Source: Nannocystis sp. (GTDB lineage: Bacteria; Myxococcota_A; Polyangia; Nannocystales; Nannocystaceae). Taken from it: a stretch of 48,728 nucleotides of DNA. The translations under genes and the position numbers were made by a program. Below, in pieces: positions 1-48,728 of this stretch (position 1 is its first letter; each line of letters starts with the position of its first letter). The stretch lies in the NCBI GenBank assembly GCA_016712315.1, contig JADJRG010000022.1, positions 1,122,522 through 1,171,249 of the forward strand, written 5' to 3'. The notes beneath the pieces are model-generated. The model was not told the DNA's origin, searched no databases, and was given only the letters and a program-made list of their open reading frames with translations.

Positions 1-104
1 GAGCGACGCCACCACCGGCGCCGCCAGCACCTTCGCGAGGACCACGTGCAGCGCCGCCAGCCCGAGCCACAGCCCTGGCGCCCGCAGCACCCGGCCTAGC
101 GCCC

Positions 105-2156
105 TCACAGCGCCACCCCCGCCAGCACCGCCAGCGCGATCGCCTCCGCCGCTTCCCCCAGCGGCTCCGTCAACCCCTTGGGCGCCGGCTGATCTGTCGC
201 ATAGCGCAGGTTATCGAGGCGCCGCGGCTCGAGCACCAGCTTATGGTCTGGATCCAGCTCCGCGCGGCGCAGCCGCCGGCCCGGGAACACGAACACGCGG
301 TAGCGATCCTGACCGTCCCACGTCAGCCGCTGCGCCTCACCGTGCACGTCCTCGACCTCGAGCTCGACCGGCAGCCGCATCGCCCCGCGGCGCTCGACCA
401 CCACCACCCCTTCGATCTCCGCGTCGGCCAGCGCCGTCAGCTTCGGCCACGTCTCCGGCCGAGGCGTCTCTACCAGGTCCCCCTCCTCGTCCACCCGCCA
501 GCCCGCGTCGCCGATCCGCCGCCGGTTCTCCACCCTCGAGATCCCGAAGTCGAGCACATCGACGCTGCGCAGCGCCTGCTCCAAGAACCTCGCCACGTCC
601 ATGTGCACCGGCCCGGCCGCGCTCCCGCTGGGGAACGTGAGCGTCGCCCCCAGCCCCTCGATCAGCGCGTCCTCCAAGTCCTCGCCGCGCGGGTGGCGGA
701 AGCGCCAGCGCAGCGCGTAGGCCCGCAGCGCCTCGTCGAACGCGTCGGCGCCGGCGAGCGCGCGCAGCGTGTGCATGATCGCCGCCGTCTTCCGGTACAC
801 CGTCACCCCGTAGCCGCCGGTCACCTCTAAGAACGCGTCCGCCGGGCTCGCCACCGGGTCGAGATCCGCGCCGCGCAGCAGGCTGAGCCGCACCAGCTCC
901 GGCTCGCTGATCGCCTGCCCGCCCAGCCGCGCCACCCACGCGGAGGGACCATGCCAGTCGGCGAAGACCATCCCGTTCGCGAAGGTGTTCATACCTTCAT
1001 CGAGCCACGGCTCGCGGTGCTCATCGGAGGCGAGCAGCCCTTGAAAGTACTGGTGCCCGAGCTCGTGCACGGTCGTCAGGATCCCCGAGATCCGCTCATC
1101 CAGCCCGAAGATCGCCCACCAGAGGCTCCGCTCCGCGATGTCCGAGGTCGTGAACAGCGTCGGGTACTCCATACCGCCCGCGCCGCCCGCGTCCTCGGGC
1201 ACATGGATGATCGTCAACGTCGACCACGGGTACGCGCCGAAGCGGGCGTCCATCGACTCCAACGTCGCGATCGCCGCGTCGAAGTGCGCCTGCGCGTCGC
1301 CCACCCGTTCGGGGAAGATGAGCTGCCGCAGCAGCACCCCGCGCCACTCCACCAGCCGCTCGACGAAGCGCGGATCGGCCGCCCACACGAAGTCATGGAC
1401 CATCTCCGCGCGATAGCGGAGGCGCCGCCGGCCCTCGCCGAGCGCCTCCTCCGCGACCAGCGCCCCGCTCGCGCCGACGACGAAGCGCTGCGGCACCTCG
1501 ATCGACACGTCGTAGTCGCCGAAGTCGGCGAAGAACTCGCTGTTCAGGGTGAAGACGTGCGCCTGCCAGCCGCGCTCGGGGTCGAGCACGCCGATCTTCG
1601 GGTACCACTGCCCCACCATATGGAAGTCCCCCGCGTGGCCCGTCCGCGCGAACACCCGGGGCAGCTTCGTCAAGAACTCGAGCGCCACCGCCACCTGCTC
1701 GCCCGGCGCGATCGGCCGCGGCAGGAGCACCGTCATCAAGGTCGGGTCATCGCCGAAGGTCCAGCGCAGCGCCTCGCCGCTGTCGGCTAGGCGCGCCGTC
1801 TGCACGTCGATGTAGCCCCACGGGCTCTCCCCGCTCTGGCTCACCCCGCGGTGCGCCCCCCGCGACTCGCGCATCCACGCCGTCTGTTCGCCGCGGAAGG
1901 CGTTCATATAGAGGTGAAAGGGCAGGCTAGAGACCGCCTCGCGGCCGCGGTTGCGCCAGGTCACCGTCACCGCCCCGCGCAGCTCGTGGCGCTCCGCGTC
2001 GAGGCTCACCTCGAGCTGGTAGTCCGCGATCCTCGCCTCCTCTGGGATCTCACCGCGCTCCTCTCGCGGCCGCAGCGGCGCCCGCCCGATCACCCCCGCG
2101 TCGCCGCCAAGGCTGCTTATAGAGGAGAGCAAGCCCGCGAGGAGCAGAGGCGCCAT
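105..2156 (-). CDS. M1-family zinc metallopeptidase (aminopeptidase N-like), probably secreted
   Basis: The long ORF is 105..2477(-). It carries the gluzincin motif VHELGHQYFQG followed by WLDEGMNTF, which is the M1 HExxH...E signature. I trimmed the start to the Met that gives a signal-peptide-like N-terminus (MAPLLLAGLLSS). The ORF upstream of that Met is low-complexity read-through, and the trimmed start leaves a normal divergent gap to tsaE. Confidence 0.8.
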   Translation of the reverse strand: MAPLLLAGLLSSISSLGGDAGVIGRAPLRPREERGEIPEEARIADYQLEVSLDAERHELRGAVTVTWRNRGREAVSSLPFHLYMNAFRGEQTAWMRESRGAHRGVSQSGESPWGYIDVQTARLADSGEALRWTFGDDPTLMTVLLPRPIAPGEQVAVALEFLTKLPRVFARTGHAGDFHMVGQWYPKIGVLDPERGWQAHVFTLNSEFFADFGDYDVSIEVPQRFVVGASGALVAEEALGEGRRRLRYRAEMVHDFVWAADPRFVERLVEWRGVLLRQLIFPERVGDAQAHFDAAIATLESMDARFGAYPWSTLTIIHVPEDAGGAGGMEYPTLFTTSDIAERSLWWAIFGLDERISGILTTVHELGHQYFQGLLASDEHREPWLDEGMNTFANGMVFADWHGPSAWVARLGGQAISEPELVRLSLLRGADLDPVASPADAFLEVTGGYGVTVYRKTAAIMHTLRALAGADAFDEALRAYALRWRFRHPRGEDLEDALIEGLGATLTFPSGSAAGPVHMDVARFLEQALRSVDVLDFGISRVENRRRIGDAGWRVDEEGDLVETPRPETWPKLTALADAEIEGVVVVERRGAMRLPVELEVEDVHGEAQRLTWDGQDRYRVFVFPGRRLRRAELDPDHKLVLEPRRLDNLRYATDQPAPKGLTEPLGEAAEAIALAVLAGVAL

Positions 2157-2241
2157 CAACGACACGGCATCATCCGTACACCGCAGCGCCGGCCGTGGCA
2201 ACCGCAGCGCCCAAGCGCGCGAAGTCGTACAATCCCGCGCC

Positions 2242-2772
2242 ATGGCGCTGCTCGGCCACGATCTCGACGAGACCGCCCTCACCGCAGCAGCGCGCGCGCT
2301 CGGCTCGTTGCTCCGCGGGGGAGAGCTCCTGCTGCTCGACGGTGCGATGGGCGCCGGCAAGACCACCTTCACGCGCGCGCTGGCGGAGGGCCTCGGCGTC
2401 GACCGCCCCGAGCGAGTGACCAGCCCGACCTTCGCGCTCTGCCTGATCCACCCTGGCCCGAGGACCTTGGTGCACATCGATCTCTACCGCCGAGGCGAGG
2501 CCGACGATGTCCAGCAGAGTGGACACACCGGCGGCGCCGGAGCGGCCGCGCTGGGCCTCGACAGCGGCGAATTAGCGGGCCCAGACAAGATCTTGGCGGT
2601 CGAGTGGGCCGAGTATTGGATCTCGCCGCCGGAGGATCACCTACGCATCGTGATCGTCCGACCGCCAGGAGTCGCCGCCTCACGGACCCTCGAGGCGACC
2701 GCCGCGGGCCCCGGCGCGGCCGATCTCCTAGATCGCTGGATCGCCTCAATTCGCCGCGGAACGGCCATTTGA
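2242..2772 (+). CDS. tsaE: tRNA threonylcarbamoyladenosine biosynthesis ATPase TsaE (YjeE family)
   Basis: It has the Walker A motif GAMGAGKTTFTRALA and the SPTF motif typical of TsaE. Its size is about 160-176 aa. Confidence 0.75.
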   Translation: MALLGHDLDETALTAAARALGSLLRGGELLLLDGAMGAGKTTFTRALAEGLGVDRPERVTSPTFALCLIHPGPRTLVHIDLYRRGEADDVQQSGHTGGAGAAALGLDSGELAGPDKILAVEWAEYWISPPEDHLRIVIVRPPGVAASRTLEATAAGPGAADLLDRWIASIRRGTAI

Positions 2773-2908
2773 GGCGATTTCACGGATCGAGGGCGAGGCG
2801 CCGCGGCGGGTGATCGAGGCGGTGTTGACGCCGCGATCAGCCGCTGTGCTTCGGCGACGAGGCGACGGGCGCCGAAAAAAATCGCCGCCTCACGCGTCGA
2901 AAAGGGCT

Positions 2909-2937
2909 TTGCAGGGGCCGGGGAGTGGGTTTATGTT
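2909..2937 (+). promoter_or_regulatory. Candidate sigma70-like promoter (TTGCAG-17 nt-TATGTT) upstream of the small gene at 3027
   Basis: Hexamer spacing was read directly from the sequence. The element sits about 90 nt upstream of the ATG, in an AT-richer intergenic stretch. Confidence 0.3.
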
Positions 2938-3026
2938 CCGACCGAGCCGCGGGCCGGATGAGCCGGACACCGCGAGAGCCCTACTTCACCGTCATTTGAA
3001 CGCGTAGAGCGAAAGCAAGAATCACC

Positions 3027-3218
3027 ATGGCAAAGTCCAAGCCCCGGGAAATCGTCGTCGTCGGCAGCAAGCTCAAGGATGTCATCAAGGAGGCCGGCCT
3101 CCGTAGCGATGGCCAGCTCATTGAGGCGGTCTCCAACAAGGTCCACGACCTCCTCGCCGCCGCCGTCGAGCGCTGCAAGTCCAACGGCCGCTCCACGGTC
3201 CGCCCCTACGACCTGTAG
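3027..3218 (+). CDS. Small (63 aa) histone-fold-like (DUF1931-like) protein
   Basis: This is a compact ORF with local AT-rich flanks, its own candidate promoter and a downstream hairpin. The C-terminal ...SNGRSTVRPYDL resembles the C-terminus of bacterial histone-fold proteins. Coding periodicity is good. Confidence 0.5.
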   Translation: MAKSKPREIVVVGSKLKDVIKEAGLRSDGQLIEAVSNKVHDLLAAAVERCKSNGRSTVRPYDL

Positions 3219-3247
3219 TCGCTGGGTCTGGCGCGAAGGCGCCGCAG

Positions 3248-3290
3248 AAGGCCGTCCAGGACCCCTGGGCGGCCTTTCGTCGTTTGTCTC
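3248..3290. terminator. Imperfect 13-bp hairpin (aaggccgtccagg / cctgggcggcctt) followed by a T-rich tract, between convergent genes
   Basis: The inverted repeat was read from the sequence. It lies between the stop of the small gene and the stop of the convergent hydrolase gene. Confidence 0.4.
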
Positions 3291-3397
3291 GGACACCTCA
3301 CCTCGCGCGCGTGACCAGCCGCCACATGTCCCAAGCGCCAGCCGACCGCGCCCGCGCTCGCGACATGTCCTGAGCGCCAGGTCGACACCGCCGCCGA

Positions 3398-5185
3398 TCA
3401 GCGCGCCCGAGCCGGCCGCTTCGGCTGCTTCGGCGGATCCAGCGTCGCCGCCAGCCAGCGCGTCAGGTCGGCCAAGAACCCCGGGTCCACCGCCCGCGGC
3501 CCCTCCGGGTCCAGGTAGCGGGCCGGCGTCGAGATCCCCGCCTCCGGCTTAAACAAGTGATCCAGCCCCGGGTAGCGCTGGATCTGCGGGCGCAGCCGCT
3601 GGCCGCGCGCCATCTCCACCAGCGCCGCCGCGTCGCGGCGCGGGTCGACCTCAAAGTCCTTCTCCCCCTGCGCCAGCCACAGCGGGCAGCGCAGGCCCGC
3701 GATCAACCGCGCTGGCTCGACCAGCAGCAGCTCCCGCAGCCACTGCGCCTGCTCCGCCAGCTCCGCGGGCAGCGCCTGGCTGCCGCGCAGCGCCGTCATC
3801 AGCCGCTGGTGCTGCGCCCGCGCCGCCTCTCGCACCGCCGGCGGCATCGCCGCGATGTCGAGCTCTGCTTGCGCGTCCAGCAGCGCCCCGTAGGGCCGCC
3901 CCGGCGTCGCCAGCAGCGCCACGGCCGCCACGCCGCGATCCTCCCCGGCGAGCTGCATCGCCCGCCAGCCGCTCTCACCGTGCCCGACCAAGGCGATCCG
4001 CGCCGGATCGACCTCTGCCTGGACCATCAGCGTCCGCAGCGCCCGGCGCGCGTCCTCGAGCTGCCCTTCGTACGAGAGGGGCCCGTCGTCGCTCTCGCCC
4101 TGGCCGCGCTCATCGAAGCGCAGCACCACGAAGCCAGCCTCGGCGATCGCGTCCGTGATCGCGTGGCTCCCCAGATCCACCGGCGGCGGCCCCGCGAAGC
4201 CGTACCGATCCTGGCGGCCGTTGCCCGCCAGCAAGATCACCCCTGGTCGCGGCCCCGCCGCCGCCGCCCTCGGGATCAGCAGCTCACCGACGAGGCGCGG
4301 CTCACCTGGCCTTCCGGGCAGCTCCACCGGACGCGCCGAGAAGCTCGCGTCCGCCGCGGGCGAGTAGCGCAGCGCCCGCGGGCCCGCGATCTCCCAGGCC
4401 GGCCACGCCGCCTCGCTCGGCCGCACCCGCAGCCCGTCGTCCTCCACGTCGATCGACAAGATCCGCCCCCCCGCGAACAAGATCGACTCACCGAGGCTCG
4501 TGCTCAGGCGCGCCGCGCCGCCGCCCGGGCCGTCCTCTCGGGAGATCTGCGCCGACCACTCCGTCGGCAGCGCCCCTGACAAGCTCACCAAGCGCCAGCT
4601 CGCCTCTCCCACCCGCAGCGAGCGCAGCCCCAACATCAGCTCCTCATGCAGCAGCGCGCCGAAGGCCATGTACGCGGTCCCCCGCGTGAACTTCAGCTCC
4701 TCGCGCTGACGCCCGGCGCTCAAGATCAGCAGATCCCCCTGCCGCTCAAAGTCGAGCCGCGCCGCGTCGCTGCGTTCGAAGCCGCGGATCAGCTCGCCCG
4801 CAGCGTCGACGATGATCTCGCCGTCGCTGCGCAGCGGCGCTCGGCCTGGCAGCAGCAGCTCGACCCGGGTCGTGAAGCGGTGGTGCTGCGGCTGCTCCGC
4901 CAGCGGCCCCTCGTAGCGCCCCCAGCTCACCCCGCGCAGCCCTTCTCCTTGGTTCAGCTCGAACGCGCGGATCTCCCCCACCTGATACAGCGCCGCCGGC
5001 CCCTTACCTGGCCAGAGCTCCACCGCCGGCAGGGGCCCCGGCTCGGGCGCCTCGGTCGCCGGCCCCGCAGCGGGCACCTGCAAGCAGCCAGGCGCGACGC
5101 ACCCGAGCAACGCGAGCCCGACGAGCCCGACGAGCCCGCCGCGCCGTGAACTTCGCCCACGCCCTGGCACCGGCGGACTATACAC
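3398..5185 (-). CDS. Secreted lipoprotein with a C-terminal alpha/beta-hydrolase-fold domain
   Basis: The 595-aa ORF has a signal/lipobox-like N-terminus (LVGLVGLALLGCVAPGC). Its C-terminal half has alpha/beta-hydrolase character (LLAGNGRQDRYGF, VVLRFDERGQGESD, LVGHGESG). The annotated ATG is only 10 nt from the divergent start at 5196, so the true start may be an internal GTG or TTG. Confidence 0.55.
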   Translation of the reverse strand: MYSPPVPGRGRSSRRGGLVGLVGLALLGCVAPGCLQVPAAGPATEAPEPGPLPAVELWPGKGPAALYQVGEIRAFELNQGEGLRGVSWGRYEGPLAEQPQHHRFTTRVELLLPGRAPLRSDGEIIVDAAGELIRGFERSDAARLDFERQGDLLILSAGRQREELKFTRGTAYMAFGALLHEELMLGLRSLRVGEASWRLVSLSGALPTEWSAQISREDGPGGGAARLSTSLGESILFAGGRILSIDVEDDGLRVRPSEAAWPAWEIAGPRALRYSPAADASFSARPVELPGRPGEPRLVGELLIPRAAAAGPRPGVILLAGNGRQDRYGFAGPPPVDLGSHAITDAIAEAGFVVLRFDERGQGESDDGPLSYEGQLEDARRALRTLMVQAEVDPARIALVGHGESGWRAMQLAGEDRGVAAVALLATPGRPYGALLDAQAELDIAAMPPAVREAARAQHQRLMTALRGSQALPAELAEQAQWLRELLLVEPARLIAGLRCPLWLAQGEKDFEVDPRRDAAALVEMARGQRLRPQIQRYPGLDHLFKPEAGISTPARYLDPEGPRAVDPGFLADLTRWLAATLDPPKQPKRPARAR

Positions 5186-5195
5186 TCAGCCCGCC

Positions 5196-5843
5196 ATGCC
5201 TTGGACCCGCGAAGAGATCGCCGCACGCGCCGCGAGGGAGCTCCCTCGCGGCGGAGTCGTCAACCTCGGGATCGGCATCCCGACCCTGATCAGCAGCTAC
5301 CTCGACCCTGCCGCGGGCATCGTCCTCCACTCGGAGAACGGCCTGCTCGGCATGGGCCCCTTCCCCACCGAGGCTGAGGTCGACGCGCGGGTGATCAACG
5401 CGGGCAAGCAGACCGTGACGATCGTGCCGGGCGGCGCCACCTTCGACTCTGCCCTCTCCTTCGCGATGATCCGCGGCGGCCACGTCGACGTCGCCGTGCT
5501 CGGCGCCATGGAGGTCTCGGCCCGCGGCGACCTCGCCAACTGGATGGTCCCCGGGCGCAAGGTCGCCGGCATCGGCGGCGCGATGGACCTCGCCGTCGGC
5601 GCCCGCAAGGTCATCGCCGTCTTGAACCAGCGCGGCCCGGACGGCGCCAGCAAGCTCGTGGAGCGCTGCTCTCTCCCCCTCACCGCGCCTGCCTGCGTCG
5701 ATCTCGTGATCACTGACATGGCCGTGATCGCGATCGACCCTGGCGGCGGCTTCCGCCTCGTCGAGCTCGCCCCAGGGGTCAGCGTCGCCGACGTCCAGGC
5801 CGCCACAGCGGCCCCTCTGGCCCTCGGCGAGCGCCAGCGCTGA
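5196..5843 (+). CDS. 3-oxoacid CoA-transferase, subunit B (AtoA/ScoB family)
   Basis: It is collinear with E. coli AtoA along its full length, with motifs such as NLGIGIPT, SENGLLGMGP, FDSALSFAMIRGGHVD and GGAMDLAVGA. Confidence 0.85.
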   Translation: MPWTREEIAARAARELPRGGVVNLGIGIPTLISSYLDPAAGIVLHSENGLLGMGPFPTEAEVDARVINAGKQTVTIVPGGATFDSALSFAMIRGGHVDVAVLGAMEVSARGDLANWMVPGRKVAGIGGAMDLAVGARKVIAVLNQRGPDGASKLVERCSLPLTAPACVDLVITDMAVIAIDPGGGFRLVELAPGVSVADVQAATAAPLALGERQR

Positions 5844-5864
5844 GGGGCCCGCGGCCGCGCCAGC

Positions 5865-6335
5865 TCAGCCTTGGCGGCCGCGCTTATAAAAAACGTCGGT
5901 GACCTTATCGAGCACCATAAACGCGCTCGGCAGGCCCAGCACGCGGATCTGCTTGAAGCCCTTCTCCTCGCTGGTGAAATTCCCGGTCAGCACGTGGCCG
6001 GTCTTCACCACGATCTGGTCGAGCGCGTCGATCCCCGACGGCTGGCTGCCGTTCTGCCACTTCACCGACTTCACCTGGCTCTTCGGGATAGTTCGGATCT
6101 CGCCGAAGAGCGAGAGCGTATAGAAGTCGCTGTTGATCGCGATCACCTTCGCGTGCAGCGACGAGCCGTCGCTCAGCGTCAGCTCATCTGACGGCGGCGG
6201 CTTGCAGGTCGGGCACACCGTCGACTCGGTGAACGGCTTAAACGAGAAGTCAGCCGCCTGCGCGCTCTGGGCGGCGCCGAAGGCGGAGGCGAGGATGAAG
6301 GCGGCGGTGAGGTGGGAGAGGCGGGGCATCGGCAT
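5865..6335 (-). CDS. Hypothetical secreted protein (156 aa) of atypical, lower-GC composition
   Basis: It has a clear signal peptide with an AxA site (AFILASAFGAAQSAQAADF). Its GC content and codon usage are distinctly lower than the surrounding genes. It lies next to tRNA-Lys. Confidence 0.5.
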   Translation of the reverse strand: MPMPRLSHLTAAFILASAFGAAQSAQAADFSFKPFTESTVCPTCKPPPSDELTLSDGSSLHAKVIAINSDFYTLSLFGEIRTIPKSQVKSVKWQNGSQPSGIDALDQIVVKTGHVLTGNFTSEEKGFKQIRVLGLPSAFMVLDKVTDVFYKRGRQG

Positions 6336-6574
6336 CTTCTTCTTCGTCCTTCGTGGGCGCGGGCGAACAATCTTCGAATTAGTCGCAGCTCAAACATCCC
6401 CAGGCGTCCGGGGGAGCGGCCACCACGGCCGGCGCCGCTCTAGGGTAGAGCCGAAAGGCCGTCGAGGGCCAGCCGCCGCCGCCGCAAAATCGCGGCCGAT
6501 GCGCATGTGAGAAAATGCGCATCAAAAGGGGCTTCCCACCGCGCGGGGATGATGTATACCTCGTCCCCCGCGAC

Positions 6575-6647
6575 GGGCTCGTAGCTCAATTGGTAGAGCA
6601 AGGGACTCTTAATCCCTGGGTTGTAGGTTCAATTCCTACCGGGCTCA
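6575..6647 (+). tRNA. tRNA-Lys (anticodon CTT)
   Basis: I folded it by hand. The acceptor stem is GGGCTCG/CGGGCTC with G-U pairs. The D-stem is GCTC/GAGC, the anticodon stem is AGGGA/TCCCT around loop CTCTTAA, and the T-arm is GTAGG-TTCAATT-CCTAC. The discriminator is A and no CCA is encoded. Confidence 0.85.
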
Positions 6648-6656
6648 CAAAACGAG

Positions 6657-6699
6657 GACAGAGGCCTCAGCCGACCCCCGGCTGGGGCCTCTGTTTTTT
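6657..6699. terminator. Rho-independent terminator (stem acagaggcc / ggcctctgt, with nested cagccg/cggctg, then a T6 tract)
   Basis: A perfect long hairpin followed by TTTTTT sits right after the tRNA. It could also terminate the convergent minus-strand gene. Confidence 0.55.
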
Positions 6700-6705
6700 C
6701 GCGCC

Positions 6706-7473
6706 TCACTCCCCCCAGCCCCAGATCGCCCCGATCTTCGGGCAAGACCGACGCAGCGCCGCGATCGTCGGCCCCGCCTCGCCGAAGCTCGGGAAGATAT
6801 CGACGAGCGCCACGTCCGCGCGCAGCCGCGGCAGCACCTCCAGCGCGTCGCCCACGATCACCTCCACGGGTCGGCGCAGCCGCGGCCGCAGCGCCGGCAG
6901 CAGCCACTCCACCAGCTCTTGGCTGCGCTCGATCAGCGTCACGTGCTTCACCTGCAAGCGCCGACTCACCTCGACGAGCTGGTGCCCCAGCCCCAGCCCG
7001 GCCACCACCACCCGCCCGCGCGCCAGCCGCGTACCTGGCCGAAGGGTCAGCAGCTCCGCCGGCGTCAACGACATCCACGGCGACGCCGACCAGCGCCCGG
7101 AGCCCGGCTCGTCCGCCGCGCGCGCCTGGAACAGCGCCGGCACGCCGATATCCGCGTCGAAGATCACCGTCCCCGTCTCACGGCCCCACCACGTCAGCAG
7201 CGGCCGCCCGCGCGGGTGCAGGCGCACGCAGTAGCGGAACGATCCCTGCGGCGAGTCGACCAGCTCGCTCGCCCGCAGCGCCTCGACCGGCGCGTCGGAC
7301 GGCAAGATCCCCGCGAAGGGCGGCGTCACCTCGTAGGTCGCCGCCTGAAATTCGAGCTGCGGCCGCCACCCGATCGCCTCCGACCACGGCACGCAGCGGC
7401 CCAGACGAGCGCGGTACTCGGCGATCAGCGCCTCTTCTTGCGCGCGGCTCAGCCGTGGCCTCGGCGTCGACAT
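6706..7473 (-). CDS. Class I SAM-dependent methyltransferase-like protein (spermidine-synthase-like fold)
   Basis: It has Rossmann motif I (VVVAGLGLGHQLVEV), then VIVGDALEVL and ADVALVDIF. I trimmed the start to Met (MSTPRPRLS); the upstream part of the 423-aa ORF is low-complexity read-through. Confidence 0.5.
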   Translation of the reverse strand: MSTPRPRLSRAQEEALIAEYRARLGRCVPWSEAIGWRPQLEFQAATYEVTPPFAGILPSDAPVEALRASELVDSPQGSFRYCVRLHPRGRPLLTWWGRETGTVIFDADIGVPALFQARAADEPGSGRWSASPWMSLTPAELLTLRPGTRLARGRVVVAGLGLGHQLVEVSRRLQVKHVTLIERSQELVEWLLPALRPRLRRPVEVIVGDALEVLPRLRADVALVDIFPSFGEAGPTIAALRRSCPKIGAIWGWGE

Positions 7474-7569
7474 CTCCAGCGCCGAACATACCCGCACTGC
7501 GCCGCGATCGTCACGCCGCGCCGCACCCGCGGGTAGCGCGCTACAGCCCCCTCGTGTAGCGTCACCGCG

Positions 7570-8670
7570 ATGTCTGCACCTCGCCTCGCCCTCCTCGCCC
7601 CCGCGCTCGCGCTCCTCGTCGGCGCCTGCCCGCAACCCACAAAGCCCCGCGGCGAGGGCCCAGCAGGGGCCGCGGCGGCCGGCGAGCCCGCGCCCGCGCC
7701 GCCCGCCGCGGCGATCCCCCCCGAGCAGTGGACCTGGACGATCCCTCGCGGCCTCAGCGAACCACCTGTCCCCGAGGACAACCCGATGAGCGCCGCCAAG
7801 GTCGAGCTCGGCCACCAGCTCTTCTTCGACAAGCGCCTCAGCGTCGACGGCTCGCGCAGCTGTTATAGCTGCCACCAGAACCACCTCGGCAACGCCGACG
7901 GCCGCGTCAAGGCGCTCGGCCCGGGCGACAAAGATCTCCCCCGCAACACCCCCACGATCTGGAACATCGCCTATCACACCGCCTACTACTGGGACGGCCG
8001 CGCCCCCACCCTCGAGAAGCAGATGATCGGCGCCTGGAAGGGCGGCAACATGGCCGTCGGCGACGGCGTCGACGCCAAGGCCGCCGAGATCGGCGCCTTA
8101 CCCGAGTACAAGGAGCGCTTCCGCGCGATCTTCCAGCTCAGCGAAGGTGAGGCCGTCACCCCCGATCACGTCGCCAAGGCGATCTCCGCCTACGAGCGCA
8201 CCCTGCTGTGCGGCGACACCCCCTGGGACACCAACACCCTCGAGGCTGCCCCATTGCGCGGCTGGGAGCTCTTCCGCGGCAAGGGCGCCTGCGTCACCTG
8301 TCACACCGGCCCCAACTTCACCGACGGCCTCTACCACAACGTCGGCGTCGGCGCCCAGCAGGGCGAGCGCGACCTCGGCCGCGGCGCCATCACCAAGGAC
8401 GAGGCCGACAACGACCGCTTCCGCACCCCCACCCTGCGCGGCGTCGCCGACACCGCCCCCTACTTCCACGACGGCAGCGTCGCCGAGCTCCGCGCCGCCG
8501 TCGTCGCCATGGCCAAGGGCGGCGACCGCAGCCTCACCGGCCTCGATCCCAACTTCGCCGACCGCGGCCTGAGCGACCCTGAGATCGACGACATCGTCGC
8601 CTTCCTCCGCACCTTGACCTGCCCGAACAACCTCGTCGTCATCGGCGATCAGGCCGTCGTCGGCATCTGA
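7570..8670 (+). CDS. Di-haem cytochrome c peroxidase (CCP/MauG family) lipoprotein
   Basis: It has two CxxCH haem motifs (CYSCH and CVTCH), the conserved FRTPTLRG and PYFHDGS motifs, and a lipobox (LLVGAC). Confidence 0.85.
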   Translation: MSAPRLALLAPALALLVGACPQPTKPRGEGPAGAAAAGEPAPAPPAAAIPPEQWTWTIPRGLSEPPVPEDNPMSAAKVELGHQLFFDKRLSVDGSRSCYSCHQNHLGNADGRVKALGPGDKDLPRNTPTIWNIAYHTAYYWDGRAPTLEKQMIGAWKGGNMAVGDGVDAKAAEIGALPEYKERFRAIFQLSEGEAVTPDHVAKAISAYERTLLCGDTPWDTNTLEAAPLRGWELFRGKGACVTCHTGPNFTDGLYHNVGVGAQQGERDLGRGAITKDEADNDRFRTPTLRGVADTAPYFHDGSVAELRAAVVAMAKGGDRSLTGLDPNFADRGLSDPEIDDIVAFLRTLTCPNNLVVIGDQAVVGI

Positions 8671-8680
8671 CCCAAGAGCC

Positions 8681-10054
8681 ATGCGACGCTACGACTACGA
8701 TCTCTTGACCATCGGCGCCGGTTCGGGCGGCGTCCGCGCCTCACGCCTCGCCGGCGCCGCAGGCGCGAGGGTCGCCGTCGCCGAGGATCGCCAGCTCGGC
8801 GGCACCTGCGTCAACCTCGGCTGCATCCCCAAGAAGCTGCTCGTCTACGCCGCTCACCTCCGCGAAGACCTCGAGGACGCCGCCGGCTACGGCTGGAGCG
8901 TGCCCCCCGCGAGCTTCGACTGGCCCGCCCTGATCGCCAACAAAGACCGCGAGCTCGCCCGCCTCGCGTTGATCTACGGCCGCCTGCTCGGCGACGCCGG
9001 CGTCGACGTCATCGACGGCCGCGCCCGCGTGGTCGACCCCCACACCGTCGAGGTCGCCGGCCGCTCGATCACCGCGGAGCGGATCTTGATCGCCACCGGC
9101 GGCTGGCCCGACCTGCCCGACCTACCCGGCGTCGAGCTCGCGATCACCTCCAACGAGGCCTTCCACCTCAAGACCCTGCCGCGGCGGGTCGCCGTCGTCG
9201 GCGCCGGCTACATCGGCGTCGAGTTCGCCGGGATCTTCCACGGCCTCGGCGCCCGCACCACCCTGCTCGGCCGCGGCCGCGGCCTGCTGCGCGGCTTCGA
9301 CGACGATCTGCGCGTCTTCCTCGCCGAGCAGCTCGCCGAAAAGGGCCTCGACCTGCGCTTTCACGCGCCCGTCCGCGCGATCGAGCGCCTCGGCGACGAC
9401 CTGCGCGTCGACTACGGCGACGGCCAGCACCTGCTCGTCGACGCCGTCCTGCTCGCCACCGGCCGCCGCCCCAACACCGCCGGGCTCGGGCTGACCGAGG
9501 CCGGCGTCGCCCTCACCGAGCGCGGCGCCGTCGTCGTCGACGATCATTTCTGCTCCAGCGTACCCAGCATCTTCGCGATCGGCGACGTCACCGATCAGCT
9601 CGCCCTCACCCCCGTCGCGATCGTGCACGGCGCCGCCTTCGCCCAGCGCCACTTCGGCGCCCCGGCCGCCCCGCTCCCCGATCTCACGCTCGCCCCCACC
9701 GCCGTCTTCTCGCAGCCTCCCCTCGCCGCCGTCGGCCTCAGCGAGCACGACGCGAGGCGCCAATACGGCGCCGTCCACGTCTACCAGAGCGCCTTTCGCC
9801 CCTTAAAAAACACCCTCTCGGGTCGCCGCGAGCGCACCTTCATGAAGCTCATCGTCGACCCGGTCAGCGACCGCGTGCTCGGCGTGCACATGGTCGGCGT
9901 CGACGCCCCTGAGATCATCCAGTCGCTCGCCGTCGCCCTCCGCTGCGGCGCCACCAAGGCCCAATTCGACGGCACCCTCGCCCTCCACCCCACCGCCGCC
10001 GAAGAGTTCGTGACCATGCGTCACCGTCGCGCCCCCACCGACGCCGATCGCTGA
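8681..10054 (+). CDS. gor: Glutathione-disulfide reductase
   Basis: It has the FAD site GAGSGG and the redox-active disulfide GGTCVNLGCIPKK. The C-terminal HPTAAEEFVTMR is identical to E. coli Gor, and the whole protein is collinear with Gor. Confidence 0.85.
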   Translation: MRRYDYDLLTIGAGSGGVRASRLAGAAGARVAVAEDRQLGGTCVNLGCIPKKLLVYAAHLREDLEDAAGYGWSVPPASFDWPALIANKDRELARLALIYGRLLGDAGVDVIDGRARVVDPHTVEVAGRSITAERILIATGGWPDLPDLPGVELAITSNEAFHLKTLPRRVAVVGAGYIGVEFAGIFHGLGARTTLLGRGRGLLRGFDDDLRVFLAEQLAEKGLDLRFHAPVRAIERLGDDLRVDYGDGQHLLVDAVLLATGRRPNTAGLGLTEAGVALTERGAVVVDDHFCSSVPSIFAIGDVTDQLALTPVAIVHGAAFAQRHFGAPAAPLPDLTLAPTAVFSQPPLAAVGLSEHDARRQYGAVHVYQSAFRPLKNTLSGRRERTFMKLIVDPVSDRVLGVHMVGVDAPEIIQSLAVALRCGATKAQFDGTLALHPTAAEEFVTMRHRRAPTDADR

Positions 10055-10070
10055 GCCGTCGACGCGTCGC

Positions 10071-12263
10071 TCAGGGATCCAGCCCGACGCCCGCCGTCTC
10101 ACACAGCGCCCGCATCACCGCCTGCGATCCCGCCGGCAAGTGGCGGTAGCTCCAACGAGCCATATCCACGTCCCCGAGCCGACACGCGCTGCGCCCCATC
10201 ACCTCCAGCGCCCCCGTCGTCCGCGCCCGCTCGTAGCTCTCGCTCGCCAGCCGGAACGCCGCCTTCATATCGCCGGACTGCTCGGAGATCTTCGCCTGCT
10301 GCAACAGCTCCTCCGCGATCTTCGCCTCAGCCGACAGCGGCGCGATCGCGGGGCGCGGCGGCTCGTTCACCGGCGGCGCGCTCACCTGCCCGGAGGCCGG
10401 GCCTGGCAGCCTGATCACCCCGCTGACGAACAGCCCGATCACGACCACCGCCGCCAAGAGCGAGCTCCACAGCAGCGCGCCCTTCACCGCCCCGCCCGCG
10501 CCCGGCCCCGCCTGCGCCGCCGCGCTACCAGCCCCTTGGGACCTGTCCAAAGAACCAGCCTGAACAGGCGCCGCGCCGAGCCGCGGCTCGACCCTCGCGC
10601 CCGCGCCTGAGCCGGCTGCGGCCGGCGGCGCCGCCTGCGGGCGCGCGACCGCGCTCGCCGACGCCCCAGCGTTCACCCTACGCGTCGCCGCGTCGGTCTC
10701 CGGCCCCTCGAGCTCCGCCGACGAGCGCCCCGCGGGCCGCCCCTCCGCCCTCACGCCCTCCGCCGCCGCCGGCTCGCCCAGCTCCACCGACGAGCGCCCC
10801 CGCCGGATCGTCGACGACCCGCCCGGCTCGACGCGTCGACGCAGCCCCGAGCCCGCCGCCCCGCCGTCCTCCGGCACCAAGAGGGGCCTGCGGGTGATCA
10901 CCGTGTCCGCCGTGCGTCGCGGCTTGTCCGCCCCATCGCTCGCGCGCGGCCCGACGTCGTGGGCTCGCAGCGCCGTCGCGCTCCGCTCCGCCTCCGCCTC
11001 ACGCGCCGCCTCGACCGCCTCCGCCGCCGCCTCCTCCAGCGGGCTCAGCGCGCGCTCCACCGCCGCCGGCGCCGCGACCTGAGCCTTCGGCGCTGCGGCG
11101 GGTGGAGGCGCCGCGGGCGGCGGCGGCGGGCTCGGCCGCTCCACCACCTGCGGCTGCGCGCCCCCACCGCTCGCCCCCACCGCCATCGGCCCTGAGCGCT
11201 CCGAAGGCCACCGCTCTTGCCCGCTAGGGTCGCGCACCACCATGCCCGAGCGCACCTGTCGCCCCGAGCGTGTCAGCGTCGCGCTGCCTCTTGGGACAGC
11301 ATCCTCCGCGGCGCTCGCCGCCGCCGGCCCCGTCGACGCCCGCGTCAGCGCCTCCACCAGCGCCCCGAGCCCTTGAAAGCGCTCCTCCGGCTTCTTCGCC
11401 AGCGCCCGCCCGATCACCGCCTCCACCCGCGGCGGCACCCAGCCGCGCGGCACCAGCTCGCGCAGCGGCGGCGGCGGGCTCATCAAGTGCATCGCCTCCA
11501 GCCGGGCCACGTTCGGGTCATCGAACGGCAGCCGCCCGCTCAGCAGCTCGTACATGATCACCCCGACCGCGTACACATCGGCGCGCAGATCCACCTTCTC
11601 GCCCGCGCTCAGCTCTGGCGCCCCGTAGCGGGCCAAGCTGCGCACGTGCTCCCCGCCCTCGCGCCACATCCGGCGCACCACCACCTCATCGATCCCCGAG
11701 TTGATGATCTTGATCGTCGCCTCGCTGCCCTCGCCGCGCATCGCGTAGCAGTTGCTCGCCTGCAAGGTGCCCAGCGCCGGCGCCTGCCCCAGCGCGATCA
11801 TCTCGCCGTGGTACGCCCCGATCACCTCCGCGATCCGGATCAGCGGCGTCTTCGCCTGCGCCCAGCTGAGGCGGCCGCGCCGCGCCAGCAGCCCCGCCAA
11901 GCTCTCGCCGCCGACCAGCGGCATCACCACATACAAGTCGTCGTTCGCGAGCGAGCCCACGTCGGTGATGTCGACGATCGAGTCCAGCGCTGAACCTGGC
12001 GCTCGGGGCAGCCGCATATTTCGCTGGAGGCGCGCCTGCAAGAACGCGATCGTCCGCTCCTCGAACGACAGCTCCGGGATGAGCACCTTGACGATCACCC
12101 GCCCCCGCGTCGCCGCGTCTTCGGCCAGGTACACCGCCCCCGTCGTGCCGTCCGCCAGGTGACGCAGCACGCGGTAGCGGTTGGCCAAGCGCTGGCCGAC
12201 GACGGTAGGCGCGACCATCGGCCGCCAGGATACCCGCACTCGGCCCGCGAGCCTACGCGCCAA
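10071..12263 (-). CDS. Membrane-anchored Ser/Thr-kinase-like protein, predicted pseudokinase, with a periplasmic TPR-like C-terminal domain
   Basis: The kinase fold is recognisable: a glycine loop, VIVK lysine, APE (YGAPELS) and DVYAVGVIMYELLSG. The catalytic-loop HRD is replaced by HGE and DFG is replaced by NSG. A Pro/Ala-rich linker, one TM helix and a helical C-terminal domain follow. The start may be the internal Met, which would shorten it to 12218. Confidence 0.7.
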   Translation of the reverse strand: MARRLAGRVRVSWRPMVAPTVVGQRLANRYRVLRHLADGTTGAVYLAEDAATRGRVIVKVLIPELSFEERTIAFLQARLQRNMRLPRAPGSALDSIVDITDVGSLANDDLYVVMPLVGGESLAGLLARRGRLSWAQAKTPLIRIAEVIGAYHGEMIALGQAPALGTLQASNCYAMRGEGSEATIKIINSGIDEVVVRRMWREGGEHVRSLARYGAPELSAGEKVDLRADVYAVGVIMYELLSGRLPFDDPNVARLEAMHLMSPPPPLRELVPRGWVPPRVEAVIGRALAKKPEERFQGLGALVEALTRASTGPAAASAAEDAVPRGSATLTRSGRQVRSGMVVRDPSGQERWPSERSGPMAVGASGGGAQPQVVERPSPPPPPAAPPPAAAPKAQVAAPAAVERALSPLEEAAAEAVEAAREAEAERSATALRAHDVGPRASDGADKPRRTADTVITRRPLLVPEDGGAAGSGLRRRVEPGGSSTIRRGRSSVELGEPAAAEGVRAEGRPAGRSSAELEGPETDAATRRVNAGASASAVARPQAAPPAAAGSGAGARVEPRLGAAPVQAGSLDRSQGAGSAAAQAGPGAGGAVKGALLWSSLLAAVVVIGLFVSGVIRLPGPASGQVSAPPVNEPPRPAIAPLSAEAKIAEELLQQAKISEQSGDMKAAFRLASESYERARTTGALEVMGRSACRLGDVDMARWSYRHLPAGSQAVMRALCETAGVGLDP

Positions 12264-12310
12264 AACGAGCCCGATCCGCGCACGAGCGCGCCAATTCCCC
12301 CGAACGACGC

Positions 12311-12350
12311 AAAAAACCGAGGGCCCGGCGCGCGCGCGCTGAGCCCTCGG
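12311..12350 (-). terminator. Rho-independent terminator for the minus-strand lipoprotein gene (ccgagggc ... gccctcgg followed by T6 on the minus strand)
   Basis: The plus strand shows aaaaaa followed by an 8-bp GC-rich inverted repeat, immediately downstream of the 12372 stop. Confidence 0.45.
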
Positions 12351-12371
12351 TCGAAGCCGAACCGTCCGCCG

Positions 12372-13397
12372 CTACAGCGAGGTCGGGACGTTCCGGATCG
12401 CGATCAACGCGGTCGGGTAGTCGTCGAAGAGATCGCCGTCGTTGTCCGCGTCGACGCAGCCGTCGCTGCTCAAGCTCTTCCCCTTCAACGCCGCCTTCGA
12501 GATGATCTGCGCGCGCGTGAAGTTGGTCTTACGCGGCGTGCTGATGCACACCACGCCGTTCTCGTTGTACAGCGCCTCGACGCCCCATGAGGTGCCCGGC
12601 ACCTGCATACCCAGGCGATCATAGATGTCGATCGCCGTGCCATTCGAGGTGTGCGGCCCCCCATCACCGACGTAGTCGGCCCGCTTCGCCCGCGTGCACG
12701 CTTGGTGATAGGCGCTCAGCGAGTGGCCGTTGAAGGTCGCCCCGGGCACATACCCCCAGCCCGCGCAGTCGCCCAGCGCCGCGCCCAGGCACGCCCACGT
12801 CGACGCGTCGCTGCTCGACGAGATCTTGTCCCCCGTCGCGACGTCCCAGTCGCCCTGGAGCGACACCGCCGGCGCGTTGTTCTCGCACACATTCACCCAG
12901 CTACCGCTCGGCAGCTCCCGCTGCTCGATCAAAAGCCCATCCACCGACACGCCGCTGGGCGTGGCGATCGGCGAGACGCTGGTCAACCGGAACTCGACTG
13001 GCGTGAGCACCCCATCGACCAGGATGTCGGCATCGAGCACAGCCCCTTCGAGGTCGGGCCCGACCTTCTCCTGCCCCTGTTGGGTCAGCGCACGGATCTG
13101 ATTCCCGATCATCGACGGGTCGACCAGATCCTCACCGTTCCAGCGCACCCCGTTCCAGCGCACGCCGTTCCAGCGCACCCCGTTCCAGCGCACCCCGTTC
13201 CAGCGCACCCCGTTCCAGCGCACCCCGTTGTTCTCCACCCCGTTGTCCTGGATGTTTCGCCAGCTGATCCGCCCCTCTTCGTCGAGGAAGTCGGTCATGC
13301 TGCTCCCGTCCTCCGCGATGCCGTGTAGATCCGGATCACAGCCGAAGAGCAGCGTCGTCCCCACGAGCGCCACCAGACTCTTAATTTGATGCATCAT
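12372..13397 (-). CDS. Lipoprotein with an N-terminal (W-N-G-V-R)n pentapeptide tandem repeat and a C-terminal ADYC-like domain
   Basis: The start codons are MMHQIKSLVALVGTTLLFGC, a lipobox. Seven or eight consecutive NGVRW pentapeptides are encoded by a 15-bp DNA tandem repeat. The C-terminus has ...RADYVGDGGPHTSNGTAIDIYDRLG, recalling the myxobacterial ADYC domain. GC content is lower than the neighbours. Confidence 0.65.
   Translation of the reverse strand: MMHQIKSLVALVGTTLLFGCDPDLHGIAEDGSSMTDFLDEEGRISWRNIQDNGVENNGVRWNGVRWNGVRWNGVRWNGVRWNGVRWNGEDLVDPSMIGNQIRALTQQGQEKVGPDLEGAVLDADILVDGVLTPVEFRLTSVSPIATPSGVSVDGLLIEQRELPSGSWVNVCENNAPAVSLQGDWDVATGDKISSSSDASTWACLGAALGDCAGWGYVPGATFNGHSLSAYHQACTRAKRADYVGDGGPHTSNGTAIDIYDRLGMQVPGTSWGVEALYNENGVVCISTPRKTNFTRAQIISKAALKGKSLSSDGCVDADNDGDLFDDYPTALIAIRNVPTSL
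13135..13254. repeat. Perfect and near-perfect 15-bp tandem repeat (ccgttccagcgcacc, about 8 units) inside the CDS
   Basis: Read directly from the sequence. It encodes the WNGVR pentapeptide repeats. Confidence 0.8.
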
Positions 13398-13582
13398 GCC
13401 GTCATCTCCCCGAGGCCAACCTATCACAATCGTGGTGTAGGTGAGGTGAAGGAATTTCTTGAGATATGAGCAAGGCGCCCACTCATCGCCCACTCATCGC
13501 CCACGCACCGCCCACGCACCGCCCACGAACCGCCCGCTCGCCGCCCGCTTACCACCCGCTTACAGCGGACCCGCTCCGCCCG

Positions 13583-17548
<3,966 letters not shown>

Positions 17549-17756
17549 AATTCTTCAAATCCAATACCACAGGACCCCTCACGCTGAGCCGCGCATTCGC
17601 TGACCCATCGGGCCTCTCGCGCGCAGAACTCTGCCCGCGTCCTCAGCCCGAAATCGCCCGCGGCATCGCCCTGGACGCCCGCCCAGCGCCCGCGAGATCA
17701 CCAGCGCACCCCGAAGCGCGCGCGAACGTGCAGCTACAAGCACCGAGCGCCGCGCC

Positions 17757-20030
17757 TCAGCGGCCGCTCACCGTCGCGAGCGCCTCTGCCAGCGCCTCGG
17801 GGCGGATCGGCTTGGCGATCACGGCGTCGAAGCCGCCCTCCAAGTAGCCCTGGACCTGCTGGTGCATCGCGTTCGCCGTGACCGCGATCGCCGGGGCCGG
17901 TCGTCGCCCGCTCGCCAGCTCCCGCGCCCGGATCACCTGCAGCGCCTCGAGGCCGTCCATATCGGGCATGGAGATGTCCAGCAGCAGCGCGTCGTAGCCG
18001 CCCTCCAGAGCGCGCTCGACCGCGGCGCGGCCGTCGTTCACCATCCTCGTCGTCACGCCGAGCTTCTCGAGCATCGCCCGCAGGACGATCCGGTTGATCT
18101 CGTTGTCGTCCACCGCCAGCACCCGCATCCCCTTCAGCCGGAGATCCACCGCCAGCGGCGCGGCCACCGGCGCGCGCGTGAGCTCCGGCGCCCCCATCAG
18201 CGGCACCTCCACGCGCACGCACGTGCCCACGCCGACGCGGCTCTCGATCGCGATCGTACCGCCCATCAGGAGCACCAAGCGGCGCACGATCGACATCCCC
18301 AGGCCGGTCCCGCCGAAGCGCCGCGTCACCGAGCTGTCGGCCTGCTCGAACTCCTCGAACACCCTCGCCACCTGCGCCTCGGTCATCCCGATCCCCGTGT
18401 CTTGCACCTCGATCCGCAGCGGCCGGCCCGCGTCGCAGCGCAGCGTCACCGTCACCGAGCCGCGCTCCGTGAACTTGATCGCGTTGCTCAGCAGGTTGTG
18501 CAGGATCTGCAAGAGTCGGTGCGGATCACCGAGCCGCGGCCGCTCCGCGCCGAGCGTCGTCAACACCGAGAGCGACAGGTTCTTCTCCGCCGCCTTCAGG
18601 CTGTGCACCGACTCCACCTTCCGGGCCAGCTCGAGCGGCGTGAACGGCACCGACTCCAGCTCCAGCTTGCCCGCCTCGATCTTCGACATATCGAGCAGGT
18701 CGTTGATGATATTCAGCACCACCGATCCCGACTCGCGGATCACCGCCAGCATCTGCTTGTGCCCCGGGTCGGAGAGCGAGTGATCGAGCACCTCGGCCAT
18801 GCCGATCACCCCGTTCATCGGCGTCCGGATCTCGTGGCTCATATTCGCCAAGAACGCCGACTTCGCGCGGCTCGCCTGCTCCGCCCGCTCCAGGGCCGCC
18901 CGCAGCGCCTCTTCGGCGAGCCGGCGGTCGGTGATGTCGCGCGCCAGCATCACGTACTCCGCCAGCCCTGGCCCCGCCGCCTGCCTGCGCCGCACCGACA
19001 GCTCGAACCACCGCGGCCCCGCCTCGAGGTCCAGGCGGTATTGTTGGCCGGTCGAGCGCCCGTTCTCGGCCGCCTCACGCATCGCCGCGCGGCCGACCGC
19101 CGCCACCGTCGGCGGCACCGCCTCCTCGAGCATCAGCCCCAGGAACACCTCCGGAGGCGCCGCGAGCAGCTCCGTCGAGCCTGAGTGCCAGCCGACGAAG
19201 CGCCCCTCCGCGTCGAGCTCGAGCAGCACGTCTGGGATCGCGTCGAGCGTCGCCTGCAAGCGGTTGCGCGCGGCGAGCAGCGCCTCATCCGCCCCTCGGC
19301 GCGCCGTCACGTCTTGAAACGTCCCGAAGGCGCGCACCACCTTGCCGCCCCGCAGCTCCGCCGCCGCGGTCATACGCACCCACAGCGCCCGCCCCTTCGC
19401 TGTCACGAACGGCAGCTCGAGATCGAAGGGCTCCCCGCGCGCCAGCAGCTCCGCCAGCGCCGACCGGAGCTGCTCCTGCGCCGCGGGCGCGAAGAAGCGC
19501 AGCGTATCCTCGATCTGCGGCCACATCGTCGACGCGTCGGTCTCATGGATCGCGTGGGTCACCGACGACCAGAACACCTCACCTGTGTCGAGGTCCAGCT
19601 CCCAGCTGCCGACCCCGCTCACCGCCTCGATCTCCGCCTGCAACATCGACTGGCGGCTCGCCTCGGTGACATCGCGGACCGTCGCGAAGATCAGCCCCTC
19701 CTCGAGCCGCACCACCGCGCACCACTCCAAGCGCCGGTAGCTGCCCGTCTTGTGGCGGTAGCGGTTGGTGAAGCGCAGCACCGTCTCACCGCGCCCGAGC
19801 GCGCTCGCGGCCGCGATCGTCGCCGGCACGTCGTCCGGGTGCACCAGCTCGAGGTAGGGCCGCGCCTGCAGCTCCGCGGGCGTCCACCCGAGCGCCCGCT
19901 CCCACGCCGGGTTGACCACCCGGATGTAGCCCGCGGTGTCAGCGATACACAGCAGGTCGACCGCCAGCTCAAAGAAGCGCTCGAACGAGGGGCGCGGCCG
20001 AGGCTCTGTCCGTTCCGTTGGGCGCACCAT
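17757..20030 (-). CDS. Hybrid sensor histidine kinase/response regulator (PAS-PAS-HisKA-HATPase-REC)
   Basis: The H-box is SHEIRTPMNGVIGMAEVL. The HATPase N/G boxes are LLSNAIKFT and GGTGLGMSIV. The C-terminal receiver is VLAVDDNEINRIVL...LLLDISMPDMDG...KP. Confidence 0.9.
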   Translation of the reverse strand: MVRPTERTEPRPRPSFERFFELAVDLLCIADTAGYIRVVNPAWERALGWTPAELQARPYLELVHPDDVPATIAAASALGRGETVLRFTNRYRHKTGSYRRLEWCAVVRLEEGLIFATVRDVTEASRQSMLQAEIEAVSGVGSWELDLDTGEVFWSSVTHAIHETDASTMWPQIEDTLRFFAPAAQEQLRSALAELLARGEPFDLELPFVTAKGRALWVRMTAAAELRGGKVVRAFGTFQDVTARRGADEALLAARNRLQATLDAIPDVLLELDAEGRFVGWHSGSTELLAAPPEVFLGLMLEEAVPPTVAAVGRAAMREAAENGRSTGQQYRLDLEAGPRWFELSVRRRQAAGPGLAEYVMLARDITDRRLAEEALRAALERAEQASRAKSAFLANMSHEIRTPMNGVIGMAEVLDHSLSDPGHKQMLAVIRESGSVVLNIINDLLDMSKIEAGKLELESVPFTPLELARKVESVHSLKAAEKNLSLSVLTTLGAERPRLGDPHRLLQILHNLLSNAIKFTERGSVTVTLRCDAGRPLRIEVQDTGIGMTEAQVARVFEEFEQADSSVTRRFGGTGLGMSIVRRLVLLMGGTIAIESRVGVGTCVRVEVPLMGAPELTRAPVAAPLAVDLRLKGMRVLAVDDNEINRIVLRAMLEKLGVTTRMVNDGRAAVERALEGGYDALLLDISMPDMDGLEALQVIRARELASGRRPAPAIAVTANAMHQQVQGYLEGGFDAVIAKPIRPEALAEALATVSGR

Positions 20031-20167
20031 CGCGGGCTCGACCCTCAGTGTAGACCACGCCTCACCCGCCTCGCGCCATCAACGCCGCCCGCGAGCAAGA
20101 GGGCGCCGAGACCCCGCAAGTTTTACGCGCCGCCCCTGCTGGCCGCGTATGCCTTACTGGGGTCCGC

Positions 20168-20650
20168 ATGCACACCACGGACCTCACGAGCATCCCCACC
20201 GCCGCCGAGCTGATGAACCCAGCCGTGCACGCCCTCTCCGCCGACGAGCAGCTCATCGACGCCGCCCAGAACATCCTCGCCCACGGCTACTCCTGCGCGC
20301 CCGTCGTCGAGGGGGAGCGCGTCGTCGGCGTGCTCTCCGAGCGCGACGCGATCCGCGAGTACGCCGCGGTCGCCTTCCACGGCGCGCGCGGCGGCGTCGT
20401 CCGCGACGCCATGAGCGAGGCGGTCACCGTCGCCCCGAGCGACGGCCTCTTTCAGCTCGTCGATCACTTCACCCAGCGCGACGTCCGCCGCGTCTTCGTC
20501 ATCGCCGAGGACGGCCGCTTGCTCGGCCTCATCACCCGCAGCGACGTCCTGCGCCGCCTCGAGGCGATGCGCGCCGAGCGCGAGCGCGCCCCTCACGCCT
20601 CAACCTACGACACGATCGCCGCCCAGCACGCCCGGGACATGACCGAATAG
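20168..20650 (+). CDS. CBS-domain pair protein
   Basis: It has two CBS motifs (…HGYSCAPVVEGERVVGVLSERD… and …RVFVIAEDGRLLGLITRSDVLR…) in a 160-aa protein. Confidence 0.8.
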   Translation: MHTTDLTSIPTAAELMNPAVHALSADEQLIDAAQNILAHGYSCAPVVEGERVVGVLSERDAIREYAAVAFHGARGGVVRDAMSEAVTVAPSDGLFQLVDHFTQRDVRRVFVIAEDGRLLGLITRSDVLRRLEAMRAERERAPHASTYDTIAAQHARDMTE

Positions 20651-20687
20651 CCATGTCTCTTCAGCCATGGCCGTCCAGCCAGCGGCC

Positions 20688-21512
20688 TCACGCGACCGCC
20701 TGGCCGACGCTCGCCAGGTAGTCGCGCGCCATCGCCAGGTTGTTGTTCTGCCACGGGTGGAAGCTCGGCCGCAGGTACTCGCGGATCCCCCGCCCGAAGA
20801 CCCGCCGCGCGACCGGGTAGCGGCGCTGCATCGCCACGAACTGGCGCAGCCCCTCGCGCAGGCTCAGATCTGGCTCTTGGCGCAGCAGCATCGCCGTGCC
20901 CAGCGCCCAGAACCCGAGCAGCGTGATCGTCGCCATCACCATGCCCGCGGCGCGCACGGAGTAGCGCGGATCCACCGCCTTCAGCACGTCGAAGGCGACC
21001 GCCTTGTGCTCGATCTCCTCCGCCGCGTGCCACGCCAGCAGCGCCCGCAGCGAGGGGTGGGCCTGCCCGATCAGCCCGTCGTTCAGCGCGTTCTCGGCCA
21101 TCAACGCCGTATAGTGCTCGAGCGCGACCGTCACGCTCAGCCCCATCTTCGCCCCGAAGAGCCGCTCCAGCCCCTTGTACGCGATCCGCTCGTAGAGGCG
21201 GAGGAAGCCCTGGATCTCGATCCCTTGCGCCTCCATCACCGCGAAGAAGCGCTCATGCTCGTGCGCGTGCCGCCCCTCTTGGCCGAAGAACCCCTTCACC
21301 TGCGCCCGCAGCGTCGGCTCCTCGATCTGCTCGAAGTAGTGGCGGACGCTGCGGACGAAGAAGCGCTCGCCCATCGGGAACACCAGGTTCAGCGCGTTCG
21401 CCATCGCCGTCGGCACCGCCAGCCCTGCCAGCCAATGGCGCGGGATCTCATCGAATCGAAAGTCCATCGTACGCGGGCGGATCGCCCCGAGATCAGCAGG
21501 TTCACGGCTCAT
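20688..21512 (-). CDS. Predicted metal-dependent hydrolase (PF10118-like)
   Basis: It has the conserved EExxH/HAAEEIEHK-type motifs and helical membrane-associated segments. It is divergent from a TetR regulator. Confidence 0.65.
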   Translation of the reverse strand: MSREPADLGAIRPRTMDFRFDEIPRHWLAGLAVPTAMANALNLVFPMGERFFVRSVRHYFEQIEEPTLRAQVKGFFGQEGRHAHEHERFFAVMEAQGIEIQGFLRLYERIAYKGLERLFGAKMGLSVTVALEHYTALMAENALNDGLIGQAHPSLRALLAWHAAEEIEHKAVAFDVLKAVDPRYSVRAAGMVMATITLLGFWALGTAMLLRQEPDLSLREGLRQFVAMQRRYPVARRVFGRGIREYLRPSFHPWQNNNLAMARDYLASVGQAVA

Positions 21513-21627
21513 CGCGGCCTCCTCGAAGCCTCGACCCTACCACCTATTGAACACCAGTCAATAGCCTCAACACCCCACGGCTGCGCCGCAGGGGCGCCAC
21601 GCGGGCCAACTCCGCTATGCTCGGCGC

Positions 21628-22248
21628 GTGCCCGCACAAGCTCGAAAGCGCGCCTCTTCGCGCAGCCGCCTCGCGGTCGACGAGCGCCGCAACCAGCTCT
21701 TGGAGCTCGGCCTGCGGCTCTTCGCCGACGTGCCCTACGACGAGCTCTCGATCGACGCGATCGCCCACGCCGCCGGCGTCTCCAAGGGCCTGCTCTACCA
21801 CTACTTCCCTGGCAAGCGGGAGTACTACATCGAGACCGTGCGCCTCGCCGCCGAGCGCCTGCTCGCCGACGCCGAGCTCACCGCCGCCGGCCCGCCCTCC
21901 CCGGAGCTGCTCGCCCGCGCCCTCGACACCTACCTCGACTTCGCCCTGCGGCACGCCGGCGCCTACACCACCCTGATGCGCGGCGGAGGCCTCGGCGCCG
22001 ACCCTGAGGTCGCCGCGATCATCGGCGCCACCCGCAGCGCCCTCATTGATCGCCTCCGCCTCCGCCTCGGCATCGAGGGCGACGATCCCCACCTCCTCGT
22101 CTTCCTGCGCGGCTGGATCGGCCTCGTCGAGCTCACCAGCCTCGAGTGGCTCGACCGCCCGAGCCTCGACCGCCACCAGCTCCGCGACCTCTGGGTGCGC
22201 CTCTTCGTCGCCGGCCTCGTCGCCGCCGCGCCGCCTAGCGCACCATGA
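21628..22248 (+). CDS. TetR/AcrR family transcriptional regulator
   Basis: The N-terminal TetR HTH is LSIDAIAHAAGVSKGLLYHYFPGKREYY. It is divergently arranged with the hydrolase gene. Confidence 0.85.
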   Translation: MPAQARKRASSRSRLAVDERRNQLLELGLRLFADVPYDELSIDAIAHAAGVSKGLLYHYFPGKREYYIETVRLAAERLLADAELTAAGPPSPELLARALDTYLDFALRHAGAYTTLMRGGGLGADPEVAAIIGATRSALIDRLRLRLGIEGDDPHLLVFLRGWIGLVELTSLEWLDRPSLDRHQLRDLWVRLFVAGLVAAAPPSAP

Positions 22249-23152
22249 TCATGCCCTGCTTCGTCGACATCTTGCCGGTCCGCCAGCACGCCTCCATGTC
22301 ATCGAGGTCGTGGTAGAACAGGTCAAAGCCGCCCGCCTGCAGCCCGTAGTATTTTCCGTCGTAGGGCATGTCGCGCAGCCAAAACACCTCGACGAGCGCC
22401 GTCCTGCCGGCGTAGCGCAGCATCAGCACGTCCTCTGTCGCGGGGCACACGTTCGAGGGCAACGAAGCCAAGCCCAGCGTCAGCTCGCTCTCTTGAAACA
22501 TGTCGACGAAGCCGACGGGCACCCCGCTGAGCACGAACGCGTTCTCCCCCCAGCTCTTGCCCTCGCCGCGATCGCCCACCAGCAGCTCCGAGAAGCTGAT
22601 CCCGAGCGCCGCGATCCCCAACGAGTACGGCCCCGAATCGTCCTCTACCGCCCCGCGCTGCGAGCTCCAACCGAAGTCGCCCCCCGCCATGGCTACCGAG
22701 CGGCCCACCAGCGTCCAGCCGCCGCCGACCACATCCATGTCGCAATAAAGATCCACCGTCTGCGCCCGGCCCTCCACGTCGACCCGATAGATCCCCGAAG
22801 GCAGCGCCGGATCCGTCTTGTGCGCCTCCTTGCACGAGAACACCCCGGGGAGATACGGCGGCTCCTCTGCCGAGCCGCTCGTGCCGCTCGTGTCGCTCGT
22901 GTCGCTCGTGTCGCTCGTGACGCTCGTGACGCCCGTATAGCTCGTATCCAGCGTCATCGCCCCCGTCGAGCTCGCCCCCGTCGAGCTCGTCGTCGATGTC
23001 GTCACCCCCGTCGTCGTCTCGGCTGCCGACGTCGAGCCGCCGGTCGACGACTCCCCGCTCATCGTCTCGCCGCCGCCTTTGTCCGAAAACAGCGGATTGT
23101 CGACCAGACACCCGGCGGCGAGCACCCCTATCAGCACGACCAAGCGCCCCAT
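22235..23152 (-). CDS. Lipoprotein with a Ser/Thr-rich linker and a C-terminal fibrinogen-related (FReD-like) domain
   Basis: It has a lipobox (VLAAGC) and an S/T/G-rich linker. The hallmark fibrinogen C-domain segment GIYRVDVEGRAQTVDLYCDMDVVGGGWTLVGRS matches the consensus ...VYCDMTTDGGGWTV.... Confidence 0.6.
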   Translation of the reverse strand: MGRLVVLIGVLAAGCLVDNPLFSDKGGGETMSGESSTGGSTSAAETTTGVTTSTTSSTGASSTGAMTLDTSYTGVTSVTSDTSDTSDTSGTSGSAEEPPYLPGVFSCKEAHKTDPALPSGIYRVDVEGRAQTVDLYCDMDVVGGGWTLVGRSVAMAGGDFGWSSQRGAVEDDSGPYSLGIAALGISFSELLVGDRGEGKSWGENAFVLSGVPVGFVDMFQESELTLGLASLPSNVCPATEDVLMLRYAGRTALVEVFWLRDMPYDGKYYGLQAGGFDLFYHDLDDMEACWRTGKMSTKQGMIMVR

Positions 23153-23319
23153 AAAAACCCTGACCCCGCCACTCTAGAGCATCCTCTCCGGCCAGGCGAG
23201 GACCTCCACGCGGATCCTATTAAAACCCGCAAATCGCCTCGTCTCACCCTCCTCCGCGCCGGACCGCGACGAGATAATCGGTGTTCATATCACAATTTAA
23301 TCACCGCTCAATTTCGAGC

Positions 23320-23348
23320 TTGCATCTCTTCGTGCACCTTCCTAGGGT
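23320..23348 (+). promoter_or_regulatory. Candidate sigma70-like promoter TTGCAT-17 nt-TAGGGT; the peptidoglycan hydrolase gene carries a strong SD (AAGGAAGGA)
   Basis: The hexamers and spacing were read from an AT-rich intergenic region. The Shine-Dalgarno sits 8 nt before the ATG at 23403. Confidence 0.3.
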
Positions 23349-23402
23349 CATGTCGCGTCGTCAGGCGCCCCTCTCTCGGTCAGTTCAAGGAAGGACCTCA
23401 CC

Positions 23403-25094
<1,692 letters not shown>

Positions 25095-25168
25095 TCCGCG
25101 CCCGCCGCGACGAGCAGAGAGGGTCTGGCGCCGCCAGGCCCTCTTTTTTTATCGCTCCGCCCGACGCC

Positions 25169-26116
25169 TCAAGACCTGTCTTCACGGACAGATCCCGCGT
25201 CCTCGACGCGGCGCACGAACGCCTCGATGATCCCGTTCACCACCCCCGGGATCTCACGATGCGCCCAATGGTTCGCCTCCACGTAGTGCGCCTCCAACGC
25301 CTGCGTGTGCGCCCGCAGGTTGTCGTAGAGCGCGGGCATCAGCGCGAAGTCGCGGCTCGGCGCGATCAGGCACGTCGGCGCCGAGATCGTCGGCAGCCGC
25401 GGCCGCACCACCGAGAGATTCTCGCGGTACAGCCCCAACATCCCGATCCCCGCCGACAAGATCACCTCTCGCGTCGCCGCCAGCTCTGGATCCTCGCGCG
25501 GCACCCCGCCGCCGCGGTGCACCCGCCGCCACAGCGCCTCCGGCCAGCGCCGCCACAGCGCCTCCGCCAGCCCCGGGATCTGGAACGCCAGCATGTACCA
25601 AGACCGCCGGAGCTGCCCCGCGAAGAAGCGCAGCTCCGCCGCCTCCCCGCTGCGCAGCGCCGCCCGCAGCCGCGCCATCATCAGCGCCGGGTGCGGCCCC
25701 GCGATCGTCACCACCGAACGCAGCCGCGCCGCCCGCCGCGGATCGCTCGCAAAACACAGCGCCAGCGCGCCGCCCCAGTCGTGCCCGATCAAATGAACCC
25801 GCGCCTCGGCCCCCCACGCCGCGTCGATCACCGCCTCGAGATCCGCCAACAGCGCCTCGATACGCAGACGACCCCGCCCCACCACCCCGCGCGACTCACC
25901 CACCCCCGGCAGATCAAACGCCGCCACCGACCGCGCGCGGCCGAAGGCCTCGAGCTGAGGCGACCATGTCGCCCTCGTATCGGGATAACCGTGGACAAAG
26001 AGCAATGGAGACCTCTCACCGGCATCATCCGCAGAGCGAGGCGTCTTCACCCCTCGTAAGGTGATCCCGCCGCTCTCCACCGTGAGCGTCTCCATCAGGG
26101 TCGTGTTCGCGTGCAT
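25169..26116 (-). CDS. Alpha/beta hydrolase of the epoxide-hydrolase/haloalkane-dehalogenase-like class
   Basis: It has the HGxP motif (VHGYPDTRATW) and an Asp-nucleophile elbow (HLIGHDWGG). The start is uncertain: ATG codons at 26200, 26116 and 26095 are all possible. Confidence 0.7.
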   Translation of the reverse strand: MHANTTLMETLTVESGGITLRGVKTPRSADDAGERSPLLFVHGYPDTRATWSPQLEAFGRARSVAAFDLPGVGESRGVVGRGRLRIEALLADLEAVIDAAWGAEARVHLIGHDWGGALALCFASDPRRAARLRSVVTIAGPHPALMMARLRAALRSGEAAELRFFAGQLRRSWYMLAFQIPGLAEALWRRWPEALWRRVHRGGGVPREDPELAATREVILSAGIGMLGLYRENLSVVRPRLPTISAPTCLIAPSRDFALMPALYDNLRAHTQALEAHYVEANHWAHREIPGVVNGIIEAFVRRVEDAGSVREDRS

Positions 26117-26250
26117 TCCTGATCCTATCGCCATGCCCGCCGCAAAAACTGCTCGTATTCTGGTTAGTTGCGGACAAACCCCAAAAATCTTCGCTGGCAC
26201 ACTCCCCTCTGCTCACCGTACAACGAAGAGACCTCTTCAACGTAAGTCTC

Positions 26251-27105
26251 TTGATGTTTGAACACCGAACACCTGCGGTCGCAGGCCGCTTCTACCCCCG
26301 CGATCCCGCCCTGCTCGGCGCCCTCGTGGGTCGTTGTACCGCCACCGAGCGGCCATCTCGACCCGCCCACGCCATCATCGCCCCGCACGCCGGCTACGAC
26401 TACAGCGGAGGGATCTCCGGCCAGACCTGGGCGGCTGTGCACGTACCGAGACGCGTCGTCCTGCTCTGCCCCAACCACACGGGCAGCGGCGCGCGGCGCG
26501 CGATCTGGCCCTCGGGTCGTTGGTCCATCCCTGGAGGCGCGCTCGAGATCGACAAAGAGCTCGCCGCGCGCCTCATCGACCGCTGCGGGCTCACCCCGGA
26601 CGCCGAAGCGCACCGAGCCGAGCACGGCATCGAGGTCCACCTGCCCTTCCTCCACACGCGCCGACCAGACGCCACGATCGTCCCGATCTGCCTCGGCAGC
26701 CACTCCCTCGACGAATGTATGAAGCTCAGCGCCGGCGTCGCCGAGGTCCTCGCCACCTTCGACGAGCCGATCCTCCTGGTCGCCAGCAGCGACATGTCCC
26801 ACTACCACAGCGCCGACGAGGCCCGCGCCTACGACGACCTCGCCATCGACCGCCTGCTCGCCCTCGACCCCGCCGGCCTCTACCGGCTCGTCCGCGCCCG
26901 TCAGATCCACATGTGCGGCCTGATCCCCGCCGTCATCGCCCTCCAGGCCAGCCGCCTGCGCGGCGCCGACGCCACCCGCCTCATCGGCTACAGCCACTCC
27001 GGCGAGATCAGCGGCGAGCGCCAGCGAGTCATCGGCTACGCCGGCGTCGTCATCACCGCCAACGAGCCCCGCGCCCGCAACAATAATTTAGGGCCGAATC
27101 CTTAA
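26251..27105 (+). CDS. MEMO1-family protein (AmmeMemoRadiSam system protein B homologue)
   Basis: It has the N-terminal PAVAGRFYP, then IIAPHAGYDYSG, VVLLCPNH and SSDMSHYH. The length of 284 aa is typical. Confidence 0.8.
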   Translation: MMFEHRTPAVAGRFYPRDPALLGALVGRCTATERPSRPAHAIIAPHAGYDYSGGISGQTWAAVHVPRRVVLLCPNHTGSGARRAIWPSGRWSIPGGALEIDKELAARLIDRCGLTPDAEAHRAEHGIEVHLPFLHTRRPDATIVPICLGSHSLDECMKLSAGVAEVLATFDEPILLVASSDMSHYHSADEARAYDDLAIDRLLALDPAGLYRLVRARQIHMCGLIPAVIALQASRLRGADATRLIGYSHSGEISGERQRVIGYAGVVITANEPRARNNNLGPNP

Positions 27106-27144
27106 AAATGCCGCCGAGCGGCGAACGGCGCTAGCGTCCACCTC

Positions 27145-27921
27145 ATGACCAGCGCCCTCTTCGACCTCCGCGGCCACGTCGCGGTGATCACCGGATCCAG
27201 CCGCGGCATCGGCCGCGCGATCGCCGAGCAGCTCGCCCGCGCCGGCGCCCGCGTCGTCATCTCCAGCCGCAAACCCGAGGCCGTCGAGGCCGTCGCCGCC
27301 GCGATCCGGGCGGAAGGCCACGAGGCCCTCGCCATCCCCGCCAACATCTCGCGCAAAGAGGACCTCGATCACCTCGTCGACGCCACCCTCGCCGCCTGGG
27401 GCCGGATCGACTGCCTCGTCTGCAACGCCGCCTCCAACCCCTACTTTGGGCCGATGGCCGGCCTCGGCGACGAGGTCTTCGACAAGATCATGCGCAACAA
27501 CGTGCTCGCCAACCTCTGGCTGTGCAACCGCGTCGCCCCTGGCATGGCCGAGCGCGGCGGCGGCAGCATCATCGTCGTCTCGAGCATCGGCGGCCTGCGC
27601 GGCGATCCCTACCTCGGCGCCTACAACATCTCCAAAGCCGCCGACATGCAGCTCGTCCGCAACCTCGCCGTCGAGTGGGGCGGCCGCGGCGTCCGGGCCA
27701 ACACCATCGCCCCCGGCCTTATAAAGACCGACTTCGCCCGCGCCTTGTGGGAGAGCCCCGCCTTGCGCGAGAAGGTCGAGCGCGCCACCCCGCTCGCCCG
27801 GATCGGCGAACCAGACGACATCGGCGGGATCGCCGTCTTCCTCGCCTCCCGCGCCGCCGCGTTCATCACCGGCCAAGTCATCGTCGCCGACGGAGGCGTC
27901 ACCGCCGGCGCCGCGTGGTGA
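27145..27921 (+). CDS. SDR-family oxidoreductase
   Basis: It has TGSSRGIGRAIA (cofactor site), NAASNP and the catalytic YNISKAA (YxxxK). Confidence 0.9.
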   Translation: MTSALFDLRGHVAVITGSSRGIGRAIAEQLARAGARVVISSRKPEAVEAVAAAIRAEGHEALAIPANISRKEDLDHLVDATLAAWGRIDCLVCNAASNPYFGPMAGLGDEVFDKIMRNNVLANLWLCNRVAPGMAERGGGSIIVVSSIGGLRGDPYLGAYNISKAADMQLVRNLAVEWGGRGVRANTIAPGLIKTDFARALWESPALREKVERATPLARIGEPDDIGGIAVFLASRAAAFITGQVIVADGGVTAGAAW

Positions 27922-27940
27922 CGCCCATCCACGAGCCCCC

Positions 27941-28750
27941 ATGAGCGCCCCCAGCGAGCCCGCCGCCGTCCGCAGCGAAGCGCGCGGCCCCGTCACCGTC
28001 ATCCACCTCCACCGACCTCACGTAAAAAACGCCGTCGACGGCCCCACCGCGGCCGCCCTGCTCGCCGCCTTCCGCGCCTTCGAGGCCGATCCATGCGCCC
28101 ACGTCGCCGTACTCCACGGCGAAGGGGGCACATTCTGCGCCGGCGCCGATCTCAAGGCGATCGCCAGCGGCGAGCGCATGAACGACGTCGATCCCGACGG
28201 ACCCGGCCCCATGGGCCCAACCCGCCTTTTTTTACAAAAGCCCGTCATCGCCGCGATCGCCGGCCACGCCGTCGCGGGCGGCCTCGAGCTCGCCCTCTGG
28301 TGCGACCTGCGCGTCGCCGAAGACACCGCCGTGCTCGGCGTCTTCTGCCGCCGCTTCGGCGTCCCGCTGATCGACGGCGGCACCGTCCGCCTGCCCCGCC
28401 TTATCGGCATGGGCCGCGCCCTCGACCTGATCCTCACCGGCCGCCCCGTGCCCGCCGACGAGGCCCTGCGGATCGGCCTCATCGATCGGATCTGTCCCCC
28501 CGGACAGGCGCTACTCACCGCCGAGGCCCTCGCCCGCGTCATCGCCGCGCACCCTCAAGCGTGCATGCGCGCCGATCGCCGCGCCGCCTACCGCCAGTGG
28601 GAGATCGAGCGCACCGACGACGCCCTGCGCGAAGAGGGGCGCGGCGGCCTCGCCGTCCTGGAGCGCGAGTCTGTGATCGGCGCTCGCCGCTTCGCCGCCG
28701 GCGAAGGGCGCGCAGGCGAGCCTCTACGCGACCCTGAAGAGGACCCCTGA
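27941..28750 (+). CDS. Enoyl-CoA hydratase/isomerase (crotonase) family protein
   Basis: The crotonase fold motifs are FCAGADLKA, IAAIAGHAVAGGLELAL and PLIDGGTVRLPRLIG. Confidence 0.85.
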   Translation: MSAPSEPAAVRSEARGPVTVIHLHRPHVKNAVDGPTAAALLAAFRAFEADPCAHVAVLHGEGGTFCAGADLKAIASGERMNDVDPDGPGPMGPTRLFLQKPVIAAIAGHAVAGGLELALWCDLRVAEDTAVLGVFCRRFGVPLIDGGTVRLPRLIGMGRALDLILTGRPVPADEALRIGLIDRICPPGQALLTAEALARVIAAHPQACMRADRRAAYRQWEIERTDDALREEGRGGLAVLERESVIGARRFAAGEGRAGEPLRDPEEDP

Positions 28751-28826
28751 TCGACGCACCTCCGCAGCACTTGCGCGGCTGACCTGGCGATCGCCGGCCT
28801 ACCCTCGCCAGGCCTGGAGCGCCCCT

Positions 28827-30314
28827 ATGTCCCTCGAAGAGACCGAGATCAACGAAGCCCTCGCCGAGATCCAACGAGACCCCCTCGCCGCCCTCGATCG
28901 GCTGCCCCCCAAGCAGCACCTCCGCGGCGCCGCAGCCCCTGCCCTCTTCAGCGCCGACGACGTCGCCCAAGGCCGCCATATTGAAGGCCGCGACCTGCTC
29001 CGCCAGCGCCACACCATGCTCGACAACGGCGTCGTCATCCGCCTCGCTGAGGTCCTCCCCGGCCGCGCCCCCTACGAGCAGCACGATCGCGCCGAGAACC
29101 TCGTCGATCGCCTCGAGCACCGCGACCTGCGCGCGATGGAGGCCGCCGGCCTGCGCGAGTCCAGCCTCGACGAGTCCCCCTGGTCCGACGACTATTGGGG
29201 GATCTACCGCGGCGTACTCGGCTGCCGGTACGCCGATCCGCGCTTCCCCAGCGACGCCGACTGGGCCAAGAACCACGCCTACGTCCGCGATCGCCCCGCC
29301 CTCGAGATCGCCGCCACCGGCGATCTCGACGCCATCGATCGCCTCGCCCCCGCCGAGAAGTACGACCTGCTCGTCGGCGACCCCCAAGGCACCCTCACCG
29401 CCCGCATGTGGCAAGAGGGCCGCGCCTACTACGAGCGCGACGGCAAGGTCGAGCGCTGGATGGGGATCTGCCACGGCTGGGCCCCCGCCGCGTACATGCT
29501 GCCGCGCCCGCGGCGCGCCGTCACCGCGCTCGCCGCCGACGGCCACACCCGCCTCCGCTTCTACCCCTCCGACATCAAGGGCCTCGCCTCCCTCTTATGG
29601 GCCAACACCAGCGCCGTCTCCCGCTTCATCGGCGGCCGCTGCAACGACAAAGATCCCGCGCGCGACGAGATCGGCCGCATGAGCTCCTCGCGCTGCTTCG
29701 ACACCAACCCCGGCACCTGGCACCTCGCGATCGTCAACCAGATCGGCGTCGCTCGCCGCTCCTTCGTCCTCGACGCGACCTTTGATTACGAGGTCTGGAA
29801 CCAGCCCGCCCACGCCTACAGCTACCGCACCTTCAACCCGCTCGAGTACCGCTACGCCAGCGATCTCAGCCGCGCGATCGTCCCGATCGACCAGTTCCCC
29901 CCGGAGCGAGATCGCTTCCGCCGCTACCGCGGCGCGAACGTCGCCGCGATCGTCGGCGTCGTCATGGAGGTCGACTACGTCGTCGAGACCGCCCCCAGCC
30001 ACGACACCGAGGACGACCCCAGCCGCGACGGCATCACCCGCGTCCGCTACATCTACGACCTCGAGCTCGACCCCGCCGGCGCGATCCTCGGCGGCGAGTG
30101 GTACCAGAACCGCCACCCTGACTTCCTCTGGACCCCCCCGCCCGGCGCCCGCGCCCGCACCGCCGCCGACGCCTACGCCACCGGCGACTGGCTCGAAGGA
30201 CAGGTCATTCCGGGCACCTGGCGCAGCGCCGCCCTCCGCGCCGCTGAGGCCTACGGCGGCGCCGCCCCCCTCGCCCGGATCGTCGAGCGCCTCATCGAGC
30301 TCGCCCGCGCCTGA
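28827..30314 (+). CDS. Hypothetical protein with a transglutaminase-like Cys-His-Asp core signature
   Basis: The 495-aa ORF has no signal peptide. GICHGWA fits the transglutaminase-core pattern G-x-C-x-x-[FWY]-A. Downstream, WHLAIVNQIG...VLDATFD gives candidate His and Asp residues. Its stop lies 1 nt before the start of the C11 peptidase gene. Confidence 0.6.
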   Translation: MSLEETEINEALAEIQRDPLAALDRLPPKQHLRGAAAPALFSADDVAQGRHIEGRDLLRQRHTMLDNGVVIRLAEVLPGRAPYEQHDRAENLVDRLEHRDLRAMEAAGLRESSLDESPWSDDYWGIYRGVLGCRYADPRFPSDADWAKNHAYVRDRPALEIAATGDLDAIDRLAPAEKYDLLVGDPQGTLTARMWQEGRAYYERDGKVERWMGICHGWAPAAYMLPRPRRAVTALAADGHTRLRFYPSDIKGLASLLWANTSAVSRFIGGRCNDKDPARDEIGRMSSSRCFDTNPGTWHLAIVNQIGVARRSFVLDATFDYEVWNQPAHAYSYRTFNPLEYRYASDLSRAIVPIDQFPPERDRFRRYRGANVAAIVGVVMEVDYVVETAPSHDTEDDPSRDGITRVRYIYDLELDPAGAILGGEWYQNRHPDFLWTPPPGARARTAADAYATGDWLEGQVIPGTWRSAALRAAEAYGGAAPLARIVERLIELARA

Positions 30315-30315
30315 C

Positions 30316-31871
30316 ATGCGCGCCTTCGCCCTCCTCGCCGCCGCCCTCCTCCTCGCCGCCTGTCCGTGGCCGCTCCCGTCCGCGCGCCCTCCGAGCGCGG
30401 ACGGCCCCGCCGCCCTGCCCGCCTGCGCCCTCGCCTGGGCCGATCTGCCCGCCCACGCCCGCGCCCCCCAGCCCGGCGACTACGACGGGTACTACAGATC
30501 TGTCCAACGGGACATGTGTAAAAAGCCATGGACCGTGCTCCTCTACATGGCCGCGGACAACCAGGACCTGCCCCTGCACGCCTACTGGAACCTCCGCGAC
30601 CTCGAGACCGCCGCCGGCGCCGCCTCCAGCGATCACCACGACATCATCGTCCACCTTGATCTTCCCGGCCCCAGCGGCCTGCGGCGCCTCCACATCTTCA
30701 ACGACCCCGGCGCGCCCGCCCCCACCGCGACCGAGCTCGCAGGCGCCGCCCCCGACCTGCTCCGCTCCCCCGTCGTCGCCTTCGATCCCGACGAGTCCAC
30801 CCCGCCCGCCGACACCTTGCGAGAATTCGTCACCTGGGCCGCCCGCGCCTACCCCTCCGAGCGCCTCATGGTGATCCTCTGGGGCCACGGCCAAGGCTGG
30901 CGCCCCGCCCTCATCGAGCCCCCCGAGGCCCTGCGTTACCGCCCCGGCGGCTTCGTCGGCGGCATCGCCTTTGACCACGGCGAAGGCACCGTGCTCGACA
31001 TCCCCAGCCTTCACAGCGCCCTCGCCGCCCTACCCCGCCCCGTCGACGTGCTCGCCGCCGACGCCTGCCTCATGCAGACCGTCGAGGTCGGCCTCGAGCT
31101 GCAAAGCGTCGCTCGTTACCTCGTTGGGTACCCACAGATCGCCCCCTACCCCGGCCTCCCCTACAGCCTCCTCCTGCCCGCCTTCACCGCTCCGGCCCTC
31201 GGCGCCAGCGCCTGCCCGCCCCTCGACGACGCCTGCCAGCTCGCCGAGCGGATCCCCGCGATCTACGGCCGAGCCGTCGACGCCGGCCACTACGCCCTAC
31301 GCGCCCCTGACGACGCCATCGAGCGCACCTACGTGATCAGCGTCGTCGCCACCCAGCCCCTCGGCGAGCGCCTCGCCCCCGCCCTCCACGATCTAGGAGC
31401 CGCCCTCGACGCCTGGCGCCTCGCCGATCCGCTCCGCGCCATCGACCTGCAAGCCTTGCTCGCCCCAGGCGGCCTCCCTGGCTTCCTCGGCGGCACCCGC
31501 GATCTCGGCGTCTTCGCCGCTGGCCTCCGCCACCTGCTCGCCCGGGAGCGATCTCGCGCCCCCGCCGATCCACCCAGCCCCGCCAGCGTTCAGCTCGGCG
31601 CCGCCCTCGATCGCCTCGACGCCGCCCTGCTCGCCACCGTGCTCGCCCGCAGCCTCGGCGACAGCTACCGCAGCGACCCCCCTACCCAGGCCTCGCCGTA
31701 CCGGGCGGCCTCGCTGGCCTCGCCGTCTGGTTGCCGCGCGACGAAGGCGAGCTGCGCACCATCCTCCCGCGCTACCAGAGCGCCCCGCTCTTCGCCCGCA
31801 CCGGGGCCGCCGCCGAGCCCACCCCTTGGGAGCGCTGGCTGCTCGGCGTCTACGCGGCGCCGCCCGAGTAG
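30316..31871 (+). CDS. Clostripain-like (peptidase C11) cysteine peptidase lipoprotein, with an apparent frameshift near 31676
   Basis: It has a lipobox (LLLAAC). The C11 motifs are YMAADNQD, MVILWGHGQGW (catalytic His) and LAADACLMQ (catalytic Cys). After the C6 run at 31676-31681 the protein-like reading (…VWLPRDEGELRTILPRYQSAPLF…PWERWLLGVYAAPPE*) moves to the +2 frame and ends at 31871. Confidence 0.7.
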
Positions 31872-31880
31872 CGCCCTCGC

Positions 31881-33125
31881 TCACGGCAGCGCGCAGTAGC
31901 TCGGCATGCTCGGCGGCAGCCCGCCCGCGTACGGCGGCGGCTGCTCGCCGAACGGGTGATCTGCCAAGAACTGCCGCGCCGCCGGCACCGCCGCCACCGG
32001 GATCACGTGCCCCATGTTGTGGTTACACACGAAGCCGAAGCTCCCTTGCTTCTGCAAATAATCCAGATAGTTCGCGCTCGTCTTCGGGAACGACACCACC
32101 ACCACGTCCGAGGGCCCGCCGTGGAAGATCATCGCCGCGACCTTATTCGCCGGCGCGTCCCAGGGCGGCATCAAGCCGTCGAGCAGCCCGCCCGAGTACG
32201 GCACCACGCTCGCCACGTACGAAGAGCGGCGCACGCTCATCTGCGACGTATGCAGCCCGCCCGCGCTCAGCCCCATGCTGTGGATCCGCCGCACATCGAT
32301 CCCCACCTCTTGGATCGCGCACGCCAGCACCTCATCGGCCAGCAGCAGATCGTCCTCCTTCTCGGTCAGCACCAACCACCACGGCGAAGGCGCCGCCGCC
32401 GGATCCGCGTGCGGCGCCGCCACGATCCCGCCTGCCGCCGTCACCGCGTCGATCCCGGCCTGTCCGAGCCCCGTCAACGCCTCTGTCGGCGCGCTGCCGG
32501 TGCCGTGCCAATAAAAGACCACCGGCCCCTCCGCCTCGCTCGCCTTAGGATCGATCCACAGCCGCACCTTCCGCGGAGCGATCCCTTTGGGTGAGAACAT
32601 CACGTCGCCGCTGACGAACGACGGGCAAGGCGCGGTGGGCACCGGCAGCTCGCTCGGCACCGGCTCCTCGACCCCCATCGTGTCGCCCGACGTATCACCC
32701 GACGTATCACCCGTCGGATCACCCGTCGGATCGCCCGTCGTGCTCCCCGTCGTATCACCCGTCGGATCACCCGTCGTGCTCCCCGTCGGATCGCCCGTCG
32801 TCGTCGTCGGATCGCCCGTCGTCGTCGTCGGATCGCCCGTCGGATCCCCCGAAGTCTCGCCGCTGCTCCCGCTGCTGCTCGCCTCGCCAGAGCCCTCGCT
32901 GCTCCCCTCGGAGCTCGCGCCGGTGGCCTCGGAGTCGCCGCTGCTGTCATCACCGCAGGCGGAGCTCAGCGCGGCGGCGCTGGAGAGCGCCAAGAAGAGG
33001 GCCGTACGGGACAAGGAGGAGGGGAGCGCGCGTCGGGTCGGGATCACCGCCCCTGCGTAGCACGAAGCCGCGCGCTCTCGCGCGACAAAAGCGCCCCGCC
33101 CTCTACCGCCCCTGGGCTTGATCAC
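31881..33125 (-). CDS. Secreted esterase / PHB-depolymerase-like alpha/beta hydrolase lipoprotein with a (G-D-P-T)n linker
   Basis: It has a lipobox (LSSAC) and a long G/S/T/D/P linker with tandem GDPTG units. The hydrolase domain shows VVFYWHGTGS and the nucleophile elbow HSMGLSAGG. The true start may be an internal GTG, with the protein beginning VIPTRRALPSS and running into the lipobox (about 33047). Confidence 0.65.
   Translation of the reverse strand: MIKPRGGRGRGAFVARERAASCYAGAVIPTRRALPSSLSRTALFLALSSAAALSSACGDDSSGDSEATGASSEGSSEGSGEASSSGSSGETSGDPTGDPTTTTGDPTTTTGDPTGSTTGDPTGDTTGSTTGDPTGDPTGDTSGDTSGDTMGVEEPVPSELPVPTAPCPSFVSGDVMFSPKGIAPRKVRLWIDPKASEAEGPVVFYWHGTGSAPTEALTGLGQAGIDAVTAAGGIVAAPHADPAAAPSPWWLVLTEKEDDLLLADEVLACAIQEVGIDVRRIHSMGLSAGGLHTSQMSVRRSSYVASVVPYSGGLLDGLMPPWDAPANKVAAMIFHGGPSDVVVVSFPKTSANYLDYLQKQGSFGFVCNHNMGHVIPVAAVPAARQFLADHPFGEQPPPYAGGLPPSMPSYCALP
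32683..32850. repeat. Tandem 12-bp repeats (cccgtcggatca variants) encoding the GDPT linker
   Basis: Read directly from the sequence, within the esterase CDS. Confidence 0.6.
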
Positions 33126-33237
33126 GCCACGCGAGCATCAGCATGGTCCCGACCACCAAGAGCACCCCGAGGGCCCACATCCCCATCACCGAGACAAAGT
33201 CTGAGGTCGGCATCATAAAAACGTTAGCGACGGTCAT
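33103..33237 (-). CDS. Candidate small single-TM protein (44 aa)
   Basis: The ORF is MTVANVFMMPTSDFVSVMGMWALGVLLVVGTMLMLAWRDQAQGR. An AGGGAG Shine-Dalgarno sits 9 nt upstream of the ATG. It lies in a locally AT-richer segment. Its stop overlaps the annotated start of the esterase gene. Confidence 0.3.
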   Translation of the reverse strand: MTVANVFMMPTSDFVSVMGMWALGVLLVVGTMLMLAWRDQAQGR

Positions 33238-33449
33238 GGCACACACTCCCTCTGTTTCTACCGATCGCACGGAGCACGGAGCGGTCGCTGCCGCATCATC
33301 ACGGCGCCGCGCCCTCGTCCACCTCACGGCGTCACTCGCCGCTGCGTGCCCCCAGAATACGTCGCCTACGCGCCGACAGAAGCGAATGAAATGCAGCCCA
33401 CCACCGCCAGGCCCCCGCATTTCGTTCGTATCAGCCAGCTCACGATCTT

Positions 33450-33536
33450 CACTGTCACAATGACGCAGCGTCACCTCTGGGCGCACGCCGGCCCTCGCCG
33501 CGCCACTGTCACAATGACGCAGCGTCACCTCTGGGC
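33450..33536. promoter_or_regulatory. Two copies of a perfect 33-bp direct repeat (cactgtcacaatgacgcagcgtcacctctgggc), each containing the 6-1-6 palindrome TGACGC-A-GCGTCA; candidate regulator binding sites
   Basis: The copies are at 33450..33482 and 33504..33536 (54-bp periodicity). They lie in the intergenic region upstream of the small ORF and esterase gene and downstream of the propeller gene. Confidence 0.4.
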
Positions 33537-33602
33537 TCCTGCCGCGACCGCCTCCGCGTAGCCCCGCCTGGCCTGCGCCCCCGGCCAGCGACGCCCACGA
33601 CC

Positions 33603-34683
33603 TCACGGCGAGCGCCGCAGGATCACCCCCGTATACGGCGCCATATCGAAGCGCCCGCCCACCGCGAACACCGGCCCCCCGGGCACCCCGAACACCGCGT
33701 GCAGCTCGTCCTCCACCCCGCTCGCCTCGCGCACCCAGCCCGAGCTCGCCCGCGGGAACGCGCCGATGAACCCGCGGCGGCCGACCACCGTCGCCACCCC
33801 GTCCTCATCGATCCAAGCCCCGTCGAGCCCGTCCTCCTCCGGCAGCCCGCGCACCTGCCACAGCCCGCCCGAGCGCCGCAGCACCACCCCAGAAGAGCGC
33901 CCGCCCGCGACCACCACGTCCTCCCCGCTCGGATCCCCGAACACCCCGATCAGCGTCACCGAGGTCCCGCTCTCCTCGCGGCGCCACTCCACCCCGTCGT
34001 AGTGCAGCACCAGCCCTCGCGCCCCCACCGCGTAGATATCGTCCGCCGCGCGCCCCCAAATTTTATACAGCGCGTGCCCGTCCCCGGAGATCGCCGCCAC
34101 GTCCACCCGCTGCCACGCCCCCTCTGTGCGCCGCAGCAGCACCGGCGGAGCGGGAGGCGCCCCGCCGCCCACCGCCCACACCTCCGCCTCGCTCGCCCCC
34201 CACACGCCCCACAGCGGCTCATCCACCCCGCTCACCTCCGACGCCCACCCCTCATCCTCGCGCCGCAGCAGCGCCCCGAAGTACCCCGCCGCATACAACC
34301 GCCCCTCGATCCCTGCCACCCAGCTGAGCCGCGGCGTCATCGGCGGCAGCGGCTCCTCCACCCACGCGCCGCCCTGATACCGCATTGAAGCCCCGCCGTC
34401 GGCTGCCCGCCGACCGCGACGATGTTCTCGGGCCCGTCGCCCCACACGCTAAAGATCGCCCCGCGGAGGTGTCCAAGCTCAGGCTCAGCTCCCACGCGTG
34501 CGGCTCCGGCAGCCCCGGATCCTTCATCGTCGTCGACCCCGCCGACGTCGACCCCGTCGTGCCACCCGTCGCCCCGCCCTCGCTGGTCTCCGAGCTCGTC
34601 GCGCTCGACTCGCCCTCACCCGCGCCAGCGCAGCCGCAGACCAGCGCCCCCAAGACCCCCCAGATCGCCGCACGCACAGACAC
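33603..34683 (-). CDS. Lipoprotein with a Ser/Thr-rich linker and beta-propeller-like repeats (xWGxxxxxxxAVGG), with apparent frameshifts near 34390 and 34460
   Basis: The lipobox (GALVCGCAG) and linker are in one frame (34252..34683). The repeat units are VWGASEAEVWAVGGG, IWGRAADDIYAVGARG, VFGDPSGEDVVVAGGR and VFGVPGGPVFAVGGR. One unit, IFSVWGDGPENIVAVGGQ, lies in a third frame between the two ORFs. Confidence 0.5.
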
Positions 34684-34814
34684 AGCCCGGTCATCCTACC
34701 CATCGCGAGCGCGGACCCGCAAGCCGCGGCCGCCCCTGAGTTCACCCGCGCGCCTCCAACGACGGCTAGCACCCGCCTTGCGCTCCACCGCTGATCCCGC
34801 GATTCTGCCCCGCG

Positions 34815-35788
34815 ATGCTGCGCCCGCCCCAGAAGCGCCACCCCGGCCGCGACGCGCGGTTGCCTGTGATCAAGATCTCACTCCAGCGGCGCCACGCCCC
34901 CTCTCAAGCCCCGTGGAGGCGCCGCCTCTACATCATCATCTTCGAGGCCGAGACCCCCGCCGGGCGCAAGTTTGACATCGCCCTGCTGATCCTGATCGTC
35001 CTCAGCATCATCGTCGTCTCGCTCGAGAGCGTCGCCGACGTCGAGTCGTCCTCGGGTCACATCCTGCTGGTCATCGAGTGGCTGCTCACCCTCATCTTCA
35101 CCGCCGAGTACGTGCTCCGCCTGCTCTGCGTCGACAAGCCGCTGCGCTACGCCACCTCGACCTTCGGCCTCGTCGATCTGCTCTCGATCGTCCCCACCTA
35201 CCTCAGCCTCTTTTTTCAGGATCTCAGTCGCTGCTGGTGATCCGCACCCTCCGCCTCCTGCGGATGTTTCGGATCTTCAAGCTCGCCAACTTCCTCACCG
35301 CCGGCCAGTCCTTGCTCGGCGCCTTGCGGGCCAGCCGCTCCAAGATCTCTGTCTTTTTGCTCGCCGTGATCAACATGGTCGTGATCGTCGGCACCGCGAT
35401 GTACCTCATCGAAGGCGACGCGGGCAGCGGCTTCACCAGCATCCCGCGGGCCATGTACTGGGCGATCGTCACGATGACCACGGTCGGCTACGGCGACATC
35501 GCCCCCAAGACCCCGCTCGGCCAGTTCATCGCCTCCTTGCTGATGATCGCCGGCTACGCGATCATCGCCGTGCCTACGGGCATCGTCAGCGCCGAGATGG
35601 TCCTCCACCACGAGCCGATCCACACCTCCACCCGCACCTGCCCGCACTGCACCCTCGAGGGCCACGATCCCGACGCCCACTACTGCCGGAGCTGCGGCGG
35701 CCAACTCGCGAGACCCGAGCCCGCGGCCGCGCCGGCGCCCGCACCCATCCCCGCCCCGCACGCTCCTCCGCCTGCCGACGATCGCTGA
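34815..35788 (+). CDS. Six-TM voltage-gated K+ channel (Kv/KvAP-like) with a C-terminal CxxC...CxxC zinc-ribbon-like tail, with an apparent frameshift in a T6 run at 35211-35216
   Basis: Helices S1-S3 are in ORF 34815..35240. S4 is LLVIRTLRLLRMFRIFKL. The pore helix and selectivity filter is TMTTVGYGD. S6 and the tail TCPHCTLEGHDPDAHYCRSCGG are in ORF 35078..35788. Reading the run as T7 restores ...YLSLFFSGSQSLLVIR.... Confidence 0.75.
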
Positions 35789-35871
35789 GCGGATCCGTCC
35801 GCCGCCCACGCGTGAGATCGCCCCACGCGCGCCTGCGCGCCGCCGATCCGGAGTACAGTCACGCCCCGCTC

Positions 35872-36571
<700 letters not shown>

Positions 36572-36582
<11 letters not shown>

Positions 36583-39033
36583 TCCGCGCCATCGACGGGT
36601 CGTAGAGCGGCCGCAGCGAGGCGATCGCCGGATAGACCCGCTCCGCGATCGCCACCTGCCAGCGCCCCGAGTCCAGCCAAGCCTGGTCGATCGCCACCTC
36701 CGCCGCGACCATCGCCAGCCCCACCGCGCCGCCCAGCGTATGGCCATACGAGGCCGCCCGCACGTAGCCAACGGCCACCCCGTCGCGCAGCACGATCTCC
36801 GCGTGGAACATCATCGCCTCCGCGTCTTGGACGAGGATCTGCACCAAGCGCCGCCGCAGCGGCCCCGCCGCCTTGTGAGCGAGCACCGCCTCTTTGCCGA
36901 TGAACCCGCCCGGCTTCTTCAAGTCCACCGCGAAGCCCAGCCCGGCCTCCAGCGGCGAGTCTGTGTTGTCGATGTCGTGGCCGTAGTCGCGGTACGCCTT
37001 CTCCATGCGGAGGCTCGCCAGCGCCTTCAGCCCCGCGTGGCGCAGCCCGAAGCGCGCGCCGACCTCGACGATGCGGTCGTACACATGGGTCGCCTGCTCG
37101 GCCGGGATATACAGCTCGTACCCCAGCTCCCCCAGGTACGTGATCCGCACGCACAGCACCCGCGCCAGCCCGACGTCGATCTCCCGCGCCGTACGGAACG
37201 GGAACGCCTCGTTCGACAGATCCGCGCCGGTCAGCGCCTGCATCAACGCCCGCGAGTCCGGCCCTTGCACGTTGAGCTGCGCGTAGCCCGAGGTCACGTC
37301 GGTCACCGACATGAACGCGTCCGCGGGCGTATGGCGGCGCATCCACGCCTCCACGTGGCGGTGCGCCGTATCGGAGGCGACCACCCAGAAGCGGTCCTCC
37401 GCCAGCTTCGTCACCGTCAGATCCGCCTCCAGCGTCCCCCCCTCATTGAGCCACTGCGTATACGTGATCCACCCCGCCTCGCCGTCGACCTGATTCGCCG
37501 AGATCCAGTTGAGAACGCGCCCCGCGTCCCGCCCCTGCACCAAGAATTTCGCCATAAACGACATATCCATCACGATCACCCCCTCCCGCGCCGCCTTGTG
37601 CTCCTCAGCCCACCATTGGAACCACCGCTGCCGCCCCCACGACAGCGGCCCCGGATCCGCCGACTCGCCCGCCGGCGCGTACCAGTCCGCCCCCTCCCAG
37701 CCGCTCACGTCGCGGAAGTACGCCCCCTGCGCCGCCAGCCGCTCATAAAACGCCGAGCGCTTGGCCCCCCGCGCCGTCTGCATCGACCGCGTCGGATAGT
37801 GACACTGAAACACCATGCCCAGCGACTCGACCGTGCGCAGCCGCCGGTACTCCGGCGTATTTTGGTACGGGTGAAGCCGATCCACGTGCATCCCCGTCAC
37901 GTCCACGTCAGGCCGCCCATGGATGATCCAGTGCGCCAGCACCCGCCCCAGCCCGCCCCCGGTCAGGATCCCGATCGAGTTCAGCCCCGCCGCGACGAAG
38001 TACCCGCGCAGCTCCGGCGCCTCGCCCACGCAGGGCCGCAGATCGGGCGTGAAGCTCTCCGGTCCGCAGAAGAATTTTTTAATGCCCGCCTCCAGCGACG
38101 CTGGCACCCGCGCCATCGCCCGCTCGAGGTACGGCCCCATCCGCTCCCAGTCCGGCGCGATCTCGCCGAACGAGAAATTCTCCGGGATCCCCTCCACCTT
38201 CCACGGCGCGCAGATCGGCTCAAAGAGCCCGATCAGCAGCCCGCCCCCTCCTCGCGGATATACGCGTGCGACGCCGGGTCCTCGATCACCGGCAGATCGC
38301 GGTGCACCCCCGCGATCGGCTCGGTCAATAGATAGTAGTGCTCCGCTGCTTGCAGCGGCACGGTCACCCCAGAGGCCGCCCCGAGCTGCCGCGCCCAGAT
38401 CCCCGCGCAGTTCACCACGTACTCGCACTCGATCGCCCCCGCCGTGGTCGCCACCCCCACGACCGCGCCGCCCCGCGTCAGCACCTGCGTCGCCGCCACC
38501 CCCTCGACGATCGTCGCGCCTTGCAGCCGCGCCCCCTTCGCCAGCGCCATCGTCACGTCCACCGGGTCGACCCGCCCGTCCTCCTTCACATAAAAGCCCG
38601 CGAGGATGTCCTCGGTGCGCGCGAGCGGGAACAGCGCGCTCACCTCGCGCGGCGACAGCTCCTGCACGTCCACCCCGCACAGCCGGTTAAACGCCGACAC
38701 CCGGCGATACTCCTCCAGCCGGTCGCGATCCGCCGCGCACTCGATGAACCCGATCTGCCGCAGCCCCGTCGCCTGCCCGGTCTCCGCCTCGAGCCGCGCG
38801 TAGAGGTCGCGCGTGTATTTCCGCATCTCGGTCGACGTCTCCGAGGTCGAGCCGAACGTGACCATCAGGCCAGCCGCGTGCCACGTCGTGCCCGAGGTGA
38901 TCCGGTCGCGCTCGAGCAGCACCACGTCACGCCAGCCCATGTGCGCGAGGTGATACGCGACCGAGCAGCCGATCACCCCCCCGCCGATCACGACCACCCG
39001 AGCGCGCTGAGGGAGAGCTCCATCGATCCGCAT
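36572..39033 (-). CDS. FAD-dependent oxidoreductase with C-terminal GcvT aminomethyltransferase domain (dimethylglycine/sarcosine dehydrogenase family), with an apparent frameshift near 38245
   Basis: The N-terminal part (38233..39033) has VVVIGGGVIGCSVAYHLA and a covalent-FAD His context (SGTTWHAAGLM). The C-terminal part (36572..38200) is collinear with DMGDH/GcvT. A C5/G5 run falls at the junction; ...HAYIREEGGGLLIGLFEP... is restored by a 1-nt change. Confidence 0.75.
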
Positions 39034-39098
39034 GAGGCGGGCAAGCTAGGCGAGCGAGAGCGCGCGGTCAACCACGCCCGCGCCGCCGCGCCGCCCGC

Positions 39099-40905
39099 TC
39101 AACGCGGCACGAACGACACCGACACCACCCGCTCCCCCAGCCCCGCCTCCGCGCCGACCGCGTCCACCCAGCACCAGCCGTCGAGGCTCACATACGCCGC
39201 CGCGCACGCCGAGATCCCGACCGAGGCGTCCCCCATCGGCTCCGCGTGCAGCGCCAGCCGCGTGCCGTACGGCACCCCCACCGCGCAGCTCTCCGAGCAC
39301 TCGACCCGCCCGTCCTCGCTCCACACCGTCCCTTCGCCGACGATCTCCAGCCGGATCGTCTGCGTCGGCCGCGGCATCAGCAGCTCTGGCAGGCGCACAT
39401 ACAGCCGATCGCCGCCGCTCGTCGCCGCGATCATCCCGTCCGCCGCCTGCGCCGCCGCGATCCGCACCGCCCCTGCGTGCGCTCCTACGCCGCCGCCCTC
39501 TGGCGCCAGCAGCTCGCTCTTCAACGAGCCATCGCCCGCGATCCGAGCAGCGCCAGCGCCAGCGCGCCGCAGCCGCCCCGATCGCGTAGATCACCCGCCA
39601 ACGCCCGGTCGGCCCCGAGATCACGCGCGGGTGCGCCGCAGCCCCCAGCGTATACGTCGTCCACGCCTCGTCCTTCAGCACCGCGTAGATCCCCGCGCGT
39701 CGATCACCCTCCCCGCCGACCCCGCTCACCGTCCCGCCGATCACCGCGTCATTCCAGGCCGCGTGCAGCGCCCCGTCCGCCCGCAGGCGCACGCCGCCGC
39801 CGAAGCCAGGCGCCACCGGCCGCGGCAGATCGAAGCGCGTCACCACCTCACCGCGCACCCGCAGCGCCGCCGCCGGCTCCGCGAGCAGCAGAGCCACCTC
39901 CCCGTCCGCCGCCGCGTCCGCGTCCAGCAGCGCCCCCGCCAGCGCCGCCGGCGAAGCGACCCACGCGCCCTCGTCGCCGCGGCGCAGCAGCGCGATCGTC
40001 CCGTCCTCTCGGCCGACGACCGCCACCATCGCCTCCCCGCCGCGAGCAAGCGCATCTCCCTCACGGGCGAGCCAGCCGGCGCCACCGCCTCCTCCTCCCA
40101 CGCTGAGTCGGCCGCGCCCCGCCAGCGATGCACGATCTGCCCGTGAAACCCCGCGTCAGCCGAGCGCACCTCGATCAGCGCGTGGATCACCCCGCCCTGG
40201 GCGAGCAGCGCCGAGGAGCGCATCTCCGCGGCCACCTCGCCGATCGCGTCACACCCCTCGGCGAAGCGCGCGTACGTCGGCGACGTCGCGCAGCCGGCCC
40301 CAGCCCCCTCGTCCATCGACCCCGCGAGCAGGTGCACCTCCCCCGCCGCGTCGATCGCCACCGAAGCGCCCCCCGCGGCCCCCCCCGCGCAGCCTTGGCC
40401 GCGCAGATCAAACCACCCGGTGGCGCGCTCGCCCGGGCAGCGGCTGAATAAATGATACATCTCCGCCCCCATCAGCTCGCTATCCGCCGCCAACGTCATT
40501 TCATAACCATCTGTGAAGCTCTCGATCGCACGCCTCACCCCGTCGATCACCAAATACGTCGGCGTCGCCCCGTCGACCGTATATGTCGACAGCGGCGCGA
40601 GCGCCGGCCGCTGCCCCTCGGACATCGTGTATAGCGCCGCCACCGCCCCTACTGTCGCAGATCCGAACAACCGCGCGGCCGACGCCGCCGGCATCAAGCC
40701 GTAGATCCTGCGCCCGCCGCCGGCGTCGCTCGCGCCCCACCAGCCGAAGAGCGCCTCCGCGCCGGCTGTCCTGACTATCGCCGATCTCCCCGTCTCCGCC
40801 GTCTTCGCCCCCTGAACCGTGGCAAGCGGCGAGGACGAGGCAAAGCGCGAGGCCAATCGCACCACGGAGCCGCCGGATCTGCATGCCCGATTCTCCCACA
40901 AGCAC
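39099..40905 (-). pseudogene. Lipoprotein with a C-terminal divergent InlB B-repeat-like domain; the reading frame is broken at least three times
   Basis: The lipobox MQIRRLRGAIGLALCLVLAAC (ORF 40501..40905) moves to the 39840..40901 frame after a C5 run at 40806. It then moves to the 39046..40101 frame and then the 39099..39524 frame. The C-terminus (GEGTVWSEDGRVECSESCAVGVPYGTRLALHAEPMGDASVGISACAA) fits the InlB B-repeat pattern. Confidence 0.45.
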
Positions 40906-41228
40906 GATATTTACGGAACCCCGATGACGCAGGGTCCCCTCACTCTTCCTGGAGCGAAACCACCCGGCGCGCTCCTGAGCGGCCCCTCTGCGGCCGTTAG
41001 CCCGATCACGCGATCGCGCGATCGCGCGACAGGCCAGCCGGAATCAACACACTGTAACGACCTTACAGACACCGCGATACACTCATTCTTCACCAGCGGA
41101 GGCGACACGCCGCTCGCGCGGCGCTGAGGCTCACGGCCCCCGAGCGGCGCAGACCCCATCGCTGAAGATCGTCGAAGATCCAACGATCAGGCGTGACGCT
41201 CCCGCCGTCGATCGGTTAGCCTCGAGCG

Positions 41229-42412
41229 GTGCTCACGGCCCTCATGGCGCTCGCTTGGCTGCTCGGCGCGGGTCCCGACGGCGATCGCGACCCCGACGAC
41301 GGTCGAGACGACGTCCCGCCGCGTCCGGCCGTCCTCGACCTGAGCGGCGCAGCCGCGCCCACGAGCGCGAGCGACCCCAGCGACCGACGCACCTGGATCA
41401 CCCACCAGATCACCCCCCACGAGCGCCTCAGCCAGATCGCCGCCCGCTACGCCGTCAAGCGCGACGAGGTCGTCGAGTGGAACAAGCTCAGCTCGCGGAG
41501 GGTCGCCTTAAAGCCGGGCAAGACCCTGCGGATCTACGCCCGCCGCGCCCCGCCGCCCCGCCAGAAGCTCAGCTACACCGCCCAGCCAGGGGACACCTGG
41601 AGCTCGATCGCCGTCGACCACCGCGTCGAGCACCGCGACCTGATCGCCATGAACCGCGGCAAACGCAGCCCCAGCCGGGGGACCAGCTCACGATCTGGAT
41701 CGACCCCGGCGCGCCACGCACCGTCAACGTCGCCCCCGGCCCGCCGCCGCCGCCAGCGCCTGACGGCATCGACGGCGCCCGCAGCGTCGGCGCCCCCAAC
41801 CGCGGCCGGATCAAAGACGCCGTACAACTCCCCGACAGCCCCTCTACACCCGCGGCTTTGACCGCTGGCTGTGGGGCAGCAGCCACACGATCCGCGCCCT
41901 ACACGCCGCCATCGCCGACTTCCGCCACCAGAGCGGCTTCGCCGGCGAGATCGTGATCGGCTCGATGAGCCTGCGCCGCGGCGGCCGCTTCGCCCCGCAC
42001 CGCTCGCATCAATCCGGCCGCGACGTCGACATCCGCCTCCCCTTGCTCCCCGCGCTCCCCCTCACCGCCTTCCCCAACGCCGACGAGATCGACTGGCCCG
42101 CCGCCTGGGAGCTCGTGAGGGCGCTCGTCCGCACCGGCGAGATCGAGGTGATCTTCCTCGAGGGCCCGCTGCAGCGCCGCCTCTATCAAGCCGCCCTGTG
42201 GGAGGGAGCCACCCCCGATCAGCTCCGCGAGATCATCGCCTGGCCCAACCGCAAGGGCCACGAAGGCGCCCTCGTCCGCCACTCCCGCGGCCACGACGGC
42301 CACATCCACGTGCGCTTCCGCTGCGGCCCCGACGAACCTCGCTGCCGTCCGCGACGGAGGGACCCCGAGGCGACGTGGCTGGCCAGCGCCCCGCATTCTC
42401 CCGATCCCCCGA
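41229..42412 (+). pseudogene. LysM(x2)-containing LAS-family zinc endopeptidase (MepA/peptidase M74-like), frameshifted at least twice
   Basis: The two LysM motifs are ITHQITPHERLSQIAARYAVKRDEVVEWNKL and YTAQPGDTWSSIAVDH. The LAS/M74 zinc ligands are HRSHQSGRDVDI (H-x6-D) and HDGHIHVRFRCGPDEPRC (HxH), which is collinear with the E. coli MepA C-terminus. The frame changes near 41683 (a G5 run) and near 41850. Confidence 0.55.
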
Positions 42413-42484
42413 TAAAAAACGCAATTACAGGAATTTGCGCAACCCCTTGCGCACCCACGGAGGCGGGTTCATCTTCAGCGAGTC

Positions 42485-43207
42485 ATGCCCTTCGACGCCG
42501 CCCCTACCCCTGCACGCCTCCAGGAGCGCCCGATCCGCTTGATCCGCCGGGCCATGGGGGACAAGAGCACCCGTCGCCAAAAGGCCCGCAAGCTTCTTAG
42601 CGCGCTCCGTCACTTCGGCGACGAGCGCCAAGTCGCGCCGCGCCTGCGCCGCCTCCAGGAGCTCGGCTGGATCGAGCAGATCCCCACCCGAACCCAGCGG
42701 ATCATCGGCGCCATCGACATGTCGAGGTTCTTCATCATCCCCTGCGCGGACGACTACTACCGCACCAAGGGGATCACTTTACTTCCACACCCTCCTACGC
42801 CTGCTCGACGACCCCGCCTCCTTGATCGACCCGACCGGCTTCAACTCGTCGCGAGACACGATCATCGGCCACGTCCTCCAGGTCGTCCACGCCAACCCTG
42901 ACTATGATCTCCAGCTCCTCGAGTCCTTCGAGGATGGCCTCGCTGAGATGGAGTCGCAGGTGCTCGCGCTGCTCGCGGGCACCCACCCGCGCACCGAGTC
43001 ACTGCTCGCCACCGTCGAGGACCCCGAGTACCACGCCCGCCTCCTCCAGCACGTACGGGCCTTCCGAGCCGGACGCCGCGCCGCTCCTCTCGTCCGCGAC
43101 AACATCGCCGCCGACGCCCACTTCCAGCGCCCGAGCGCACCTTCGGCGAGCTCCCGAGCGCCATGCGGTACTTCACCAAGCTCCCCAAGACCCCCTCGGC
43201 GCCCTAA
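42485..43207 (+). pseudogene. Hypothetical protein, with apparent frameshifts near 42775 and 43130
   Basis: A protein-like reading can be joined across three frames (…RFFIIPCADDYYRTKG / LYFHTLLRLLDDPASLIDPTGFNSSRDTIIGHVLQV…AHFQRP / RTFGELPSAMRYFTKLPKTPSAP*). No family was recognised. Confidence 0.35.
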
Positions 43208-43326
43208 GGCACCTGCTCACCGTCCGCGAGTTCCCCGCCCACCTCGCCGAGGGCGCCACGCCGCAATAACCCCGCGAGCGGACCACGCGGCCCCCGTTCC
43301 AGCCGCGCGGTCCGCTCCCCGATTCA

Positions 43327-43820
43327 GCTCCGCGACGGGTAGATCCCCTCGAGGGCGATGATGTAGTTGGAGCCCGGTGTACGGCTGCATGTTGTTCACC
43401 GGCGCGTTGTTCCCTGCCACGCCGATCGTGTCCGCGGGCGCGACCGAGTTCTTGGCGCTCGCGTAGATCTCTCCGGACGCCAGATAACCCGCCTCCTTCC
43501 CGTCCGCGGGCGCGTGCGCCAGCGCGAACGAGTGGCTGTGCGCTGGCAAGTTCGTCGCGAGCAGCGTCGTCGTCGCCGCGCCGCCTTGCTCACCCAGATC
43601 CACCGCCGGCAGGCCGGGTCCCTGCCCGATGCCGACGGGCACCCGACCCCGCAGATCGGGGAGCGCGAAGGTCGTCCGCCCGTCGCCGCCATAGGTCGTG
43701 CCGAGGATCGAGAAGAGCGCCGACTTGGGCGATCGAGAGGAGCTGGCCTGGCGCAGAAGGCCCAGCCCGGGGCGCGAAGTTACCGGCGAAGAGGATGATC
43801 GTACCGATGAATGGTTCCAT
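43327..43820 (-). pseudogene. Phage tail-collar domain protein (MdpB-like), frameshifted
   Basis: The N-terminal MEPFIGTIILFAGNFAPR... and the LPAHSHS and NNMQPY...NYIIALEGIYPSRS* segments are the hallmarks of the MdpB / tail-collar fibre family. They are spread over three frames. Confidence 0.6.
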
Positions 43821-43889
43821 AGCTGAACACTCCTGAGTGGAGGCTGAGCCTACCAGAGCCTCTGCGCCCCGGCGCCGCCGCAGAAGCGC

Positions 43890-44625
43890 TCATCTACGCC
43901 ACGTCACCTCATACAGCTCGACAGCGCTCGGCCGCCCGGCCGTCTCCACCGGGATCCTGTCCACATTCACACAAAAACCATAGCCCTCACACCGAGCGGC
44001 GAATCGCGCCGCCGTCGGACGCCCGGGATCCGCGATCGTCGCGGTCCCGCCCGGCGCCAGCGTCCGCGCCAACGCCTGAGCGATCAGATCGATGTTCCCC
44101 GACTCGTAGAGCACGTCCGCCGCGACCACCCGCTCGAACACCCCAGATCGGCCGGAAGACGCCGCCAATCGATCATCCGCACCGCTAAGCGGCGCCACCT
44201 CGTTCAGCGCCGCGTTCGCGCGCACGAAGTCCAGCGCCTCCGGGTAATAGTCGGTCGCGAGCGCGCGATACCCCGCCGCTGCCGCCACCAGCGACAGCAC
44301 CCCCACACCACAGCCCAGCTCGAGAAGCGCCCGCCCGCGCCCGGGTTGCCCCGCGAGTCGATCGCCCAGCACCGGCGCGGACCCCAGATCTCCGCCCACA
44401 CGGGATCCGCCCGTCGCGCGCGAAGGCGTCGTCATCCAGCAGATCATCCGCCGAACGCGGCCGTAAGATCCGCCACGGCCGCCCCCCCGCGAACACCGCG
44501 CCGTCGACCGTGCGATAACGGCGACGCAGCGCCTGGATCAGCGCGGCCCCCTCGAGCCCCGCCAACGAACCCTCGACCGCTCCCGCGCCGCTGGACATGC
44601 GCGGCGGTGTACCACTCTTCAGCAC
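43890..44625 (-). pseudogene. Class I SAM-dependent methyltransferase, Methyltransf_16 (lysine methyltransferase-like) family, frameshifted
   Basis: It has PYWAEIWGP (another frame), motif I LELGCGVGVLSL and motif post-II VVAADVLYE. The N-terminal segment is in ORF 44185..44625. Confidence 0.5.
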
Positions 44626-44694
44626 CGGCCGGGGCCTCCGCGCCCACCCAGCGGCGCCGTAGACGCCTCGACCTCGCCCGCCGATACTGCCGCC

Positions 44695-45927
44695 GTGGCC
44701 GAGCTACGTTTCTACTACGACATCGTCTGCCCCTACGCCTACCTCGCGTCGATGCAGGTCGAAGCGCTCGCCGCCCGCGTCGGCGCCGAGCTCCAGTGGC
44801 GGCCAGTCCTGCTCGGCGGCCTCTTCCGCGCCGCCAGCGCCCCCAGCCCCCGCCGCCGCGATGAGCCCGCCTCGCGCCCGCTACAACCTGCTCGACCTCC
44901 AGCGCTGGGCCGACCGCTGGGGCGTCCCGCTCACCTTCCCGGCTGCGCACCCGCGCCGCACCGTCGAGGCCATGCGCCTGCTCACCGCCGTCGACCACCA
45001 GCCGAAGCGCGTCGAGCTTCAGCCGCGCGCTCTTCCGCGCCTACTGGGCCGACGGACTCGACGTCAGCGACCGCGCCGTCCTCGCCGAGCTCGCCCGCCG
45101 CGTCGGCGTCGATCCTGACCTTATGGACAGCCAGACCGCCCGCGACGGCCTCTTCGCCAGCACCGCCGAGGCCGCCCAGCTCGGCGCCTTCGGCGTGCCG
45201 GCCCTCGCCGTCGGCGATCGCCTCTGGTGGGGGGCAAGACCGCCTGCACTTCGTCGAGGCCGCGCTCGGCGGCCAGCCGCCACGCCCCGGCGATCGCCCG
45301 ATCGACCCCCGCGGAGCCCGCCGAGATCGATCTCTTCTTCGACTTCTCCAGCCCCTTCGCCTACCTCGCCGCCACCCAGATCGAGCGGATCGCCGCCGCC
45401 CACCGCGCCCGCGTGTGTTGGCGGCCGATCCTCCTCGGCGCCCTCTTCCGCGAGCTCGGCACCCCTGACGTCCCCTCTCTTCACCACAGGCCGGGCCAAG
45501 CAGCGCTACATGCTCCGCGACCTCAACGACTGGGCCGCGCTCTGGCGCGTCCCCTTTCGTTTCCCCAGCCACTTCCCGATCCGCACCGTCGTCCCCCTCC
45601 GCCTCGCCCCCTGCTCGATCCCGCCCTGATCCTCCCGCTCTTCCACGCCTGCTGGGCCGAAGACCGCGCGATCGACGACCCCGCCGTCCTCGCCGAGCTC
45701 CTGCGGGCCGCCGGACATGACCCCGAGGACATGCTCCGACGCGCCGAGGATCCCGCGATCAAGGCCGCCCTCCGCCACAACACCGAGGCCGCCCGCGAGG
45801 CCGGGCTGCTGCGGCGTCCCCAGCATGGTCGTCCGTCGCCCCCACAGCCCGCCGGTGCTGCTCTGGGGCAAGATCGCCTCGGCATGTTAGAGGACGTGCT
45901 CGCCGGCTGGCAGCCCCCCGCGGCTGA
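44695..45927 (+). pseudogene. Tandem DsbA-like thioredoxin-fold domains of the 2-hydroxychromene-2-carboxylate isomerase family (fused or adjacent), with multiple frameshifts
   Basis: Domain 1 is FYYDIVCPYAYLA ... GVPALAVGDRLWWGQDRLHFVEA. Domain 2 is FFDFSSPFAYLAATQIERI ... EAAREAG. The fragments are spread over ORFs 44695, 44861, 45123 and 45227. Confidence 0.5.
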
Positions 45928-45950
45928 GCCCACCTCCGGCCTTTGGCCGC

Positions 45951-48263
45951 TCAGCAGTCGTTCGTCGAGCAGATCACCCACCCGTGGTACTGCACGTTGT
46001 TGTTCGCGTCGTTCCAGCCGCCCTGGATCCCGCAGCCCTCGTTCCACTTGTAGATCCGATAGTTCACGTTGTTGTCGCCGTTCGGCTCGAAGCCCCCGCA
46101 CGCGACGTCGCCGTTGCCGTTGTCGGTCATCCAGAAGGTGCACGGCTGGCCCTTGCAGCGGCCCGTCCAGTTGAAGATGTTCTGCGCGCCGTTGTACTTC
46201 GGGAACACGTTGTAGAGGTTCGGCACCACGTTGCCGTTCCACGTGTGAATCGACTGCGCCAGCGCCTTCGTCCGCGGCACGATCACCTCCATCCCCGCCG
46301 CCGCGCGTTCCGTTGTACGCGCGTCCTGATTGCTCCCCAGCGCCCCGTCGTTGAAGCGCACCATCGTGTAGCCGCAGGCGCCCAGCCCCATCTCGCAGCG
46401 CACCGTCAGCAGCGCGATCGGCCCCGCGCCGTCCGGATCGATCACATACAGGCCCGTCGGCGTCCCCGGCGCCGCGATCTTCCAGCGTGTTGCAGCTCGT
46501 CGGGTGCACGCACTTACCCGCAGACCACACCCCCGTCGCGCAGTCCGCGTTCACCGTACAGCTCCCGTTCGGCCCGCGCTTCGGGCAGCTCCCTCCACCA
46601 GTCGACGTCGCTCTCGCCGCCGTTCTTGAACCCGTCCCCGCAGGTCGGCGGCTTGCACATGTTCGTGCACCCGTCGTTGTTCGACTGATTGGCGTCATCG
46701 CACTGCTCGACCCCTTGATACACGAAGCCGTCCCCCCAGGCCGCCGCCTGGCAGGAGTTCAAGCAGGCGTTGTTGTTGCTCTGGTCGCCGTCGTCGCACT
46801 GCTCGCCGTTGCTCGGCTGGACGAAGCCGTCCCCGCAGCTCGGCAGCGTGCGGTTCAGCTTACACGCCCCCGTGTTGCTGTTGTTGACCCCCGCGTCGCA
46901 CTGCTCCCCGGCTGCTTGACCCCGTCGCCGCAATCTGCCAGCTTGCACACGTTCGTACAGCGTCCTCGTTGCTCTCGTTCCCGTCGTCACGCACGCCTCT
47001 CCGGGCCCTTGGTCGCCGTCGCCGCAGACATTCAGCACACAGCCTGTCCGGCACGACTTCCCTGGCCCGTTGTTCACCCGTCGTCGCACTGCTCCACCCC
47101 TTGGTGGACGAACCCGTCGCCGCAGGCCGCCAGCTCACAAGGCGAGCGTACAAGCGCCGCCGTTGCTGTTCGCCCCGCCGAGGTCGCACGCCTCGTTCCA
47201 GGCTCGCCTGAACGAAGCCGTCCACAGCTCAGGGGGGGGATAGTACACGCGCGTCCCGATGCGCCGTCGTCGTTATCGCCGTCAACCCCGTCATCGCAGC
47301 CCCTCCCACCGGGTCGACGATCTGGTTACCGGCAGCCCTCGGCACGCAGCTGGCCGAGCAGCCGTCACCCCCGGCGCGTTGTTGCCGTCATCCCGCTGCT
47401 CCTTCGGGCTCTTATCGCCGTCCCGCACGTTCACCTTACACATCGCGTTGCAGAGCTGTCCTGGCCCGTTGTTATCGCCGCTGTCACACTCCCACCGCCC
47501 CGTCGCCGGTGTTGTAGATGGCCCCGTCGCCGCACGTTGACCGCGCACACGTTCGCATTGCACGCCGCGTTCTGCGAGTTATTGACCCCGTCATCGCGGC
47601 CCTCGCCGGCCCCTGGCTGCACAAACCCCATCGCCGCAGGGCGCGTTCGTGCACGCGTCCGTGCACATATCTGTGTTATCGGCGTTTCCGTCGTCGCACT
47701 CCTCAAAGGCTGAGACCTCGCCGTCGCCGCACGAGATCAACTTGCAAGCGTTCGAGCAGGCGTCGTCGTCGTCGCTGTTGCCGTCATCACAGCCCTCACC
47801 TGGCCCTTATCGCCGTCGCCGCAGACATTGTTCACGTACAATCCGCCTTGCACGAGCTCCTGGGCCGTTGAACGCGCCGTCATACACTCCTCACCTGGGC
47901 CCGCGTCCCCGTCGCCGCAGCTATTCTTCGCGCACATCGTAATTTTGCGGCTGCCCCGGGCCGTTCTTCGCCCCGTCATCGCAGGACTCCCCGGGGTCGA
48001 GCACCCCGTCGCCGCACTCTGGATCCCCACGCTCGGATCCACCGCCGTCGTCGGCCCATCGTCGCGCTGTCAGACACCCCGTGCTCTCGCTCGTCGACGT
48101 CGTCGTCGTGCTCAGCATCGTCGTCGTCACCGGCCCCGTCGACGTGTCGACCGTCATGCCGGATCCCTCCGTCGCGCTCGCCGCGGTCTCCGTCGCGCGC
48201 CGCTGCCCGCCAACGCCGCCGCAACCGCCAGCGCGCCGAAACCGCCAGTCGGAACCGCCGCAT
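45951..48263 (-). pseudogene. Large secreted protein with an S/T-rich linker, multiple Myxococcus-type cysteine-rich repeats (CGDG...EQCDDGN...C) and a C-terminal beta-trefoil (ricin-B-like) lectin domain; heavily frameshifted
   Basis: Repeats such as CGDGFVQPSNGEQCDDGDQSNNNACLNSC occur in several minus-strand ORFs (46514..47089, 47291..47563, 47431..47706, 47737..48042, 47921..48157). The C-terminal ORF 45951..46445 has W-containing QxW-like triplet repeats (HTWNGN, FNWTG, YKWNEG, YHGWV). The signal-like N-terminus near 48200 is split over three frames. Confidence 0.55.
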
Positions 48264-48728
48264 ACACGCTCACTCCCGCTGCGCCGATCCCGAGCGACCG
48301 AGGGCGCGGATCCTCACCACCGTACCCAGGTCGCCGATCCCCGCGTCAGGCCACCCCTACCACCCGCGCGCGCAGCGAGGCGCGAGAGCGCGCGAGCGTT
48401 CGCGCCGCGCTCCGCTCGCCCGTGCGGCCCTTCGGCTCCATCGCCGCGATCCACTCGCGGATCAGCGCCGCCCCGCGGGTCCGGCGCGAGCCCGCCCAGC
48501 TCCTGGCATCTTTACGTCGGGCTCCGTGTGCTCCATCCGGAACACGAGATCGGCGCGTCTGGATCGCCCGGCACGATGTCCATAACTCCAGCCCCCGCGC
48601 CGTTCCTGCGGCCACCGGCGCTGCAGATCCCCAGCCGCAAGGATCCTCGACCGACCACTGAAGCCACAGTCGAGCTCTGCGCGTCGCCGCCCTCGCGGCG
48701 GTGGCAAGGCGCGCAGTTGCTGTCCATG

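What the first reader, a model, noticed from the sequence alone, without database searches (positions are those of the whole stretch)
28827..31871. Translationally coupled pair: transglutaminase-like Cys-His-Asp protein and a clostripain-like (C11) cysteine peptidase lipoprotein
The stop of the 495-aa cytoplasmic-looking protein (GICHGWA fits the transglutaminase-core pattern G-x-C-x-x-aromatic-A, with downstream His and Asp candidates) lies 1 nt before the ATG of a lipobox-bearing C11 peptidase (WGHGQGW and DACLM catalytic dyad). The first protein could be a maturase, chaperone, inhibitor or second catalytic component for the secreted protease. I do not recognise this pairing as a described system.
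Basis: partly seen in the sequence, partly recalled or inferred. Interest (0 to 1): 0.6.

Follow-up and report, generated by a model that had tools for sequence, protein, structure and literature searches.

The report
Conserved transglutaminase–clostripain protease gene pair
A protein-crosslinking enzyme of the Phytophthora GP42 type, so far described only in oomycetes and marine Vibrio, sits next to its own secreted clostripain-type protease in a gene pair conserved across predatory bacteria, and the protease most likely switches the crosslinker on by cutting off its N-terminal segment.

Summary
Gene 1 (28827-30314, 495 aa) ends 1 nt before the ATG of gene 2 (30316). Gene 1 is a GP42-type transglutaminase (Pfam PF16683, only fold match PDB 3TW5), not a classical transglutaminase core; its catalytic Cys215-His216 are adjacent, not separated. 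Gene 2 is a lipobox-bearing C11 peptidase (His191/Cys251), but as sequenced it is frameshifted: a C6 run at 31677-31682 is C7 in four near-identical assemblies, where the gene is 518 aa and would end at 31871.

The pairing is strongly conserved. The C11 gene follows the transglutaminase in 15 Myxococcota genome loci, and the transglutaminase precedes this C11 subfamily in 30 of 30 informative metagenome loci, against 0 of 45 generic C11 loci. In cable bacteria, Thiocystis and Crocosphaera the neighbour is instead a caspase-like C14 peptidase.

An almost invariant Gly-[Arg/Lys]-Ala lies in a predicted flexible loop at residues 79-81. Characterised C11 lipoproteins remove prodomains at Arg-Ala. 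My best reading, inferred not shown, is a pro-transglutaminase with a dedicated activating protease.

One puzzle remains: the Myxococcota transglutaminase has no signal peptide, while its Bdellovibrionota counterparts do. I found no published description of the pairing.

The parts
28816..28819 (+). GGAG Shine-Dalgarno-like site 7 nt upstream of the transglutaminase ATG
   Evidence: Read directly from the sequence. No equivalent site precedes the C11 ATG.
28827..30314 (+). GP42-type transglutaminase homologue (PF16683), 495 aa, no signal peptide
   Evidence: Pfam E 1.8e-37, 129 bits against a cutoff of 25. PDB 3TW5 by sequence, E 2e-29. AF2 model pLDDT 91, with 3TW5 the only fold match, E 4e-17. 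More than 2,000 homologues at 50-75% identity.
28827..29066 (+). N-terminal segment, residues 1-80, absent from mature GP42 and from the Pfam model; candidate pro-segment
   Evidence: The Pfam and PDB matches start at residues 111-116. Many distant relatives align only from about residue 78-85 onward and carry different N-termini. pLDDT is 60-77 over residues 31-90.
29061..29069 (+). Gly79-Arg80-Ala81, candidate protease cleavage site
   Evidence: In 85 sequences: G 61, R 61 plus K 20, A 83. Also kept in divergent secreted members. pLDDT below 50 at residues 77-79. Fragipain cuts BFT and Fab1 at Arg-Ala. The cleavage itself is inferred.
29469..29474 (+). Cys215-His216, the catalytic 'CH' motif within GICHGWA
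   Evidence: Cys215 is invariant and His216 at least 90% conserved in 85 sequences. Aligns with the S-H of the 3TW5 chain, the position described as the GP42 'CH' motif.
29793..29807 (+). VWNQP, counterpart of the Pep-13 core of GP42
   Evidence: W324, N325 and Q326 are invariant. Identical to the EVWNQP of 3TW5 in the alignment.
30114..30122 (+). His430-Pro-Asp432 (HPDFLW), a conserved motif shared with GP42; role unassigned
   Evidence: D432 is invariant and H430 at least 90% conserved. HPDFLW is also present in 3TW5.
30312..30318 (+). Stop-start junction TGA-C-ATG (1-nt spacer)
   Evidence: Related loci show gaps of 1, 3, -4, -8 and -14 nt and 8 nt in a Bdellovibrionales genome.
30316..31871 (+). 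Clostripain-family (C11) peptidase gene; 518 aa when the missing C is restored. As sequenced, the frame breaks and the ORF runs to 31899
   Evidence: Pfam PF03415 E 4.8e-23. PDB 6N9J E 6e-17. Intact 518-aa orthologue in L080-L083. The repaired translation is 509/518 identical to L080.
30316..30363 (+). Lipoprotein signal peptide MRAFALLAAALLLAA-C16
   Evidence: The orthologues inspected carry N-terminal hydrophobic leaders; a lipobox-like context was found by script in 26 of 47 loci, and others look like signal-peptidase-I sites.
30886..30888 (+). Catalytic His191 (WGHGQGW)
   Evidence: Invariant in 16 orthologues. Aligned with the HG of solved C11 structures.
31066..31068 (+). Catalytic Cys251 (DACLMQ)
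   Evidence: Invariant in 16 orthologues. Aligned with the DAC of solved C11 structures.
31677..31682 (+). C6 homopolymer, one base shorter than in four relatives; causes the frameshift in the C11 gene from residue 457
   Evidence: Further single-base indels in neighbouring genes.

Best explanation
This is a self-contained two-gene module. Gene 1 makes a GP42-type, papain-fold Cys-His acyl-transferase, probably a Ca2+-dependent protein transglutaminase like GP42. It carries an extra N-terminal segment of about 80 residues. Gene 2, translationally coupled to gene 1, makes a secreted, membrane-anchored clan-CD peptidase of family C11.

I propose that the peptidase is the dedicated processing enzyme of the transglutaminase. 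It would cut at the conserved Gly-Arg|Ala (R80-A81) in the flexible loop between the N-terminal segment and the catalytic domain. That cut would release or activate a crosslinking enzyme acting on envelope or extracellular proteins.

Shown: the two family assignments, the catalytic residues, the signal-peptide pattern, and the conserved linkage in both directions.

Inferred: transglutaminase activity, the cleavage and its site, the direction of action, and how the signal-less Myxococcota enzyme reaches the protease.
For: Family assignments.
- Gene 1. Gene 2.

Linkage.
- The C11 gene lies immediately downstream in 15 Myxococcota genome loci.
- In the reciprocal test, 30 of 30 informative loci of this C11 subfamily have the transglutaminase directly upstream, against 0 of 45 loci with generic C11 genes.
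- The pair also occurs in a Bdellovibrionales genome.
- No other neighbour gene cluster came out as conserved across the Myxococcota loci.
- Stop and start overlap, or are 1-8 nt apart, in many loci.

Partner swap within one protease clan.
- In 13 loci of cable bacteria, Thiocystis, Crocosphaera and Desulfobacca the neighbour is a C14 caspase-like peptidase. From general knowledge, C11 enzymes and bacterial metacaspase-type enzymes both cut after Arg or Lys.

Compartments match outside Myxococcota.
- Both proteins carry Sec signals in Bdellovibrionota-type loci. Neither carries one in the C14 loci.

Candidate cleavage site.
- G79-[R/K]80-A81 is nearly invariant, sits in a loop with low pLDDT, and marks the point where many distant relatives begin to align.

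Precedent.
- The C11 lipoprotein fragipain removes the N-terminal prodomains of BFT (R211-A212) and Fab1 (R200-A201). Bacteroidales surface C11 lipoproteins activate CDCL toxins.
- The 3TW5 chain has 367 residues and its residue 34 aligns with window residue 116. The N-terminus of that crystallised GP42 chain therefore maps to about residue 83 here. From memory, GP42 is cut from a 529-aa precursor.
Against: - The window's transglutaminase and its whole Myxococcota, Thiothrix and cable-bacteria clade lack a signal peptide, while the C11 partner is a lipoprotein. As encoded, the two proteins are in different compartments.
- Transglutaminases with no protease neighbour (Thiothrix, Hahella, Chitinimonas) keep the same architecture, so a linked protease is not obligatory.
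- The G-[R/K]-A motif is absent from several more distant relatives, and its conservation could reflect a structural or catalytic role.
- I could not inspect model coordinates to see whether residues 1-80 cover the active site. Residues 1-30 are predicted with high confidence, which may mean they pack onto the core and are not a disposable propeptide.
- There are no biochemical data for any bacterial member.
- In this window the C11 gene is frameshifted as sequenced.
Confidence: 0.42

Rival explanations
1. Two enzymes act on a shared third substrate. The protease trims a matrix, sheath, coat or envelope protein and the transglutaminase then crosslinks it, in the way thrombin and factor XIII both act on fibrin. 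The protease does not process the transglutaminase itself.
For: The conserved linkage fits sequential action on one target equally well. The closest relatives are dominated by organisms with elaborate extracellular structures: Myxococcota, sheathed Thiothrix and cable bacteria. In the oomycete literature GP42 is regarded as a cell-wall crosslinker.
Against: No conserved third gene accompanies the C11 pairs. This model does not explain the conserved G-[R/K]-A loop or the separable N-terminal segment. The compartment problem in Myxococcota remains.
Confidence: 0.2
2. Damage- or death-triggered system. The signal-less enzyme is kept latent in the cytoplasm. It meets the periplasmic C11 (or Ca2+-activated C14) and external Ca2+ only when a cell's membrane is breached. 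It then crosslinks proteins to seal or immobilise the damaged cell, in an organism that lives in groups or filaments.
For: The transglutaminase has no signal peptide while the C11 is a lipoprotein, throughout Myxococcota. The closest relatives are mostly social or filamentous bacteria. C14 caspase-like partners occur in cable bacteria. GP42 is Ca2+-dependent. A covarying Cys272/Cys290 pair suggests a disulfide, which would form only outside the reducing cytoplasm. A fungal transglutaminase-domain protein protects hyphae at the septal pore after wounding (PMC10848947, title and abstract only).
Against: The idea is purely circumstantial. Bdellovibrionota relatives are not multicellular and secrete both proteins. 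Thiocystis and Crocosphaera are, from general knowledge, not filamentous. No PADLOC defence model matches the transglutaminase, the C11 or the third gene c7. The window neighbours are metabolic genes.
Confidence: 0.13
3. The reverse direction. The transglutaminase-like protein acts on the protease, as a maturase, an inhibitor or chaperone, or by crosslinking it to the envelope.
For: Tight coupling with the protease gene downstream. The conserved linkage does not by itself fix a direction. The C11 partner evolves faster than the transglutaminase: 59-64% against 73-74% identity on two metagenome contigs of matching length.
Against: C11 enzymes are known to activate themselves (general knowledge; the solved zymogens are listed). 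The transglutaminase family is far larger than this C11 subfamily and often occurs alone. It pairs with an unrelated C14 elsewhere. It is therefore the constant component and the protease is the accessory.
Confidence: 0.08
4. Protein 1 is not a crosslinking enzyme here. It is a papain-fold hydrolase (peptidase, amidase or deamidase) that forms a proteolytic cascade with the clan-CD enzyme.
For: The fold belongs to the papain-like superfamily. Several database sources label relatives as 'peptidase'. Only one family member, GP42, has been assayed.
Against: The motifs shared with GP42 are all kept: CH, the D249 equivalent, VWNQP and HPDFLW. From memory (Brunner et al. 2002), the VWNQP region is needed for GP42 transglutaminase activity.
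Confidence: 0.1
5. The two genes are neighbours by descent only and have no functional connection.
For: None beyond the absence of experiments.
Against: 30 of 30 against 0 of 45 in the reciprocal test. The pair is retained across Myxococcota and Bdellovibrionota while the flanking genes change. A partner from the same protease clan occurs in other phyla.
Confidence: 0.03

Closest known systems
GP42 transglutaminase of Phytophthora sojae (PDB 3TW5; Pfam PF16683 TGase_elicitor)
   Same: Same family and fold. Shares the adjacent Cys-His motif, the VWNQP (Pep-13 core) motif and HPDFLW. From memory, GP42 is also made as a longer precursor; the N-terminus of the crystallised 3TW5 chain maps to about residue 83 here.
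   Different: The window protein is bacterial, has no signal peptide, and has about 110 extra N-terminal and about 50 extra C-terminal residues. Identity is 20% in the Foldseek structural alignment. The literature describes GP42 homologues only in oomycetes and marine Vibrio, whereas this clade is large: 2,322 clusters at 50% identity with E <= 0.001. No linked protease is described for GP42.
Fragipain and other Bacteroidales surface C11 lipoproteins (Fpn, DpnB), which activate BFT, Fab1 and CDCL toxins
   Same: A C11 cysteine peptidase made as a lipoprotein. These enzymes remove N-terminal prodomains at Arg-Ala or after Arg/Lys. The window protein has the same His/Cys dyad and similarity to solved Bacteroides C11 structures.
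   Different: Fragipain is encoded away from its substrates and serves several of them. Here the protease gene is fused into an operon with one candidate substrate. The candidate substrate is an enzyme, not a toxin, and in this organism it lacks an export signal.
Zymogen transglutaminases with activating proteases: Streptomyces mobaraensis pro-transglutaminase with TAMEP, and factor XIII with thrombin (from general knowledge)
   Same: The logic is the same: a crosslinking enzyme is kept inactive by an N-terminal peptide that a specific protease removes.
   Different: The transglutaminase folds and families are unrelated, and so are the proteases (a metalloprotease and a serine protease). Those pairs are not translationally coupled gene pairs.
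Caspase-like (C14) peptidase modules of multicellular bacteria (Kaur et al. 2020/2021, PMC7159879, PMC8195603)
   Same: Clan-CD peptidases in Myxococcota, cyanobacteria and filamentous bacteria. A C14 gene replaces the C11 gene next to the same transglutaminase in cable bacteria and others.
   Different: Those systems are built around STAND/vWA-MoxR NTPases and effector-associated domains. Neither is adjacent to the transglutaminase here. The papers mention transglutaminase-like peptidases only as rare effector domains, not PF16683. No PADLOC model matches.

Membership tests
GP42-type transglutaminase (Pfam PF16683, TGase_elicitor) | Profile match above the curated threshold | tested here: met
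   129.4 bits against a cutoff of 25, E 1.8e-37, residues 111-438.
GP42-type transglutaminase (Pfam PF16683, TGase_elicitor) | GP42 fold | tested here: met
   AF2 model pLDDT 91, pTM 0.91. 3TW5 is the only significant PDB match, E 4e-17, TM 0.67 normalised to the target.
GP42-type transglutaminase (Pfam PF16683, TGase_elicitor) | Adjacent Cys-His ('CH') catalytic motif | tested here: met
   C215-H216. Cys is invariant and His at least 90% conserved. The motif aligns with the S-H of the 3TW5 chain, and is described in PMC10318531. That the crystallised protein is a Cys-to-Ser variant is my inference.
GP42-type transglutaminase (Pfam PF16683, TGase_elicitor) | Third polar residue of the triad (Asp on a non-core helix, or Asn on a strand) | tested here: inconclusive
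   D249 and N325 are conserved and align with an Asp and an Asn of GP42. I could not read Reiss et al. 2011 to confirm which residues are catalytic.
GP42-type transglutaminase (Pfam PF16683, TGase_elicitor) | Ca2+-dependent protein crosslinking activity | not testable with these tools
   Requires an enzyme assay.
GP42-type transglutaminase (Pfam PF16683, TGase_elicitor) | Secreted or cell-wall location | tested here: not met
   The N-terminus is acidic and not hydrophobic, and there is no start codon in the 49 in-frame codons upstream of the ATG. Bdellovibrionota and many distant relatives do have signal peptides.
Classical transglutaminase core (Pfam PF01841) | Profile match; Cys, His and Asp on separate elements | tested here: not met
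   No PF01841 hit at E <= 1. The His is adjacent to the Cys.
Peptidase family C11 (clostripain, Pfam PF03415) | Profile match above the curated threshold | tested here: met
   82.7 bits against a cutoff of 25.8. PDB 6N9J E 6e-17. It is not an equivalog of clostripain itself: TIGR02806 scores 13 bits against a cutoff of 550.
Peptidase family C11 (clostripain, Pfam PF03415) | His-Cys catalytic dyad (HG ... DAC) | tested here: met
   H191 and C251 are invariant in 16 orthologues and align with solved structures.
Peptidase family C11 (clostripain, Pfam PF03415) | Intact full-length reading frame | tested here: not met
   As sequenced, one base is missing in the C-run at 31677-31682, so the last 62 conserved residues are out of frame. 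This is probably an assembly error.
Peptidase family C11 (clostripain, Pfam PF03415) | Cleavage after Arg or Lys | not testable with these tools
   Requires substrate profiling.
C11 lipoprotein plus pro-protein activation pair (fragipain type) | The protease is an exported lipoprotein | tested here: met
   LLLAA-C16 lipobox. N-terminal signal peptides in the orthologues inspected.
C11 lipoprotein plus pro-protein activation pair (fragipain type) | The substrate has an N-terminal prodomain bounded by an exposed Arg-Ala | tested here: inconclusive
   G-[R/K]-A at residues 79-81 is nearly invariant, lies in a low-pLDDT loop and sits at a homology boundary. Cleavage has not been demonstrated.
C11 lipoprotein plus pro-protein activation pair (fragipain type) | Protease and substrate share a compartment | tested here: not met
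   Not met for this window and for Myxococcota, where the transglutaminase lacks a signal peptide. Met in Bdellovibrionota-type loci.
Known anti-phage defence or conflict systems (PADLOC) | Match to a defence-system protein model | tested here: not met
   No hit for the transglutaminase, the C11 or c7. Only a generic caspase model matches the C14 partner of other phyla.

The most novel reading that the evidence does not exclude
The module is a bacterial 'clotting' or wound-response device. A latent cytoplasmic crosslinking enzyme is activated only when a cell in a swarm or filament is breached. At that point it meets its periplasmic (C11) or Ca2+-activated (C14) clan-CD protease, together with external Ca2+. 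It then crosslinks proteins to seal off or immobilise the damaged cell. This would be functionally analogous to transglutaminase and caspase-family action in animal and plant damage responses.
Probability: 0.12. Interest if true: 0.85.

Novelty: new variant of a known kind. Interest (0 to 1): 0.55.

Why it matters
The GP42 transglutaminase family is known almost only as a Phytophthora cell-wall enzyme and plant immune elicitor. The literature says its homologues are restricted to oomycetes and marine Vibrio.

The data here show a large, strongly conserved bacterial clade. It has 50-75% identity across Myxococcota, Thiotrichales and cable bacteria, and 2,322 clusters at 50% identity with E <= 0.001. 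In several lineages it is locked to a clan-CD cysteine protease.

If the protease does activate the enzyme, the result would be:
- a new, genetically compact zymogen-activator pair for protein crosslinking in bacteria;
- a first handle on what these enzymes do in predatory, social and filamentous bacteria;
- a possible source of controllable transglutaminases for biotechnology.

The mismatch of compartments in Myxococcota is a concrete and testable puzzle.

Tried and rejected
- **Classical transglutaminase core.** PF01841 gave no Pfam hit, so I rejected that assignment.
- **NCBIfam.** Nothing for protein 1, and only a sub-threshold clostripain match for protein 2.
- **PADLOC defence models.** No match for either protein, so I did not file the pair as a defence system.
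- **Reiss et al. 2011 (PMC3234954).** The paper could not be retrieved, so the GP42 triad numbering and Ca2+ sites remain unverified.
- **Literature on the pairing.** I searched for transglutaminase with caspase and conflict systems, for PF16683, for cable bacteria with transglutaminase, for 'transglutaminase elicitor' with bacteria, and for transglutaminase with clostripain and myxobacteria. None described the pairing.
- **Wider operon.** I considered that the upstream Memo, SDR and enoyl-CoA hydratase genes belong to the same operon. They are syntenic only in near-identical assemblies and did not come out as a conserved neighbour cluster in other Myxococcota, so I rejected them as parts.
- **Programmed frameshift in the C11 gene.** Four relatives have the intact C7 run, and other single-base deletions break neighbouring genes, so I rejected this.
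- **Sorangium So ceGT47 (L071).** Here the transglutaminase is preceded by a repeat lipoprotein with no similarity to C11, C14 or c7. L070 and L040 also lack a C11 gene, so the linkage is not universal in Myxococcota.
- **Word-indexed search with the C11 protein.** It returned only 17 hits and was of little use for distribution.


Full report
**What is in the sequence**

The window is 70% G+C. Third-position GC marks two consecutive coding regions on the + strand.

Gene 1 runs from 28827 to 30314 and encodes 495 aa. A GGAG lies 7 nt upstream of its ATG. Its stop, TGA at 30312-30314, is followed by a single C and then the ATG of gene 2 at 30316. No ribosome-binding-like site precedes that ATG.

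Gene 2 begins MRAFALLAAALLLAAC, a lipobox. It contains WGHGQGW (His191) and DACLMQ (Cys251).

One correction concerns the end of gene 2. The reading frame from 30316 cannot reach 31871.
- The GC3 phase switches near 31675.
- The other frame encodes GLAVWLPRDEGEL...PPE*, which is the conserved C-terminus of the orthologues.
- Four about 97-98% identical metagenome assemblies (L080-L083) have the same gene order and an intact 518-aa gene.
- The window has C6 at 31677-31682 where these assemblies have C7.
- Two other single-base deletions relative to L080 split neighbouring genes, so an assembly indel is the likelier cause.

**What the two proteins are**

Protein 1 matches Pfam PF16683 (TGase_elicitor) at E 1.8e-37. 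It does not match the classical transglutaminase core.
- Its only relative with a solved structure is the Phytophthora sojae GP42 transglutaminase, 3TW5 (E 2e-29).
- An AlphaFold2 model built on 85 homologues has pLDDT 91 and pTM 0.91.
- That model matches only 3TW5 in the PDB (E 4e-17).

GP42 is a Ca2+-dependent transglutaminase. A 2023 classification places it in the papain-like superfamily with an unusual active site. The His follows the Cys directly, forming a 'CH' motif, and it is held by an Asp on another helix or by an Asn (PMC10318531).

In the window this motif is Cys215-His216 inside GICHGWA.
- Cys215 is invariant and His216 is at least 90% conserved.
- D249, the VWNQP motif (the core of the Pep-13 elicitor peptide) and HPDFLW are also shared with GP42.

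Protein 2 matches Peptidase_C11 (E 4.8e-23). It also matches solved Bacteroides C11 structures across the His/Cys dyad.

**Is the pairing conserved?**

Protein 1 has more than 2,000 close homologues at 50-75% identity over the full length. An exhaustive search found 2,322 clusters at 50% identity with E <= 0.001.

The 79 closest genome loci are Myxococcota, Thiothrix/Thiolinea/Leucothrix, cable bacteria and a few others.
- In 15 loci, all Myxococcota, a C11 orthologue lies immediately downstream.
- Three Myxococcota loci with enough flanking sequence lack it (L040, L070, L071).

I then ran the reciprocal test by fetching metagenome loci with a C11 alignment.
- Thirty of 30 full-length orthologues with enough upstream sequence have the transglutaminase directly upstream.
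- Five further orthologue loci were too short to judge.
- None of 45 generic C11 genes has a transglutaminase within up to 4 kb upstream.

The pair also occurs in a Bdellovibrionales genome, with an 8-nt gap. Flanking genes are not conserved, so the two genes form the unit. Stop-start spacings of 1, 3, -4, -8 and -14 nt recur across loci.

**A second kind of partner**

In 13 loci the transglutaminase sits next to a different gene pair. These loci come from Electrothrix and Electronema, other Desulfobulbaceae, Thiocystis, a Crocosphaera MAG and a Desulfobacca MAG.
- The first gene encodes a caspase-like C14 peptidase (PF00656, E 1.7e-9).
- The second encodes a 388-aa protein with no Pfam match, which I call c7. 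It overlaps the C14 gene by about 17 nt.
- The gene order varies between loci, and some loci have two flanking transglutaminase copies.

C11 and C14 both belong to peptidase clan CD. From general knowledge, both typically cut after Arg or Lys. Replacement by a non-orthologous protease of the same clan argues for a direct functional tie.

In Thiothrix and relatives the gene stands alone among housekeeping genes.

**Compartments**

Every C11 orthologue I inspected has an N-terminal signal. It is a lipobox in Myxococcota and resembles a signal-peptidase-I site in lower-GC loci.

The transglutaminase of the window and of its whole high-identity clade has none. In contrast, the lower-GC C11-linked loci and the Bdellovibrionales genome have a Sec signal placed in front of the same conserved N-terminal region. 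More distant relatives in Hahella (with a PPC domain), Zooshikella, Chitinimonas and others also look secreted. The C14 and c7 proteins have no signal.

The partner's compartment therefore matches that of the enzyme in Bdellovibrionota (both exported) and in cable bacteria (both cytoplasmic). It does not match in Myxococcota, which includes this window. This is the main unexplained point.

A covarying Cys272/Cys290 pair suggests a disulfide: 56 sequences have both, 21 have neither and 8 have one. That would fit an extracytoplasmic phase in the protein's life.

**How it most likely works**

The first ~110 residues lie outside the Pfam model and outside the matched part of the crystallised GP42 chain.
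- Residues 31-90 have lower model confidence, with pLDDT below 50 at residues 77-79.
- Position 79 is Gly in 61 of 85 sequences.
- Position 80 is Arg or Lys in 81 of 85.
- Position 81 is Ala in 83 of 85.
- The motif persists in the divergent secreted members.
- Many distant relatives align only from about residue 78-85 onward and carry unrelated N-termini.

The precedents point the same way.
- The C11 lipoprotein fragipain removes the N-terminal prodomains of BFT at R211-A212 and of Fab1 at R200-A201 (PMC8406203).
- Bacteroidales surface C11 lipoproteins activate CDCL toxins after Arg or Lys (PMC11169675).
- The 367-residue 3TW5 chain aligns so that its N-terminus falls near window residue 83. 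From memory, mature GP42 is cut from a 529-aa precursor.

I therefore favour a pro-transglutaminase whose dedicated clan-CD protease cuts at R80|A81. The family assignments, motifs, linkage and signal pattern are shown. The cleavage, its effect and the crosslinking activity are inferred.

**Comparison and novelty**

Both proteins are members of known families. The logic of zymogen plus activator is also known, from fragipain with its toxins, Streptomyces pro-transglutaminase with TAMEP, and factor XIII with thrombin.

Three things are not described in anything I could find:
- the size and conservation of the bacterial GP42-type clade, which the literature restricts to oomycetes and Vibrio;
- its obligate pairing with a C11 subfamily in Myxococcota and Bdellovibrionota;
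- the alternative C14 plus c7 partner.

The relevant searches were made, and PADLOC gave nothing. I rate this a new variant of a known kind, of moderate interest. The interest would be higher if the compartment puzzle reflects a damage-activated crosslinking system.

Noticed in passing
L010, L016, L017, L034, L042-L044, L047, L048, L056, L059, L061, L062 (e.g. L044:9527-11642): In cable bacteria, Thiocystis, a Crocosphaera MAG and a Desulfobacca MAG, the transglutaminase is clustered with a C14 caspase-like peptidase. That gene is followed by an overlapping gene for a 388-aa protein (c7) with no Pfam, PADLOC or other annotation. The function of c7 is unknown.
   Followed up: partly
L047, L048, L059, L061 (about 4135-5470 and 8001-9455): Electrothrix loci carry two transglutaminase paralogues flanking the C14-c7 pair.
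   Followed up: no
window 29640-29642 and 29694-29696 (Cys272, Cys290): These two cysteines covary across 85 homologues: 56 have both, 21 have neither, 8 have only the first and none has only the second. This suggests a disulfide or paired site in a protein that lacks an export signal.
   Followed up: partly
window 13583-17554 (-), with 12372-13493 (-) and 10071-12371 (-): A 1,323-aa protein combines a Ser/Thr kinase, an nSTAND1 NTPase and an FGE-sulfatase-type domain. It sits next to an ADYC-domain protein and another kinase. This architecture is of the kind discussed for conflict systems of multicellular bacteria.
   Followed up: no
window about 34384 and 35216; 36572-38686 (-) with 38233-39045 (-): Further single-base deletions relative to L080 split a 364-aa gene and an ion-channel gene. 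A DAO/FAO_M/GCV_T dehydrogenase is divided into two overlapping ORFs. The window assembly probably contains several indel errors.
   Followed up: partly
window 31881-33125 (-), repeats about 32716-32867: The convergent downstream gene encodes an esterase-like protein (weak Abhydrolase_2 match) with a long Gly/Asp/Pro/Thr-rich repeat linker (GDPTGDPTTTTGDPT...). The linker length differs from that in L080.
   Followed up: no
window 22235-23173 (-): A borderline Pfam match to the fibrinogen C-terminal domain: 22.4 bits against a cutoff of 22, with only 37 residues aligned. It is curious near a transglutaminase but may be chance.
   Followed up: no
P0093 (Thiofilum flexile), P0111 (Thiothrix anitrata); alignment A1 columns 540-613: Thiothrix-group transglutaminases carry a C-terminal Pro/Thr-rich extension that ends in a short hydrophobic-basic tail (e.g. 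WWERLLAALRGGR). This may be an anchoring or sorting signal.
   Followed up: no
L071:6549-7922 (Sorangium cellulosum So ceGT47): Here the transglutaminase is preceded, stop-to-start, by a lipoprotein with three internal repeats of about 110 aa and no Pfam match. There is no C11 peptidase.
   Followed up: partly
(P0002/P0122, P0003/P0123, P0005/P0127): The C11 partner diverges faster than the transglutaminase. For pairs that appear to share a contig (matching contig lengths), identity to the window is 64, 59 and 48% against 74, 73 and 63%.
   Followed up: no
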